Below, one piece after another: positions 1 to 61,408 of a DNA stretch of 61,408 nucleotides (position 1 is the first letter of the stretch; the number at the start of each line of letters is the position of its first letter). Source of the stretch: a virus (lineage: Duplodnaviria; Caudoviricetes); IMG/VR virus record IMGVR_UViG_3300029258_001409, positions 1-61,408 of that record, one strand, 5' to 3'. A model generated the notes under the pieces. The model saw only the letters and a list, made by a program, of their open reading frames with translations, did not search any database and was not told the origin of the DNA. Both the position numbers and the translations under genes were made by a program.

Positions 1-144
1 CGGTTGGTCTATGGGTATGCCCTGGTGGGCGACGGCACCCCAGGGAACATGGCGCTGCCGAAACGCATGGCCGTGACCCATGCGAGGCTCAAAGCCAGTG
101 GGACCGGGAAGAATGTCCAACTCTGGAGGCGGGAAGTTGAACCC
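1..144. repeat. Terminal direct repeat, copy 1 (circular assembly overlap)
   Basis: Bases 1-144 are identical to 61265-61408. Confidence 0.97.
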
Positions 145-249
145 AGGAACGGGACCTGGGAGGGGGTCTGTATTTACTATCGGCATGTTGACCCGACCAT
201 CCCGGGGTATGCCGGGTTCTCGGTTCGACGTGTGAAGTGTGGGCGCTAA
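1..249 (+). CDS. Hypothetical protein, 3' part; true start is ATG 61253 across the circular junction
   Basis: Frame continues MVRRRLVYGYALV from 61253; GGAGG RBS upstream. Confidence 0.75.
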   Translation, partial: RLVYGYALVGDGTPGNMALPKRMAVTHARLKASGTGKNVQLWRREVEPRNGTWEGVCIYYRHVDPTIPGYAGFSVRRVKCGR

Positions 250-293
250 AGTTCTTCATCTCTCATACCGATGTCTGGTGAGGAGGAAGGCGG

Positions 294-560
294 ATGGCGA
301 AAGATCGCTGGACCAAGGAGGACTGGATCGCTAGATGCGGGTACGCGACTCAGCTCCTGGCGCTTGTGGCCGGTAAGCACGAACATGAATGCCGGAGGGC
401 CGCGCGCTGTAGTGAATGTTGCGATGGTGCCTGTCGGGAGATCATGAATCTCGTGGATGACTTCCTCCGGCCTCCGAGGCATCGTCGCCACGGTCTCCCG
501 GAGCATCTTATAGCGGAAGTGCGGCGGCTTCAAGTTGACAGGGCGGAGCGGATGCCCTGA
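294..560 (+). CDS. Hypothetical protein
   Basis: GAGGAGG RBS; co-directional packing. Confidence 0.6.
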   Translation: MAKDRWTKEDWIARCGYATQLLALVAGKHEHECRRAARCSECCDGACREIMNLVDDFLRPPRHRRHGLPEHLIAEVRRLQVDRAERMP

Positions 561-577
561 CAGGAAGGAACGGCGCC

Positions 578-790
578 ATGGGGTTCATGTTCGCAGTGGG
601 AGAATGTGGGGCGTGCGGGAAACGATTCTCATTCAACCCGGACCTGGTTCCATCTGTCCGGGACAGCGAGGGGGTGAAACAGCCAATCTGTAAGGACTGC
701 ATAGACCGGGCGAACCCGGAGCGGATCAGGCGGGGACTCAATCCCATCACTCCACTTCCGGGCGCCTATGAACCTGGGGAATGCACATAG
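578..790 (+). CDS. Small Zn-finger-like protein
   Basis: CGAC...CKDC; AGGA RBS. Confidence 0.65.
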   Translation: MGFMFAVGECGACGKRFSFNPDLVPSVRDSEGVKQPICKDCIDRANPERIRRGLNPITPLPGAYEPGECT

Positions 791-808
791 AGTCTGGGGG
801 CAGTTGTC

Positions 809-1186
809 ATGAGCGGAAAGCATGTTGGCGTGAAGATGCGTGGCCGCAGCGATAAATGGGTCACGCGCGTGGGTGGAGACAGAGGCGTGGATGTTGTAGG
901 GATCACTTCATGGGGGAAGATTTCTGTTTGGCTCCGGTATGTGGACGGGCGGCCCTGGGCCCAGATCCGTCTGGAGCCCGGGCCCGCAGAATCCGAGACA
1001 TCCCACCGGAAGGCTCCTGCCGTAGAGCTGTTCGATGGCCCGATTGACAGAGCGGCGCGCCAGAAGATGATTCCGGTTTCAGAGATGCACCGGCTCCTCT
1101 CGACGCTTCTTGCCCCGAATGGCGATCGTGATGTTGAGTATGTCGAGGAGCGTCTGGCGATTCTCGGGATCGGGGGTGCGTCTTGA
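809..1186 (+). CDS. Hypothetical protein
   Basis: Operonic packing; 4-nt overlap with next ORF. Confidence 0.6.
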   Translation: MSGKHVGVKMRGRSDKWVTRVGGDRGVDVVGITSWGKISVWLRYVDGRPWAQIRLEPGPAESETSHRKAPAVELFDGPIDRAARQKMIPVSEMHRLLSTLLAPNGDRDVEYVEERLAILGIGGAS

Positions 1187-1422
1187 AAAAGCGTGTCTCC
1201 GACCGGGCGATCAAAGACAAGGCCAAGGAACACCCGGACTGGCATTGGTGCGACGCCTGGCCGGGTCGTTGCTGGTCGAATCGAGGAGAGTGGACCGGCG
1301 ATCCCGCCAAGGCCCACAAGAAACCAATCTGCCGCACATGCCTGACGCTGGGGGAGCAGGCGAAGAACATTCGGAGAATCGAGAGCATGAGTCGGGCGAA
1401 CCGAAAGAAGTGGGGGAAATAG
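1183..1422 (+). CDS. Hypothetical Cys-containing protein
   Basis: TTGA start/stop overlap. Confidence 0.5.
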   Translation: MKKRVSDRAIKDKAKEHPDWHWCDAWPGRCWSNRGEWTGDPAKAHKKPICRTCLTLGEQAKNIRRIESMSRANRKKWGK

Positions 1423-1493
1423 CGGACACCCTGGTCTCAATAGCAGTAGCACTGGGTGAATCACCAGATTTCTTCTTCCGGGCTGGAGGACAC

Positions 1494-2060
1494 ATGGGAA
1501 AGAAGATGGACAAACCAATGATTCGGAACCGCATGGGCAAGCCGGTTGACTTGACCGAGATCGCACTTCGCTGGTGGCGTTTCTGCGAAAAGCACCTGCT
1601 CACATGCGATCGCTCGATCAGGTGCAGGCTGGGCCGCCGATTTCAGGATTGGAGGGTAGGGCAGAATCTCCCTCCGATGCCTGACCGGGCGATAGCCCAC
1701 GGGGCCCAGGATAGACCGCCCCTGCTTACCCGAACGATGTACGACATTACGCAGAGCCTTCCCCGCGAATGGGGCGATCGGCCTCCGGTTCTTATCACGT
1801 CGCCACTGCTGGCGAAACTCAACGAACTGGAGGACCCGCCCAAGGCATTCGACGCGTTCTGTGTCCTGTTTGCCGGATGGGCGATGAGATGGGAGCAGGA
1901 CGGCGGCGGGGCGAGGCCGGGCGTGTTTAGCGCCTCTCTAGCGAGCATTGGCATCGAGGAGAACATCGCTGGACGGTTGTTCCCAGATGTGCGGTGGGAG
2001 GTCTGGCTGGCCGGAGAGACATACCCGGGAGGAGTGTGGGGCTATGGCGAGAGCAGCTAG
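1494..2060 (+). CDS. Hypothetical protein
   Basis: GGAGG RBS before ATG 1494; in frame with track ORF 1110..2060. Confidence 0.6.
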   Translation: MGKKMDKPMIRNRMGKPVDLTEIALRWWRFCEKHLLTCDRSIRCRLGRRFQDWRVGQNLPPMPDRAIAHGAQDRPPLLTRTMYDITQSLPREWGDRPPVLITSPLLAKLNELEDPPKAFDAFCVLFAGWAMRWEQDGGGARPGVFSASLASIGIEENIAGRLFPDVRWEVWLAGETYPGGVWGYGESS

Positions 2061-2259
2061 AAAAAGGGGCGGCGCCCGCATGAGGTCTGGCGGCTGGGTG
2101 CGATTCGTTTTGAACCTGCGGCCCGCCGAGTACAGGAAACTCGAATCCCTCTCGAAGGGGACGGGTGGTGAAGTTTCCATGGCGGAATTCGTCAGGCGGG
2201 CGATCCGTGGGCAGTATGCCGTCCAGAAGCGGGGCGATATGGAAGGTGGTAGAGCATGA
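2044..2259 (+). CDS. Ribbon-helix-helix (CopG-like) DNA-binding protein
   Basis: RFVLNL strand, helix YRKLESLS, then SMAEFVRRAI. Confidence 0.7.
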   Translation: MARAARKRGGARMRSGGWVRFVLNLRPAEYRKLESLSKGTGGEVSMAEFVRRAIRGQYAVQKRGDMEGGRA

Positions 2260-2594
2260 CGGTCGAATCAGATCGGAATCAGGAACAGCGGGAAGAAACG
2301 CCGGATTTCGTGTCGGCAGACATGATGATCCGGTTCCATCGGGCGGAGAATGACCAGACGCCCATAGAATACGAATTCCCCTTGGACGCCGAGAGTGCCC
2401 AGACCATCTGGGATTTCCTCCAGGCGGAGCGGACGCCGTTCATGGCGCTGTTTGCATTCATGCACCATGTGGTCGAGCAGATCGTCCGTTCGGTGGATGA
2501 CGAGGACGAGGAGGACGCTGGAGGTATGTCCATCGAGGGGCACGCCCAGGAGGACCCGGAGAATCCTCTTGACTCGCCTGACCGCCAGGAATAG
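2256..2594 (+). CDS. Acidic hypothetical protein
   Basis: ATGA overlap; D/E-rich. Confidence 0.6.
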   Translation: MTVESDRNQEQREETPDFVSADMMIRFHRAENDQTPIEYEFPLDAESAQTIWDFLQAERTPFMALFAFMHHVVEQIVRSVDDEDEEDAGGMSIEGHAQEDPENPLDSPDRQE

Positions 2595-2646
2595 GCTTTC
2601 CACGTCTTCTGTGTAGGCAGCGCGGCGGACAGATCCAAGTGACAAG

Positions 2647-2688
2647 CGGTGCGCCTGAGAAATCGGGCGCACCGTTCACTTTTTTCTT
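2647..2688 (+). terminator. Rho-independent terminator
   Basis: 12-bp stem cggtgcgcctga/tcgggcgcaccg (one G:U), GAAA loop, then ttcacttttttctt. Confidence 0.75.
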
Positions 2689-2715
2689 GACGTTCTGGTC
2701 GGGATTCAGTAGGGT
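2687..2715 (+). promoter_or_regulatory. Putative sigma70-type promoter
   Basis: TTGACG-17 nt-TAGGGT upstream of the HTH gene. Confidence 0.45.
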
Positions 2716-2740
2716 GGGATTCTGAAAGGGGGATCACTCG

Positions 2741-2977
2741 ATGCCGTTGAGTGTTCGCGCTGGAAAGGCGCTCGGGGAGCAGGTGCGAGTGGGGCGGATG
2801 CAGGCCGGGCTTGACGTGGCGACCTTCGCGAAGAAGATGGGGCGATCGCCATCATGGGTCGTCCGCATCGAGAGAAACGCATCCAGCCTAACCGTGAAAA
2901 CCCTCAAGCGCATTTCCGAGATTCAGAACCTACCGATGGAATTCTACTTTCGCCCGTTGGTTGGGAGGACCGAATAG
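2741..2977 (+). CDS. XRE/Cro-family HTH regulator
   Basis: GLDVATFAKKMGRSPSWVVRIER...LTVKTLKRIS pattern. Confidence 0.8.
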   Translation: MPLSVRAGKALGEQVRVGRMQAGLDVATFAKKMGRSPSWVVRIERNASSLTVKTLKRISEIQNLPMEFYFRPLVGRTE

Positions 2978-3058
2978 GGAGGGGAACGGTGCGAAAAATG
3001 GGGCGGCCCAGGCTCTCGCTTGTGAGGGTCGAACCTGGGCCAGGTCTCCGTAGAGCCT

Positions 3059-3403
3059 TTGCAGTTGTCGTGGTCACTGTACGAAGGGGTGGTTCAGTTG
3101 TCAAGCAACAAGTTGGACGAACGATCTATTCCCGCCATTCGCCTCAGACAGGCCAATGTCGATCTGGCACGACGCGGACTTGGCATCCTCACTGGCGCCC
3201 TGAAGAAGGAATCCGAGATTGCCGGACAGGACCAAGCCGCTCTCCTCAAGAGCATGAAGGGTCTCACCGGGGCCCTCTGGTCAAAACTCCGATCATACGA
3301 CGAAGGGCTGGCGCAGACGCAGCAGCTATCGCTGGGGAGCGACCAGCCGCCCAGGGGCAAACCGTCAAGGACGAAGGGGGGTGATCCTGACTCGAAGCGG
3401 TAG
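3059..3403 (+). CDS. Hypothetical protein (start uncertain)
   Basis: Fills the gap; helical-looking sequence. Confidence 0.35.
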   Translation: MQLSWSLYEGVVQLSSNKLDERSIPAIRLRQANVDLARRGLGILTGALKKESEIAGQDQAALLKSMKGLTGALWSKLRSYDEGLAQTQQLSLGSDQPPRGKPSRTKGGDPDSKR

Positions 3404-3517
3404 TGCGGTCGCAGGGACCGCACACAATCAGGCCAGCGCACGGCATCTTTCGGGTTGGCATTCCCGAGGAGTGCTAGGGTCGTGCGCTGGCCGACCATCC
3501 CAACGGTGGAGGGAATC

Positions 3518-3922
3518 ATGAAAATCAGACTTGCGTTGCCGGGAGCGTTCTTTCTGCTCGTTGTGTTTATTCTCGTTGGCCTTGCAGCTCTCAACATCAT
3601 GTATGGTGGCGTCTCCGTTGCTGTAGTGGAGGAGACCACCTGGTCGGAAGTCAAAGCGGCCTTCCGGGAAGATCCCCGGGCATTCCTCGAACAACTCCTG
3701 TCCGATTTCGAAAGCGAGGAGGACCTGGTCGCGTGGCTTGAAGAAAACGCCGACGACATGGGCGGATATATCGACGAGAAGGGCCTGGAGTGGAAATGCT
3801 TTGGAGTGAACGGCTGGGAAGTCTGCATCGTGATTCGGAGAACCCCGGCGCCGGAAATCGCCGCTGATCCGATGGATGGAATCATCTGGGAAGACTTGAT
3901 CGGGCCCAGACTGGAGAAGTGA
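3518..3922 (+). CDS. Membrane-anchored protein
   Basis: N-terminal hydrophobic helix AFFLLVVFILVGLAAL; GGAGG RBS. Confidence 0.65.
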   Translation: MKIRLALPGAFFLLVVFILVGLAALNIMYGGVSVAVVEETTWSEVKAAFREDPRAFLEQLLSDFESEEDLVAWLEENADDMGGYIDEKGLEWKCFGVNGWEVCIVIRRTPAPEIAADPMDGIIWEDLIGPRLEK

Positions 3923-4335
3923 TGCCGAGGGCAACCCTCGACGAGGAAAGCTGGCCCTTCTCCATGTGGAGCGGGATTCTGCATCCGAAGCATCGGGTGA
4001 TTGACCCGGCGCTTCCGGTGTTCATGACTTTCGTGGACTGGACGACGGCACAGGACGAGCGGGAGCCGAACGGTGAGCGGTTGGGCTGGGTGAAGGGGGG
4101 GAAGCCCATCAGCTACCGGGAGATTGCGGAGGCCAGGGGACTCTCTAAGAGTGCGGTCCATCGCCAGATCCAGATGCTCCTCGGAAGGAATACCGCCAAC
4201 AGGGTCTACGTTTTCCAGGTCGCAGTACCCGGAGGATTCGCCTACAAGGTCAGGAAATCGAAGAAGCTCTGGTACAGGACAAAGAACGCTTCGCTCAGTC
4301 CAGGGAGGAAGCGCCGGAAAGAGCATGGTGGATAA
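3919..4335 (+). CDS. Winged-HTH protein, candidate replication initiator
   Basis: ISYREIAEARGLSKSAVHRQIQML HTH; followed directly by iteron-like repeats. Confidence 0.6.
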   Translation: MMPRATLDEESWPFSMWSGILHPKHRVIDPALPVFMTFVDWTTAQDEREPNGERLGWVKGGKPISYREIAEARGLSKSAVHRQIQMLLGRNTANRVYVFQVAVPGGFAYKVRKSKKLWYRTKNASLSPGRKRRKEHGG

Positions 4336-4508
4336 CTCTGTTGGTAACCTGTGGACAGTCAGAGTAGGTGTCCCATTTTCGAGACGCGCTGTCCCGCTCG
4401 TGGGACGCGCTGTCCCGCTCGTGGGACGCGTATAATAAGGAACTTACAATGAGCATTGACAGAAAGCAGGGACTCTTGCAGTCTCTACACCCCTCTGGCT
4501 TGTCCACA
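4327..4508. promoter_or_regulatory. Putative replication origin (DnaA-box-like 9-mers plus 21-bp-period iterons)
   Basis: ggtggataa 4327, tgttggtaa 4339, tgtggacag 4350, ttgtccaca 4500; tgtcccgctcgtgggac at 4390 and 4411, degenerate copy at 4369. Confidence 0.6.
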
Positions 4509-5276
4509 ATCTCATGCCAAGACCTGATTCTTCAGAACATCGAACCCTCGAATATCCCTATTCCCTGCTGCTCAGTTCCCCCGACTGGCGTTGGTGCCTG
4601 GAGGATCGAAAAGCGATGGGTTGACCAGACCGCGGCGGACCAGGGTAATAGCCATGACCAACTACTCCACATGGGTTTCCGAAGGCTCCCGCTCGGTCCT
4701 GGATTGTTCACGGTGCTCCGTCATTTCAACAAACTCGTCATGTCAGATCATCTCGAACACCGACTCGAGCTCTGTGAACCATATCTTCATGCCCACGGGC
4801 GTGTGCTCTTGAATGGCCTCGGGATGGGCCTCCTGCTCGATGCCATCCTCGGCACCCGCGCCTTCGTTAGGTTCGGGACGAGCATCCTGGTCACAGAGAT
4901 CGCCCCGGAAGTGATCCAGATGGTTGCAGAGCCTCTACTGGTGAAGCACTTTGGATCATTCAGGCGCCGCTACAGAACCGAGGGCCCTTCCGTGTATGCC
5001 GAGAAGTTCGGACTGCGGGCTGAAGTGATCTGCACCGACGCGACGAAGATCCCGATTCTCGGCCACTTCGACATGATCTGGCATGACATCTGGACGGACT
5101 ACCGCCCAGAGAACTTCGATGAGATGAGGATGATGCTCCGGCGCTGGCGCCACAAGGTCAGCGGCTTCCACGGTTGCTGGGGATACGAGACCCACCGGAG
5201 CCTGAGAAGGCGCTGGGGTAAGACATGGCAGAGGAGACCGGAATGGCCGAAGAAATCGCCCAAGTTGTCGGGATAG
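4449..5276 (+). CDS. Class I SAM-dependent methyltransferase (spermidine-synthase-like fold)
   Basis: VLLNGLGMG motif I, VTEIAPEVI, CTDA, FDMIWHDIW; TAAGGA RBS. Confidence 0.75.
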   Translation: MSIDRKQGLLQSLHPSGLSTISCQDLILQNIEPSNIPIPCCSVPPTGVGAWRIEKRWVDQTAADQGNSHDQLLHMGFRRLPLGPGLFTVLRHFNKLVMSDHLEHRLELCEPYLHAHGRVLLNGLGMGLLLDAILGTRAFVRFGTSILVTEIAPEVIQMVAEPLLVKHFGSFRRRYRTEGPSVYAEKFGLRAEVICTDATKIPILGHFDMIWHDIWTDYRPENFDEMRMMLRRWRHKVSGFHGCWGYETHRSLRRRWGKTWQRRPEWPKKSPKLSG

Positions 5277-5932
5277 ATCCGTCGAGCCGCCCTGGCTTCG
5301 TGAGACTGGCCGCTGAGGATCGTATCGTAGCTGCCGTCGTGGGGCAGAATCCCGGGAATTGGGGAAAGGACAAGCTCCGCAAGAATGATCCTCCTCGGGA
5401 CCGGCTTGATCGTCCCAACGGAATCGCCTGGTTGTTCGAGGAGATCGACGACCTGGTGGGCTACGGGGGCGATCTGTACATGGGCGAGTTTGAGCCGGAG
5501 CATGGCTTCAAGGCCGGGCTTGTTCTTATCGAAGACTGGACACCCTGGTCTGGCTCGGGGAAGTCGCATCTGAGCCCAAGCCAGATTGCCGTAGTCGAGG
5601 CCCTGGCGGCTTACCTTCGGTATCGGAACTTTCGAATCCGCCTTGTCAATCCCGCTCGTGTGAAGGCCGCTTTCAACGTGCGCCCCGGCATGAGCGATCC
5701 GAAGGGCCGGGTGCGGTCGATACTGAGGCGGACGACCAATATCGGGAAGTTCCTTGATCCATTGACTTACAAGTGGGAGAGAGAGGCCATTGGCGATGCT
5801 GCTGCGGTGGCGATCGCCGGATGGAGAGACTACAAGAGAGACCTATTCGTCGAGGAAGCGGTCCAGAGAGAGGAGAGGCGCCGTGGGAATCGGAGAAGAC
5901 CCGGAAGAGCTCGCAGAAGATCGAAGGCTTGA
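5243..5932 (+). CDS. RuvC-like Holliday junction resolvase
   Basis: VVGIDPS, VLIED, PARVK, IGDAAAVA acidic RNase H-fold motifs. Confidence 0.7.
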   Translation: MAEEIAQVVGIDPSSRPGFVRLAAEDRIVAAVVGQNPGNWGKDKLRKNDPPRDRLDRPNGIAWLFEEIDDLVGYGGDLYMGEFEPEHGFKAGLVLIEDWTPWSGSGKSHLSPSQIAVVEALAAYLRYRNFRIRLVNPARVKAAFNVRPGMSDPKGRVRSILRRTTNIGKFLDPLTYKWEREAIGDAAAVAIAGWRDYKRDLFVEEAVQREERRRGNRRRPGRARRRSKA

Positions 5933-6395
5933 GCAGGAGCAGTGGAGGAGGGACTTTGCCGAGACCCTGGAGGCCCTCGCGGGGCAACTGAAGCGCCTGG
6001 CATCCCGCGATAGCTGCCATTCTCTGCCGGATCACTGTCACATCAACCTGACAATGCCGATTCGCAGAGATCAGTTGGAACCTCTCCTGCTTGCGCTTTC
6101 CGTTTCTGGTGTTGGCGATGAGGCCGACATCCCCGAGATTGGAGATTTCATTTTCCCGGATGATGCTGGATGGCCGTTCCGTGTGAAATTCTACCGTGGC
6201 GAGATGCGCTATTGGCTCCATACTCTCGTCTCTGCGCCAGGATCTAAGACGGGGCAGATCTGGCGGCGCTTTCACCCGCTGGATCTGGACCACTGGCGGC
6301 ATCTATTGAAGAAGGCCCTTCCCAAGAGCAAGGCAGCAGAGCACATGGTCCATGATATTGAGAGGGCGCCGATCATTCCGGGGGTGGGGAGCTGA
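5883..6395 (+). CDS. Hypothetical protein
   Basis: GTG start after GAGG; stop overlaps next ATG. Confidence 0.55.
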   Translation: MGIGEDPEELAEDRRLEQEQWRRDFAETLEALAGQLKRLASRDSCHSLPDHCHINLTMPIRRDQLEPLLLALSVSGVGDEADIPEIGDFIFPDDAGWPFRVKFYRGEMRYWLHTLVSAPGSKTGQIWRRFHPLDLDHWRHLLKKALPKSKAAEHMVHDIERAPIIPGVGS

Positions 6396-6604
6396 TGCCA
6401 AGGACGACGTATCTCGCGAAGACCTTCACAGCGGGGTGTTTCATCTGCCATGGCGGGGATGCTGCCTGGCATTCGGCAAACGCCCAGGCCCTGGCCGCCA
6501 GACACCACGATCTAACGGGCCATGAGACCTGGTGTAACATCGTGTTGCAATGGACCTATGGGGAGCATGGTGATGGAGAGCCGACAGAGGACAAGACGGA
6601 GTGA
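6395..6604 (+). CDS. Small hypothetical protein (CxxC...HH, possible Zn site)
   Basis: TGATG coupling; CFIC and HHDLTGH. Confidence 0.55.
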   Translation: MPRTTYLAKTFTAGCFICHGGDAAWHSANAQALAARHHDLTGHETWCNIVLQWTYGEHGDGEPTEDKTE

Positions 6605-6896
6605 CCCGGAGACTTCCCGGGAAGCCGCAGACCACATGGAGCGCACCGGGAAGGCGAAGACCCACAAGATGATGTGCCTGGCAGTGGTCCAGGAAAAGCC
6701 CGGATTGACGGCGGCTGAGATCGCCGTGGAGGCCGGGTTGGAGCGCCATGAGGCGAGCCGGCGGCTCCCGAATCTGCGCGACGAGGACCATTCTGTCTAC
6801 AACGGTGCGGCCCGAGAATGCACCGTGGTGGGGAACCGTTCCATGACGTGGTATCCCTGCCTTGCCGGGCAGGGAAAATTGGCGCTCGGGAGGTAG
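6567..6896 (+). CDS. Phage winged-HTH protein
   Basis: TRRSDPETSREAA leader and PGLTAAEIA...ASRRLPNL HTH. Confidence 0.7.
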   Translation: MVMESRQRTRRSDPETSREAADHMERTGKAKTHKMMCLAVVQEKPGLTAAEIAVEAGLERHEASRRLPNLRDEDHSVYNGAARECTVVGNRSMTWYPCLAGQGKLALGR

Positions 6897-6898
6897 TG

Positions 6899-7183
6899 AT
6901 GCCACATCCGCTCATAGAGAAGGGGCGCGAGTTGCGTGGGCAGCTTTACTGGAGATACCCCACCGACTGCTGCGACTTTGATTGCACGGTGCGGCTCGTC
7001 CACTGCTTCGAGAGGGAAAACTTCTATCGGTTTGTTAGTCTTTGTGGGAAAAGCGTTCGGACTACCGTTGGAATGGGCCCCTGGGGCGCTAGGCAGATAA
7101 GACCACTGCTCGACGCCATCGAGGAAGGACTGGTGCATCTGTGTCCCCGGTGCAAGTATCTGGAGGACCAGATCAGGGGCTGA
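6899..7183 (+). CDS. Hypothetical Cys-rich protein
   Basis: GGAGG RBS. Confidence 0.55.
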   Translation: MPHPLIEKGRELRGQLYWRYPTDCCDFDCTVRLVHCFERENFYRFVSLCGKSVRTTVGMGPWGARQIRPLLDAIEEGLVHLCPRCKYLEDQIRG

Positions 7184-7311
7184 CAATGCGGGTCCCAAGT
7201 CGAATGGGGGGAGATCGTTGACTGGTGGGCCTCCCTGGAAGCCTCAGAGCATTCTGTGAGGTATCACTGGTCGGGGGTCTCCGCCGTACCGAAGAAAAGG
7301 AGGGGCAGAGG

Positions 7312-7584
7312 ATGGCAATTCAGGTGTTCAGGATTGGCGAGGCATACTGGTTTGCGGGCGAGACCGCCGAGGAGTGCATTGCCTTCGCGAAAAAGGAAAA
7401 CATGATTGAGGACGAGGAGGCCGACGACGTTGAACTCGTGTCAGATGAAGATATGAAGGAGTTGAAGTTTATCCATAATCCCGGCTTCCCCGACGAGAGC
7501 GAATGCACGTTCCGGGAACAGCTCGACAAGATGATCGCCAAGGGCGAGACATTCCCGGCCTTCTTCGCTGCGTCGGAGTTTTGA
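7312..7584 (+). CDS. Acidic hypothetical protein
   Basis: AGGAGG RBS. Confidence 0.65.
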   Translation: MAIQVFRIGEAYWFAGETAEECIAFAKKENMIEDEEADDVELVSDEDMKELKFIHNPGFPDESECTFREQLDKMIAKGETFPAFFAASEF

Positions 7585-7594
7585 GGGAGGGCCA

Positions 7595-8527
7595 ATGAAC
7601 GACGGCAAGTATTGGGATATCGCGTGGAACCCGGTGACAGGATGCTCACCGCAGGGCGTGGGTTGTTCGAACTGTTGGGCGCGATCCATGGCGAAGCGGT
7701 TCTGGAAGGATCGACGTTTTGGGGATGTGCGATTCCATCGGGACCGCCTCAACAATCCCAAGCATTGGAAGAAGCCCAGGACGATAGCGGTCTCCTGGAT
7801 GGGAGACTTGTTCCACGAGCGGGTCGCGTATGAATGGCTCTCTCCGATTTTCGATGTCATGGCGGAGTCTCCGCAGCATACGTTTCTGGTTCTGACGAAG
7901 CGCGCGGAGCGTTGCCGGGATGTCCTGACGAGACACATCGAGTGCTCCACCAACGTATGGGTCGGGTGTTCTGTTTCGAATCAGCCCGAGGCAGAAGATC
8001 TGGTGCCTTACATTCTCGACATCCCTAATGTAGTCCATTGGTTGTCAATCGAGCCCATGATCGGCCCGGTCAGTCTTGCGTCCCTGCCCTGTAACGTCCG
8101 CCCGCTTTCTCCGACATCCAGACTGCACCGTGACTATTTCTGTGCGCTCCGTGGAGCGGGATACGATAGCCAGCGGGACGAGTACACGGACAACTGGCAA
8201 TACCCGAGTCTCGACCTGGTCGTTGTCGGTGGCGAGACGGGTCCCGGCGCCCGGCCAATGCCGAGAGATGCGGCTTATGGGATTCTCCGGGAATGCCGGA
8301 ACAGCGGGACGCCTTTCTTCTTCAAGAGCTGGGGAGATTACGAGGCGCTTGAGGATGGGTCGTACCGACGCTGGCCTCGGGGCCACAAGGCACTTCGAGG
8401 ACGCATCCTGGATGGCCGAACATTCGACCAGTGGCCGGATGGAAAGATCCGTTGCTGGAAACCTGGGCCCGATCTGGCCTGTATCGTTCGGCGTCCTCCG
8501 GGTGTTGTTTGCGGGGGGAGGAGATAG
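7595..8527 (+). CDS. DUF5131 / phage Gp37-Gp68 family radical-SAM-like protein
   Basis: WNPVTGC...GCSNCWA, MGDLFH, LTKR, SIEP, VGGETG, PFFFKSWG. Confidence 0.9.
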   Translation: MNDGKYWDIAWNPVTGCSPQGVGCSNCWARSMAKRFWKDRRFGDVRFHRDRLNNPKHWKKPRTIAVSWMGDLFHERVAYEWLSPIFDVMAESPQHTFLVLTKRAERCRDVLTRHIECSTNVWVGCSVSNQPEAEDLVPYILDIPNVVHWLSIEPMIGPVSLASLPCNVRPLSPTSRLHRDYFCALRGAGYDSQRDEYTDNWQYPSLDLVVVGGETGPGARPMPRDAAYGILRECRNSGTPFFFKSWGDYEALEDGSYRRWPRGHKALRGRILDGRTFDQWPDGKIRCWKPGPDLACIVRRPPGVVCGGRR

Positions 8528-8531
8528 TCAC

Positions 8532-8876
8532 ATGGAAAAGGCAATGCCCGAAGAAGTAGCCGAGGCTTTCTTCTCGGATCTCTATGGGGGACCCCACCAC
8601 ATACCGTCCAAGCTCAAGAGATTCGGTCTCGGGTGGGCGGTGATCTTCCACGGGGATCTCGCAAGTTACGATGGCGACATGCTGACCAGGCTCGTGTTCA
8701 TGGCGCACGACCATTGTGTGAGAGCCTCGGTTCAGTCTGGCCGAGGCGGACGGGGGATGATCGCGATTCATCCGAGGATCAGGGCCGGGCGCTTGATGCA
8801 GAGGCATCCGACGCTGGAGGAGGCCGTGGAGCAATGGAGGAAGTTCCACAAGCCCATCGAGGAGGAAACCGAGTGA
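8532..8876 (+). CDS. Hypothetical phage protein
   Basis: GGAGGAG RBS; LASYDGDMLTRLVFMAHDHCVR. Confidence 0.65.
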   Translation: MEKAMPEEVAEAFFSDLYGGPHHIPSKLKRFGLGWAVIFHGDLASYDGDMLTRLVFMAHDHCVRASVQSGRGGRGMIAIHPRIRAGRLMQRHPTLEEAVEQWRKFHKPIEEETE

Positions 8877-9307
8877 GGGATCTGAGTCCAGATTTCCTGG
8901 CGGCCATGCGGGAGAAACTGGAATTCGGGCGGATAAAGGGCCATCGAGGGTGGGACGAGCACTGGAAAGATTGCGGGAAGACCTTCCATCCAACAGGTCC
9001 CTTTGGATTCCTGATGAGGAGGCTCCGAGAGGAGGTTGGGGAGCTGACCGAGGCGCTGACCAGAGGAGACAAGGATCATATTCGCTCTGAGGCGGCAGAT
9101 GTCGCGAACATGGCGATGATGGTGGCCGACATCGAGGGGGCGCTGAGGGATTGGAAGGGGCCGAAGGCAGGTCCAATCACCGTGGACGAGTCGCAATTTC
9201 TTGAGCCTGGACAGGCGCTGTTCATTGGAAGGATTGGAAGGCTGGGAGTCATGCGAATCGAGGGGTTGCAAAAGAATCCTGGTGGTAAAGATGACGAAAC
9301 GACATGA
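8873..9307 (+). CDS. MazG-like nucleotide pyrophosphohydrolase
   Basis: LREEVGEL...SEAADVANMAMM (EExxE...ExxD). Confidence 0.65.
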   Translation: MRDLSPDFLAAMREKLEFGRIKGHRGWDEHWKDCGKTFHPTGPFGFLMRRLREEVGELTEALTRGDKDHIRSEAADVANMAMMVADIEGALRDWKGPKAGPITVDESQFLEPGQALFIGRIGRLGVMRIEGLQKNPGGKDDETT

Positions 9308-9488
9308 TTGGATCATCGCGTGCGATGGCACAGACCCGAAATTTCCGTATGGATTCGCCTGTCTCCGTTGCCGGAAGCGGGAGGAGCTTCCACCAGGCCG
9401 GATGCGATTGACAGACTACCTTGAGAAACTTCGTAGGTTCGAGGAGCGGCACAAGGACTGCAAAGAGCCGGGAACGGAGGGTGAGTGA
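9291..9488 (+). CDS. Small Zn-binding hypothetical protein
   Basis: CLRC...HKDC. Confidence 0.55.
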   Translation: MTKRHDWIIACDGTDPKFPYGFACLRCRKREELPPGRMRLTDYLEKLRRFEERHKDCKEPGTEGE

Positions 9489-9856
9489 CGAGCGAGCGAG
9501 TGACGCCAGAGGAAGTTCAGGAGATGCGGGGGCTGGAGTCGCAGCCGGGCGGGATAGATATTGTGGCCCTGCGCCTTCTCTCCCTCATCAACGAGTGGGC
9601 GGGGCGGGCGGTGGGTTTTGCTGATCGGTGGAGCGAAGTGGACGATGCCGGGGTGTGGCAGATTGAATCACTGCTTGAGGGGTTTATTGACGCCATCGCC
9701 GAGTTTGCGCCCGAACGGTTCTGTGTCGGGTGTGGGAAGCGGCTAACGGATGAGGAGGTCGAGATGCCCGTAGTCACACAGGCGGGAAGTGGGCGGGCCT
9801 TCTGTGATGGCTGCCCGGAACTCTACGGGCAAGCGCCCGAGCGGGAAACGGGGTGA
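9485..9856 (+). CDS. Hypothetical protein with C-terminal Zn finger
   Basis: GTGA overlap; CVGC...CDGC. Confidence 0.6.
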   Translation: MTSERVTPEEVQEMRGLESQPGGIDIVALRLLSLINEWAGRAVGFADRWSEVDDAGVWQIESLLEGFIDAIAEFAPERFCVGCGKRLTDEEVEMPVVTQAGSGRAFCDGCPELYGQAPERETG

Positions 9857-10135
9857 GTGATGGGGCGAGAAGACTTGCGGGACGTAGAGATCGAACTGGA
9901 GGAAGCGGCCGAGCATGTGCGGGCAGCGGCACGCTACCTGGAAAGGGATCTCCCCGAGGGCACGTTGGTAAGATTCAAGTGCGGCAACATGGTCAGGGAA
10001 CATGAGGCCATTGTCCTGGCGACAACCCTGATATTTCTCAGCCCTCGGGTCTGGATTCAGAACCAGGAGACGGGCGTGTCTAGGTGGATTCCTATGTCGG
10101 CGATCCAGTTCATGAAGGCTGCACGCACCGCGTAG
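9857..10135 (+). CDS. Hypothetical protein
   Basis: Operonic packing. Confidence 0.55.
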   Translation: MMGREDLRDVEIELEEAAEHVRAAARYLERDLPEGTLVRFKCGNMVREHEAIVLATTLIFLSPRVWIQNQETGVSRWIPMSAIQFMKAARTA

Positions 10136-10142
10136 GAACACA

Positions 10143-10373
10143 ATGGAGGGGCCGATGCACCAGGAATTCGACTGGAGCGATTGGATTCCCCTCTCGGGTG
10201 GAACGGGGGGAGAGGTAAGGGCCAGCGCAAAGCATACGCTTCAATTCATGATAGACCAACTGGAGCGATCAAGAGTACCGTGGAGGTGGCGTGAGACTGT
10301 TTACCAGGACGGGTCGAGCAGGTTTGTTCTTTGGAGGCCGCGACCGGAAGGATGGAAAGGGCGGGCCTGGTGA
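10143..10373 (+). CDS. Hypothetical protein
   Basis: AGGA RBS. Confidence 0.5.
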   Translation: MEGPMHQEFDWSDWIPLSGGTGGEVRASAKHTLQFMIDQLERSRVPWRWRETVYQDGSSRFVLWRPRPEGWKGRAW

Positions 10374-10653
10374 CATTCCGGTCAAGATCGAGAAGCGAAA
10401 GCGAGTTGTCACGGCGGTCGATTTCCCAAAGAGGTCTCTGGTTGGAATTCCTCATGGCGTCTCCTGGTGGGAAATGAGATGCGAGGCAATGTGCATTGCC
10501 GAGCTTCGCCTTGAGTATCGAGACGGGAGAATCGAGGAGCGGTTTCTGTATGAGCACGGTCCATCCATGATGATTCCCGGGCCCATGCGATCTGTCTCGT
10601 TTGGGGGGGCGGGCCCCGATCGGTTGTGGGCGCCTCCGGGAATGCACCTGTAG
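10291..10653 (+). CDS. Hypothetical protein (start uncertain)
   Basis: Fills the gap before the next gene. Confidence 0.4.
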   Translation: MRLFTRTGRAGLFFGGRDRKDGKGGPGDIPVKIEKRKRVVTAVDFPKRSLVGIPHGVSWWEMRCEAMCIAELRLEYRDGRIEERFLYEHGPSMMIPGPMRSVSFGGAGPDRLWAPPGMHL

Positions 10654-10673
10654 ATCGAGTGGGGGGACGATCA

Positions 10674-11237
10674 ATGGCCGGAGAGAGGATCACTATCTGG
10701 GGCCCGACGCCCGAGAAGATGAAGGAAATGCGTGCCCTCATCGCCGAGTTCGCTGCGAAAGGGGACTCTCCGCTACTGAGCGACGAATGGCGTGGGCTTC
10801 TCGAATGCGCTCTCGAACTTCAGAAGATGGTTGATGGGTGGGCCTGGGATGCCGACGCGATAATCGAGGCGGGCAGCATTCTCGGTGGAGATCAAGAAGC
10901 AGTCGGTCTGGCACAGCTTCTCATCCAGGACATTCACAGATTCCACCACCCAGATTCGGGAGAAGACCCGGATCGGGACCCGAGGGCGCCAACCTTTCTA
11001 TCGGTCGGCCAGGAACTGCACCCGGAGGATGCCGAGAAGGCGAAAGATCTGGACCGATTCCTCAATCAGAAGCACGAGGGTTGCGGTGGTAGGCTGATGC
11101 TGGGGAAGCGGGGAACCTATCTCGGCGGGCGCGACATCTGGGTGTGTCTCCGATGTGGACGTTGGTGTTTTGCTCAGACACCACGGCTGGAGCGTGAGCG
11201 CGGATGGCATGACCGAAATGCTCGCCCAGACTACTAG
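10674..11237 (+). CDS. Hypothetical protein with C-terminal Zn ribbon
   Basis: HEGC...CLRC; poly-G RBS. Confidence 0.6.
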   Translation: MAGERITIWGPTPEKMKEMRALIAEFAAKGDSPLLSDEWRGLLECALELQKMVDGWAWDADAIIEAGSILGGDQEAVGLAQLLIQDIHRFHHPDSGEDPDRDPRAPTFLSVGQELHPEDAEKAKDLDRFLNQKHEGCGGRLMLGKRGTYLGGRDIWVCLRCGRWCFAQTPRLERERGWHDRNARPDY

Positions 11238-11282
11238 AAGGCAGCGGTTGAATTCACCCCTGGGGTTAAGAGGAGGCCCGGC

Positions 11283-12038
11283 ATGGCGCGTAGGGGAATG
11301 TTGCACTTTGCACTGATCGAGAGCGAGACGCCGAACCCGGAACAGAGGGAGTATGACATTGCCGAGGAAATTGCTCGGTTCACAGTACCAGGCAGTCTCC
11401 GGTCTTGTTTCACGCATGTCCTGAAGATGAACAAGGATGAGAGCTGGCGAGACCTGGAGCGGGAGCGGGATCTTGCGAGGATGATTCTCCTGGGCGCTAT
11501 ATTCCTCCAGGCCAGCCGACGGCGCGGTGGGAAACGATCTGGGCTCATGCTGGCCCGTACCGTGGAAGCGCTCGCTGCTGTTTCATATCCCGGGAACGAG
11601 GAGAAGCAGTTGCAATTCGCGGCAAGTCTGTTTGGGCCCCTGCACACCAAAGAGGGAGAAGTAAGGACGCTGCGCGAGAGGGTGGACCTTCCTCCACGCG
11701 GTAAAGAGGCGGACGGCGTTCTCATTGTTTATCCTGGGCCATCCGGTCACGATTGGCTCGTGGTGCCGCTCTGGCCGGGCCCGGGAACTTGGAGCCATAA
11801 GCTCAGAGGAAACGTGTGTAGTGCGGGTGTCAGGATTGCGAGGCACCACCAGGCTACATCTGGTTCTGTTGAAGCGTTGGCGGCAGGAACCACTGGATCA
11901 GTTTGTTTCGACATCCCGCTCCCGCCAGTGGGGGACGCGAGGTCTGCCGTAGATCGAATGAAAGCAGCAATCGACGTGCTCACGACTCTCGTAATTCACA
12001 TGGAAGTCGAGACTGAGGCGATCGAGGATGGAGAGTAG
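11283..12038 (+). CDS. Hypothetical protein
   Basis: GAGGAGG RBS; 251 aa. Confidence 0.65.
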   Translation: MARRGMLHFALIESETPNPEQREYDIAEEIARFTVPGSLRSCFTHVLKMNKDESWRDLERERDLARMILLGAIFLQASRRRGGKRSGLMLARTVEALAAVSYPGNEEKQLQFAASLFGPLHTKEGEVRTLRERVDLPPRGKEADGVLIVYPGPSGHDWLVVPLWPGPGTWSHKLRGNVCSAGVRIARHHQATSGSVEALAAGTTGSVCFDIPLPPVGDARSAVDRMKAAIDVLTTLVIHMEVETEAIEDGE

Positions 12039-12049
12039 AGGTAAATCAC

Positions 12050-12406
12050 GTGGCGTTTCGAGCGTGGGATGGGGTTCTGGTGATTGAAAACGAATTCGAG
12101 GGGCGCCGTCTCATGGCGCAGGAGATTGCTGCGTTTCATGCAGGCACCCTCTTGGACGAACAGGCATTGCTGACCCAGGCGGGTATTCGTGTGAGGGGAG
12201 GCAGGAGAAACCGGGGGGACTCTCGGAAGGCCGAGAACGTGACCATGCTGGATCTCAGCATGAACCCGTTCTGCCCAGAGTGCAATACCCGCCTGGAATT
12301 CATCAGCGAGGATACCGCGGTGTGTCATGGATGTGGCCTGGGGGGCGCGACCCTGCTGGCGCGCATCGAGCAGAGGAGGACCGATCCCGATGCCACGATC
12401 TGGTGA
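12050..12406 (+). CDS. Zn-ribbon protein
   Basis: CPEC...CHGC; GAGGT RBS. Confidence 0.6.
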   Translation: MAFRAWDGVLVIENEFEGRRLMAQEIAAFHAGTLLDEQALLTQAGIRVRGGRRNRGDSRKAENVTMLDLSMNPFCPECNTRLEFISEDTAVCHGCGLGGATLLARIEQRRTDPDATIW

Positions 12407-12941
12407 CACCTGTATCGCATGTCTCACCGAGCTCATTGTCTCGGTATTCCAGATGTCGCCTGTTTCCTTCGGGCTGCCAGACCACAATGAGGTCGAGTCG
12501 ACGCGGCCCCGGCTCATCCTCAAGGGCAAGACGGTCGATGAACGGTTAGAGGAGTTCCGGGAGATGCTATGCCTGGATCGTGAGATGTGCGCCTCGTTGC
12601 GGTACATCGAGAGCTGTCAGTCTTCGAAGGGGGGATTCGACGTGAGCGGATTGAGCGGAAGCCCGACTCCAGAACTGAGGGTAAGCAATGTCCAGCAGGA
12701 GATGGAAAGGCTCTTTGGGAGCGCGTCAGAGCTGGAGTCGATTGTCCAGTCTCTCGATGAGCGCCTGGGCCCCATTCTATCGACCGGCGGTGAGATCATT
12801 CGCGGTTCAGACCCTCGGCTGATAACAACCGAGAAAGAGCCCGACCTGGTGGAGCACGCCAAGTCTATCCGTTCCGCTAGAATCAGAGTCAACGCCCAGG
12901 TCGAGCATCTTCGCCTGATGCTGGAGAGAGTGGAACTGTAA
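12390..12941 (+). CDS. Hypothetical coiled-coil protein
   Basis: GAGGAGG RBS before ATG 12390. Confidence 0.5.
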   Translation: MPRSGDTCIACLTELIVSVFQMSPVSFGLPDHNEVESTRPRLILKGKTVDERLEEFREMLCLDREMCASLRYIESCQSSKGGFDVSGLSGSPTPELRVSNVQQEMERLFGSASELESIVQSLDERLGPILSTGGEIIRGSDPRLITTEKEPDLVEHAKSIRSARIRVNAQVEHLRLMLERVEL

Positions 12942-12955
12942 GGGGGGGGGGCGGT

Positions 12956-13252
12956 ATGAAACGAACCGATGCTATGAGGGCCCATATGGCCTGGCGCAGA
13001 TCTCTTTTCACGGATGGGCTGCGGGCTGAATTCGTGCGGGACCCGCGTGAGTCGATATGGTGTCCTTACTGCGAGGAGCAATATGACGACGATGACTATC
13101 ACTGCGTTACGATGTGGGGAGAGCCGGAGACCAAGACCGGGTTCCATGAAGTCACATGCAACCACTGCGGGAGAGACTTCTTTGTAAATGAGAGAGTGCG
13201 CCGAACATACAAATCCACCACCGCAGAGCTGATGGTCCACGATGAAACCTGA
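12956..13252 (+). CDS. Zn-finger protein, tandem paralogue 1
   Basis: WCPYC...VTCNHC; similar to 13286..13597. Confidence 0.75.
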   Translation: MKRTDAMRAHMAWRRSLFTDGLRAEFVRDPRESIWCPYCEEQYDDDDYHCVTMWGEPETKTGFHEVTCNHCGRDFFVNERVRRTYKSTTAELMVHDET

Positions 13253-13285
13253 TGCTGGAGAGAGTGGAACTGTAGCGGGGGGACG

Positions 13286-13597
13286 ATGAAAAGATACGAT
13301 GCGGCCAGGGCCTACATGTTGTGGCGTAAATCCCTCGGCGTTGAGGGGCCCGTGGATATGGCGGCGTTTGCGCCCCCCCCAAGAGAATCTATCTGGTGCC
13401 CCTACTGCGACGAACGCTACGAGGACGAGGGGGATGAATGCGTGACACTCCATGGCGAGCCTGAGACTAGGAGCGGCTACCACGAAGTGACCTGCGCTCA
13501 CTGCGGGGCGGACTTTGCAGTTGAAGAAGGTGTGTACCGCTGGTACGAGTCGCACCAGCTAACGCACGGAGTCGTGGAGGACTCATGCAAGCCCTGA
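13286..13597 (+). CDS. Zn-finger protein, tandem paralogue 2
   Basis: WCPYC...VTCAHC. Confidence 0.75.
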   Translation: MKRYDAARAYMLWRKSLGVEGPVDMAAFAPPPRESIWCPYCDERYEDEGDECVTLHGEPETRSGYHEVTCAHCGADFAVEEGVYRWYESHQLTHGVVEDSCKP

Positions 13598-14040
13598 GCA
13601 TCCAGCAGCCCTGGGCATGGCTCATTGTCGAAGGGATCAAGGACATCGAGAACAGAAACTGGCCCACGGCGTTCAGGGGCCCGTTTTTGGTTCATGCGGG
13701 AAAGCGATTTGATAAGGCGGCCTACGAATGGCTTCGGATGCAGCCGATGTTCAGCGACGACAGGATCAGGCTTCCGCTGCCGACGGAGTATCGGCGCGGG
13801 GGCATCATCGGAAAAGTCGATCTTGTTGGTTGCGTCACTGCTCACGACAGCCTATGGTTTCATGGTCGGTATGGATTCGTGCTCAAGAATCCGGCTACTC
13901 TGCCATTCCTGGAGTTCCCCGGCAAGCTGGGCTGGTTCTCGGTCCCCATGAATGAGCAGTGGGAAGAATGGTTTCAATTCACTTGGGAAGAAGCGGATGG
14001 ACAGCAGCAAGGAATGGCTGATGGCAGCGCAGGCCCTTGA
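13585..14040 (+). CDS. ASCH domain protein
   Basis: ALSIQQPWAWLIVEGIKDIENR...RGPFLVHAG. Confidence 0.9.
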   Translation: MQALSIQQPWAWLIVEGIKDIENRNWPTAFRGPFLVHAGKRFDKAAYEWLRMQPMFSDDRIRLPLPTEYRRGGIIGKVDLVGCVTAHDSLWFHGRYGFVLKNPATLPFLEFPGKLGWFSVPMNEQWEEWFQFTWEEADGQQQGMADGSAGP

Positions 14041-14296
14041 GATTATTAAGAAAACCCCCAGCTATGAGGACTTTCTTCGCGACAATCTGAGATTCATTCA
14101 GGAGGCGGTTCTTCAATATTGGCTGGAGCATGGCGAGTCTCCCCATGTGATTGTTTCTCCGGTCGAGGCAGAAAAGATTGGAGAGGGCCCTGACAGGCGC
14201 TACATCTACCAGCCAACCGTCCAGATTCAGATCGAGCGGCCACGAAATGAGAAGGAAGCGAACCAGCCGCCACTCGTTGGGCATTGGTGGAATTGA
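13997..14296 (+). CDS. Hypothetical protein
   Basis: Last ORF of the early block. Confidence 0.5.
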   Translation: MDSSKEWLMAAQALEIIKKTPSYEDFLRDNLRFIQEAVLQYWLEHGESPHVIVSPVEAEKIGEGPDRRYIYQPTVQIQIERPRNEKEANQPPLVGHWWN

Positions 14297-14328
14297 GAGT
14301 GGAAAGCTCTCCAGTAGGTGAAATTCGA

Positions 14329-14357
14329 TTGACGGGAAAGGGGGGCGTTGGTAAGCT
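14329..14357 (+). promoter_or_regulatory. sigma70-type promoter at the start of the late region
   Basis: TTGACG-17 nt-TAAGCT with TGn extended -10. Confidence 0.65.
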
Positions 14358-14449
14358 GACATCGAATCCAGAACGAGTCTGACTGCTACCAGTCACCGGC
14401 CATGGCTGAGCGGGTAGGTATCCCCGCGACCATGGCCGGGCGGGGTTGG

Positions 14450-14498
14450 GCCCTGGGGGAGCGTTGCGCGGGTAGCGCCCTCCAGGGCTTTTCTTTTT
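14450..14498 (+). terminator. Rho-independent terminator ending a structured leader
   Basis: gccctgg...ccagggc long stem followed by ttttcttttt. Confidence 0.75.
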
Positions 14499-14741
14499 CC
14501 AGAAGGGGGATGTGGCGATGTCGGAGCGACCGGGTGGAGGAGAAAGGCCGCGAGATGGCGGCGGCAAAGGCAAAGGGCGTGAAGGCGGCAGGCGCGAAGG
14601 ACAGCACCAGGGCGATTGTTCAAAGGGCGGCCCTGGACATGGGCAGGGTGGCGGTCGTGGGGGTGGATCTGGCCGCACAGACTGAGCGAAATAGGTAGGA
14701 CAAAAGTATCACAAAGGTACGACAGAAAAGGGGGTGCCCCG

Positions 14742-15167
14742 GTGAGGTTCAGAATGTTCGTCATGATTATGATGGCAGCGGCGATCTGCGCCCTGGGCTT
14801 CTTTCTCGGGACAGTTGCAAGCATCGACGTGCCGGAGGCTCAGGCCGGTTCGTGTCTGGGGCCACCGGCCTTCGGCGCCTACCCCGAGGAGGACCTGAAT
14901 ATCAATGTCGCCCTGGTCGATGACCCGGCGAATGCCTACCGCCTGAACACCTTCGAAGATCCGCATCCCATCAATGAGCTGACTGTGATCTGCCGAGCGG
15001 GAACCGTCTATGTGCGCGTGTTCGGGGAGTACCATGACAGCAGCACCTGGAGGCAGGTCTTTGCCGGACAGGGGCGGATCATCTCCAGGTGCTCGATAGA
15101 CTCGGTGAAGGTGAAGGCAGGAGAGACCGGAGGAATCGGAGACATTGAATTACGCGGGGGATTCTGA
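14742..15167 (+). CDS. Exported protein with signal peptide
   Basis: MRFRMFVMIMMAAAICALGFFLG...AQA. Confidence 0.65.
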   Translation: MRFRMFVMIMMAAAICALGFFLGTVASIDVPEAQAGSCLGPPAFGAYPEEDLNINVALVDDPANAYRLNTFEDPHPINELTVICRAGTVYVRVFGEYHDSSTWRQVFAGQGRIISRCSIDSVKVKAGETGGIGDIELRGGF

Positions 15168-15169
15168 GG

Positions 15170-15412
15170 ATGGAGCAGTTGAGGCCATGGACCATGAGGG
15201 ACATTGCATCATTCGTGGTCGGAGTGATCTGCCTTCTCGTGTTTCTGGCCCTGTTCTTTCCCAACCCCGAGATTGGGGACCCCGAGAGTCATCAGCATTT
15301 CTACGGAGGAGGGGGACATGAGTACCAGGTGGGCGATTCTCTTGAGTCTGGTGGTTGTGCTGGCGGGATGCTACCTGAATCTGTCCTGGGAGAGCTTACC
15401 GCCGAGATGTGA
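15170..15412 (+). CDS. Small membrane protein
   Basis: One TM helix IASFVVGVICLLVFLALFF. Confidence 0.5.
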   Translation: MEQLRPWTMRDIASFVVGVICLLVFLALFFPNPEIGDPESHQHFYGGGGHEYQVGDSLESGGCAGGMLPESVLGELTAEM

Positions 15413-15725
15413 GGCCCAGGAAGCGGAAATGGTGAAATGGGCCTGGCCGGTTTACTACCCGGACAATGAGTACCGATCCACGAGGCCGGGCAGTTGTGGA
15501 GATGCCGCGGTGCCATTGGCCCGAGGCGCCATTGTCATGTACGACACGGGGCGTGTGGAGCTCAGAATCGACGGCTACGAACCGAGGGACATGCCGAAGC
15601 TCCGACCTCCGATACCGCCGCTTGAGATTGCATACTGGTCTCCCAGCGTGCTCGTGAGATGGGACGGCCAGGTCTGGGTTCATCGGGAGAGTGCGAAGAT
15701 CGAGGAGTGGGTTAAGGTCGAGTGA
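15318..15725 (+). CDS. Lipoprotein
   Basis: MSTRWAILLSLVVVLAGC lipobox; GGAGG RBS. Confidence 0.7.
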   Translation: MSTRWAILLSLVVVLAGCYLNLSWESLPPRCEAQEAEMVKWAWPVYYPDNEYRSTRPGSCGDAAVPLARGAIVMYDTGRVELRIDGYEPRDMPKLRPPIPPLEIAYWSPSVLVRWDGQVWVHRESAKIEEWVKVE

Positions 15726-15733
15726 GAGGATGT

Positions 15734-16060
15734 ATGGGGAAGACGAGGCTGCAACGGATATACGCGGCGATCGAGCGGTGGACCCCAACGAGATTGGGGA
15801 TCATCGAAAACAGGTGGATCGGGTTCCATTTCATGAGGGATGGGGCCGCGGCGGCTGGTGTTCGTGCAGTGGTGGGGCCGGGAGTGCATGTGATGTGGAT
15901 CGTGGTGTTGTCGGCCGCGGTCTATGAAGCAGTGGAACTATGGAGGGATGGGATACCGGACTGTCCCGAACCGGGGGAGGAGGTAAAGTGGTGGGCGTGG
16001 GATACGGCGGGAGATCTTTTCTCGGCGGTATTCCAAGCGACGTTGGGGGCGTTTCTGTAA
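15734..16060 (+). CDS. Small membrane protein
   Basis: Hydrophobic segments; FHF...YEAVE...DTAGDL. Confidence 0.55.
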   Translation: MGKTRLQRIYAAIERWTPTRLGIIENRWIGFHFMRDGAAAAGVRAVVGPGVHVMWIVVLSAAVYEAVELWRDGIPDCPEPGEEVKWWAWDTAGDLFSAVFQATLGAFL

Positions 16061-16078
16061 ACAGGAGTGATCGGACTG

Positions 16079-18319
16079 ATGGGTAATGCATGGCAGAAGG
16101 CTCGATCAAAGCAGGCGAGGGAAGAAGCGGCCAAGTCGGACAGGAGGAAGAAGATCATCAGGCGTGCCGTCATCGGCGCCATCATCTTCTGTGCCGCGTG
16201 TGCGATCATCGGCCTGGTGGCAGGAGACCGCGCCGGTGGAGAGACCATCGAGCTGCAGAACGGGAACAAGCCGGACCCTCTCTATGATGGGATCGAGGAT
16301 ACGTGGATCTGCTCTGGATACCCGTCCTACAACTTCGGGGCGGATGACACGCTACGGCTGGGGTGGGTCCACTTCGTCGGGGGGGACGAATCGGACTCCT
16401 GCCGCATACTGATCCGACCCGATTTCTCAGTTCTCGGATCGAATGCTGCTGTGAATCGAGTGACCCTGGAGCTGACGATTCTCGATGCCCCTAGTGTGTC
16501 ATCATGGACAACTCCGAACATTGCCACGACAACGGCGCGGGAATACTTCTCGACATCGCATGTCCCCTGGTGGGGTGAGGGCGATAACGACTGGCAGGCC
16601 GCCGACCAGGGCGAAGCGAACTGGATGTGCTACAAGGAAGGCTATACGCCGGACTCATCCTGGTGCTCGTGGGGGGCAAGCGAGACCAGTTGGTATTACG
16701 AACCCGGGGAGTGCGGCGACCGGACGCCATCTATGGACGAAATTTCGACGTATCCCGGCGTCGATGTCGTCCACACCTTCGACGTGACTCGCGACTGGAA
16801 CTTTGCGTGTTATGACTCGTTTGATCCGAGCGGGTATGTGTTATGGGACCCGATGGTGGAGGGCATGGGCCGATCCATGAACGCCCATTGCTACGCGTCC
16901 TCTGAATACCCAGACGCGACAAAGCGCCCGAAGTTCATCATCGACTTCACGGATACCACCACGGTCAGGACTGGCGGCGGTGGGATGTTTATGCTGGGAG
17001 GCGTGGATGACCATAGCCAGCGCACATCTGGGGCCCTGCTCCCGACCACCTGGTCGGAGACCACGATCGCCAAAAAGACAGTCGGGATTCGTATCTGCGG
17101 CATAGGGGATGCACATGTCGGTGGGCATCCACCTGGCGGGGATCTCGCCCTCGATTATGCCGGACGCCTGGAACAGTTGAAGCAGCAGTTTGCCTGGTGC
17201 AGTGCTCTCGATGATCCTCCCGCTGTTGCTATTTTCGATGTCGGCGACATGGTGATCGACAACACCCAGAACGCAGATTATTCCGAAGCCCTCGATGACC
17301 ATTTGAGCCCATCGACCACCTGGGAGCCAGTTGGGGGGAATTGGGAGCCTGCCCAGGCATCGGGTGACTCTCTTGGGTTCAAGGGCCTGATGGAGTTCGA
17401 TCCCCCAGACAATCGAGTGAATCCCTTCTGGGATGGCCGCATGTTCAGAATATCCGAGTATGGAGCAGGATCGCTCTACCTCGTGACGCTCTCGAACGTC
17501 AGGGGCGGTTTCGAGGGAGATGAGTGCTATGTCTATGGGACTCCGGGCGCCTATACGTGCTGCCCCGCAGATGACGGCCTGCACCGGCCAGGATCGGACC
17601 AGTACAGTTTCGTGAACTGGTGTGCTACATCTCTGCCGGGTGACTCGTGGAAGATCGGCACCGCCCACAACGGTGTCTATGGATGCGAGGTCTATCAGTC
17701 CATCCGGCCCAACCAGAGAGAGGCGAGGCACGCGGGTGGATATGGTGCCATCCTGGAGGCGGGGGGGTTCGATCTGATCGTCACGGGCGATCAGCATGTC
17801 GGCTACCGAACAGAGCGAATCCAAGCCGCCGTCGCAGACTCGGGAGGGTGGCCGGCGGACAGTCCGATGGTCTATCTGGATGAATCCAGCACAGTGTATC
17901 TCGGTGTGGGAGGAGCAAGAGATCGGATGTCAGATACGCCCTGGTGGCCCAGGTGGTATTGGGATGATCCGCCCGACTCGATCTGGAGAACCGGCTGGTT
18001 CCCGGACCACAAGACGGGCAAGCCCGATTCCGTCATGGTCGCTCGTGGCTATCTCATCAACTGGTATCAGGGCAATCTGGAGTACAAGCACGGGCAGTTC
18101 ACCTACCGTGAGGCGGACACCACGACCTATGTATTCGACATGGTGATGAACTGCACGCGGGCATTCTGCCGCATCGTGGATATCGGCTACAATCTGGCGC
18201 CGGAAACGGTGCTCGACCAATGGGTCATGGTCAGGGAAGGGGGGAACACGGTCTGGAACGCTCCGCGGGCCCCAAGGGAGTTCGTGGAGCGGGATACTCT
18301 CGACGATTTCGAACTGTAG
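16079..18319 (+). CDS. Membrane-anchored DNRLRE-like domain plus calcineurin-like metallophosphoesterase
   Basis: TM anchor; EDTWI...NFGA...RILIRPDFS...RPKFII; GDAH, VGDMV, GNWE, TAHN, GDQH. Confidence 0.7.
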   Translation: MGNAWQKARSKQAREEAAKSDRRKKIIRRAVIGAIIFCAACAIIGLVAGDRAGGETIELQNGNKPDPLYDGIEDTWICSGYPSYNFGADDTLRLGWVHFVGGDESDSCRILIRPDFSVLGSNAAVNRVTLELTILDAPSVSSWTTPNIATTTAREYFSTSHVPWWGEGDNDWQAADQGEANWMCYKEGYTPDSSWCSWGASETSWYYEPGECGDRTPSMDEISTYPGVDVVHTFDVTRDWNFACYDSFDPSGYVLWDPMVEGMGRSMNAHCYASSEYPDATKRPKFIIDFTDTTTVRTGGGGMFMLGGVDDHSQRTSGALLPTTWSETTIAKKTVGIRICGIGDAHVGGHPPGGDLALDYAGRLEQLKQQFAWCSALDDPPAVAIFDVGDMVIDNTQNADYSEALDDHLSPSTTWEPVGGNWEPAQASGDSLGFKGLMEFDPPDNRVNPFWDGRMFRISEYGAGSLYLVTLSNVRGGFEGDECYVYGTPGAYTCCPADDGLHRPGSDQYSFVNWCATSLPGDSWKIGTAHNGVYGCEVYQSIRPNQREARHAGGYGAILEAGGFDLIVTGDQHVGYRTERIQAAVADSGGWPADSPMVYLDESSTVYLGVGGARDRMSDTPWWPRWYWDDPPDSIWRTGWFPDHKTGKPDSVMVARGYLINWYQGNLEYKHGQFTYREADTTTYVFDMVMNCTRAFCRIVDIGYNLAPETVLDQWVMVREGGNTVWNAPRAPREFVERDTLDDFEL

Positions 18320-18342
18320 CGGGGGACTAAGCGAGGGGGCAG

Positions 18343-18978
18343 ATGGGGAAGAAATCGCCATTCTTCAAACAGAGCAAGAGAAGGTTCAAGCGGCACTCGA
18401 CAACGAGGACCGAACAGACTCTGGAATTCACGATCTGGGGCGCTGGGCTGGTGGTCAACGAGCTCCTGGCCGATGCAGAGCAGATGGCTATGCAGGCCGC
18501 AGCCATGTCACAGAAGCTGTCCGGGATCGCAACCGTTCTCAGGAACTATGTGGAGACGGCAAGGGCGCTGCATACGGGCTACAAGCCCGACGGGTCCAGA
18601 GTCACGGGGGACGAAGCCAGAATCGCGCTCATGGCAATGAGAGCGCAGATGTACGGCAAGGGGGCTGGTGACGGTGAAGGCGAAGAAGAAAGCCAAGAAA
18701 ACCTCTACCAGGTCCCGGGGGAAAGACCGGAAGAAGCGCAAGGTGAATCCCAAAACGACGGCCAGCCGGAAACCAGCGGCGGTGAAGCGGAAGGACGTAT
18801 CCAGGAGGGCGAAACGGGTAGCCAGCCCGTGGCCCCAGGAGGCGATCCTGCGATTTCAGCAACTGCGGGCGCACGGCGGAGCCGAGAGCAGCTTCCGGGC
18901 GATCCGGGAGACGTTGGGGGCGGAGTTCGGGAAGAAACCCGCGCTGAAAACGCTGGAGCGGTGGACGGCGAAGTTTGA
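18343..18978 (+). CDS. Hypothetical protein (3' part overlaps next gene)
   Basis: GAGGGGG RBS; helical N-terminal half. Confidence 0.5.
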   Translation: MGKKSPFFKQSKRRFKRHSTTRTEQTLEFTIWGAGLVVNELLADAEQMAMQAAAMSQKLSGIATVLRNYVETARALHTGYKPDGSRVTGDEARIALMAMRAQMYGKGAGDGEGEEESQENLYQVPGERPEEAQGESQNDGQPETSGGEAEGRIQEGETGSQPVAPGGDPAISATAGARRSREQLPGDPGDVGGGVREETRAENAGAVDGEV

Positions 18979-19441
18979 TGACGAGATTCGGTCGATCCAA
19001 CGGGAATTGGAGGTCGAGCGTAAGGCATGGGTCCTGAAGGAGGAGCGGGCGCGGCTCGAATACCTGACGGGACTCGCACAGAAGGGAATGAACATCTCCG
19101 ACAATGTGATGGCGGAGGTCATTCCCGCAATCCGCAGGGGAGACATGGACCCGTCGAAGTTCCTGGCGTGGCTCGTGTCCATCTCTACGGAAGCACGGCT
19201 GGAACAGAAGGGCAAAGACGGTGATGGGATGGGCGCGGGAGGACCCGAGGGGGGATCGGGGACTGCCAATGCAGAATTCCTGATGGCGCTGGTCAGAGAG
19301 GCGCACAATGACCCCGAGAACGCGAAGGGCCTCCTCCAGGCAGCCCTTGGAGTGGGCGAAAGTCTGGCAGCCAATCACCCAGACATTGCCGAGCGGCTGG
19401 GCCGAACGCATCCTGGCCGAGACGGCGAGGCTCCTGGGTAA
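18668..19441 (+). CDS. Putative terminase small subunit
   Basis: Directly upstream of TerL; basic N-terminus; HTH-like FRAIRETL...LKTLERW. Confidence 0.55.
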   Translation: MTVKAKKKAKKTSTRSRGKDRKKRKVNPKTTASRKPAAVKRKDVSRRAKRVASPWPQEAILRFQQLRAHGGAESSFRAIRETLGAEFGKKPALKTLERWTAKFDDEIRSIQRELEVERKAWVLKEERARLEYLTGLAQKGMNISDNVMAEVIPAIRRGDMDPSKFLAWLVSISTEARLEQKGKDGDGMGAGGPEGGSGTANAEFLMALVREAHNDPENAKGLLQAALGVGESLAANHPDIAERLGRTHPGRDGEAPG

Positions 19442-21095
19442 TCGAGCATACCTGGAAGGCGATCCCATGGCGTGGGCGGTTGCCAACCGGGTTCTGCGCG
19501 GCCGCCCGTTTTCCTATTCCGCCCTCGGACGCCGCCCCTACATCCGCGAGTACATCTTCGATCGCTCCCCCAACAAGGATACCATCAAGAGCCGCCAGAT
19601 GGAGGTCTCCGAGACCGAGGAGAACGATAATCTCTTTCTCTGCGACGCGGTCCCCTATGCCGTGGTGATGCATGTCTTCCCCACCGACAAGCTGGCGAAT
19701 CGCTTTGGCCGAGAGCGTCTGTCACTCGCAATCAAGGACAGCCCAACCCTCTCTCAGCGGGTCCGGGACACCAGGGCGGCGGGTGGCGCAGACAACGTGA
19801 CTATGAAGCAGATCGGGAACAGCTTCTACACGCTGGTCTCCTCCTGGTGCGACTTCGCTGGCCGGTCCCCGTCTTGTGACAAGATCACGTATGACGAGTA
19901 CGACGCGGCGAACCCCAAGAGCGAGCAGATCTTTGCAGAGAGTACGAGTCACAGCGAGATCGGCCACAAGCACAGGATCAGCACTCCCACCTTCCCGAAT
20001 TGGGGCATCCACAAGAGATTCCTGGAGGGCACCCAGCACACATGGCTCTACAGATGCCCATGCGGCAGAGATGACCAGATCCTCTGGCCGGACTGCATCC
20101 TGGAGGTTCCGAAGAAGAAGAATCCCGAGGAGTTGTTCGCCCGCCCCGGCGATCGTCACTACTTCGGTTGTCCGAAATGCGGAAAGGGCATAGATCGCTC
20201 GATCCACCTGGACGAGACCGGGGGCAAGTTCGGCGGTCATTGGGTGGCGCTCAATAAGTCCGCCCCCCCGAGGCGGTCATCCTGGAAGCTCACCCAGCTC
20301 ATGGCTCCGTGGATTCACGCCGATACCCTCGTAGACAAGAGAGCGAACGAGGTTCGGTACGAGAACCAATGGCGAAACGAGGTTCTGGGAGAGCCCTACG
20401 TCTCTGAGGATGTGACCCTCACCGTTGAAGCTGTCCTGGCCTGCTGTAGAGCAGACTTCGGCTGGGTGGACGGCTCCCAGGGCCCATGGACGCATGGAGA
20501 GGTCGCTGCTGGCGTCGATTGGGGGGATGTCTCCTGGTTCGTAGCCCGGTGCAACTACGATACGACGGGCAAGTCGAGACTCCTGTATATCGAGATGATC
20601 GACTCCACGAACCCGCTCGACCACCCAAAGCGAGTCGCCGAGCTCTTGAGGCTCCTGAACGTGAGTCTGCTCGTGTGTGACTCCGGGTATGGCCGGGATC
20701 GGAACCAGCTCCTGTTCAACTGGTTCCCGGGGAAGGTGTTTGCCTCATTCTACGCCCAGGCCGAGGGCGGTTCGAGAATCTTCCGGCCAGCCTGGCAGCC
20801 CGCCCAGCGGAAGGTCTCTCTACACCGGACGGCGACGCTCAAGATGGTCTGCCATGATTTCCTGATGGACCAGATTGACCTTCCCCGGAATGAAGGGCCC
20901 AGGACAGACCTGCTTCACACGTTCGCCCGGCATCATGCGAATCTCCAGCTCGTGAAGAACTACGACCCAGATAAGGACACGGTAGAGGAGCGCATGGCCG
21001 CCAGCGGCCCCGACCACTTCGCACATGCGAACGCCTTGGCGATGGTTGCAGAGGAGCGGATCACAGGGATCACGAAGCGCGCCCTGCTCATGTAG
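19308..21095 (+). CDS. terL: Terminase large subunit (GpA/SPO1-like; start uncertain)
   Basis: KSRQMEVSE Walker A region, YDEYD Walker B, ISTPT, CPC/CPKC, GVDWG, DHFAHA. Confidence 0.9.
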   Translation: MTPRTRRASSRQPLEWAKVWQPITQTLPSGWAERILAETARLLGNRAYLEGDPMAWAVANRVLRGRPFSYSALGRRPYIREYIFDRSPNKDTIKSRQMEVSETEENDNLFLCDAVPYAVVMHVFPTDKLANRFGRERLSLAIKDSPTLSQRVRDTRAAGGADNVTMKQIGNSFYTLVSSWCDFAGRSPSCDKITYDEYDAANPKSEQIFAESTSHSEIGHKHRISTPTFPNWGIHKRFLEGTQHTWLYRCPCGRDDQILWPDCILEVPKKKNPEELFARPGDRHYFGCPKCGKGIDRSIHLDETGGKFGGHWVALNKSAPPRRSSWKLTQLMAPWIHADTLVDKRANEVRYENQWRNEVLGEPYVSEDVTLTVEAVLACCRADFGWVDGSQGPWTHGEVAAGVDWGDVSWFVARCNYDTTGKSRLLYIEMIDSTNPLDHPKRVAELLRLLNVSLLVCDSGYGRDRNQLLFNWFPGKVFASFYAQAEGGSRIFRPAWQPAQRKVSLHRTATLKMVCHDFLMDQIDLPRNEGPRTDLLHTFARHHANLQLVKNYDPDKDTVEERMAASGPDHFAHANALAMVAEERITGITKRALLM

Positions 21096-21104
21096 GAGAG
21101 GATC

Positions 21105-23933
21105 ATGGAGTACGACTTCAAGAAAGCAATCTACGACAGCTCCTACGCTAGCGAAATGGCAGCGCAGCGAGAGTTCGCATTGGCCCGGCGCGTGGCCGAG
21201 GCGCGGGCCGAGGTCGCTCGTGCGGTCTCCACATCTGCCTCGGGAACGGACTGGATGCCTCCCGACCAGGCGGACCTGATGAAGGCGATCAGCTCAGTAC
21301 GGAATGAATCCAGGATCGCCTCGATCATGGGAACACTGATCGACCCCCGCGCCGTGTCTCACGACCATAGCGGCGCCCGCAAGAAGCCGACCCTCATGGA
21401 CTTCAATATCCTCCGGCGCCTGTCCTACGCGTGCGAACCCATTCGAGTTGCCATCGAATACCGGAAGACTCAGATCCGCATGGCAAAGTGGCGGGTCTGC
21501 CTGGCTGACGAGGATGAGGAGGCCACCGACCAGCAGGAAGCCCAGATGAAAGAAATCGAGCGGCTTCTGAAGCGGAAAAACAGGAACAAGGACTCTCTCT
21601 CTCGCACCCTGGAGAAAGCGACGGAAGACCTGCTGGCGCTCGATGCGGGATGTGTCCAGGTGGTGCCCTCCAGGGCGGGCAAGTATGGCGAGATGGTCGC
21701 GATGGACGGTGCAACCATCCGACCGAAGGTGACGAAGAAAGGCATTCTCGATCCGAAGACTCCCTACATCCAGTGGATCGAGAATCAGATCACGGGGAAG
21801 TTCCGGGCCCTGGGGCTCCCGGGAATGACGCAGGGGACCCTCGATAAACCAGCCATGATCTACATGATGCAAAACCCCGTCACGAACATCTTCATGAACG
21901 GCTACGGGGTATCTCCCATCGAGATGTTGATTACGGCAGTCACCGCCCTGGTCCACGGAAGCCGGTACAACGCGGATTACTTCTACGGGCCCAAGGTGCC
22001 CGAAGGGCTGCTGTATCTCGGGAGTGCGGCTACACAGAAGGACGTGACGTACTTCCGGTACTTCTGGGAGCACGAGCTTTCCCAGGGGTGGGCCATTCCG
22101 GTCGTCGGCGGCGGCTACCGCCCGGATCACACACACGCGCCGACTCCTCCACAGTTCATCCCGTTCCATCGCAGCCCGAAAGAGATGCAGTTCCATGAGT
22201 ACATCCAGTGGCTCACGCGGCTTGTGTGCGCCGCCTTCCAGATTCCGGTAGAGGAGATCGGCCTGGCGCAGCGGAGTTACGGGCCCGGCCAGAGCGGCCC
22301 GATGTTCGAGGCCAACAAGGAACCCACCCTGGACACCAGCCGGGATTGGGGACTGAAGCCTCTCCTACAGCTCATCGCGTATGAAATCACAGAGGTCGTC
22401 CAGCATTTCTGGGGAGACGAGTATCGGTTCGACTTCGTGTTGCCGCATGTGAAGGACAACGCCAAGGAAGCCACCCGAGTTGAGGTCCTGACGAAGGCGG
22501 GTCTATTCCACGAGGATGCAAGGCAGCTTTTCCTCGAAAACCAGAAGCGGGAAATTGCGGGGCTCGATCCGCTATCGGAGGACCAGTGGAAGCAGATCCA
22601 GGAAGCCAGAGAGAAGGCACAGAAGGAAGCGCAGGAACAGCAGATTGCCATGCAGCAGCAGATGGCAGGCCCAGGGGCAACCCCCGGCGCGAATGGTGAG
22701 GGAGGGGAGGGCAAGGAAGGGCCGTCGGGAGTCCCCCGGGTGGCAGGTGCATCGGGAGTTGACCGTCCCGATACGACGCCGCAACGCCCCTCTCGGCGGC
22801 CCGCTACATCTACCGAGGACGAGGAGAAGAAGAAGCGCGAGCGGGAGAAGAAGCGATCCGCCATCGTAAAGCCAAGGCCGATCGTGGCGAAGGCCCTTGG
22901 CCTTCCTGGAGGCGGACTGATTCACGATCTGTCCCGAGATGACTTCTTCGATGACCAGGAGACCGAGGACCTGGCGAGGGAGTGGGAGTCTGAGATCCGA
23001 CGGATTCTCATGAACATGGTCGAGGACCTGGGGGATCTCCTGGGTGTGGGCCGGAGCATCGACCTGGGCCCGCTTGCGAAGGCCCTCGATCCACCCACAG
23101 GGGGGATGCTGGCCGGAGAACTGCCCTGGGACGAAGTAGAGAAGATCATGGACCGGCACCTGAACGGGATCTGGATGACGGTCCAGGACAAGGCTTACGT
23201 CGACGCGGTCACAGCCGGGGCCATCCGGGAGCCATCGGCGATTTACACGCCGCTCCTGGCGCCGGTCTCCCTGCCGAAATCGTTCAACTTCCCGACCAGG
23301 GCCTACATGGTGGGTCAGAAGATCGCCGCCACGGTGCTCAGGGGGCAGGGGTTGTTTTCGGGAGGCGCCCGGACCCTCGTGCGACCCGAGGAGATCGACT
23401 GGTTGAGGCAGCACACCTTCTGGCTCATCAAAGGACAGACCCAGAAGGTGAAAAACCAGATCCAGCGGGTGATGATGGAGGAGCGGCACAAGGGAACTCA
23501 CCCGTTCCAGATCAAGACCAAGATGACCGACATGATCGGCGACTTCATGACGGACTATCGCCGGATCACTCGCACGGAGACCAGCCGGTCGCAAACCCAG
23601 GCATTCTACAAGGAACTTCTGGCGGCTGGAGAGGAAGAATGTACGTTTCTGCCTCACGCTGGCGCGTGTCGGCATTGCCAGAGGCTGATCGAAGGTCGGG
23701 TGTTCCGAATCAAAGACATCATGCACGTGACGAACTTCAACAAGCGGGTGGATGAATGGGAGCCGTGTTGTCCGCTCCATCCGAATTGCAAACATAGACC
23801 TAGCCCGGTTGTGTCCGGTCGATTGTCCCTGACCGAGCGGGAGCCGGGGAAGGAGCTCAAAGAGGACTACAATGTCGCGGTGAGGGAGTTGGAGGAGGCC
23901 CTGGCGGCGTCCGGGGCGAAGGTTCCATTCTAA
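21105..23933 (+). CDS. Portal protein fused to a C-terminal MuF-like head morphogenesis domain
   Basis: Portal motifs DGATIRP, YGVSPIE, FQIPVEEIG, GLKPLL; MuF RITRTETSR...ACRHC...PLHPNC. Confidence 0.85.
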   Translation: MEYDFKKAIYDSSYASEMAAQREFALARRVAEARAEVARAVSTSASGTDWMPPDQADLMKAISSVRNESRIASIMGTLIDPRAVSHDHSGARKKPTLMDFNILRRLSYACEPIRVAIEYRKTQIRMAKWRVCLADEDEEATDQQEAQMKEIERLLKRKNRNKDSLSRTLEKATEDLLALDAGCVQVVPSRAGKYGEMVAMDGATIRPKVTKKGILDPKTPYIQWIENQITGKFRALGLPGMTQGTLDKPAMIYMMQNPVTNIFMNGYGVSPIEMLITAVTALVHGSRYNADYFYGPKVPEGLLYLGSAATQKDVTYFRYFWEHELSQGWAIPVVGGGYRPDHTHAPTPPQFIPFHRSPKEMQFHEYIQWLTRLVCAAFQIPVEEIGLAQRSYGPGQSGPMFEANKEPTLDTSRDWGLKPLLQLIAYEITEVVQHFWGDEYRFDFVLPHVKDNAKEATRVEVLTKAGLFHEDARQLFLENQKREIAGLDPLSEDQWKQIQEAREKAQKEAQEQQIAMQQQMAGPGATPGANGEGGEGKEGPSGVPRVAGASGVDRPDTTPQRPSRRPATSTEDEEKKKREREKKRSAIVKPRPIVAKALGLPGGGLIHDLSRDDFFDDQETEDLAREWESEIRRILMNMVEDLGDLLGVGRSIDLGPLAKALDPPTGGMLAGELPWDEVEKIMDRHLNGIWMTVQDKAYVDAVTAGAIREPSAIYTPLLAPVSLPKSFNFPTRAYMVGQKIAATVLRGQGLFSGGARTLVRPEEIDWLRQHTFWLIKGQTQKVKNQIQRVMMEERHKGTHPFQIKTKMTDMIGDFMTDYRRITRTETSRSQTQAFYKELLAAGEEECTFLPHAGACRHCQRLIEGRVFRIKDIMHVTNFNKRVDEWEPCCPLHPNCKHRPSPVVSGRLSLTEREPGKELKEDYNVAVRELEEALAASGAKVPF

Positions 23934-23948
23934 CGGCAAGGGGGATTT

Positions 23949-24101
23949 ATGGGGCGTGGATTCACGATGGATGAATTCAAGGAAGCCTACGAGGAGCGAA
24001 TGGCGATCATGACCATCGACGGGGGACTCACGGAAGAAGAAGCGGCTCCCCTGGCGATGGAGTGTATCGAGCGGGAGAATGAGCGCCTGAAGGCTGATTA
24101 G
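23949..24101 (+). CDS. 50-aa hypothetical protein (absent from the ORF track)
   Basis: MGRGFTMDEFKEAYEERMAIMTIDGGLTEEEAAPLA...; poly-G RBS. Confidence 0.6.
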   Translation: MGRGFTMDEFKEAYEERMAIMTIDGGLTEEEAAPLAMECIERENERLKAD

Positions 24102-24128
24102 CAGTAATGACAGGAGAGTGCCAGTGCG

Positions 24129-24758
24129 TTGCGGTTATGTCTGTTATGCCTGGTGGCACTGCTCTACCTGATTGTTGCTTCTGCCGTTGGTCGTCGGCTG
24201 AGATCCATGAGTGCATGGCTTCGGGCGGTGGAGAAGGGGGAGACCATGGAACGGAGCGAGGCGGAAAGAGAAGCAGGCGCCCTGGGAAGTGACCTGGGGG
24301 CGGAGGATCTGAATGAAATCCTCGAAAAGGCAAGGCAGTACCTGGTCGAGAATGAGGGCAAGGTCCTGGCGGTTGTGCCGATGGGCATCATCCCGGCTCA
24401 GGGGAGTGCTGAGTTCTTACGTTTCCAGAAGATACGGCCCGTGTGGGCGGCGAGGCTCCCTGTCCGTGTTGCCATCGAAACCGATCGTGGATTGGTCATT
24501 GGGGAGAAAGGGGACTTCCTCGTTGCCCCCGAAGACTTCTCCAAGGCGTGGCCGGTTCCAGCCGACGAGTTCGAGGAAACCCACGTTCCCTCGTCGTATC
24601 CGGGAGATCTTGCGTCAGGGATGAGGGACTGGCTGGGGGCGTTCCAGAAGACCGAGGCGGTCAATGAGCGGGGCGACAAACTGATTTCGGGCGCCATGGT
24701 TCACCACCTGGAGGCGTTCCTGGAGCAGGCCGTCGGCGTTCTCGATGGGAAGGGGTAG
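24129..24758 (+). CDS. Hypothetical protein, PGDYG-like domain (start uncertain)
   Basis: IETDRG...GEKGDFLV...WPVPADEFEETH. Confidence 0.5.
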   Translation: MRLCLLCLVALLYLIVASAVGRRLRSMSAWLRAVEKGETMERSEAEREAGALGSDLGAEDLNEILEKARQYLVENEGKVLAVVPMGIIPAQGSAEFLRFQKIRPVWAARLPVRVAIETDRGLVIGEKGDFLVAPEDFSKAWPVPADEFEETHVPSSYPGDLASGMRDWLGAFQKTEAVNERGDKLISGAMVHHLEAFLEQAVGVLDGKG

Positions 24759-24762
24759 ACCA

Positions 24763-25038
24763 ATGATCCGGGTGAAGGCTCCTCCCGGGAGGGTCCCCAG
24801 GCGTTGGTTCGTGAGAAAGGCCGTGACCACCGAGGGGGAGGGACGGTCGAGGGCCACGCACCCCCTCCTGGGAGAGAGCCTTTCATCCCGAGTAGTGAAG
24901 TTGACGCCCAGGGCCTCGTGTCCGGGCGGAAAGATCCGATCGAAGGGCAAGGGCCGTGGCCTCGGGACCGGGAAGGGCCGGGGACCGCTACGGAAGAAGA
25001 AACGGGTTCGAAATGAGTCCACGTTGGGTGCCCAATGA
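24763..25038 (+). CDS. Small basic Gly/Lys/Arg-rich protein
   Basis: MIRVKA...CPGGKIRSKGKGRGLGTGKGRGP. Confidence 0.55.
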   Translation: MIRVKAPPGRVPRRWFVRKAVTTEGEGRSRATHPLLGESLSSRVVKLTPRASCPGGKIRSKGKGRGLGTGKGRGPLRKKKRVRNESTLGAQ

Positions 25039-25105
25039 TGCCAGTTTCGAACCGCCGTAACGCATCATGCTTCAATAGGATACCGATCCCCATTCAACTT
25101 GGGGT

Positions 25106-28100
25106 ATGGGAAACGATGCGGAATTCGAACCGGGAATGGTCATGACAGTGATCGTGAAGGCAGTGCAGCGGAATCTCCCTCCTGGAGGGCAGTGGAAGAC
25201 GATCCGGGGCTCCCGCGTGTTCATCAAGGACGGGCGGGTCGTTGCCGGTCCAGCGGCGCTCCGCGGCATGGAGATGCGCCAGCAGCCAGCGGTGGCGGCG
25301 TCCGGGGCTGAAGAAGGAACGCTGCACCCCAAGTTCCCCATGGAGAAGATCCAGGCGGACCCGACGCAGGCCCGGAAGCACTTCGATGACGAGTCCCTGA
25401 GAGAGCTGGCCGAGTCGATCAAAGAGCATGGCCTGGTGCAGCCCGTCACTGTCCGCCCGATGGGCGATGACAAGTTCCAGATCGTCGCTGGAGAGCGCCG
25501 GTTCCGGGCCCACCAGCTCCTCGGGGCAAAGCACATCCGGGCACTGGTGGAGCCCATGGGGCAGGAGCGGGCCCGATCGGTTCAGCTCATCGAGAATCTA
25601 CAGCGGAAAGATCTGAATCCGATGGAGGAAGCCCACGGGTATGCCGATGCCATGGCCGAGAATCAATGGGACATCGAGCACCTGGCGAAGATGGTGAAGA
25701 AGTCCCCGGCGACTATCGAGGGAAAACTGTCCCTACGGAATCTCCTCCCCGAGTTCCAGGGCCTGGTCCAGAAGGGCCAGCTTTCGGAGACCCACGGGCG
25801 GCAGGTGGCGAAGCTGAAGCCGGACTGGCAGCGGAAGGCATTCCGGCAGATCGTGGATCGAGATCTGACCACCACCCAGACGAAAAAGGTGGTGGAAGGT
25901 CTTCTGGCATCCCAGCAGGCCGAGGAAGCCACCCAGGGGATGGGCCTGTTCAGCGCCGAGGTTATGGAGAAACTGGACACCATGACCACGAGGGAGCAGC
26001 GGGTCTTCGCAGACCGCCTCCAGCGATTCTTTGCCTCTGCGGAGCGGTTTCTGTCCGGTGTCCAGGATAAGCGCACCCAGGGACTCACCGGAGCGTTCCT
26101 GAAGGGCGATCTGGAGCGGAAGCGGGACATGATCCGGGCGATCCGCAAAGAGCTTCGGAGGGTCGAGGGCGAATTGGAAGCCCACATGGCCCGAGAGAAA
26201 GAGGGCGGCACGGCCAGGGCGAAGACCGCCGTGAATGTGGTCAGCAAGGTCAGGAAAGCCAAGAAGAAACGTCGCAGGCGCGTGACAAAGGCCCTCGCTC
26301 TCCCGGTAGTCGTGAAGGCGGCAGAGCGGAACCTGCCTTCTGGAGGGGAGTGGAAGACGATCCGGGGCTCCAGGGTCTACATCCATAATGGGCGGGTTGT
26401 GGCCGGGCCAGCGTCCCTTCATGGGCTTCAGATCGGGCAGGCGCCTAGATCGAAGGGTTCGCAGATGCCGTGGCCGAAGGAACCGACCTGGGCCAACGAT
26501 AAAACGGGCATTACGATGGTTCCGATCATCGGGGCGCAAGCGACCTTGGAGTCCTCCGGTGTGGGACTGATGGCTATGCGAGTCGAGCCGATCGCCGGGT
26601 GGAGGAAAACGCGCTATGTCGTTACGGACAACCCCACCCCGCCCCCTCAACTTGTTCTATTTCCTCAGTTGAGAGCGCGCGATACCTATTACCAGTATCA
26701 TGATGCGGCCACCTGGGCGGGTTTGAAGAAGAAGGCGCAGGCCCTTTGGGATGCCCAGGTCCAAGAGCATGAGAAGCGAACCGGAAAGGCTACCCGAGAG
26801 GGCAGTGAGTCCGAGATCTTCAGGGCCAGAATCGAGCGGGAGATTTCAGAAACGAAGGCCGGGAAGCGTCGGACGCCAATCGAGATGGGCCAGGTCCAGA
26901 GCGGTCAGGCCCTCAAGTTCCCGCCCATGGGTGGGGCGCCGCCGCCAGCAGTGAAGGTGCGGGGCCGCACGGGTGTCGCACGGCTCCAGGCCACGAAGGT
27001 GAAGCGCATTCCGGGATTCGTGAAGATCCGGGGGAGCTTCTGCAACACGCCGGAGCGGGCAGCCGGTATCTGTTCCGAGATTCGCCGGATCGACCGAGAG
27101 ACTGTCTGGACTGTCCACTGTGACGAGCGGGACCGGCCAACTTCGTGTGAATTGACATCCCTGGGGGCGATGGAGAAGACCACGTTCCACCCTCGGGACG
27201 TGCTGAAGATCTCCGCCCAGGTCGGGGCGAAGTCCGTCTGGCTGGTCCACAACCACCCGGCAGGAAACGTCACACCGTCTCTCGGCGATGTCCTCGCATT
27301 CAGGGCGTCACAACTCGCCGGAGAGGCCGTTGGGATCAAGGTGTCCGACCTGGTGGTCATCGGGAGCGGTGGACGGGCCACGAGCACGGCAAGGTTTGTC
27401 GAAACCTGCAAAGCGAATGGCCTGAGTCCTGACAGTGACGCCTCCTGGGAGGAGAACCACGGGCGCTTCCTGGAGATTGGTCAGCAGGTGTCCTTCAAGG
27501 TATCGGAGCAGAAGAAGGCTGAGCCGGTTGTTCCGCAGGTCGGCGGGACACTTTGGAGGGGGAAACTCCCCGAGGGAATGTCCGAGACCGTAGCTACCGA
27601 CCAGGAGGCCGCGCGCCTGGTGGGCCATGCGAGCAACCCGAACAAGTTCTCCGTCGTGGCGATCCACGGGAACCTGGACGGAGCGGTCAACTGCGTCGAG
27701 GTCTATGCGGCCAAGGGGCGGGAGCCGGGGCACATTCAGCGGGCGATGCAGGATGCCATTGACGGGATTCCCCAGACATCGGTTCGAACATCGAGTTCGC
27801 ATGTCTTCATCGGCTTTGGGTTCCCCGAGGGTGGGCCCGGAGGATCATTCCTCCGGGATGCTCAGGGAAAGCCCACGGCAGCCGGAGAAGTCATCATCGG
27901 GTCCGGGCCCGAGATGCTGAAGGGTGTCGGCCAGAAGCTCAACAGCGCGTTCATTCGAGTGGCCGATGTGGTGAGCGTCGAGGGCGATCGCTGGGCGGCA
28001 AGAACCACGCTGGGCAGGCAGAACGCCTTCCAGCGGTATCCATGGGATGTGCCGGACCCGCACCCGAGAAATGAGGAGTTTACCCAGGAGCAGTATGCGT

Positions 28101-31100
28101 TCGTGGGGGAGCCGCCATTCCACGAGCAGCGGGGCAAGCTACGGTCCCTGGCGAAATCCGTGGTGGTGAAGGCTGGCTGGGATGAATCGAAGCACCCGAG
28201 GGGGAGCACTGGCCGGTTCATCCGTGGGTTCGACCGGATGATTCGAGATCTGAAGGACAAGCGGGCTACATCGCTCCGCCATGTGCTTGCCGGGGCCAAA
28301 GACAGTACCGTCGTGCGATTCACGAAGCCACCGACGGTCGGCGTAGAAACGGCACAGGGGAAGAATCTCCTCTACAGAGAGGCGATCGTCCACCCGAGTG
28401 CGAAGTTCCCGGGCCGGTGGCAGATCACCTGGTTCGATACATACACACCCCAGGACGATGCCTCATGGGAGCCGAGCGGGGATGAGGAGTATCCAACGCG
28501 GAAAGCGGCGCTGAGAAGCATTGCCGGTGTCGGGACTCTTTCATTCGGCTATCCGGGGGAGTGGAAGGTGGCGCCCTTTGCTCGATCCATCATCGTCAGA
28601 TCAGCCTGGGATGAATCGAAGCACCCGCGAGTTCCAAAAGGGCAATCGGCTGGAGGTCAGTTCGGGATGTTCGGCGGCGCGGTGTCGTCGAAGGGCAAAA
28701 AGATCGTCCGGGTCCTGAGTGTGGTGGACACGCGTCAGTACGAAGAGCTGGGAGACAAGTTCCGGGCAATCCCTGGTTCTGGCCAGGAGAGCACCTGTTC
28801 CAGATGTGGGCGGACTCACGAGATCCATGCTGAGGTCGAGCTGGAGGATGGCAGCAGGGCGGTCGTGGGAACCGGCTGCATGAAGAAATCGGAGATGGCC
28901 GTCGCCTCGAAGGTGAAAAGCCTCACGAACACGGTGAAGACGATCGCCCGGAACCGCGCCAAGCTCGAGGCCCTGAAGGCAGAGAAGGCGCGGTGGGATG
29001 CTGCCTACGAAAAGATCGAGAAGAAACCTTTGCCGAAGATGACCGAGGCGACGAAGCCGATGCCCTACACGAAGCCCGAGCAGGGCCGGAACATGGTCGA
29101 ATTCAGTATGGGCCGCGGGGAAGGCCGGGCGACGACATTCTACGAAGTCTTGAATTCCAGGCACTCGGAGGACCCCGAGTACATCGAGAGTCGGTTACGT
29201 CGCTCCCGGAAAGACGCGATTGAGCGGCTTCCCGATGAATGGAGGAGGAAGCAAGTGCGGCTGCTGCTTGGGGAGAGCATGTGGAAGCCAAGGCCGGGGA
29301 CACTTGCCATCGAGGACCTGGAGAAGCGAATTGCCAAGCTGCAGAAGAAGGTAGATGAGGCAACGGCGCCGGTGGTTGTGAAGGCCGCCTGGGACGAATC
29401 CCGCCACCTAAGAGTTCCCAGAGGACAGGCGGCGGGCGGCCAGTTCATGGGCGGGGGAGCGGGAGCGATCTCCGAGAAGATCGTCCAGGTGATCGACACC
29501 GGGAAGACGCCGGACTACACAGACCTGAGCGGGGCTGGCGTCGTGGTCGAGGGCGAGATCGCCGCCACGCACATCACCGACGATCCCAGCGGGATCATCG
29601 AGATCCTGAAACAGGGGGGAAGGTTAGACCAGGGCGAAAAGGTGTGGCGAGAGCTGGGAGAGGGCCTGTATGCGAGTTCTGCCCCGCAGCTCTGGGTGGG
29701 CCGGGCGCCCGCGAAGTGGGAATTCCTTCAGGACCTGAAGCCCGAACAGAGGCGGGCGCTGGGGAATGCAATTCTGCAACACCCTCACATGACTGAACCG
29801 CACTACCTGACCGAATCCGAGCGGGATGTGGTCAAACGGGACGTGGGCTACGTGGTAGAGGGGAAGATGCACCCCGACATCCTGTCCATGTTCGCCGACC
29901 AGCCCTACAACATCGAGATATGGAGGCCGGAGTTCCTGAAGCCCCTGGGGATCGAGCCTTCGAACCGGCAACCCCTGGAGGTCCCCGTGAGGTTTCAGGG
30001 CAAGTTCGCCGAGCTCAGCGGATACCCGACAGAGGAAGAGCTGGCCCGGATGAAGGCTGCGGGATTCGCCGGGGCATTTCTACGCTCTGGATGGTCGCAC
30101 ATGCCGCAGATCGTGGTTTGGGACTCCTCGGCAGTTCGGAAGTTCGGAGAGTATGAACGCCCGTCGAAGGTCGTTGTGAAGGCTCTCCAGGGGCTCCCTC
30201 CTGGAGGGGAGTGGAAGACGATCCGGGGCTCCCGGGTCTACATCCACAACGGACGCATCGTGGCGGGCCCGGCAGCTCTCCAGGGCTTCGAGATGGGCCA
30301 GGCGAAGCAGACGGGGATCGCCCAGGGGGAGATTGATTTCTCGAAGCCAGCCGAAGGCGGGGACTCCTCACAGAAGCGCACCAGGACGCGAGCGAAGCCC
30401 GCCAAGGCAAAAGCACCGGCAGTACGACGTAGGAGTCGCCCGAAACACCTGGGAGGCTCTGGCATCAACGACGTGGGAGAGAAGATCGGCGGGGCCCGGA
30501 AGGACATCTGGTGGGACATAGCAGCCGGGCCCAGCAGCGGCGATCTCAAGGAATTGGAGAAGAACCCGGTTGAGGCACGCAGGCTCGTGTGCAAAGAGAA
30601 GATTCTTGGAAAGTTCACAGTGGATGCCCAGAGAGATCTGGGGAGGACCGGGGGAGCCGCTTACTTCTGGAAGAAGATCCACGGGGCCATCCTGGTGCGC
30701 CCATCCGATGACCCGATGCATCGGGCCCGGTACATGAGAGGCTGTCATCTGCTCCAGGAGGCTACCCAGAAGGCCAGAACCGTTGTGGACATGAAAGAAG
30801 CCATGTCGGGCCTGGTGGATCTCTGGAACAAGGACGAGGACGAGAGGGCGGCGCTCGGTAGCCTGGGCAAGAAATTCCGAACCCATGCCCTCGGGGGCGG
30901 ATACTCGAACACCCGGTGGAAGATCATGCGGGACGCCACGCACTATGAGGCGATGGAAAACGATCCCGACATGATCGCTCTCCTGGACCTGGTGAAGAAG
31001 CCGGAGGAGTTCCAGGCGCGGCTCCAGAAGAAGAATCCGATGCTGGCGGCCCAACTCAAGGCCCGCCCATCGCTCATGGGACAGGTACTGGCCCGCATCG

Positions 31101-34100
31101 ACCCCTGGGGGTGGGCTACGAAGGCAGATGGGGGCACTGGAGAGAGGAAGAAACGGAAGCGGGTCATCCGGCCCGTTCCCCAGGAGGCGCGCAGGAGCGG
31201 AAAGAAGCTGCATCAGTATCCCGTCCCCTCGCCCGAGGAATTGATCGAGCAGTACGGCCTCCGGGGAGCCGAGTTCGGCAATTGGGTGAACGATCGCCAT
31301 AGGCAATGGCATGTATGGCAGGCCCACATGGCATTCGGGGATCTCGCCCAGGTCCTCGGAATCGAACCGGCGCAGGTGAGCGGTCGGGGGAACCTGGGAA
31401 TCGGATTCGGGGCCCGAGGGACCGGATGGGCTGCGGCGCATTACGAACCGGCCAAGGTCGTAATGAACCTCACGAGAAACCGTGGCGGCGGATGCCTCGC
31501 ACATGAGTGGGGTCACTTCCTCGATAACTTCCTGGCCGGGGCGCGAGCGAAAAAGCCCTCCACCAGATGGATCAGTCACTTTGGCGACCGCGTGGCGCTC
31601 GGCAAGGAACGAACGATCGACAAGGATCTGGAAAAGGCGATCACAGGCGTGATGAAGGCAATCAAAGAGAAGCCCGTGGACACCAGATCCGAGAAGACGC
31701 AGTACACCGCCATCTCGAAGCGCGGAATTGAGCAGGCCGAGAAAGCAATGCCGCCACATCTGCGGGCCACCGACGAGAATTCCGCTCAGATCATGCGCGC
31801 CCTGAATCTGTTCCGGGAGTGGGTGGGCCCGACGCACAAGCCCCATGCTGTCATGGGCGGGAGGAAAAGGAAACCGACGATCGCCGAGGCCGTGAGGATG
31901 ATCTACACCACGCCCGGGCTCAACATTACCCGGAAGTCTCCGACAACGGTAGCCGCGGAAATGAAGCGGGCACTATTCAAGGGCCCCGAGGCTCTACCGA
32001 AGGCGAAGTTCACGAAGGACGACCATGCCGCGGTCGACGCGCTGGTCCATGCCCTCTCGCCCAAGAGCAAGCTCAGCAGCTACGCGCTGATTCGCTGGGC
32101 TCGGGACATGGACGATGCGTACAAGGCCGCTGACAATACCATGAAATGGGTGGAGTCCAGGAAGCAGATCTCCGAAAAACACACGCTGACCACCACATCT
32201 GACTTCCTGCGACGTTCCCGGAAGCTCTCGAAGTCAGGTGACTATTGGCAGCGTCCCCATGAGATGTTCGCCAGGGCATTCGAAGCCTACGTGCAAGACC
32301 GCCTTGGAGCCATGGGGGCTGAGAACACCTATCTCGTGTTCGGGACGCGCGAGGGGGACTACGATCCAGATATCCCGCATCCCTACCCGCTCGGAGAGGA
32401 GCGGAAGGCCATCAACGCCTCGATGGACAATCTCCTGAAGGTGCTGAGGAAGAAGAAGCGTCTGCTGAAGGCGCTGGTCGATACCGCCGCCTTCGCATTC
32501 TCCGGTCATCCGGTGGTCGTGAAGGCATTCATGCTGAAGCCGGGAGAGACATTCCCCGTCTGGAGGACGATCCGCGGCACGAAGGTCCAGATTGGCCCAG
32601 GTGGAGTCATCATGAAGGGCCCGGATGCTCTGCGGGGTACGAAGGTCACGGGCCTGGGGGTCTCGGAGAAACCGAAGATTGCTGGGGTGAAGGTCCGGGG
32701 AGGGCGATCATTCCAGGAGACACTGCGGGGCCCGGGAGAGGCCAAGTGGATCACTCTTGCGCCATCGACCTACACGATGGGAGAGGAGCGGCTGCATCGC
32801 GTCAAGGTGAAGGGTGAGTGGATTGTCTCCGGGCGATTCAAGGGGATGCGCGTGGAGGACATGGTTCGTCACGGGCGCCTGAGAGAATCGAAGCGGTACA
32901 TCTACGACCCCGAGACCGGCGCCGTGGAGAAGATGCAAGTCAGGGCTGCTGACGGGCGCATGTACTGGCGAGTCAAGGGGCAGGCGATGGCGATACGGAA
33001 AGGCAATCGCCTCCTGGTCATGCTTCCGGCCAGCATGACGAAGGAACGAGTGACACTGGAGAAGATGGGCTTCGGCAAGCGCAGCGGAAACCAGTTCTGG
33101 GTGACGCCGAAGGACTTCGACCAGGTGGCCGATGTGTTGGGCGGCTTGTCGCTCGACCACCATGCGGATCACTTCCTGAAATCCTTCGCTGACCAGGAGG
33201 CCAAGCGTGAGTCCTACCGCGAAGCCGAGAGCATGAAGGAACTCCAGGCGTTCAACATGGGCCAGGTTCCCGGCCTGCGCCCGAACGGAGATCCGAGGAC
33301 CGGCATCGGCAGAATCGACCACCTTCACGAGTACCAACTGAGGGGCATCCACTGGTTCTGCAATACAGGTTCCGGGATTATGGGCTGGGACATGGGCATG
33401 GGGAAAACGATTGGCTCGATCGCGGCGATGATGCGTCTTTCCGCAGACGGGAAATTGAAAGAGAACGGCAGAAATGGCCGCGTGCTTGTCATTGTGCCGC
33501 CCAACCTCAGAGATAACTTCGCCGAGGATGTGGGCAAGTACACCAGCGCGTCTGTATCGCTCGATGGCAAGGACCCGAGCGCCATGTTCCAGGTAACATC
33601 CTACGAGATGTTTACCCGACATCCCGAGCGGTTCAAGGGGCAGTGGGGCGCCCTCGTGATGGACGAGGCCCATTACATCAAGCGGGACTCGAAACGGACC
33701 CGCCAGATCCACGCGAGCCTCATGGATGTGCCCTTCAAGATGGCATTGACGGGGACGCCGATGACGGTCTCTCCGCTGGATCTCTACAACATCGTGGCGT
33801 TCGTTGCCCCGGAAGGACTCTACAGCCAGACGGAGTTCAAGCAGAAGTTCATGCTCATGGAGGGCGGTCGCTGCATTGGGATCAATCCTGAGCACCTGGA
33901 CGAGCTCCGCGGGTGGGCGAAGAAGTATTGCCTCTACCTGCGGGCGGAGGACTGGCTGAAGAAACTCCCGAAGGCCACTCCAGTCAATCAGTCTCATGTG
34001 AACATCGGAATGACGCCGGGCCAGGCACGGCTCTACGAGCGGTGGACGAAGGTGAACGAGCGTATCGAGGCGAAGATGTATGCCCGCCTCCAGGCCGAAA

Positions 34101-34924
34101 CCGGACAGAAGAATCCGACCATGACGGATGAAGACCGGGATCGGCTGAGGAAGATGGTATCTGACACGATCAGCGTGAAGGGGAAGCGCGTTCGAGTGCA
34201 GGGCGAGCGGGTATGGCAGACACTCAGGACGATCGAGAACACTCCGGGAGCGATAGATCCGAGACTGGCCGGTGAGAACCCCAAGCTGGACGCCATGATG
34301 GAGCTCATCCAACAGCATCAGGCGAAACCCAAGATGCGCTCCGGGGAACCAACCAAGCGGGGGAAGACGATCATCTTTGCGGGCTCAGTGGCCCTACAGA
34401 AGGCCATCATTGAGCGGCTGAAGAAAGAGCATGGCGAGCAGTCGATGTGCGGGGTGGTTCACGACGGGAATTTCGTTGGCGGGCGGAGGGTGTCATCGAA
34501 GGACACGGCAGCGGTGGTGGATCACTTCAACAACGATCCTGATGCTCAATTCGTGGTGCTCTCGACCAAGCGGGGCAAGGAAGGGTTGAATCTCCAGTCT
34601 GCCAGCCAGGTGATTCATGTCGATCAGCCATTCACCCATGCAGATCACCGGCAGGCCACGGCACGCGCCGTGAGACAGGGCAATCAATATGAGTCCGTTG
34701 ACGTTCACACCATCGTGATTCATCCACCGAAGCACTTGGGCGTGGAGTCGGTGGACCAGGGCACGACCAGGAGGAATATCGAGCGGGAGCGCATGGTCAA
34801 TCAGCTCCTCGGCGGCGAGGTTCCGGCTTCGGCTGGCATGAGTTCGTCGCAATACAGGAGGGTATACAGCAGTGACATTGAAAAAGCAAAACAGCAGGGG
34901 GTCAGGGTCCGCCCCGCCGCCTAG
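25106..34924 (+). CDS. 3272-aa polyvalent polyprotein: ParB, JAB/RadC, two unknown domains, ART-like, zincin/LPD1, SNF2 helicase
   Basis: AGERRFRA/IENLQRKDL; HNHPAG..SLGD; GEGLYAS; AHEWGH, EMFARAFE, YPLGEER; DMGMGKT, DEAH, LTGTP, EGLNLQ. Confidence 0.9.
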   Translation: MGNDAEFEPGMVMTVIVKAVQRNLPPGGQWKTIRGSRVFIKDGRVVAGPAALRGMEMRQQPAVAASGAEEGTLHPKFPMEKIQADPTQARKHFDDESLRELAESIKEHGLVQPVTVRPMGDDKFQIVAGERRFRAHQLLGAKHIRALVEPMGQERARSVQLIENLQRKDLNPMEEAHGYADAMAENQWDIEHLAKMVKKSPATIEGKLSLRNLLPEFQGLVQKGQLSETHGRQVAKLKPDWQRKAFRQIVDRDLTTTQTKKVVEGLLASQQAEEATQGMGLFSAEVMEKLDTMTTREQRVFADRLQRFFASAERFLSGVQDKRTQGLTGAFLKGDLERKRDMIRAIRKELRRVEGELEAHMAREKEGGTARAKTAVNVVSKVRKAKKKRRRRVTKALALPVVVKAAERNLPSGGEWKTIRGSRVYIHNGRVVAGPASLHGLQIGQAPRSKGSQMPWPKEPTWANDKTGITMVPIIGAQATLESSGVGLMAMRVEPIAGWRKTRYVVTDNPTPPPQLVLFPQLRARDTYYQYHDAATWAGLKKKAQALWDAQVQEHEKRTGKATREGSESEIFRARIEREISETKAGKRRTPIEMGQVQSGQALKFPPMGGAPPPAVKVRGRTGVARLQATKVKRIPGFVKIRGSFCNTPERAAGICSEIRRIDRETVWTVHCDERDRPTSCELTSLGAMEKTTFHPRDVLKISAQVGAKSVWLVHNHPAGNVTPSLGDVLAFRASQLAGEAVGIKVSDLVVIGSGGRATSTARFVETCKANGLSPDSDASWEENHGRFLEIGQQVSFKVSEQKKAEPVVPQVGGTLWRGKLPEGMSETVATDQEAARLVGHASNPNKFSVVAIHGNLDGAVNCVEVYAAKGREPGHIQRAMQDAIDGIPQTSVRTSSSHVFIGFGFPEGGPGGSFLRDAQGKPTAAGEVIIGSGPEMLKGVGQKLNSAFIRVADVVSVEGDRWAARTTLGRQNAFQRYPWDVPDPHPRNEEFTQEQYAFVGEPPFHEQRGKLRSLAKSVVVKAGWDESKHPRGSTGRFIRGFDRMIRDLKDKRATSLRHVLAGAKDSTVVRFTKPPTVGVETAQGKNLLYREAIVHPSAKFPGRWQITWFDTYTPQDDASWEPSGDEEYPTRKAALRSIAGVGTLSFGYPGEWKVAPFARSIIVRSAWDESKHPRVPKGQSAGGQFGMFGGAVSSKGKKIVRVLSVVDTRQYEELGDKFRAIPGSGQESTCSRCGRTHEIHAEVELEDGSRAVVGTGCMKKSEMAVASKVKSLTNTVKTIARNRAKLEALKAEKARWDAAYEKIEKKPLPKMTEATKPMPYTKPEQGRNMVEFSMGRGEGRATTFYEVLNSRHSEDPEYIESRLRRSRKDAIERLPDEWRRKQVRLLLGESMWKPRPGTLAIEDLEKRIAKLQKKVDEATAPVVVKAAWDESRHLRVPRGQAAGGQFMGGGAGAISEKIVQVIDTGKTPDYTDLSGAGVVVEGEIAATHITDDPSGIIEILKQGGRLDQGEKVWRELGEGLYASSAPQLWVGRAPAKWEFLQDLKPEQRRALGNAILQHPHMTEPHYLTESERDVVKRDVGYVVEGKMHPDILSMFADQPYNIEIWRPEFLKPLGIEPSNRQPLEVPVRFQGKFAELSGYPTEEELARMKAAGFAGAFLRSGWSHMPQIVVWDSSAVRKFGEYERPSKVVVKALQGLPPGGEWKTIRGSRVYIHNGRIVAGPAALQGFEMGQAKQTGIAQGEIDFSKPAEGGDSSQKRTRTRAKPAKAKAPAVRRRSRPKHLGGSGINDVGEKIGGARKDIWWDIAAGPSSGDLKELEKNPVEARRLVCKEKILGKFTVDAQRDLGRTGGAAYFWKKIHGAILVRPSDDPMHRARYMRGCHLLQEATQKARTVVDMKEAMSGLVDLWNKDEDERAALGSLGKKFRTHALGGGYSNTRWKIMRDATHYEAMENDPDMIALLDLVKKPEEFQARLQKKNPMLAAQLKARPSLMGQVLARIDPWGWATKADGGTGERKKRKRVIRPVPQEARRSGKKLHQYPVPSPEELIEQYGLRGAEFGNWVNDRHRQWHVWQAHMAFGDLAQVLGIEPAQVSGRGNLGIGFGARGTGWAAAHYEPAKVVMNLTRNRGGGCLAHEWGHFLDNFLAGARAKKPSTRWISHFGDRVALGKERTIDKDLEKAITGVMKAIKEKPVDTRSEKTQYTAISKRGIEQAEKAMPPHLRATDENSAQIMRALNLFREWVGPTHKPHAVMGGRKRKPTIAEAVRMIYTTPGLNITRKSPTTVAAEMKRALFKGPEALPKAKFTKDDHAAVDALVHALSPKSKLSSYALIRWARDMDDAYKAADNTMKWVESRKQISEKHTLTTTSDFLRRSRKLSKSGDYWQRPHEMFARAFEAYVQDRLGAMGAENTYLVFGTREGDYDPDIPHPYPLGEERKAINASMDNLLKVLRKKKRLLKALVDTAAFAFSGHPVVVKAFMLKPGETFPVWRTIRGTKVQIGPGGVIMKGPDALRGTKVTGLGVSEKPKIAGVKVRGGRSFQETLRGPGEAKWITLAPSTYTMGEERLHRVKVKGEWIVSGRFKGMRVEDMVRHGRLRESKRYIYDPETGAVEKMQVRAADGRMYWRVKGQAMAIRKGNRLLVMLPASMTKERVTLEKMGFGKRSGNQFWVTPKDFDQVADVLGGLSLDHHADHFLKSFADQEAKRESYREAESMKELQAFNMGQVPGLRPNGDPRTGIGRIDHLHEYQLRGIHWFCNTGSGIMGWDMGMGKTIGSIAAMMRLSADGKLKENGRNGRVLVIVPPNLRDNFAEDVGKYTSASVSLDGKDPSAMFQVTSYEMFTRHPERFKGQWGALVMDEAHYIKRDSKRTRQIHASLMDVPFKMALTGTPMTVSPLDLYNIVAFVAPEGLYSQTEFKQKFMLMEGGRCIGINPEHLDELRGWAKKYCLYLRAEDWLKKLPKATPVNQSHVNIGMTPGQARLYERWTKVNERIEAKMYARLQAETGQKNPTMTDEDRDRLRKMVSDTISVKGKRVRVQGERVWQTLRTIENTPGAIDPRLAGENPKLDAMMELIQQHQAKPKMRSGEPTKRGKTIIFAGSVALQKAIIERLKKEHGEQSMCGVVHDGNFVGGRRVSSKDTAAVVDHFNNDPDAQFVVLSTKRGKEGLNLQSASQVIHVDQPFTHADHRQATARAVRQGNQYESVDVHTIVIHPPKHLGVESVDQGTTRRNIERERMVNQLLGGEVPASAGMSSSQYRRVYSSDIEKAKQQGVRVRPAA
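25148..32640 (+). repeat. Dispersed type-A tag repeats (VVKA..W[KR]TIRG..GP.AL) at about 25148, 26306, 30170, 32513
   Basis: Visible in protein and DNA; 26341-26385 vs 30202-30246 differ at 1 of 45 nt. Confidence 0.9.
28160..29446 (+). repeat. Dispersed type-B tag repeats (VV[KR][AS].WDES.H.R...G.F) at about 28160, 28589, 29372
   Basis: ctgggatgaatcgaagcacccg identical at 28177 and 28606. Confidence 0.9.
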
Positions 34925-34931
34925 CGAGGAC

Positions 34932-35225
34932 ATGGTTCCCGTAACTACACGAGCGCAGGAAGCGGGAGACGTGCAGCTCTTGTCTGAGTCCGGTCCCTTC
35001 CCGCTCGACGCGTATCGAAATCTTCAGAATCGGAACCAGGCCCTGGGGTGCCTGATCTGGTTTTCGGAGGAGTACAACCGCCGCAATCTGCGTGTGGAGG
35101 ACGGGCTGACAGACGAGCAGATTCGGGGGCTTTGGAGGGATCTGTACGAGGCTTGTGTTCGATTCAAGGTGCCCCTGGACGGGGAGCACATGGCGAGAGC
35201 GAAAAAGCTGGGGGTCCTACGATGA
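34932..35225 (+). CDS. Hypothetical head-region protein
   Basis: GAGGA RBS; ATGA overlap with next gene. Confidence 0.6.
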   Translation: MVPVTTRAQEAGDVQLLSESGPFPLDAYRNLQNRNQALGCLIWFSEEYNRRNLRVEDGLTDEQIRGLWRDLYEACVRFKVPLDGEHMARAKKLGVLR

Positions 35226-36352
35226 TTCGCATTCAGGCATCACCGACGACAACCAAGTCTGTCCATCTTCGAAAGGGCGAGACCTATCCCGTATGGAGAA
35301 CTGTCCGTGGTGCGAAGGTCCGCATTCGGGATGCCTCTGGGACGGTCTCCGCAGGACCCGCGGCCCTGAAGGGAAGGAAGATCGGCGGGGCAAAGGTATC
35401 GAGGGCGGAGAGGGTGCCCCGAGCAGAGCGCCGGTCGGCCATGCGATCGCATCTGGCATCCCAGGAGAGCGCAGCGAAGTGGAATCGGACCCTTCGCCAG
35501 AAGGGCATCACGAGCACCACACACAGCAGCGAGACCTATGTTCCCCCGCGACCTGGTCGGGCCGGGATGATTATTCCTCCTGGTCGGAGATCCACACCCA
35601 GACACACACCGGCCCTCCCCGGCGTGAAGCGCAAGGGACTTCTCGGATCGACGCGCACGAAGCGTGCTCCCTCCCCCGGCTCCGGGAAGGCAAAGGCGAT
35701 GGAGATGGAGCAGGTGGAGCGCAGAAAGGCGACATCGAAAGAGCCTGAAGAGCGTGAGGCCACCCTTCGGGCCGAACAGGAGGGAAAGGCCGCTAAGGCG
35801 AAACGGAAGACCATGCGACGGGCCCAGGAGCGGTATGCGGATCGCCTGACGAAGAAACATGGCCCGGATGTCGAGGCGGCGAAGCGGGAAGCCACCGCTG
35901 AGGCATCCACCAGGATTCGACCGAAGCCGCTCTCCCCGAGTGAGAAGGCCGCCGTGAAGAAACAGCCTCCATGGCCCAGCCCGAGAGAGTCGATTGCCTC
36001 TGGGGCTCGGAACATCATCGGGAAGCGATCCGTGAAGCGTAAGACCGCCCTTGGGGGCGGAGGTCGCGTGGCGTCGGTGCCGAAACCCGGATCGAAGAAA
36101 GCCATCGAAATGGGCCAAGTGAGAAGTGCCGGCCGCGGTGGGTTTTCGAATCCAGAGGCCCAGGCGGCCAGGATCGCGAATACGAATGCGGCACAGTCGA
36201 TCGAGAGCCATATCAGTTTCGCCGATCGAATGGCCCAGACGGGGGCGACGCCCAACGAGAGGATCGGCTGGCAGCAGGTAGCGAATGCCCTGCGGACGAT
36301 GAAGCGCCGCGGGGAATATACGGTCGGCGTGGGGGTCCACGCGAGGGGATAG
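35222..36352 (+). CDS. Very basic protein carrying a type-A tag (candidate internal head protein)
   Basis: TTKS...GETYPVWRTVRGAKVRI...AGPAALKG; K/R/A/P-rich. Confidence 0.7.
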   Translation: MIRIQASPTTTKSVHLRKGETYPVWRTVRGAKVRIRDASGTVSAGPAALKGRKIGGAKVSRAERVPRAERRSAMRSHLASQESAAKWNRTLRQKGITSTTHSSETYVPPRPGRAGMIIPPGRRSTPRHTPALPGVKRKGLLGSTRTKRAPSPGSGKAKAMEMEQVERRKATSKEPEEREATLRAEQEGKAAKAKRKTMRRAQERYADRLTKKHGPDVEAAKREATAEASTRIRPKPLSPSEKAAVKKQPPWPSPRESIASGARNIIGKRSVKRKTALGGGGRVASVPKPGSKKAIEMGQVRSAGRGGFSNPEAQAARIANTNAAQSIESHISFADRMAQTGATPNERIGWQQVANALRTMKRRGEYTVGVGVHARG

Positions 36353-36356
36353 GGCC

Positions 36357-36680
36357 ATGCTCGTTATCAAGGGCTGCACGGGTCATCTCTCGAAGCATGA
36401 CCCGGAGCATTGGGAAAAGGCCAAGAGAGCGGTCCAGAAGCAGTATGGGATCAGCTCCGGGGATCGCTTCTGGTCAATCGTCAATACGGTCTATCAGAAC
36501 ATGAGTCACTACATCCCGAAGGGCGAGAAGGGGAAGTACCGCTGGAAGCCCACCGGAGGGAAGACCTCCACCGGGATGCCGAAAGCGACGAAGGTGCGGA
36601 TCAAGAAGGCTCCCATCCGCAAACTGAAATCGAGGGTGAAGATCAAACCGGCGCCGGAGAAAGAGCGCCGGGCTGCGTAG
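36357..36680 (+). CDS. Small basic head-region protein, possibly ChaB-like
   Basis: WEKAKRAVQKQY...FWSIVNTVY helical hairpin; Lys-rich tail. Confidence 0.55.
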   Translation: MLVIKGCTGHLSKHDPEHWEKAKRAVQKQYGISSGDRFWSIVNTVYQNMSHYIPKGEKGKYRWKPTGGKTSTGMPKATKVRIKKAPIRKLKSRVKIKPAPEKERRAA

Positions 36681-36691
36681 GAGGGATCTCG

Positions 36692-38254
36692 ATGGATGGC
36701 AACCAGCTCTGGCAGATAATCAGCGGAATGATGGCCGCCCAGGGGGTCGAGGACATCCCGATCCAACTGACGGTCACGAAATCAGCCGAGGCCACGGATG
36801 ACGGTCCATGGCTGATCGAGGGAGAAGCAGGTGGAGATGGGTTGGATCTGATCCGAGAGTCGTTGGATATGGGCTTCATCGCCAAGACGCTCGGGTATCT
36901 GAAGGCCCATGGGAAACTCACTTGGGACCATTCCAACTTGCTCCACCCGGACCCGGAGAAGCGAGGAGTTGATCCCGAAGACCTGGTTGGAGAAATCAGG
37001 GATGCCGGGGTCAGAAAGGCTGCGGATGGATCGGTTGTGCTCTGGGTGAAGGGAGAGCTCAACAAGGCCAAGAAGAAGGCCCGGGATCTCTGGGACTACT
37101 TCAAGGGCGGTCAGAAGCTCGGAATGAGCATAGAGGGAATCCGACTGGCGACGAAGAACATGGTGGGCCAGGACGGACCCTTTTTGCGGCTCACGCCGCT
37201 TATCACCAACGTGGCTCTGACGTACAAGCCCATGTATCCGGGAACCTGGGCGATGGCGTTCAAGGCGCTGCACGATGGTAACGTGGAATCGGTGGTCGCT
37301 GGTTTGGCCCCCGACTCCGAAACCGGGTCAGATCTGACCCAGCAACAGGAGGGATTTCAGATGCAGAGAGGACAGGCAGGAACGGCGTTCGGGCTTCCGG
37401 GGGCAGTCGCACCGGGCGAGGCCGGACACGTTGCGGACCCGTCATTCCGGGAGCCGATGACGCTGCTTGAGGCGTTGACCAGCGTGTTGCAGCAGGGACT
37501 TCCGGCACTGAAAACGGTGTCGGGCGTTCTCGACGCCAATCGGGACCGGGAAATCATGGGCGATGCCGTGGCGGGCCTGGATGGCATGATCTTCCAGGTC
37601 ATGGAGGAGCTGGCCGTCATCAAGGCCATGATTTCATTCGAAGATCGCCATCCCGAGATTGCCGGGGATGCCACTCTCAAGGCCGCCGCCTTTTCCGGTG
37701 ACGGCGATGGGGATGGCGACGGCGACGAGGAGGGAAGCATCGAGGGCGACCTGGGCGGGGATGGCGACGAGGAGGGCGATGGAGGCGGAGAGGGAAGCGC
37801 CCCGACCGTCGGCGAGGATGTCATCAAGGCCGCCATGCAGCTTGGGGCCCACGCTGCCATGGAGAAAATGGAACCCGTTCTGAAGGCTCTCGGCGGTCGT
37901 CTCGAAGCGATTGAGGGGATGCCGGTGGAGCGTGCCGGAATCGGCGGATCGCCGGACGGTGAACCTCTCGGTCTCACCACTCCGCTGAATGCGGGTGGCG
38001 GAGCCGATGGCGGGTTGCCTCCGTGGCTGCCGCCGCAGCCCGGCGCCGGAATGCGCGGCGATACCGTCGCCCTCAAGAGCGGGCACAATGTCGCATTTTC
38101 CGACATCATGCGCGAAGCGTCCCGGGAGAACGGTTCTGTTCCCCCGGAGGCCGTTGCACACCTGGTCATGCGGAAGGGCGGCATGAAAGGCGGAGAGGAA
38201 TTGATCCCGGGTCTCGAAATTCCGGTGGCAGACGACTCGGCTCCCTGGGGCTAG
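36692..38254 (+). CDS. Prohead protease (HK97/S78-like) fused to scaffold
   Basis: IEGEA, DLIRE, WDH, VGEI, LWVKGEL, GMSIEG, NVALT..P; acidic scaffold; upstream of MCP. Confidence 0.8.
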   Translation: MDGNQLWQIISGMMAAQGVEDIPIQLTVTKSAEATDDGPWLIEGEAGGDGLDLIRESLDMGFIAKTLGYLKAHGKLTWDHSNLLHPDPEKRGVDPEDLVGEIRDAGVRKAADGSVVLWVKGELNKAKKKARDLWDYFKGGQKLGMSIEGIRLATKNMVGQDGPFLRLTPLITNVALTYKPMYPGTWAMAFKALHDGNVESVVAGLAPDSETGSDLTQQQEGFQMQRGQAGTAFGLPGAVAPGEAGHVADPSFREPMTLLEALTSVLQQGLPALKTVSGVLDANRDREIMGDAVAGLDGMIFQVMEELAVIKAMISFEDRHPEIAGDATLKAAAFSGDGDGDGDGDEEGSIEGDLGGDGDEEGDGGGEGSAPTVGEDVIKAAMQLGAHAAMEKMEPVLKALGGRLEAIEGMPVERAGIGGSPDGEPLGLTTPLNAGGGADGGLPPWLPPQPGAGMRGDTVALKSGHNVAFSDIMREASRENGSVPPEAVAHLVMRKGGMKGGEELIPGLEIPVADDSAPWG

Positions 38255-38326
38255 ATCGCTTGTCGGTGGAGTTTCGGTGAGTGTTCGTAGGTGATGTTCT
38301 GCAACACGAAATAGGAGGCTTGTTCC

Positions 38327-39772
38327 ATGTACAACACTCTGGCAGGACCGGGAGGGATCTCCGCACAGGTATCGGCGGACCCGACCCGGTGGGCGGCAAG
38401 GGCCGATGCTCTCGGGCTGGGCATGGCCCCCGACACATTGAAAGCCCTTACCACGGTGGGTGCGGACAGAACGCGCTCAACGCACGCCATGATCGGGGAG
38501 AGTCTGGACCCCGTTGTCAAGGTGCTGACCGCGCGCTCGCCGTACCACACACCCTTCCTGACCAGGCTGCGGACCCGTCGGGCATTCTCGACGGTTGAGG
38601 AGTTCAACCGCCTCACCAGCCTGGGAGACAAGGGTTCATTCATGCCGGAAGGTGCGCTTCCCCGAGAGGCCACCAGCCAGTATGAGCGGGCAGTCGCGAA
38701 CATGCGATTCGCCGGTCAGACGGGCGTTATCACGGGCCCGATGATGGCAGCGGCCCGCGCCAAGTTCGGCAACATGAAGTCAATCGAGATGGTGAACAGG
38801 ACGAACCGGATTCTCCTCGACACTGAGGATGCTCTTTTCTGGGGAAACTCCTCCACCATCCCCTACGCGTTCGATGGTGTGTTTGCCCAGATCGGAGCTG
38901 CGGGTGCGAATCACCTGAGCATTGATCTGCGCGGAAAACCCATCGACACCTACTACGTCAGTCGCGCGTGCCGGATGATCTGGCAGAGGCATGGGGTCCC
39001 GACTCTCATGATGTTCTCCCCGCGCGAGGAGGAGTACGTTTCCAGACTCCAGAATCCGCACCGGAGAATCGAGGGGACGGACGTTGGGCCGGTCACGGCA
39101 GGGATGGTGGTCAACAAGTTCAAGAGTCCGTTCGGGCTCGTGGACATGATCTATGACCTGTTCCTGGCCGAGCCGACCGAGCCGAGGACCGAAGCCGCAC
39201 AGTGCGAGGACATGGCTCCTCCGGTCATCAGTACGGTGGTTGCGGCGGCTGCCGCGTCCGAAGCCACATCCAAGCTCCCCGCGGGAAGCTACACCTACAG
39301 CGCGGCGGGCATCAATATGTTCGGAGAAGGCCCGGAGAAAGCCATTGTTGGCACGGTGGACCCGACTGCGGGACAGAAAGTCACAGTTACGATCCCGAGT
39401 GACGACAGCAACAGCGGCTATGTGACAAAGACCGAGTACGGCGTGACCTACGACAACAAGCCGACGGCATACAAGATTTACCGTGGGCTTGGCAGTGGGG
39501 CCCGCCAGTACGTCACAACGGTCGCATGGGCTGGGACGGGTGTGGATACGACCTATGTGGATCTCGATACCTATATGGCCGGGACCACGAGGGCGCTCGT
39601 CATGTCCGAAGCGGCAATCGCCCTGGCATACCTCCAGCGGCTCCAGACGTTTGATCTGGCGCGCGTGACGGATGCCGAGCGTTTCATGATCGTGCAGTAC
39701 CTGGGGCCGTTGGTGTATGCGCCTCAGTGGATTGTGGAGATTCTGAACATCGGAGAACCGCCCACTCCATAG
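38327..39772 (+). CDS. Major capsid protein (SPO1/Herelleviridae-like with Ig-like insertion)
   Basis: LKALTT...ESLD...STVEEF...EDALFWG..FDG; inserted YTYSAAG..GEG..YKIYRG domain. Confidence 0.9.
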   Translation: MYNTLAGPGGISAQVSADPTRWAARADALGLGMAPDTLKALTTVGADRTRSTHAMIGESLDPVVKVLTARSPYHTPFLTRLRTRRAFSTVEEFNRLTSLGDKGSFMPEGALPREATSQYERAVANMRFAGQTGVITGPMMAAARAKFGNMKSIEMVNRTNRILLDTEDALFWGNSSTIPYAFDGVFAQIGAAGANHLSIDLRGKPIDTYYVSRACRMIWQRHGVPTLMMFSPREEEYVSRLQNPHRRIEGTDVGPVTAGMVVNKFKSPFGLVDMIYDLFLAEPTEPRTEAAQCEDMAPPVISTVVAAAAASEATSKLPAGSYTYSAAGINMFGEGPEKAIVGTVDPTAGQKVTVTIPSDDSNSGYVTKTEYGVTYDNKPTAYKIYRGLGSGARQYVTTVAWAGTGVDTTYVDLDTYMAGTTRALVMSEAAIALAYLQRLQTFDLARVTDAERFMIVQYLGPLVYAPQWIVEILNIGEPPTP

Positions 39773-39812
39773 GTGTTCAATGGGCGGTAGCCCGCACCTG
39801 TGAAGTGATTCC

Positions 39813-39842
39813 GGGAGCGGGGGCCGTGGTGTCCCCGCTCCC
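39813..39842 (+). terminator. GC hairpin after MCP (terminator or mRNA stabiliser)
   Basis: gggagcgggg/ccccgctccc 10-bp stem; no U tract. Confidence 0.4.
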
Positions 39843-39852
39843 AGGAGTAATC

Positions 39853-40362
39853 GTGCAGCAGCGCATACAGCCGGAAGTGGATTTCGAACTGGAAGCAGCC
39901 CTCGATGAAGTCAACCAGGAGGGGAAACCACCTGGGCCCATGCTTGGGCGATGGCTTGGGATGGAGAATGTACTGCGACTCCCGGCAGAGCAGGCAATCC
40001 AGCTCTTGCAGTATCAGGATGATCCCATCCGACTGAATAAATGGATTCAGGCGGAATGCGACCAGAGGAACCCGCCACCGGATAGAAGAATGGTCACAGA
40101 GGCCATGCTGGCACACCTGACGAGGATTCAGACAAACTCCCAGGATGTCCAGACCGGCCTACGCTTGATGTCGATGAGAGGAGGGGGAATCAATGTCTCT
40201 TTTCGTGAAGTTGGACGAGCGGCAATGGGTGGGATCAATGGGCGGATCGTTACCCCAGGGGCCGCCCCTGCCGGACAGGGTAGCCATTATCTGTATCGAG
40301 GGGAAGACCCACAAGATCCAGTTCGTGGGCCACGTCGCAGAAGTGACGAAGGCGGAAGCTGA
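39853..40362 (+). CDS. Hypothetical protein
   Basis: AGGAG RBS before GTG 39853. Confidence 0.5.
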   Translation: MQQRIQPEVDFELEAALDEVNQEGKPPGPMLGRWLGMENVLRLPAEQAIQLLQYQDDPIRLNKWIQAECDQRNPPPDRRMVTEAMLAHLTRIQTNSQDVQTGLRLMSMRGGGINVSFREVGRAAMGGINGRIVTPGAAPAGQGSHYLYRGEDPQDPVRGPRRRSDEGGS

Positions 40363-40645
40363 CCACCTGACGACGAACTTCCCGTACTACAAGATCGTCC
40401 AGAAGCCGAAGGGCTTCGAGGCGCCCAAGGTCGAGGGCGAGTCCGACGGGGCCGGTGAATCGACCGAGGGTACGGGCGAGGATGGCGGAGAGGGCACCAG
40501 CGACTCGGGTGATGGTGAGGGCGAGCCCAAGGAACCGACGGAGCATCCGAAAAAGGAAACCAGGACCACCACGGAGACGGGTCCTGGTGCTCCCTCCGGT
40601 GGCAAGGGGAAGGGGAAGGACAAGCCCGCCGACAAAAAGAAGTAG
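40193..40645 (+). CDS. Hypothetical protein with low-complexity tail
   Basis: GGAGG RBS; G/E/K-rich C-terminus. Confidence 0.6.
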   Translation: MSLFVKLDERQWVGSMGGSLPQGPPLPDRVAIICIEGKTHKIQFVGHVAEVTKAEADHLTTNFPYYKIVQKPKGFEAPKVEGESDGAGESTEGTGEDGGEGTSDSGDGEGEPKEPTEHPKKETRTTTETGPGAPSGGKGKGKDKPADKKK

Positions 40646-40709
40646 GGGCAACGGGGATCTCGATGCGTAGAGCCGGGCAACAATGCTCAGATGATTCTGC
40701 GCGTGACAC

Positions 40710-41162
40710 GTGGAGGAATTGACGATGACTATGCGGCAGCAGGTAAGCATGGAGAAGCTGATTCGGTCATGCCCGACGCTCAATGGGCACCAGGCGGCCC
40801 AGCTTTTCGAGCAGTTCGTCTCAATCTGTGTCTGGGATGACGAGCTGGCGGCGGATCAGGTCCTCCTGGTCCTGCCGAAGGTGGCCTTCGATTATGAGAT
40901 CGTTGGCTACAATGTGTTCGTGACAACGGCGCCGACCACGTCGGCCCTGAAGTTCGCCTTCAAGGACGGCGTTGTCGAGAATACGGACCACGTCCCGGAG
41001 ATCGCCGCTACTGAGACCAGCGTGGCCTGGCGGGTGGGCGACGATTCGAAGGCGGCCATTGCGGTGACCGCGGGCAACGCGCTCACCATGTTCGTGAAGG
41101 CGGTCGGCTCGGGTACGGCTGGTGGGTATCCGAACATCACGCTGACCATTCGCAGGAAGTAG
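40710..41162 (+). CDS. Putative virion beta-sandwich protein (head decoration)
   Basis: Beta-rich A/V/T composition; position after MCP. Confidence 0.5.
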   Translation: MEELTMTMRQQVSMEKLIRSCPTLNGHQAAQLFEQFVSICVWDDELAADQVLLVLPKVAFDYEIVGYNVFVTTAPTTSALKFAFKDGVVENTDHVPEIAATETSVAWRVGDDSKAAIAVTAGNALTMFVKAVGSGTAGGYPNITLTIRRK

Positions 41163-41169
41163 GTGGACC

Positions 41170-41538
41170 ATGCACAACAGTATGCTGGCCTTCGTCGAGT
41201 CGCTGTACCGCGGCGAGCCGGTTAACTACTACAAGGCTACTGGCGGCGGGGCGCCGTCCGAAGCAGTCGTTGTGGCCGCCTCGGATGCGAATGAAATCAT
41301 CACGATCCTTGCTATCCGCGTGGCCGTGTCCGGCGCTACGACCATCACGATCGAGTCGAAGGGCGAATCTGACAGCGTGACGCTGTTCAAGGGGGAGTGT
41401 TCTACCTCCCACGGCATTGATTGGGTGGTCCCCGACCGGCGCACTCGTAAGGGAGACTCAATTGTCCTGACGAGCAGCGCGGATGAGTCGATTTCGGTGA
41501 CGGCAAGTATCGGACGCAGGCAGGACGTGGACTCGTAG
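41170..41538 (+). CDS. Putative virion protein
   Basis: Beta-rich; in structural operon. Confidence 0.5.
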   Translation: MHNSMLAFVESLYRGEPVNYYKATGGGAPSEAVVVAASDANEIITILAIRVAVSGATTITIESKGESDSVTLFKGECSTSHGIDWVVPDRRTRKGDSIVLTSSADESISVTASIGRRQDVDS

Positions 41539-41545
41539 AAGGGGG

Positions 41546-42538
41546 GTGGTCTGCTTGGCTGCCCTTGTGTTCTGGAGGACGCCCTGTGGCGGAGTCGATG
41601 ATGCCGAGAAAGACGCGTACTGGATTGAAGTATCCCAGCGCGCGAGGGGTTCAGCAGACGATTGGGTAGTGCTCGACGGGCGCATTCCGCTCCTGGATAA
41701 GTCGGACAATTTCACGACGATGTACCACGATGCCGACGGAGTAGCACCAGGAGAGGAAGGCGAGCGGGAGTATCGCGTTCGTTTTCTCAATCGCGTTGGC
41801 GGGGAAATTCCTGGAACAACCCCGATCAGTCCGATTTATGGTGTCGAACCCGAGGGCATCACTCCGCTGGATGTGCGGAAGATGTGCCAGGGCCTCGACA
41901 TCGGAGAGACCACGGACGATTGGATTCACGATCGCATCGTGGGTGCCCGCTTCTGGCTGGAGAGCATGATCCGAAAGAAGATGGTGCCCACCACCAAGCA
42001 TGAGGAGCAAGACGGCACTGGGGCCCCGTGTGTACATCTCATGGAACGCCCACTCATTTCGGTGGAGCGGTTCTATCTCGAAGTCGCCCAGGTGGGTTTC
42101 CAGATGGAGATCCCGCTGGATTGGCTGCGCATAGACAATGAGATTTCCTACGTGACGGTGATCTTCCCAGCTCACGCTCAGGCAATGCTTATGGGCACCG
42201 GGATGCCGTTTCCTTACTCACAGGGCCTCGCTACGTTCGCTCCGATCCGTCACCTGATCCGGGTGGACTACACACACGGGCTCAGCCCCGTGCCCCCGAA
42301 TCTCAGGGAGGCATGGCTGAAGCAGTCTGCGATCGAGGTCCTCCAGGTGGTCGGAGATGCCAAGGGTGGCGGGATCGCGTCGAAAGCGATGGACGGTGTA
42401 AGTGTCTCCTACACGGCTAGCGCGACCACACATCTCTACTCGGCAAGAATCAAATGGTATCAGGACGACATCGCACGGATTCTGGCGAGACTCGATGAAG
42501 TGTTTTACACGGTTGGGAAGCTCAGGTGGCCCGGATGA
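41546..42538 (+). CDS. Head-tail adaptor
   Basis: IRVDYTHG..P..L...GIASKAMDGVSVSY...YSARI. Confidence 0.75.
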   Translation: MVCLAALVFWRTPCGGVDDAEKDAYWIEVSQRARGSADDWVVLDGRIPLLDKSDNFTTMYHDADGVAPGEEGEREYRVRFLNRVGGEIPGTTPISPIYGVEPEGITPLDVRKMCQGLDIGETTDDWIHDRIVGARFWLESMIRKKMVPTTKHEEQDGTGAPCVHLMERPLISVERFYLEVAQVGFQMEIPLDWLRIDNEISYVTVIFPAHAQAMLMGTGMPFPYSQGLATFAPIRHLIRVDYTHGLSPVPPNLREAWLKQSAIEVLQVVGDAKGGGIASKAMDGVSVSYTASATTHLYSARIKWYQDDIARILARLDEVFYTVGKLRWPG

Positions 42539-43287
42539 AGTCTCTACCATGCCAGAGGTTTGATCGCTCGAAGATCCGGCCCCATGCCTTCACTAGGAGG
42601 GAGGGGCGGTCGGACGATGATGCGTTCATCGACTTCCATGGTGTCCTTGCAACCTGGGAGAAGTCGATGCGCTGTGGCTGTATCTCGAAAAGCGGACAGC
42701 CGGACTATCGCTGTCCTACATGCTTCGGGTCTGGGTGGTCCTACTATGATCCGGTGCTGGTCAAGATCATCATCACGGGGATTTCGCTCAGGAAGCAGCT
42801 CCGGGAGGCCGGGGAGTTCCAGCCCGGTTTCGCCCAGGGGTCTCTCAGCGCCAGGCACAAAGTAGGTCCGCATGACCGCTTCACGATCGAGAGTCGGCTG
42901 GTTATCACTGTGGACCCGATGACGCGGGGCACCGATGAGATGGATGCGATCCGGTATCCGCAAACAGCGATCCAGGACATCCTCTCTATCCGGGATGCCA
43001 ACGGCGTCTACCTGGAGATGGGGAAAACATCTGAGGGGGAGACCGCTGATTTCCGAAGGTTCGGGAATACGATTCATTGGCTTCCGGGCGCCCGGGCCCC
43101 GGAGGAGGGATCGGTCTACAGCGTCCGGTTCGAGCATTATCCGATCTTTGTTGTCATCAATCCGCCGCAGGCCCGCGGAGAGGCTGAGGAGCAGTTCCCG
43201 TGGAAGCTGGACCTGAGACGGTTGGAGTACATGAGGGGCGAGACCGCCATCTCGGGCGGTAGGCCAGGGGGTACGGTGATTCGATAA
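42526..43287 (+). CDS. Head closure / neck protein
   Basis: WEKSMRCGC...CPTCFGSGW; synteny. Confidence 0.7.
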   Translation: MARMKSLPCQRFDRSKIRPHAFTRREGRSDDDAFIDFHGVLATWEKSMRCGCISKSGQPDYRCPTCFGSGWSYYDPVLVKIIITGISLRKQLREAGEFQPGFAQGSLSARHKVGPHDRFTIESRLVITVDPMTRGTDEMDAIRYPQTAIQDILSIRDANGVYLEMGKTSEGETADFRRFGNTIHWLPGARAPEEGSVYSVRFEHYPIFVVINPPQARGEAEEQFPWKLDLRRLEYMRGETAISGGRPGGTVIR

Positions 43288-43970
43288 TGTACACCATTCG
43301 CGTATCCGTGGATTATGCCAAGCTGACGCGTGCTGCACTTCGAGCGGGAACGCCGATGGTGGAGACGGAGGCCGCTGTACGCAAGGCGGCGCTATTCGCC
43401 CAGAGGAAGTTCCAGGAGAACCTTGGGGACAAGGGAGGAAAGCACGTCACCTGGTCGGGCGGGTCCTTTGTGATCCACAAGGTCACGGGGACCTACCAGG
43501 GATCAATCACGATGATCTGGCCCTTCGAGGGGATGACAACGCAGGCATGGGTGGGGCCTCGTGGCTGCGCCTATGCGAGTGCGATCGAGAAGGGCTACGA
43601 GGGGTTCAGCATCAAAGACCGGATGCTGGCGACCTCTCCCAAGGTGAAACATACGAAGGACGGACACCGATACATCATCATTCCGCTTTGGTACAAGGGC
43701 GGGAAGAAAAGGGCCAAGGCGGAGTTCGGGAGCACAGAGGAGGCGGCCAGGCATGGCGTAGTTCGAACGTCCAGGAAGCGGTTCCACTCGCAGTGGACGA
43801 AATTCAGAGTCATGAGCGATCGTCCTGGGTCGGCGAAGTGGTTCCATCCAGGTGCGGACCCGAGACCCGTCGGGAGGGCAACGATGGAGTTCGTAAGGCC
43901 GCAGTATGAAATGCTCGTGAAGACGGGGCTGGCAAAGGATCTGAAACGCATCGTATCTGGGGGGGCCTGA
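43287..43970 (+). CDS. Neck / tail completion protein
   Basis: TGTYQGSI, YASAIEKG, YIIIPL, WFHPG; synteny. Confidence 0.65.
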   Translation: MYTIRVSVDYAKLTRAALRAGTPMVETEAAVRKAALFAQRKFQENLGDKGGKHVTWSGGSFVIHKVTGTYQGSITMIWPFEGMTTQAWVGPRGCAYASAIEKGYEGFSIKDRMLATSPKVKHTKDGHRYIIIPLWYKGGKKRAKAEFGSTEEAARHGVVRTSRKRFHSQWTKFRVMSDRPGSAKWFHPGADPRPVGRATMEFVRPQYEMLVKTGLAKDLKRIVSGGA

Positions 43971-44584
43971 TGGCAATTACCCTGATTGGTGGATTCGACG
44001 CAGACCTGAAGGGCTTTGTCTATGACGTATTCGAGGCCCTCTTGGAGGCAGACGAGCGCCCACCACTAACCCAGATTCTTGCCGATCAGGAGCTTGCCCA
44101 GAGATTGACCGGACAGGAGATTCACCTGAAGCGGACAGCCGCGCTCACGCCATTCGATATACCCGCTATCGTGATCCGGCTGCTTCCCGAGACGCCCACT
44201 GAGGAGTTCATCGGAATGGGCATTGAGGAGGAGCGGCAGGCCAACGTCGATGGCAAGTGGGAGGCCCATTTCGGGGCCCGCTACCGGATGGCGGTAGCAC
44301 TCGATTGCGTGAGTCTGAATTCCAAGCTTCGGGATGATCTCTACCGGCTGCTGAAGGTCCTGGCAATGATCGCTGCCTACAACATTTCCCGGGACAAGTC
44401 ATGCGGTCTTCAGAACCCGCGGCTTCTTCCCCAGGGAGAGGGACAAGATGAATTCGCCGAGGACCCCAACATCGTCTATCACGCATCGGTAGTTCTTGAG
44501 GCCGAGTACGAGCTGGGCGTTACGGATGCGGCGGATGCGGTAGGCACCGTGCAAGTTGGAACGATAACCCCGACACAGGGATAG
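43970..44584 (+). CDS. Tail terminator-like protein
   Basis: Synteny; PAIVIRL...LRDDLY. Confidence 0.55.
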   Translation: MAITLIGGFDADLKGFVYDVFEALLEADERPPLTQILADQELAQRLTGQEIHLKRTAALTPFDIPAIVIRLLPETPTEEFIGMGIEEERQANVDGKWEAHFGARYRMAVALDCVSLNSKLRDDLYRLLKVLAMIAAYNISRDKSCGLQNPRLLPQGEGQDEFAEDPNIVYHASVVLEAEYELGVTDAADAVGTVQVGTITPTQG

Positions 44585-44592
44585 GGGGCACC

Positions 44593-44967
44593 ATGACCAC
44601 ATCTGAGGAAACGACGAGGGGGCCTTCACTCACGACCTGGCAGGAGTTCTGCCATCGAGCGGGACTGCCGCCTGCCGCTGCGGGCGGATTCATCGCTACG
44701 GTTGGCAAGACGATGCGACCCAGGGCGGAGTGGAAGCGATTGTTGGAGGCGTACCGGCAGTGGCCGGTGGGCAAACACACATGGGACGAATGGCTGGCTA
44801 GCTGGCTGGAGGCCCACAAAAGCGAGGTGACGAATCGTGCCGACGTTTCAGGGAAAGACCTATCTGGTTCCGCAAGCAGTGGCTCACGTGGACGTAAGCG
44901 CAGCGGCCAAGGGGGCGCTGGGGCTGCTAAACGTGGCAGCGGTGATCGGGGAAGCGACGGGCGGTAA
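44593..44967 (+). CDS. Small hypothetical protein before sheath
   Basis: AGGGGG RBS; 3' end overlaps sheath. Confidence 0.45.
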   Translation: MTTSEETTRGPSLTTWQEFCHRAGLPPAAAGGFIATVGKTMRPRAEWKRLLEAYRQWPVGKHTWDEWLASWLEAHKSEVTNRADVSGKDLSGSASSGSRGRKRSGQGGAGAAKRGSGDRGSDGR

Positions 44968-46576
44968 GCCGGGCGATGTGTTCACGTACAACAACTTTGC
45001 CCAGCTCCAGTCCGTCCATCGTTCCGGTCCCGCGGTCGATGGTTCAAGGCTCTTGTTCCAGCCCTCGGACAGGACCGGGGGCGCAACGCTTGTCCGCTTC
45101 GTCCGGGTAAACCCGGCAACGCAGTTTGCGGGGACGATCGCAGACAGCGTTCCAGAAACCACCATCAATCTTCTGTCGTCGGACTACGGATCATGGCAGT
45201 CCGGCGTGAAGTGGAAGATCGAGGCAGGGGAGGCGGGAGACTGGCAGGGGCAGGATGTCACCTTCCAGTTTGGTGATGACACCGTGACTGTCGATCAGCT
45301 CGGGAAGGCGCTCCGGGTCAAGTACACCGAGACCTGTACGACCGCGGTGCTCAACATCTCGGGGAATGTCCTCACGACCACGATTACAGGCGGCTCGTAT
45401 GAGACCGTGGACAACTTCAGCCTCGATCTGACGGCAACGCAGTATGACACGATCGCAAAGGTCTATGCTGCGTTTGCTGAGCACCCGAGATACGACGCTG
45501 AGCTGAACCCGAATGCTCACGACGGCATGACCGCCGTTGCATCGCAGTATTTCAACACGCAGACCGACCAGGACATCAAAGCGGTGTGGGGGATGCAGAC
45601 GGCCCATCCATATCTGATGGTGGATTGGATCAACACGCATGTCCCGTGGGTCACGGCAACGGCGGCGAAAACGACCGTCCCGGATGTTGTCGATTGGGAT
45701 ACGTGGAGCAGCGGAGGAAGCGAAGGCACCACACTTACCAGCCATTGGGAAAACGCGCTCACCGCGCTGGAGGAAACGGCTACACAGCTCCTGTGGGTTG
45801 CCAGCGAAAGTAACACAATCCATGCCCTTCTGAAGGCGCACTGTCGCGCGCTGGGCAACCGCATTGGCTTTGTGGGCGGCGCTGCCGGTGAGACCGTGGC
45901 CCAGGCCGTAACCAGGGCCGGGGCGCTTAACTCCGATCGCATGGTGCTGGGTTTCCCTGGGGTGAAGCTCTATGATGCGACTCTGACGATCGCCACATTG
46001 TCGCCCATGTATACGGCTGCGATGCTCTGTGGCCTTCACGCCGGAGTTCCCATCTACGAGCCCATCACACACAAGTATCTGGCGATCCTCGGGTTGGAGA
46101 AGGACCTGACGCTTGCAGATCGGCAGACCCTCCAGTTGGGCGGCGTCTGCTGTGTGAATCAAAACTTCTCTCGGGTTACGGGACGATCGACGGGGTACTG
46201 GTGCTCCAAGGGTTGCTCCACGGTTCAGAGTAATCTGTCAATCTGGAACGCTGATGGGACCACGCCGGAGCCCAGCTTGAGACGCATCTGCGATGCCCTG
46301 AAGATCACAATCGAGGACCTGGTCAACGAAACCTTCGTTGGCCGGTCCAGTCGATACCTGTTGGCGAACCTCCAGGCGTATGTCCAGTCTCTGCTCGATG
46401 AGTTTGAGGCTGCCGGATGGTTGACGCCAACCCTTGATCCTGATACGGGTCAGGAGCTGCCGGGATGGAGGAATGTTCAGGTGCGCCAGCAGGGCGATGC
46501 CTGGTATGTGGACTTCGAAGTTAACCTGACGACTCCGGCCAACTTCGTGTTCGTTACGGCTCACGTGCTGCCCTAG
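44837..46576 (+). CDS. Contractile tail sheath protein
   Basis: IGEATGGKPG, LNSDR, EPITHK, SLRRICD, PANFVFVT. Confidence 0.9.
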   Translation: MPTFQGKTYLVPQAVAHVDVSAAAKGALGLLNVAAVIGEATGGKPGDVFTYNNFAQLQSVHRSGPAVDGSRLLFQPSDRTGGATLVRFVRVNPATQFAGTIADSVPETTINLLSSDYGSWQSGVKWKIEAGEAGDWQGQDVTFQFGDDTVTVDQLGKALRVKYTETCTTAVLNISGNVLTTTITGGSYETVDNFSLDLTATQYDTIAKVYAAFAEHPRYDAELNPNAHDGMTAVASQYFNTQTDQDIKAVWGMQTAHPYLMVDWINTHVPWVTATAAKTTVPDVVDWDTWSSGGSEGTTLTSHWENALTALEETATQLLWVASESNTIHALLKAHCRALGNRIGFVGGAAGETVAQAVTRAGALNSDRMVLGFPGVKLYDATLTIATLSPMYTAAMLCGLHAGVPIYEPITHKYLAILGLEKDLTLADRQTLQLGGVCCVNQNFSRVTGRSTGYWCSKGCSTVQSNLSIWNADGTTPEPSLRRICDALKITIEDLVNETFVGRSSRYLLANLQAYVQSLLDEFEAAGWLTPTLDPDTGQELPGWRNVQVRQQGDAWYVDFEVNLTTPANFVFVTAHVLP

Positions 46577-46626
46577 TACAGCTGCGCTGGGCATGATGAA
46601 GGATCATCAACGCTTGGGGGAGAGAA

Positions 46627-47049
46627 ATGCCGAATTCGACGAGGAACCCCACGCTGACCGGGAACATGCTGATCTTGACGATCAACGGGGTTGCCGTGGG
46701 CCGTGGAGCGGGATTGGACGTGACCGAGAACTTCGGAACGGAGCCGATCCCGGAGCTTGGAATCATCCACTACAACGAGCAGGTGCCGATGCGGTACATG
46801 CTGACCGTGAACATGCGCTCGTTTGCGATTGACGGGGAGTCGCTGGAATCGCTGGGCATCGTCCCGGATCGCGATAGTGTGGTCACGTTCCCGGCCATCG
46901 ACGTTGTGGTGGTAAACAAAGAGACGGGGGCACTCGTGGCAACCGTCGAGCACTGCATCATTACGACCAAGGGGTTGAATCTCGGGCCGAATGCAATCGT
47001 TGGCCGGAATGCCTCCTGGATTGGTCGCAATCTTCGCTGGGCGGCGTAG
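46627..47049 (+). CDS. Tail tube protein
   Basis: TGN..L.ING..VGR...FGTEPIPELG; follows sheath. Confidence 0.85.
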   Translation: MPNSTRNPTLTGNMLILTINGVAVGRGAGLDVTENFGTEPIPELGIIHYNEQVPMRYMLTVNMRSFAIDGESLESLGIVPDRDSVVTFPAIDVVVVNKETGALVATVEHCIITTKGLNLGPNAIVGRNASWIGRNLRWAA

Positions 47050-47073
47050 TGCTCAGCGGATAACACGGGGGAC

Positions 47074-47463
47074 ATGATGGGATGCTGGCAAAGCAGCTCC
47101 GATTGGGGCGAGTACAAGATCTCATGGAGAGGTCTGACGTTCGAGGATGAAGTGGCAATCGCGAGCGGGATCGCGTCTGCCACTGGCAATGTGGTTCCAG
47201 CCGAAGGGAGCCCTGGGGAAGTCGCCTATATTCTGGCCGAGATGATGGTGACTCTCTCCAGGGCCTTCGTGGCATTCGAAAGGAAGGATGGAAAAGAGCC
47301 GACACCGGAGGACAACGAGCGGTTCGCGAAGTTTCCAAAGAATCTGAAGTGGCGCCAGGTCAAGGCTCTGATGGGTCTGTATCGAGAGGCTGAAGCCCCC
47401 TTTCGTGACAGAGATGCTGACGAACCTGGACCGGCTGGCGGAGAGGCTGGCGGCAAGCCCTGA
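47074..47463 (+). CDS. Tail assembly chaperone
   Basis: Between tube and TMP; ends with PFR slip candidate. Confidence 0.7.
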   Translation: MMGCWQSSSDWGEYKISWRGLTFEDEVAIASGIASATGNVVPAEGSPGEVAYILAEMMVTLSRAFVAFERKDGKEPTPEDNERFAKFPKNLKWRQVKALMGLYREAEAPFRDRDADEPGPAGGEAGGKP

Positions 47464-47725
47464 GTTCGCGTTTCGTCAGTTCTACGGATTACCGCCACTC
47501 GATCCCCGGTTTCTCGGGATGTCTCATTGGGACATCCTGGTGGAGCTCCGGGCGCTCGAATTGTGGCGTGAGGACACGGGTGACGAGGAGTACAATCGCT
47601 GGTTCCAGCGAGTCCAGCAGGACCCGGAGGAATTCAGGCGGACAAGGGAGGAGGACCAGGCCCTGATCGACAGATTGGGTCTGGGCAGGGGTAAGGCCGA
47701 TGCCAACGGGACCGACACAGGATGA
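47405..47725 (+). CDS. Frameshifted C-terminal extension of the tail assembly chaperone
   Basis: +1 frame overlap; YGLPPLDPRFL motif. Confidence 0.65.
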   Translation: MTEMLTNLDRLAERLAASPEFAFRQFYGLPPLDPRFLGMSHWDILVELRALELWREDTGDEEYNRWFQRVQQDPEEFRRTREEDQALIDRLGLGRGKADANGTDTG

Positions 47726-49751
47726 GCTCGATGTAGGTATGAAGTTCGTGGCCGAGGGGTCTACGATCAAACCGACCCTCGATGACATCAAGCATACCAT
47801 TGACCAATGGGCTCGGGAGGTTGGGGAAGCCACGCAGGAGGGTTTCGCAACCAAGGACCGGATGGAGGACATTTCGAAACTCCATCGGTTTGCAAGGGAC
47901 GACCTGAAACAGTGGGCCCAGGAAGCCCGCCAGATCGCCCAGCAAGACATCGCCCGGCTCAAAGAGGAAATGCGAGCTGCTGGTGGAACCCGGAAGATGG
48001 ACCTCAAGGATCAGATCGCCCAGCGGAAAGAATACGCTCGGATGGACGAGGATCTGGTCCGGGAACATGCCGCCAAGATCGCCATGCTGAAGCGGAAGAC
48101 CGAGGGCCTGGAAGATCTACCGGAGGGGCCCACGTCGCTCGTGGATCGCATGGGGGGAGTCGCTGGCGCCGCCAGGGGCCCACTCGGGATGGGAAAGATG
48201 CTGGCCGGGGCCATGGGGTTCGGCGGAGTCCTGGGGGCGGGCGTTTTCCTCGCCCAGGGCATTGCCCAGGCACGGGAACTCGACAAGGAGCTCGTTCGCG
48301 TCACCAGGCGGATCGGAGACGTTCAGAAGGCCGCCTATGACGTAGGCAGGGAGTTTGCCTATACCCGCCAGCAGATGCTCCCCTTGCTAGAGGCGTTTGC
48401 GGAAGCATCCACCTACGCTGCCAGCATGAGGGGGAAGGGGGAGGGCCCGCTGGAGGAAGGCGTCTACGCAGCGACGGGCCTCGCCCGGTATTGGGGAGTT
48501 CAGCCGCAGAGAATGGCCCAGACCCTGGGGCGGCTTCAATACCTTACGGGCTTGAAGGCTGATGAACGCTTCCTCGGGCGCCTGAGCAGTCATCTCACCG
48601 AGACATTCGGCCCAGACCGAGCGAGATTGCTCGCCATGAGCACTCTCGAAGAAATTTCTGGCATGGTCTCCGAGGCGCGGGGCATGGGAATTCTGACCCC
48701 GGACCCCAATCTCGCGGCCGGATACCTGTCTCAGCTCCAGAGGCTCCAGAAAGACCGCCATTTCCCGTTTCTCCAGGGTTACGGGGCGAATGTCCTCAGC
48801 AAGCTCAATCAGGCCATCATGTCCTCCGCTGGCCCGCTCAGGGCGTCTCTCGAAGCTGCCCTCCGGGAACAAGGGATCTCAGAGCCTCCTGTTTGGCTGG
48901 AGCAGCTAGGCAAAGGAATCTATGGTGAAATGGGCCCAGAGATGCTTCACGGGGCTCTCGGGCTCATTTCGTCCCGGTATTGGGAGACGAACCCGGAAAC
49001 CGGGGAGCGTCGCCGGACGCCTGGCTGGAAGGGTATTGCCGCCAAGTGGTTCGGAGACAGGATTGGCTCCGAAGAGCTGGGGTTCTTGATCGAGAACCTG
49101 GAAGCACTCAGGCCGGAAGCTGTCCGGGGCTTCGCTAGTCGAGCAGGAGAAGACATCCTGAAGGAACTCCGGGACACCAAGACACAAACGATCAGCCAGT
49201 GGGACCGCATCGAGAGCTCCCTATCGGAGATCCAGTCCGCAGTCGGCATGGAGATCGCCGGGACCCTTCTGCCGAAGATCGTCGGCGTCATGGAACGATT
49301 CACCACGGGCCCGCTGGCGAGGATTCTCTTTGGTCCATCGGACGAAGATCGCAGAAAACAGGTCGAAGGAATGATCGGGCGCCTGAATACGCCGCTGGGA
49401 AGGACTCAGTTGGAGGCTGCCCTGAACGCCGCGGCTGGGATCGGTGTCGGGGGGGAGCTTGGGGTTGCTCAGGCCCTCATGGGCGGCGCAGCGATGAAGT
49501 GGCCCTCTTTGTTTGCCTGGATGGCGCCAGAGCGAGCTTTCGCACCGGCGGCCTCTATGCAGATGATTGACCAGCTCCGGGCCTCCTGGGGCATGGTCCC
49601 TCCGGGAGGGGACATCGGTTCATGGCAGCGCATCCAGAGGCTTTTCAACGGCGTTGGGGAGGCCGCTGGACATGCTACCACGAATCTACTCGAGCTGGGT
49701 GTCACCGCGGATCCTTTCACGGAACCGACGCAGCCCGTGAATGAATGGTGA
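47700..49751 (+). CDS. Tape measure protein
   Basis: Helical A/G/L-rich 683 aa after chaperones. Confidence 0.75.
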   Translation: MPTGPTQDELDVGMKFVAEGSTIKPTLDDIKHTIDQWAREVGEATQEGFATKDRMEDISKLHRFARDDLKQWAQEARQIAQQDIARLKEEMRAAGGTRKMDLKDQIAQRKEYARMDEDLVREHAAKIAMLKRKTEGLEDLPEGPTSLVDRMGGVAGAARGPLGMGKMLAGAMGFGGVLGAGVFLAQGIAQARELDKELVRVTRRIGDVQKAAYDVGREFAYTRQQMLPLLEAFAEASTYAASMRGKGEGPLEEGVYAATGLARYWGVQPQRMAQTLGRLQYLTGLKADERFLGRLSSHLTETFGPDRARLLAMSTLEEISGMVSEARGMGILTPDPNLAAGYLSQLQRLQKDRHFPFLQGYGANVLSKLNQAIMSSAGPLRASLEAALREQGISEPPVWLEQLGKGIYGEMGPEMLHGALGLISSRYWETNPETGERRRTPGWKGIAAKWFGDRIGSEELGFLIENLEALRPEAVRGFASRAGEDILKELRDTKTQTISQWDRIESSLSEIQSAVGMEIAGTLLPKIVGVMERFTTGPLARILFGPSDEDRRKQVEGMIGRLNTPLGRTQLEAALNAAAGIGVGGELGVAQALMGGAAMKWPSLFAWMAPERAFAPAASMQMIDQLRASWGMVPPGGDIGSWQRIQRLFNGVGEAAGHATTNLLELGVTADPFTEPTQPVNEW

Positions 49752-49755
49752 TGGG

Positions 49756-51084
49756 ATGGAAGCACGGAAACTGATGGGCAATCCGTATGTTCGCGTGACC
49801 TTCGTGACGAAGCAGTCGGCGGGGCTCTCCGCTACGACGCGTGTGGTCTCGCTGTCGATGCGGAAGCATCTGCGGGAAGCGGCGGGCTCATTCACGTTGC
49901 AGATCAAGCCGCGGACACGCGGAGAGCTGGAGCAGTGGGAGAACCTTCTGGAGCCCATGGACATCATTCTGATTCAGTTCGACCCCGACTCTGCCGCCAT
50001 GCTCGGACTGATCGACCGCGTGGGCAAGGGGCGAGTTGTCGCTGAGGGCGGCCAAGTGACCCAGGGGCTGACCATCTCCGGGCGGGATTTCGGGAAGGCG
50101 TTCATCATGGATACGGTGGCCTACTTCCCGGCACTCGTGGGCTCTGACACTGTTTGGGAGGAACGCTTTCCACTTCCCCTCATGCGGATCACCACGAAGA
50201 GCTTCCGGGGAGGCACGGTCAAAGAGGCCCTGCAAAGCATCTGGAATGACAGTCCCGTGGCGAACAAGGAATACGCTCAGGCGGCAGGGGCCACGACATT
50301 GCGGCAGTACATTGACGTGGGCGAGAAGATCGAGACTTTCCCAGATAGTTTCGTCTGGAATGAAGCATTGGCGATGTTCACCGGATCAATCTGGAACTAC
50401 ATGGAAACGGTGCTCGATCGGGCATTTTACATGATGTATGTGGACACGGCTGCGGCTCTCTCCCCTCGCCCGAGGGCGCACCTGGTTGTCCGTCCGTTTC
50501 CGTTTGATGAGACCGGAGATTTCTCCTGGCGCAGCGCCCGGACATTCGCCAGGCCCGAGATGGCCTACCATGAATTTACGGCGGCTGACTTCCTCGAAGA
50601 CAACATCGCTCGATCCGACACGGACCAGCGGAGCGTGTTCCAGGTGATGCCCGAGGGTTGGATCATTGGTGCTGAAGAAATCCTTGAGAGTTTCGGCCCC
50701 CGCGTCGATGACGATCTGGTGAAGGCATACGGATGGCGTCCGATGATCGTTCGCACCCACCTGATGCCGGACGGTGCATTCACCTTCACAGACAACAACG
50801 AAAATGTGATGCTGGGCCAGAATACGACGGCGATCGACCATTGCGAGACGTTCAGGGACCGGCTCTATGACTGGCATCATGAGAATGCGAAGCTGTTTGG
50901 CGGGACAATCACCATCCGGGGATACCCGCTGGCGCACATTGGTGATTGGTGCCTAGCGCGATGGGATGGCCGATCGTACTTCATCGAAGGTGTGGAGCAT
51001 CAGTGGCGGATGGATCGGGCTCCGTTCAGGACAGTCCTGTCCGTGAGTCGTGGCAAAACGAGAATCATGCCGGGGGTGTCGTGA
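49756..51084 (+). CDS. Baseplate hub protein
   Basis: GSFTL, GLIDRV, ISGRDFGK, GTITIRG, YFIEGVEHQW. Confidence 0.8.
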   Translation: MEARKLMGNPYVRVTFVTKQSAGLSATTRVVSLSMRKHLREAAGSFTLQIKPRTRGELEQWENLLEPMDIILIQFDPDSAAMLGLIDRVGKGRVVAEGGQVTQGLTISGRDFGKAFIMDTVAYFPALVGSDTVWEERFPLPLMRITTKSFRGGTVKEALQSIWNDSPVANKEYAQAAGATTLRQYIDVGEKIETFPDSFVWNEALAMFTGSIWNYMETVLDRAFYMMYVDTAAALSPRPRAHLVVRPFPFDETGDFSWRSARTFARPEMAYHEFTAADFLEDNIARSDTDQRSVFQVMPEGWIIGAEEILESFGPRVDDDLVKAYGWRPMIVRTHLMPDGAFTFTDNNENVMLGQNTTAIDHCETFRDRLYDWHHENAKLFGGTITIRGYPLAHIGDWCLARWDGRSYFIEGVEHQWRMDRAPFRTVLSVSRGKTRIMPGVS

Positions 51085-52838
51085 TGTCTCGTAAGGATCT
51101 TGCACAAACAGCAGTGGTGAGGGCCAAGGTTCCAGGGCGCTTCAACCACATATCGGTCTCCAGGACGTTTCCTGCGCGCGTGGTAAAGCTGAATCCGGCA
51201 AACCTGACTGTTGACGTGGGGCTGGCCCTTGGCGGAAACCTGAAAGATGTGCCGGTCATCTGGGCTGCTGCTGGGTATACCCACGGCAAAGCAGTCCTTC
51301 CGCGCATCGGGGACTTGGTTCTCGTGTCATTCGGCTCGGGGAGCCCAATGTCTCCCCTGGTTGTCGGGAGCGTTGCAGAGCCTGTCCCGCAGACGAATGA
51401 GCTCTTGCCTCTATTCAATCGAGAGGACCTTGCTGGTGCTTCTGATCCATCCGACGATGTTTCGAAAGCAGGTTTTGGCTGTCCGACATGCAGCCCTGAG
51501 AAGCGCCGCCACAATTTCGAAGCAGTCATGGAGATCCTGGATGCTACCTGGACGCCTCTCGCAACCACAAAGGATGGGGAGCCCAATACCGTCGAGACGG
51601 ACTTATGGCTGGAAGCTCACCCCGCAGGCAATTTTTCTCGGATGGACGAGCGGGGCAATGTCGGACAGTGTGTCGAGGGCAATCTGGGTCTGATGATCCA
51701 GAATGGCGGGGCGTTCGTATTACGACAGAGCATTCGCCCGGGCCGGGACCTGGAAGGCGAAGTGCAGTTCGAATTCTTCGTCGATCGACTGACGGGAGAG
51801 GTCCTGTTCGTTCTGGACCCCAAGTCGCCGGAGGAGAAATACCGGCGCCGTGCAGTGATGACATTCCGTGCCGAGCGGGGTGTTCTGGTAAGCACGAACG
51901 AGGAGGACACATTCCCTCCCGACACGATTCACAATGGATACCTGTATTTCAGCGGGGGACGCGGGCTGGCCCTGAGCGCAGGGTTCGATACTGATGAGCT
52001 CGAAGTCCGAATGCCGGGCGGACGGGACAATGAGGATCGGATGTTTCTTTCCGCCAAGGAAGGCATGGCCTTAGACACAACTGGAGAGAAACCGGAGGCC
52101 GGGGAAAAGGAAATCAATCTCAAGGCCCAGGAGAAAATCACCCTCACATCCAAACTTGGCGACATCGAGGTTGAGTCGGAGCTGCAGAGCGTTCTCGTCA
52201 CCGCGCTTCAGAACTTCATCGCGACGGCGACTGCCGGGGATGCGAAACTCGTGGCTACCGCTGGGGGCATTTTGCTCCAGGCGCTTGTCGGGAACATAGA
52301 GGCGCAAGCCACCGCTGGCGACATCAAGGCCACGGCCACGGCGGGCGACATCGACGTGAAAGCAACCGCTGGAGACATCAGCATAGAGGCCACGGCCCAG
52401 GACATCACGCTGAAGGCCCCCCTTGGCACGATCAATGAGCAGGCCCTGACCCTTTTGAAGTTGTTCATCCCCCTGATCGGATATATGCAGATTGATTCGA
52501 TCGGGATCACGATCACCGTTTCGGTGGGCTCGTTGTTGCTAACTTCGCTCATTGGTCCGGCGACATTGAGCGCCGGGACGATCGTTTCGATCAATGCTGG
52601 CGGGTCAGTGGCCGTGAATGCCCCGCTGGTCGGCGTCACTGCTGGGCAGATGTATGTTGCTGCCTCGCAGATCTCTCTGGGCGGTGCTGGGCCTCTCCTG
52701 AGACTTCTAACCGAGGCGTTCATCGGTCTGTTCAATGCTCATGTTCATACGTGCCCACATGGCGGCACTACATCCGCTCCGGTAACTCCGATTACCGTTG
52801 CGCCGCCACAGGTCACGACGATTACAACGGCAACATAG
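51084..52838 (+). CDS. Baseplate central spike (gpV-like)
   Basis: OB-fold LPRIGDLVLVSF; ATAGDI beta-helix repeats; apex FNAHVH. Confidence 0.85.
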   Translation: MSRKDLAQTAVVRAKVPGRFNHISVSRTFPARVVKLNPANLTVDVGLALGGNLKDVPVIWAAAGYTHGKAVLPRIGDLVLVSFGSGSPMSPLVVGSVAEPVPQTNELLPLFNREDLAGASDPSDDVSKAGFGCPTCSPEKRRHNFEAVMEILDATWTPLATTKDGEPNTVETDLWLEAHPAGNFSRMDERGNVGQCVEGNLGLMIQNGGAFVLRQSIRPGRDLEGEVQFEFFVDRLTGEVLFVLDPKSPEEKYRRRAVMTFRAERGVLVSTNEEDTFPPDTIHNGYLYFSGGRGLALSAGFDTDELEVRMPGGRDNEDRMFLSAKEGMALDTTGEKPEAGEKEINLKAQEKITLTSKLGDIEVESELQSVLVTALQNFIATATAGDAKLVATAGGILLQALVGNIEAQATAGDIKATATAGDIDVKATAGDISIEATAQDITLKAPLGTINEQALTLLKLFIPLIGYMQIDSIGITITVSVGSLLLTSLIGPATLSAGTIVSINAGGSVAVNAPLVGVTAGQMYVAASQISLGGAGPLLRLLTEAFIGLFNAHVHTCPHGGTTSAPVTPITVAPPQVTTITTAT

Positions 52839-52850
52839 GAGATATTCCGA

Positions 52851-54464
52851 ATGGCCGGACTTCTCGATTCGCTTGCCAGAGGACAGTTGACGCTGAACAA
52901 GTATACCCTTGCATTGGCATCAGGAAGCGATGCCCCGAGGGCTTGGACTTTCTACGTCAACCCCGAGAGCGTGGTCGATGATTTCCCGTCCAGAACCATG
53001 ATCGGCCATACGCTGGCCGGGCCATTCGCCGAGGAGTACGGCAGAGCTTCCGGGACGATCACGGTATCGGGCACAACGGGATTCCGCTACAGACTTGGGC
53101 AGGATGGTGTTCTGGATGGGACTGCCCAGCTTCTCAAGATGTACGAGCTCTGGCGGGACTATCAAACCTCTAAAGAAGTCACAACATTCGCTCCCGCCTT
53201 CAACGATTACAAGGCATACTGGTTCGATTGGGACAAGGGGCTTCATTTCTGGGTGGTCATCGACCACTTCTCTATCCGCAAGTCCGCCGACAAGCCGCTG
53301 ATTTACCACTATGATCTTCGGATGCGGACACTCGGGAAGCCTTCTGAGGCAGATTCCGCGGGCGATGTCCTGGTGGACTACTTCCGCCAGTTAAACACAT
53401 CGTTTCAGCAGATCCACGAGCGCCTGGGGAGCGCGATCGACCTACTTCAGGGCGTTGCGTCATGGGCCGATACCGCGGGGATGATCTGGTTGGAGGCAAA
53501 CACCTTCGCCCAGGATCTCAATTCGCTCGCCGCTCAGGTCGCGAACGTGGTCAACGGCTTCACTGATGCTACAGGCGTTGACGCCTCGCTGGCAGCCTCT
53601 CTCGCTTCGCAGGCCCAGCAGCTTTGGGAGCAATTCCGGGACAATCAGCCGAGCGATCCCGAGATGAAAGAGGACCAGGCGGCGGTTCAGGAGGCGTTGA
53701 GGATGGCCGGGACCGGATGTAAGTTGGCCTCACGATGGTCGAGGCAGTTCTATGAGCCAGCCCCCCGTCCCTGGGGAGAGCCCACGGAGGAGGAGATTGC
53801 CGCCGATCCGGCTACCATCATCCAACAGTACCCCGCCCGCATTCAGTATGTCGCGCATTTCCATGAAACGATCATGGATCTGGCGGCCAGGTTTCTTGGG
53901 GATGCCGATCTCTGGCCGGTCATCGCTTTTGCGAATGATCTGGCTCCAGATCAGTTGGAGACCACGGACATAGGCGGAAGATTGCTGAGTATCCCTGCCC
54001 GGCAGGATGAGACGATCATTCCACTGAATCTCCTGGTCACGCGGACAATCTCCACGGATGACATCTATGGCACATCTCTCAAGCTGAATGCTGATTTCGA
54101 CTATGTTGTAGACGAGAATGGCGGCCTGAAAACGGTGAGCGGGCTTGAGAATCTGGCGCAGGCGCTGAGAATTGCCCTGGAGACCGGGCGGGGGGAGCTG
54201 GCGCACCATCCATTGTATGGGACCCATATTCGAGAGTACATCGGAGGGGGCCGCACGCTGATGACTGAATCGGCTTTGGCCGCAGAAGTGGTGCGGGCCA
54301 TGGAGACAGAACCTCGCGTGTCCAGTGTGATTGGAATTCCGACTCTCACTATCAACCAGGACATTATCAGAATCGAAGTGGATGTGCGACCGATAGCGTC
54401 TCCGAACCCGATGGTGTTCGGATACGATCTATTCATTGGCGGGCTGGTCGGTGGACTTGTATGA
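52851..54464 (+). CDS. Tube-initiator/LysM-like protein fused to gp25-like baseplate wedge domain
   Basis: FYVNPES, ITVSGTTG; ETIMDLAARFLGDADLWPVIA; GLENLAQAL..GEL.HHPLYG..EPRV. Confidence 0.75.
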   Translation: MAGLLDSLARGQLTLNKYTLALASGSDAPRAWTFYVNPESVVDDFPSRTMIGHTLAGPFAEEYGRASGTITVSGTTGFRYRLGQDGVLDGTAQLLKMYELWRDYQTSKEVTTFAPAFNDYKAYWFDWDKGLHFWVVIDHFSIRKSADKPLIYHYDLRMRTLGKPSEADSAGDVLVDYFRQLNTSFQQIHERLGSAIDLLQGVASWADTAGMIWLEANTFAQDLNSLAAQVANVVNGFTDATGVDASLAASLASQAQQLWEQFRDNQPSDPEMKEDQAAVQEALRMAGTGCKLASRWSRQFYEPAPRPWGEPTEEEIAADPATIIQQYPARIQYVAHFHETIMDLAARFLGDADLWPVIAFANDLAPDQLETTDIGGRLLSIPARQDETIIPLNLLVTRTISTDDIYGTSLKLNADFDYVVDENGGLKTVSGLENLAQALRIALETGRGELAHHPLYGTHIREYIGGGRTLMTESALAAEVVRAMETEPRVSSVIGIPTLTINQDIIRIEVDVRPIASPNPMVFGYDLFIGGLVGGLV

Positions 54465-54489
54465 TTCACCCCGCCTGGAGGAGTGAACC

Positions 54490-55578
54490 GTGGGTGCGAA
54501 TCTGGTGGAGTTCAAAGATTTCCTGGAGTGCTGCGTTGACTTCATAGCGCATCTCGAAGCCAACGACAGCCCGATCACCGACTTCTCGATCGGAAGCCCC
54601 GCACGGACGGAAATGGAGGCGCATTGCGACGGCCTGGCTATGAATTGGTATGCTCTGCGAATTCTGGAGCGGGCGGCCTTCGCTGCGACGGCCACCGGGG
54701 ATGCCCTGGATGGTCATGCCTACACCTTCGGAGGGATGACCAGGCGTCCATCTATGCATTCGGCGGGTATCCTTCGCTTCGCCAGGACTGAAACCGGAGC
54801 CCCCCTGGAGGTCCCGGTGGGAACAGTATGTTCCACCAACACAGGGCTCCAGTTCATCACGATAGAGGCAGCCAACTTCGCAATAGGTGAGTCCGCCGCC
54901 GATGCTGCGGCAATCTCCACGAGCAATGGCATTTCTTCCAATGTCGGGGCCCATCGGATCACCGTAGTGATTTCGGCGGTCTCGGGGATAACGGGTGTCG
55001 ATAACCCCATCCCGTTCTCTGGTGGTTCTGATGAAGAAACAAACGAAGCCCTGCGCTCCCGCATCATCGCTGCGTTCGGTGTTCTGGCGCATGGGGTCCC
55101 AGAGAGCTACACCACCTGGGCCCTTGCTGCCGATTCGCTTGTATTCCGGGCTTCGGCCTGGGGCCAGTTGCGGGCATCTAACTCCGTGGATATCTACATC
55201 GCGAGTATTGACGGAGTGGCCGGCTCATCTTTGGTGGATGCTGTTCAGGCATATATCGACCCGCGGAGGCCCCTCACAAGCAATGTTCTAGTGGCTACTG
55301 CTGTCCTGGTGGATGTCGATGTCACATGCACGGTCTACAGCGACTGGTCCAAGGACTCTTCCGAGCTAGAGGCGGATGTCGAGGCAGCCATCATCGCCTA
55401 TCTCAATTGGCGAACCTGGGACTTCGGAGGCGAGGTTACAGTGGCGGGGATTCTGGGCGCCATAACGGCAGTCGATGGTGTACATGATGTGACTCTCAGT
55501 GTTCCGTCGGCCAACATCGCACTTGAGCCCGACGAGTTGGCTACTCCTGGTGTCATTGCAATCACGGTGGTGGAATGA
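54490..55578 (+). CDS. Baseplate J-like protein
   Basis: TDFSIGS, ATGDALD, GGSDEETNEALRSR. Confidence 0.9.
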   Translation: MGANLVEFKDFLECCVDFIAHLEANDSPITDFSIGSPARTEMEAHCDGLAMNWYALRILERAAFAATATGDALDGHAYTFGGMTRRPSMHSAGILRFARTETGAPLEVPVGTVCSTNTGLQFITIEAANFAIGESAADAAAISTSNGISSNVGAHRITVVISAVSGITGVDNPIPFSGGSDEETNEALRSRIIAAFGVLAHGVPESYTTWALAADSLVFRASAWGQLRASNSVDIYIASIDGVAGSSLVDAVQAYIDPRRPLTSNVLVATAVLVDVDVTCTVYSDWSKDSSELEADVEAAIIAYLNWRTWDFGGEVTVAGILGAITAVDGVHDVTLSVPSANIALEPDELATPGVIAITVVE

Positions 55579-56630
55579 TGGGCAACGGCGAACCTGTAGT
55601 GAAGCGGGGTTTCATTGACGCGGGGCTCGATGGGCACCAACGCTGGCGCGCTGACTGGAGGAAGATCTTCAATGGGATGTTTGTCTCCAACGTCGGCTCC
55701 GGCAACACACTCTCGGGTTATGCCGATCGGTTAGGGGCGATACTCGGAATTCCCCGGCCAAGCGTCGTTCGTCCCCATAGCCAGACGGAGACCCGCCAGA
55801 CTCATGATTTCGAGTACCGGATCATGCTTTGTAATGCGATGGCGAATTGGGACCTCCGGGGATCTCCATCGGCTTTCAAGGAATATCTGGCCTGGTGGAC
55901 ATGGGTGAATCCCATCATCGAGGAGGCGTGGGTCGAGGGAGCCTGGGTTTGGGTTGTGGGAGAAAGATACGTCGGAACAGAGCCGCAGACCATTGTGGGG
56001 GGTGTCTTCGACATCTTCACCTGGATCTGGAACATGCACAGCGGGACTCCTGCGGAGAGGTACTTCATCACACAGGATCATCTGAAAACACACTTCCCCC
56101 TCCATACGAGCATGGGCTGGGGCCGCACGTCGAGCAACCAGTCAGGTGTGGCGGCTCCGGTCAACGGTCTCACCGGGTCAAGCGCGGAGGGCTATGGGCT
56201 CATGTCATTCGACGAGGGCCTCGATTCTTTTGTGATCGCCCCCTGGCAGATGGTGGGGTACGGTAGCCCGGGAACCTTCTACTGGCGCCCGCCTACGATA
56301 GACCGGGAGCAGGGGCACGAGGCCCAGGAATGGTTTGCTGACTGGCACACCCTGCTCAGGCATGACATTGCCCACCTGTTCACAATCTGGGGACAGTGGA
56401 GAGATGCCGACTCAGGTTCCGGGCCCTGGTCCGATTGGCAGGACGTAGATCTGAATGGCAACATCAACGGAAAACAGTTCGTGCAGTTGAAGATCTTCGT
56501 GGACATTGCTGGAGAGGAAGGCTGGGGCCAGAGCGAGAAGCAGGCGGTAGTGGATGGTTTCGCATTGGTGTACGCGTGCGCCAAGTGGCTCACCCCGGCA
56601 GAGGCAATCTGGCTTCGACCACCGGAGTAA
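55575..56630 (+). CDS. Baseplate wedge / tail protein I-like
   Basis: DRLGAILGIPR...DFEYR; follows J. Confidence 0.6.
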   Translation: MMGNGEPVVKRGFIDAGLDGHQRWRADWRKIFNGMFVSNVGSGNTLSGYADRLGAILGIPRPSVVRPHSQTETRQTHDFEYRIMLCNAMANWDLRGSPSAFKEYLAWWTWVNPIIEEAWVEGAWVWVVGERYVGTEPQTIVGGVFDIFTWIWNMHSGTPAERYFITQDHLKTHFPLHTSMGWGRTSSNQSGVAAPVNGLTGSSAEGYGLMSFDEGLDSFVIAPWQMVGYGSPGTFYWRPPTIDREQGHEAQEWFADWHTLLRHDIAHLFTIWGQWRDADSGSGPWSDWQDVDLNGNINGKQFVQLKIFVDIAGEEGWGQSEKQAVVDGFALVYACAKWLTPAEAIWLRPPE

Positions 56631-56633
56631 ACG

Positions 56634-57062
56634 ATGCCGATCATCGAAAGAGCGGTTGCAGTCGTCTACAATGTTCTGGATCTCCCGCTGGACCTGGGAA
56701 CATTAGAGACGGGTTTGGCCCTCAATGCTTATGGTGAGATGTACGTGGAGTCTGGTTACGAGGACACAGACCTGGAATTCACCAGCGCCGTGTCAGATCT
56801 CGGTTCGGATTACTCCTCATACACCTTTGCGATAGACTGGTTTGGCTGGAAGCTGTCTGGCGCCACAGTGACCGTAACCGGCGAAGTTCGAGCGGGAAAT
56901 GTCGCCACCCCGGACGAGACTTGGACAAGCTGGAGCAGTATCGCCGTGGATGATCCGCCCGTAGCCAGCAAGCGGTATCAACAGATCCGCCTGACGATCA
57001 ACAGCGACGACACAGAGAGTTTTCGCCTGCATCGCATTCACTGGAAACGCTTCGAGTCGTGA
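56634..57062 (+). CDS. Tail-region beta-sandwich protein
   Basis: WTSWS...RYQQIRLT, similar to the C-terminus of the upstream gene. Confidence 0.55.
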   Translation: MPIIERAVAVVYNVLDLPLDLGTLETGLALNAYGEMYVESGYEDTDLEFTSAVSDLGSDYSSYTFAIDWFGWKLSGATVTVTGEVRAGNVATPDETWTSWSSIAVDDPPVASKRYQQIRLTINSDDTESFRLHRIHWKRFES

Positions 57063-57074
57063 GAGGGGGCCGCC

Positions 57075-58352
57075 GTGAAGTATCTATCGTACATCGTATC
57101 GTTCGTGGTTCTGGTGCTTGCTGGTGCGTCGGCCCTCGCTCAATCGGTAGACAGAGAATCTGCATCTGTGCGGATCTCCGGCTGGGATGCTCCCGGTCTG
57201 AAGGTGGTCGCTTGTTTCCCCGCCGATGAGTCGATGGGCTCCTATGCCTCGATGGACACGGCCTACGATCGCGGCGCAGGAAACTATACATGGGACGATC
57301 TGGAGCCCGGCTGGTACGACATCTACATTGCCGGTCGGCTGGATAGCGCCTGGGCGAACAAGTGGATGCCTGCCTCCTATGCCTACAGCGCAACTTACGC
57401 GGACACTGCTCTTTGGGTTGCCGCAGGGGTTGTTGACTCGACCATGGTTGACGAAGCCGGTCTCTCCTACGATAACTTGAATCTCGACGGACGCCTGGTG
57501 AGTGCGGACATCGCCGATGGGACGATCGGTACGTTTGACCTCGCTGCCGATGCAGTGGACTCGACCGTGACCCAAAATGCCGGGCTCTCCTACGACGATC
57601 TGAACCTTGATGGGCGAGTTGTGACTACGGACTTGGCTTCCGCAGCGGTCGATTCGACAGTCACGGAAGATGCTGGGCTCTCCTACGACAATCTGAATCT
57701 GGACGGGCGGGTCGAAGTCTCAGACCTTGGAATATGGGATGACCAGGTGGTCTGGATACTCGCAACGGATGAAACCGTGATGGTTGTTGGAACCCTTACC
57801 AACTGGAGCGGAAAGCGGGACGGGCAGGATGTGGGCAATTCGAATCTGGATGTGAGGTTTGTCCATGACAGTGACCCCGGTGCTGGCCGAGCGGTAAACA
57901 TCGTTGGGTATTGGGAAGCGGATGGATACCCGGCCCTCGGTGCTGGCGGCTGGCTGATGAAGATTCACAACGCCATGCGCGGGGAAACCCTCAATCCCGG
58001 ATTCGTCGCAGACTGTGATTCCAGCTACAAGTTCGCCGCCAAGTTCAAAAAAGGTCATGTGCAGATCGGCCAGAGTAACGCCGAGACGCTGTGGGTTGAA
58101 TCGAGAACTTGGTGGGGGCCGAATACGGATCGAGGCCAGGCGACGATCCCCGCCACGAATGACTCTATCTTTGTCGCCTTTCCGGGGATGGGGAGTCTGT
58201 ACCTGATTCATCTTACTCCCCTCGGCTGTCCTGCCTGCGGATGGTATGCCCAGAAGATTATTCCCGATGGTTTTGCAATTCGGACCACTTGCTGTACGCC
58301 TTGGGACCTGCCTTTCTCGTGGACGGTCGAGCGGGTCGGGACCAAGAACTAG
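57075..58352 (+). CDS. Signal-peptide-bearing fibre-like repeat protein
   Basis: MKYLSYIVSFVVLVLAGASALA|Q; three VDST...AGLSYD.LNLDGR repeats. Confidence 0.7.
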   Translation: MKYLSYIVSFVVLVLAGASALAQSVDRESASVRISGWDAPGLKVVACFPADESMGSYASMDTAYDRGAGNYTWDDLEPGWYDIYIAGRLDSAWANKWMPASYAYSATYADTALWVAAGVVDSTMVDEAGLSYDNLNLDGRLVSADIADGTIGTFDLAADAVDSTVTQNAGLSYDDLNLDGRVVTTDLASAAVDSTVTEDAGLSYDNLNLDGRVEVSDLGIWDDQVVWILATDETVMVVGTLTNWSGKRDGQDVGNSNLDVRFVHDSDPGAGRAVNIVGYWEADGYPALGAGGWLMKIHNAMRGETLNPGFVADCDSSYKFAAKFKKGHVQIGQSNAETLWVESRTWWGPNTDRGQATIPATNDSIFVAFPGMGSLYLIHLTPLGCPACGWYAQKIIPDGFAIRTTCCTPWDLPFSWTVERVGTKN

Positions 58353-58364
58353 GAGGGATTACCG

Positions 58365-59600
58365 ATGAAACGCGGGAAGCACCCAGATGGGCTGATGCAC
58401 GATCACACGTCGCTGGATTGGAACACGGAAACGATGGTGGACTGCATTGCTCTCCGGCAGCAGCGCATGAGACATATCCCGCCCTGGTCCATGTACGCCG
58501 GGGCCGCGGTTCGCGGTCAGGGGGTCCTCGAAGGCTTCACGGCAGCTATCAAGCAACCAAGTACGCTCATGAAAATTACTGTCCAGCCGGGGAAGGCCAT
58601 CGACATCAATGGCGAGGTCATCACCATGACTGAGGCGGTGGATCTCGACATACCGGATGCGGATGAGATTCGCTGGTGGTTCGTCTGGGTCCGATACAAG
58701 GAAGTGAACAGCACCGTTGGGGACTTCAAGTCTGGGTATAGCCCGTCAACCACGCGCGTGACAGACAGCTATGAATTCGTCATGGAGTATGTCACCTGTG
58801 ACACGGGATATCAGATCTACGGTCCTCCGGGCATGGACAACACGGCGTTTCCTACGGAGGAGGAATGGCCCTCCCCGCCGTCCTCTGATTGCATCCTGAT
58901 CTGCTGTGTTTCCACTGGCGTCGAAGAACCGGACGAGCTCGAATTCATCGAGGATCTTCGGATCTCTCCGGTTATTGCCCCGGCCCAGAACCTGAAGCTC
59001 ATAGACATTGGCCCCTCAGAATGGGTGGATCACAATTTCGATCCTCTCCGCGGCGATGATGCCGATACCGGCCAACGTGTATATCTCGGGACAAGTGCTG
59101 GCCTGACCGGATTCACTGCGATTCCGAGGGTGGTTCACCTGAAGACGAATCAGTATGGAATTGCAACTCTTTGGGGTTCGTTCGTGAGACCCCAGGATTA
59201 CGGGAGCGATGGGCATCTCCTGGTAATGCATTGGGACTCTGTTTCCGTCCTGGACATCACTGTCTTCGCGATGGAGTGGGACAACTCTATCGCATACCGA
59301 GCGAATCAAGGCTCTGCACATACGGAGATCCACGGGCAGCAGATTGCCGCCTTGGACACCACACGATCTGAACCAGGCGCCTACATGGAACAGGAGTCCT
59401 GGTGGGTCACGAAACTTCCTCTCGACTTATCCGGGATCATGCCCGGGTCTTTGATCGGCATCAAGGTGGAGAACGACAACAGTGGTTCTGATACGAGTGC
59501 CTTGGCCTTTTTCCAGTTCCGGTATGTCCCCCATGGTGCTGTGCTGGGGGGCTATTGGCAGGAGGCCGGGATTGTCTCTCGTCGGTACGCGAGATGGTAG
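58365..59600 (+). CDS. Tail fibre / baseplate-attached protein
   Basis: GVLEG...ITVQPGKAIDINGEVI N-terminal attachment motif. Confidence 0.65.
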   Translation: MKRGKHPDGLMHDHTSLDWNTETMVDCIALRQQRMRHIPPWSMYAGAAVRGQGVLEGFTAAIKQPSTLMKITVQPGKAIDINGEVITMTEAVDLDIPDADEIRWWFVWVRYKEVNSTVGDFKSGYSPSTTRVTDSYEFVMEYVTCDTGYQIYGPPGMDNTAFPTEEEWPSPPSSDCILICCVSTGVEEPDELEFIEDLRISPVIAPAQNLKLIDIGPSEWVDHNFDPLRGDDADTGQRVYLGTSAGLTGFTAIPRVVHLKTNQYGIATLWGSFVRPQDYGSDGHLLVMHWDSVSVLDITVFAMEWDNSIAYRANQGSAHTEIHGQQIAALDTTRSEPGAYMEQESWWVTKLPLDLSGIMPGSLIGIKVENDNSGSDTSALAFFQFRYVPHGAVLGGYWQEAGIVSRRYARW

Positions 59601-59615
59601 ACAAGAGGGGGGATC

Positions 59616-59792
59616 ATGAACGGCGATAGGGAACTGGTGTTGGAGCGAGCCATTCGAACCAACGGAAGAACGGGGGAGGTTGTCCGGGCGATCAGACAGC
59701 GACTCTTATCTGGAGCAGCAGAATGCCCGAAACACGAAACCGAGGCGGAGAAACCATTGCCTCCTCCGTTGCCCGACTCGCCCAACAGGTAG
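59616..59792 (+). CDS. 58-aa hypothetical protein (absent from the ORF track)
   Basis: GAGGGGGG RBS; MNGDRELVLERAIR... Confidence 0.4.
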   Translation: MNGDRELVLERAIRTNGRTGEVVRAIRQRLLSGAAECPKHETEAEKPLPPPLPDSPNR

Positions 59793-60106
59793 AAGATCAG
59801 GCCCTGACGACCAAGGACGCATTCTCTGTAGTTCGAGACGAGCTGCATGACCAGGAGGAGCGGATTCGCCGGGGGGAGATCTTTGACGCGAAGATCGAGG
59901 CGCGTTTGGCGGGTTGCCAAGAGAAAAGAATGATGGTATGCCCGTTCTGCGGAATGAGTCAGGCGGCTACTTCCCGGGCCCAGAAGATTCTTGGAACAAC
60001 GCGAAGGTCCCTTCCTGGCGCGGGTGCCGGTGGGGGAATCTGGGTACTGCTGGAGGTCCTGCAACGATATGGCCCGGACTGGCTGAAAACGATTCTGGGG
60101 GGCTGA
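59723..60106 (+). CDS. Coiled-coil protein with hydrophobic C-terminus (holin-like?)
   Basis: Upstream of endolysin; GAGAGGGIWVLLEVL. Confidence 0.45.
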   Translation: MPETRNRGGETIASSVARLAQQVEDQALTTKDAFSVVRDELHDQEERIRRGEIFDAKIEARLAGCQEKRMMVCPFCGMSQAATSRAQKILGTTRRSLPGAGAGGGIWVLLEVLQRYGPDWLKTILGG

Positions 60107-60107
60107 T

Positions 60108-60623
60108 GTGCAGATTTCGTTGGGGGAATTGAATACCGGGGTGCCGAGCGCGAAGAACGACATCAGGCTATCCGAGCATCTACACGCATCGGAGTTGGCC
60201 TGCAAGGGGCGTGTTCATTGCGGGTCTGCCTGGGTCTTCATCCCATCCATCCCGATCCTGTTCGAACTCTCTCGGCAAGCCACCGCAGAGTGGTTCAATC
60301 GGGGCGCCGAGGTTCCCTTGATTGTCAACAGTGGATACCGCTGCGCCAAGTGGAATGAGAGAGAGGGAGGGTGGGCTGCGAGTCGCCACCTGGTCGGCGA
60401 AGCCTTGGATCTACGAGTTCCCGCGTGTGTTCTGGGCGACGATGCCCGGATTTACCAATGGGCCACCATGCTCAAGCGATTCTGGCCGAGAACGGCGCTC
60501 TACCAGCGTTCAGGAGAGGGGTATTCTGGGTTTGTCCACGTTGACCTGGGGGTCGTTCCCGGTCAATTCGACACGGAAGTGCGGGTGTGGTCTAATCCGC
60601 CGAGAGGGGGGAGGGCGTCATGA
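60108..60623 (+). CDS. Endolysin, peptidase M15A family
   Basis: ELACK, NSGYRC..WN..GG...SRHL.GEALD, FVHVD. Confidence 0.9.
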   Translation: MQISLGELNTGVPSAKNDIRLSEHLHASELACKGRVHCGSAWVFIPSIPILFELSRQATAEWFNRGAEVPLIVNSGYRCAKWNEREGGWAASRHLVGEALDLRVPACVLGDDARIYQWATMLKRFWPRTALYQRSGEGYSGFVHVDLGVVPGQFDTEVRVWSNPPRGGRAS

Positions 60624-61057
60624 AAAGGAAGTTTGGCGTTGGTGACATCTGGAACATTCTCTCACTGCTGAGGAAGCTCAGGAATGATCCGGTCTGGCCG
60701 TTGGCGTTTGGTTTCGTGATGGCCGTCATCGGGTTTTTCAAGGATCGTCAGAGCCCGGTGACGAGGCAGGCGCTTGCCACGGCATTCTGGAACCTGGTGG
60801 TGTATGTCGTCAGCCGGTTCGATCCTTCCGTCTTGGGACCCATCATGTACACGGCGGGCAAGGCGGGGTCCAGGGAAATGAACCTCAAGATGCAGAATTG
60901 GGAACCGATCGAAGCGAAGGCCCAGGAAGCGACGCTCGTGGCTGTCGTCGAAGGGTTCCGTGGAATGGACGAGGACGATCCCAGCCGCGAGTCGGCTGCT
61001 CGCACGATTGCTCTCAACAAGGCTTTGGTTGCCTACCGAGCATCGACCGCAGCATAG
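60620..61057 (+). CDS. Membrane protein in lysis module (holin candidate)
   Basis: Two hydrophobic helices; ATGA overlap with endolysin. Confidence 0.5.
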   Translation: MKRKFGVGDIWNILSLLRKLRNDPVWPLAFGFVMAVIGFFKDRQSPVTRQALATAFWNLVVYVVSRFDPSVLGPIMYTAGKAGSREMNLKMQNWEPIEAKAQEATLVAVVEGFRGMDEDDPSRESAARTIALNKALVAYRASTAA

Positions 61058-61081
61058 ACCTGCCTCTCCGTGCTGTGGACC

Positions 61082-61119
61082 AGGGCGCCGGTCATCTACC
61101 CGACCGGCGCCTTCCTGTT
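61082..61119 (+). terminator. Putative end-of-late-operon terminator
   Basis: ggcgccggtc/gaccggcgcc 10-bp stem, 8-nt loop, weak ttcctgtt tail. Confidence 0.55.
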
Positions 61120-61136
61120 GTCCCACGAGCGGGACA
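61120..61136 (-). promoter_or_regulatory. Single inverted copy of the origin 17-mer
   Basis: gtcccacgagcgggaca is the exact reverse complement of 4390-4406 and 4411-4427. Confidence 0.8.
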
Positions 61137-61158
61137 CAGCACCCCCCGAAAAAAGAGC

Positions 61159-61187
61159 TTGACATAGATATAGCATTATGCTATCAT
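61159..61187 (+). promoter_or_regulatory. Strong sigma70 early promoter with overlapping palindromic operator
   Basis: TTGACA-17 nt-TATCAT, TGn extended -10; ATAGCAT-T-ATGCTAT at 61170-61184. Confidence 0.8.
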
Positions 61188-61252
61188 CATTATGCCCCCG
61201 TGATGACGGCGGGGGCTGGGTATCCGTTGGGGCTCTTTGCAGGGAGGTCTGT

Positions 61253-61408
61253 ATGGTGAGAAGACGGTTGGTCTATGGGTATGCCCTGGTGGGCGACGGC
61301 ACCCCAGGGAACATGGCGCTGCCGAAACGCATGGCCGTGACCCATGCGAGGCTCAAAGCCAGTGGGACCGGGAAGAATGTCCAACTCTGGAGGCGGGAAG
61401 TTGAACCC
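61253..61408 (+). CDS. 5' part of the first early gene (continues to 249 across the junction)
   Basis: GGAGG RBS, ATG 61253. Confidence 0.75.
   Translation, partial: MVRRRLVYGYALVGDGTPGNMALPKRMAVTHARLKASGTGKNVQLWRREVEP
61265..61408. repeat. Terminal direct repeat, copy 2
   Basis: Identical to 1-144. Confidence 0.97.

Follow-up and report, generated by a model that had tools for sequence, protein, structure and literature searches.

A 3272-residue phage polyprotein whose seven boundaries pair a candidate prohead-protease site with a portable peptide tag

How might a phage take a single chain of 3272 residues into its head, and would that chain stay whole on its way to the host? Phages are known or predicted to inject proteins along with their DNA, but for the giant polyvalent proteins we know of no study that has shown the route of loading, or whether cleavage occurs and at which positions. 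A readable junction code, made of a site and a tag, would predict exact N-termini for virion mass spectrometry and would supply a criterion by which injected effectors, and hence candidate anti-defence proteins, could be recognized in metagenomic phages; it might also offer a way to bring foreign proteins into capsids.

The source is the complete 61-kb genome of an uncultured phage, with terminal repeats; its full length of 61,408 nt is called the window below, and all evidence presented is computational. Its head module contains the following genes, with ↓ marking a predicted cut:

19308 to 21095: terminase
21105 to 23933, plus strand: portal-MuF fusion, 942 aa, its linker flanked by K↓A sites
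24129 to 24758: small ORF between the portal-MuF gene and the 3272-aa gene
24745 to 25038, plus strand: 97-aa basic ORF in the same interval, starting MGRGRPMIRVKA↓PPG
25106 to 34924, plus strand: large polyvalent protein, 3272 aa (P0001)
35222 to 36352, plus strand: very basic 376-aa protein (P0132; pI 11.7, 22% K+R), starting MIRIQASPTTTK↓S
36692 to 38254, plus strand: putative prohead protease with an acidic scaffold-like C-terminal part (P0276, 520 aa), AGGAGG upstream
38327 to 39772, plus strand: major capsid protein (SU10_MCP / phrog_752), about 29% identical to the SPO1 type

The 3272-aa gene is thus encoded with the portal-terminase packaging module of the phage, as is characteristic of polyvalent proteins. 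A preliminary description had placed it between the portal-MuF gene and the prohead protease gene. This position is correct, but the genes are not immediately adjacent: two small ORFs and the gene for the 376-aa protein intervene. The capsid protein gene comes immediately after the protease gene, and the order portal, protease, scaffold, capsid protein is that of SP-10 and SPO1. One segment of the 97-aa ORF resembles residues 19-71 of the capsid protein, K↓A site included (E 4e-8).

The same description had divided the 3272-aa protein at seven boundaries, and the strict motif [VIL][VIL][VIL][KR][AS] matches the protein at exactly these seven places, beginning at residues 15, 401, 1019, 1162, 1423, 1689 and 2470:

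25148 to 25162, plus strand: boundary 1, VIVK↓A, closing an 18-aa N-terminal leader
26306 to 26320, plus strand: boundary 2, VVVK↓A, with VTK↓A 9 aa upstream
28160 to 28174, plus strand: boundary 3, VVVK↓A, with LAK↓S upstream
28589 to 28603, plus strand: boundary 4, IIVR↓S, with FAR↓S upstream
29372 to 29386, plus strand: boundary 5, VVVK↓A
30170 to 30184, plus strand: boundary 6, VVVK↓A
32513 to 32527, plus strand: boundary 7, VVVK↓A, with LLK↓A 18 aa upstream

The second sites that had been reported ahead of several boundaries (VTKA, LAKS, FARS and LLKA) are indeed found, 4-18 aa upstream of four of them. When the protein was shuffled 5000 times, the strict motif occurred on average 0.45 times and at most 4 times, compared with the 7 observed. 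A six-frame scan of the whole window returned 16 matches, the other nine being out of frame or antisense, and the motif is absent from the 74 other ORFs of the window, a crude gene set. Cutting after each K or R would release the 18-aa leader and cassettes of 386, 618, 143, 261, 266, 781 and 799 aa.

Unrelated domains of the typical polyvalent repertoire are joined in this one polypeptide: ParB_N, HTH_ParB, RadC, LPD1, SNF2-rel_dom and Helicase_C all pass their Pfam cutoffs. The payloads originally proposed were ParB, RadC/JAB, one unknown, a Zn-binding protein, an ART-like protein, zincin with LPD1, and SNF2. We recovered the ParB, RadC/JAB, zincin-LPD1 and SNF2 assignments, and the 143-aa cassette 3 has no match in Pfam or NCBIfam scans; the Zn-binding and ART-like assignments were not confirmed. 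The former stems from a CxxC...C pattern in cassette 4 and a weak CpXC match (E 0.0064). The latter stems from an Atlas cluster that cassette 5 (266 aa) reaches at 0.81, below the 0.9 mark, with ART-PolyVal in 22% of cluster members; cassette 5 has no ART match in Pfam or NCBIfam. Cassette 6 combines LPD1 with an HEWGH (HExxH) motif and an NCBIfam CLCA_X match that falls below its cutoff (E 1.4e-33). Six of the seven cassettes are basic (pI 9.6-10.2). An anti-defence role of the payloads is suggested by their domain types only.

Each boundary leads directly into one of two peptides (7 of 7), with four copies of tag A and three of tag B, just as first described:

25148 to 25288, plus strand: tag A copy 1 (site plus LPPGGQWKTIRGSRVFIKDGRVVAGPAAL), before the ParB cassette (E 1.7e-29)
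26306 to 26449, plus strand: tag A copy 2, before the RadC/JAB cassette (E 5.1e-29)
28178 to 28219, plus strand: tag B copy 1, WDESKHPRGSTGRF, before the 143-aa cassette (by alignment)
28607 to 28663, plus strand: tag B copy 2, WDESKHPRVPKGQSAGGQF, before the CxxC-containing cassette (by alignment)
29390 to 29446, plus strand: tag B copy 3, WDESRHLRVPRGQAAGGQF, before the 266-aa cassette (by alignment)
30170 to 30310, plus strand: tag A copy 3, before the zincin (HEWGH) and LPD1 cassette (E 3.8e-30)
32513 to 32656, plus strand: tag A copy 4 (variant PGETFPVWRTIRGTKVQI), before the SNF2 helicase cassette (E 3.9e-23)

Tag A has the consensus GG.W.TI.G..VYI.DG....GP..L.G., with W[KR]TIRG at residues 30, 416, 1703 and 2486, and is predicted by modelling to form an autonomous three-stranded mini beta-sheet of about 30 residues. 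Tag B is a linear motif, WDE.KHPR...G.F, with WDES at residues 1025, 1168 and 1429. A fifth tag A (35255-35395; E 8.7e-21) follows an 11-aa leader in the 376-aa basic protein, which is likely to be another head cargo or internal protein. Between pairs of tag A copies, 8-12 of the 24-27 identical residues differ in codon. These synonymous differences indicate selection on the peptide and count against recent DNA duplication as the sole origin of the tags. We also considered whether tag A resembles a WW domain (LPxG.W ... Y.HN ... P); the only such Foldseek match ranked 41st (E 7.4), and none appeared in the Pfam scans.

What would cut at these boundaries? A looser motif, h-h-K↓[AS], was derived from the 3272-aa protein and searched as [VILA][VILAT]K[AS]. 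Four head-module ORFs, 5262 aa in all, contain it 20 times; the remaining 71 ORFs, with 14,330 aa, contain it 3 times (Fisher p 2.7e-9). Without the 3272-aa protein, the head-module count is 9 in 1990 aa, against the same 3 copies elsewhere (odds ratio 21.7, p 9e-7). The ends of the portal-MuF linker read VAK↓ALGLPGGG (after K596) and LAK↓ALDPPTGG (after K659), and in P0276 the looser motif falls after residues 30, 311, 379, 398 and 462, the last four in the scaffold-like part. The N-terminus of the capsid protein contains DTLK↓ALTTVG (residues 36-40), whose variant TLK↓A lies outside the search expression; at this capsid-site position the SPO1 and SP-10 capsid proteins have DLEG/TQSG, not Lys. 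The concentration of the looser motif in the portal-MuF linker, the 3272-aa protein and the protease/scaffold is consistent with cleavage by the prohead protease that the phage itself encodes.

The chain also carries a peptidase of its own, and the same boundaries might be cut by the zincin-like metallopeptidase of cassette 6, before packaging, in the head or after injection. That cassette has the HExxH motif, the CLCA_X match (below cutoff) and LPD1, and autoprocessing of polyvalent proteins by MPTase domains is proposed in excerpts of a survey of the class (Iyer, Burroughs, Anand, de Souza, Aravind 2017, PMC5512222). Nevertheless, we consider this very unlikely, because the motif recurs where prohead proteases classically cut (portal-MuF linker, protease/scaffold, capsid N-terminus), and because LPD1 is present in only 2 of 49 tag A proteins scanned, yet their site and tag layout is the same. 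Cutting after Lys also matches the HK97-type serine protease, according to excerpts of PMC10275583.

The prohead protease is thus the favoured enzyme, and several comparisons point to P0276 as its gene product. P0276 matches the PHROG head maturation protease (PHROG_1028) at E 4.4e-4 and Peptidase_S78 clusters at Atlas feature scores of 0.94-0.95; BLASTP aligns it with the SP-10 procapsid protease (E 1e-5) and with SPO1 gp3.2 (E 5e-5). In the SP-10 alignment, WDH stands opposite YDH and GMSIEG opposite GFSIEG, residues that presumably include the catalytic His and Ser; the SPO1 gp3.2 alignment covers the Ser motif only. From these alignments P0276 appears to be a distant homologue of the SPO1/SP-10 prohead proteases, that is, a prohead protease in the broad sense. 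It falls outside the HK97-family profile: PF04586 (Peptidase_S78) has no match at E≤1 in six frames of the genome. A whole-Pfam scan of P0276 found no protease family, phmmer found nothing in the PDB, and a word search for homologues returned only P0276 itself. With the S78, Pfam and PDB searches empty, the family assignment draws on matches that are weak, though concordant. Structure prediction added little: AlphaFold2 without an alignment gave an unusable model of the protease domain (mean pLDDT 36.7), and a complex prediction for protease residues 25-235 with a junction peptide (residues 1675-1735) scored 0.00 against a mark of 0.34, which is no evidence either way on binding.

The two tags are not peculiar to this phage. 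The sequence comparisons support the view that both are portable modules at module starts in many other phage proteins, mostly encoded beside, or fused to, portal, MuF or terminase genes; in five other proteins, none of 15 tags lies inside a Pfam domain. Both are common yet have no family entry. The tag A profile finds 180 protein clusters at E≤1e-3 among 1.84 billion representatives, and for tag B at least 104 viral contig stretches match. Among the best 150 of the 180 tag A clusters, reduced to 148 by removing two proteins of the same phage, 129 of 148 proteins carry a W-anchored tag A. In this set of the best 150, the tag lies within the first 70 aa in 37 of 41 proteins of up to 400 aa, and at least two copies are present in 34 of 88 longer ones. 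Small proteins carry tag A at the N-terminus; in large ones it recurs between domains. Of 79 tag B ORFs examined, 15 have at least two copies; tag B often follows portal (locus L033) or Mu_F (L039) and precedes PBECR1, ART-PolyVal or LPD3 domains.

Tags elsewhere had been expected in head operons and after K↓A. For tag A, with loci located by degenerate DNA patterns, a portal, terminase or MuF gene is adjacent or in the same protein at 8 of 10 independent loci; of the other two, one (L015) is a nucleotide-metabolism region rather than a head module and one (L010) has no recognized head gene nearby. As for the upstream site, lineages other than that of this phage carry different motifs upstream of their tags; a tag B locus (L049) has six copies, five with [ST]K↓[SA] 8 aa upstream.

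These distributions bear on a second alternative, that the 365-kDa chain remains uncut, whether packaged or acting in the cell, and that VVVKA plus tag is a repeated linker or a binding module providing avidity, with nucleic acid or a host protein as possible ligands. N4 vRNAP, ArdC and TraC1 are transferred uncleaved, as stated in excerpts of PMC5512222, and the predicted autonomous fold of tag A would suit a binding module. We regard this alternative as unlikely. One upstream 5-mer is common to two unrelated tags, the proteins in which the motif is enriched are ones that normally undergo processing, and in other lineages the tags follow other motifs. Moreover, they stand at the N-terminus, in some cases immediately after Met, in small single-module proteins.

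Neither tag was found in Pfam or NCBIfam, nor in 120 LPD1-type polyvalent proteins that we retrieved, so polyvalent proteins do not in general carry them. We considered DUF7211, a 25-position phage peptide family, as the tag; it has no match in this genome at E≤10, nor in five tag B records. Searching 50,697 cultured-phage records by tblastn gave only chance-level matches (E 0.5 for tag A, 0.9 for tag B), short queries being insensitive in such searches. The strings ESKHPR, EEKHPR, WVTING, WRTIRG and WVTIDG were not found in the literature searched, and WRTING occurred there only as typing errors. In line with the initial impression, we found no description of the arrangement of site, tag and payload in this literature; the supplementary alignments of PMC5512222, which lie beyond the excerpts used here, might show the tags.

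If the chain is cut as proposed, what are the tags for? They lie C-terminal to the cut and would remain on the mature modules. The preliminary description called them packaging tags, a role that we regard as a guess. A single tag per polyprotein would be enough for packaging, and the tag lies downstream of the cut, the reverse of the T4 arrangement, so an address role is not required. In other phages tag A also occurs C-terminal to portal or MuF within one polypeptide, where an address would hardly be needed, although fusion of neighbouring genes could explain these cases. Our tentative proposal, somewhat short of probable, is that the tags belong to a small, uncatalogued set of portable 'cargo header' peptides that mark every head-loaded, injected unit of a tailed phage, directly after a lineage-specific prohead-protease site. 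If so, one could list the proteins a phage injects from its sequence, and a site plus a tag could turn any protein into head cargo.

It is also conceivable, though we think it rather improbable, that cutting proceeds as proposed and the tags are not addresses for docking in the head but act at or after ejection, engaging the portal or tail channel or binding, once in the cell, the end of the phage DNA or a conserved factor of the host, or else serve as protease exosites. Retention of the tags on the products would suit such functions, as would their conservation across lineages with differing cut-site motifs, their presence even where cargo is covalently joined to portal or MuF, and the mostly basic character of the cassettes. 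However, no protease is needed by the small proteins in which the tag comes straight after Met, and this speaks against a pure exosite role. Furthermore, a Foldseek search of the PDB with the tag A model gave a best E of 3.1 and no recognizable DNA-binding or host-binding fold.

From the anatomy of the chain, the motif statistics, the tag distribution and the head-module context we infer a scheme of cleavage, packaging and injection. Judging from sequence, the seven-module chain probably enters the head, is cleaved into its parts and is injected. The fuller explanation, in which the phage's own prohead protease cuts the polyprotein into seven tag-headed modules that are packaged and injected, we hold to be right by a slight balance of probability. 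The polyvalent protein would be produced late, together with the head genes, and would enter the procapsid at low copy number. Inside the procapsid, the prohead serine protease (36692-38254) would cut after Lys or Arg in hydrophobic-V-V-K↓A, producing the 18-aa leader and seven modules of roughly 16 to 90 kDa: ParB-like, RadC/JAB, three of no recognized family, zincin with LPD1, and SNF2 helicase. The same protease would separate MuF from portal, trim the N-terminus of the capsid protein, digest its own scaffold part and trim the leader of the 376-aa basic protein. Tag A or tag B, which are unrelated to each other, would then open each module immediately behind the cut, acting as a cargo header that needs a position at or near a free N-terminus. 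The most likely task of the tags would be to dock the module to a conserved head-internal component or to keep it ejectable, and the modules would exit together with the DNA and carry out their functions early in infection.

It is instructive to compare this scheme with known systems. The HK97 maturation cut lies at K103/S104, according to excerpts of PMC10275583. As at this HK97 site, the predicted cut here follows Lys and precedes a small residue, and the protease gene, as in SPO1 and SP-10, stands just before the scaffold and capsid genes. Unlike HK97, the Pfam S78 profile has no match, the protease is fused to a scaffold-like part, and its substrates would include a 3272-aa cargo chain. 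The prohead proteases of phiKZ and SPN3US follow a different cleavage rule. In these jumbo phages, as their abstracts state, many head-internal, host-entering proteins are cut by the prohead protease during maturation; those ejection proteins are separate gene products, in contrast to the one chain found here, and the abstracts mention no conserved post-cleavage tag.

The resemblance to the T4 internal proteins lies in the combination of a short peptide and a candidate prohead-protease site on cargo predicted to be packed in the head and injected. The T4 targeting sequence, however, is N-terminal to the cut and removed by gp21, whereas here the tag is downstream of the cut, and would be kept, in all seven junctions and in the next gene; upstream of the first cuts there are only unconserved leaders of 18 aa (3272-aa protein) and 11 aa (376-aa protein). 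T4 cargo consists of single proteins rather than one seven-module chain, and the T4 prohead protease cuts after Glu, not Lys. The capsid targeting sequence of T4 IPI-III and Alt, which excerpts of PMC9024508 cite, is portable to foreign proteins. According to the same excerpts, P1 DarB needs no more than its N-terminal 30 residues to be encapsidated; this signal is retained, and no consensus signal was found among the Dar proteins. DarB, a head-packaged anti-restriction protein, is likewise a giant protein encoded next to portal and protease genes; it has one signal on one uncut protein, compared with seven tagged modules here.

Cargo is tied to MuF or portal in the MuF polymorphic toxins (PMC5576092) and the PBECR fusions (PMC5512222), as far as excerpts of both papers describe them, and tags occur at such junctions in loci L002, L019, L033 and L039. 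This phage, by contrast, encodes its cargo in a gene of its own and has MuF joined to the portal. The terms 'linker', 'conserved motif' and 'cleav' do not occur in the text of PMC5576092, nor do 'linker' and 'HPR' in that of PMC5512222. The polyvalent proteins join 2 to 15 unrelated domains per polypeptide and are predicted to be packaged, injected and processed into domains (excerpts of PMC5512222). Like them, the protein described here is giant, is encoded beside portal and terminase genes and contains ParB, RadC, zincin/LPD1 and SNF2 domains. The processing envisaged for them in those excerpts is by embedded zincin-like or C-terminal assemblin-like peptidases, whereas here each boundary presents a prohead-protease-type site followed by a tag.

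The window is the whole virus record (61,408 bp); it carries direct terminal repeats and is rated complete, and the 75 ORFs of a crude gene set span 96% of it, with coding almost all on the + strand. No close cultured phage was found; the major capsid protein is ∼29% identical to capsid proteins of SPO1-type Bacillus phages. The polyprotein is part of the head module:

Head module, in order
19308-21095, terminase large subunit, first in the order
21105-23933 (+), portal fused to a MuF-like minor head domain, 942 aa
between portal-MuF and the polyprotein, two small ORFs
25106-34924 (+), 3272-aa polyprotein ORF
35222-36352 (+), very basic protein, 376 aa
36692-38254 (+), predicted protease with scaffold-like tail
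38327-39772 (+), major capsid protein

Just upstream of the packaging genes, a 750-aa protein (16067-18319, +) contains a calcineurin-like phosphoesterase domain.

The polyprotein ORF is real and runs without interruption. The pattern [VIL][VIL][VIL][KR][AS] matches it exactly seven times, at the boundaries listed in the preliminary description, whose coordinates and letters are correct. In 5000 shuffles of the polyprotein the mean number of matches was 0.45 and the maximum 4: the seven-site pattern is real and far beyond chance. A six-frame scan of the window outside the polyprotein returned nine further matches, all out of frame or antisense, and none in the other genes of the crude gene set. 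As had been proposed, a conserved peptide follows all seven boundaries: tag A (GG.W.TI.G..VYI type) at four, with its Trp 12 to 15 residues past the cut, and tag B (WDE.KHPR...G.F) at three, with its Trp 2 residues past the cut. Four "second sites" claimed alongside these boundaries are likewise all present, and the tag A profile adds a fifth copy, absent from the earlier list, which opens the next gene (the 376-aa protein) after MIRIQASPTTTK/S (a slash within a motif marks the proposed cut). Most of the payload assignments held: ParB, RadC/JAB, LPD1 and SNF2 with Helicase_C score above Pfam cutoffs, and the LPD1 cassette, the sixth, also has an HEWGH motif and a sub-threshold CLCA_X match. 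The "ART-like" payload was not confirmed, with no profile match and an Atlas lead at 0.81 as its sole trace; the basis of the "Zn-binding" payload is its cysteines and a weak CpXC match, and cassette 3 matched no family. None of the boundary sites falls inside a recognised domain of the polyprotein, which, judged by its sequence, is a polyvalent protein. If it were cut at the seven sites, the predicted products would have masses of 43.5, 67.1, 16.0, 29.3, 29.5, 87.1 and 89.7 kDa.

Two features back 36692 as the start of the protease gene: an AGGAGG lying eight bases before it and a 520-aa database protein of identical sequence. This start leaves ∼340 nt (36353-36691) after the basic-protein gene; the TTG-started 614-aa frame of the ORF finder probably over-extends the gene by 94 codons. 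Searches of Pfam (including PF04586 in six frames) and of PDB sequences gave no match, and the protein does not qualify for Pfam S78. It matches the PHROG "head maturation protease" (E 4.4e-4), scores 0.94-0.95 in Atlas feature comparisons with Peptidase_S78 clusters, and in pairwise BLASTP aligns with two proteins annotated as procapsid proteases, one from SP-10 (E 1e-5, 27% identity across 199 columns) and one from SPO1 (E 5e-5). In the former alignment WDH stands opposite YDH and GMSIEG opposite GFSIEG; the latter, limited to the Ser-motif region, places GMSIEG opposite GFSVEG. The gene order portal, protease, scaffold, capsid protein is common to SP-10, SPO1 and this phage. We accept the 36692-38254 product as the prohead protease.

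A relaxed site motif, [VILA][VILAT]K[AS], was counted over the whole proteome of the window. Twenty of its 23 copies fall in four head-module ORFs (5262 aa) and three in the other 14,330 aa (Fisher's test, p = 2.7e-9), the 20 being divided among the polyprotein (11), the protease/scaffold frame (5), portal-MuF (3) and a 434-aa frame of the basic protein (1). The polyprotein being the source of the motif, a fair test must omit it; nine copies in 1990 aa then stand against three in the other 14,330 aa, with an odds ratio of 21.7 and p = 9e-7. At residues 594-660 of portal-MuF, the 63-residue linker between the two domains is bracketed by VAK/ALGLPGGG and LAK/ALDPPTGG, both of which have "K/A..(L)P.GG" in common with the tag A junctions; the protease probably releases MuF from the portal. 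One copy lies 30 residues into the protease. Its C-terminal part has four more, grouped about an acidic stretch rich in Gly, Asp and Glu, a placement expected of a digested scaffold. The capsid protein has a variant that the relaxed motif misses, DTLK/ALTTVG at residues 36-40. In an alignment of capsid N-termini its TLK/A stands opposite TQSG (SP-10) and DLEG (SPO1), so placed that it is a plausible cut site, the residue itself not being conserved. The HK97 capsid cut follows Lys, K103/S104 (available text of PMC10275583). The chain could instead be cut by its own embedded zincin, as the available text of PMC5512222 proposes for the class, but this leaves unexplained the same motif in the portal linker, the scaffold and the capsid protein, and the same layout in tagged proteins that have no LPD1 match (47 of the 49 scanned).

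Very basic proteins flank the polyprotein. The 376-aa product of 35222-36352 (+; pI 11.7, 22% Lys+Arg) has an 11-aa leader, a K/S site and tag A; it matched no family and may be an internal protein of the head that associates with DNA. Immediately before the polyprotein, a 97-aa ORF (24745-25038, +) starts MGRGRPMIRVKA/PPG, and a segment of it, with the K/A site, resembles capsid protein residues 19-71 (BLASTP E 4e-8). This ORF may encode a further small protein of the head interior, or may be an incomplete duplicate of the 5' end of the capsid gene.

To follow tag A in other phages, we ran a profile of five copies against 1.84 billion representative proteins and obtained 180 matches at E≤1e-3, 24 of them at E≤1e-10. 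The best 150 of the 180, minus two proteins of this phage (P0123 and P0132), gave 148 for analysis, and 129 of these hold 176 W-anchored copies. Among them, tag A lies in the first 70 residues of 37 of 41 proteins of ≤400 aa, in some directly after the initiator Met, and is present at least twice in 34 of 88 longer ones. The residues upstream vary by lineage: hydrophobic-x-K[AS], for example IDLxK/S, occurs within 25 residues upstream of 38 of the 176 copies, and other groups have LNLS...E or acidic contexts. Between the three close tag A copies of the window, 8-12 of 24-27 identical residues have different codons: conservation acts on the peptide and not on the DNA alone.

A Pfam scan of 49 of the 148 proteins (in E-value order, each <2000 aa, 49,000 residues in total) recognised topoisomerase IB (8), ART-PolyVal (3), 2H phosphoesterase (3), portal families (4 hits over three models), ADPrib_exo_Tox (2), LPD1 (2) and single hits including SNF2, NUDIX, Zeta toxin and Mu F. 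Of the payloads recognised behind tag A, type IB topoisomerase is thus the most frequent (P0124, P0128 and six others), which suggests topoisomerase as head cargo in many uncultured phages. In five proteins with domain coordinates, the 15 tags all fall outside Pfam domains. In 8 of 10 independent contigs with tag A, the tagged gene has a portal, large terminase or MuF-type gene as its neighbour or within the same protein. The one clear exception is a 216-aa protein with N-terminal tag A (L015:8221-8868, +), whose neighbours are QueE-like, thymidylate synthase and UvsX-like genes and which is outside any head module; the remaining locus, L010, showed no recognised head gene nearby.

An AlphaFold2 model of tag A (19-row alignment, 48-residue query) forms a three-stranded antiparallel sheet (strands 14-18, 21-26 and 29-32), with a core block at pLDDT 79-85 and the VVVKA stretch left unstructured. 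Foldseek found no significant match among solved structures; the modelled tag (LPPGGEWKTIRGSRVYIHNGRIVAGP; e.g. 30170-30313) may resemble a WW domain minus its second Trp, a likeness drawn from a rank-41 Foldseek match (E 7.4).

Tag B is commoner by far. At least 104 viral-contig stretches match a degenerate DNA pattern for WDE.KHPR...G.F, and 80 of these loci hold 83 core motifs in 79 ORFs, 15 of which have two or more copies; K or R lies ≤6 residues upstream of 56 of the 83. Ten tag B ORFs scanned against Pfam comprised portal-tagB-PBECR1, Mu_F-tagB, tagB-PBECR1, tagB-LPD3 with DUF2213, tagB-ART-PolyVal (twice), a PI3_PI4_kinase-like hit far downstream of tag B (L049) and three ORFs without a family. 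The PBECR1 nuclease domain occurs both in a portal-tagB-PBECR1 protein (L033:1789-3708, +), where tag B stands at the joint of a portal fusion like those drawn in PMC5512222, and in a small protein whose tag B is at residue 25 (L048:2817-3518, -). The 1351-aa L049 ORF (964-5016, +) has tag B six times, at intervals of about 150-270 aa, and five of the copies have [ST]K/[SA] eight residues before the tag and an 8-residue spacer ending DAE; its predicted product is an independent example of the same site and tag grammar. A 1600-aa tag B protein in a complete 197-kb virus record (L032:439-5238, -) has ART-PolyVal and 2H domains and, between them, a weak intein-splicing-domain match (E 8e-6, below cutoff). 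Both tags occur together in 7 of the 150 tag A proteins (best 150 of 180), one being this phage's own; of the other six, three (P0149, P0254 and P0256) have K/S sites before both tags. A search with the complete polyprotein as query retrieved 120 polyvalent proteins of the LPD1 type, none of which has either tag. Neither tag matched Pfam, NCBIfam or DUF7211.

We propose, as the most likely reading, that the polyprotein is a head cargo chain, which the prohead protease would cut after Lys/Arg at the seven hydrophobic-V-V-K/A sites; the same enzyme would free MuF from the portal and trim three further substrates, namely the capsid protein, the scaffold part of the protease itself and the small basic proteins. 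Tag A or tag B would then open every product of the chain, and cleavage would be the means of giving each module its own free N-terminus. We take the tags as modules needing a free N-terminus because their place is after the cut and because proteins with no need of cutting also carry them N-terminally. A chain that stays uncut, as N4 vRNAP does, is hard to square with one upstream 5-mer common to two unrelated tags, or with the N-terminal tags of single-module proteins. On the cargo-chain proposal, the tags might bind a component inside the head and so act as an address, bind the portal, tail channel or DNA and so assist ejection, or bind a host factor; they could also serve some role other than head address. 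Tags after portal or MuF domains in other phages do not decide this role; such fusions could arise by stop codon loss, since cargo genes with a tag are usually found immediately after the portal/MuF genes. We infer a possible anti-defence role for the payloads from their kinds alone (ParB, RadC and SNF2 helicase, as in P1 Dar; available text of PMC5512222 and PMC9024508). The cargo-polyprotein interpretation is plausible, with partial support from comparative sequence evidence.

No description of the junction grammar, tag A or tag B was found in the literature searched, which included term searches of the available text of PMC5512222, PMC5576092 and PMC7824862. The proposed mechanism resembles the T4 targeting sequence with gp21 cleavage, and also the N-terminal signal of P1 DarB. 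It falls outside the T4 type, since the conserved peptide is on the opposite side of the cut. Polyvalent and internal head proteins processed by a prohead protease are known already; the new element is two widespread, uncatalogued tags that are predicted to stand after the cut.
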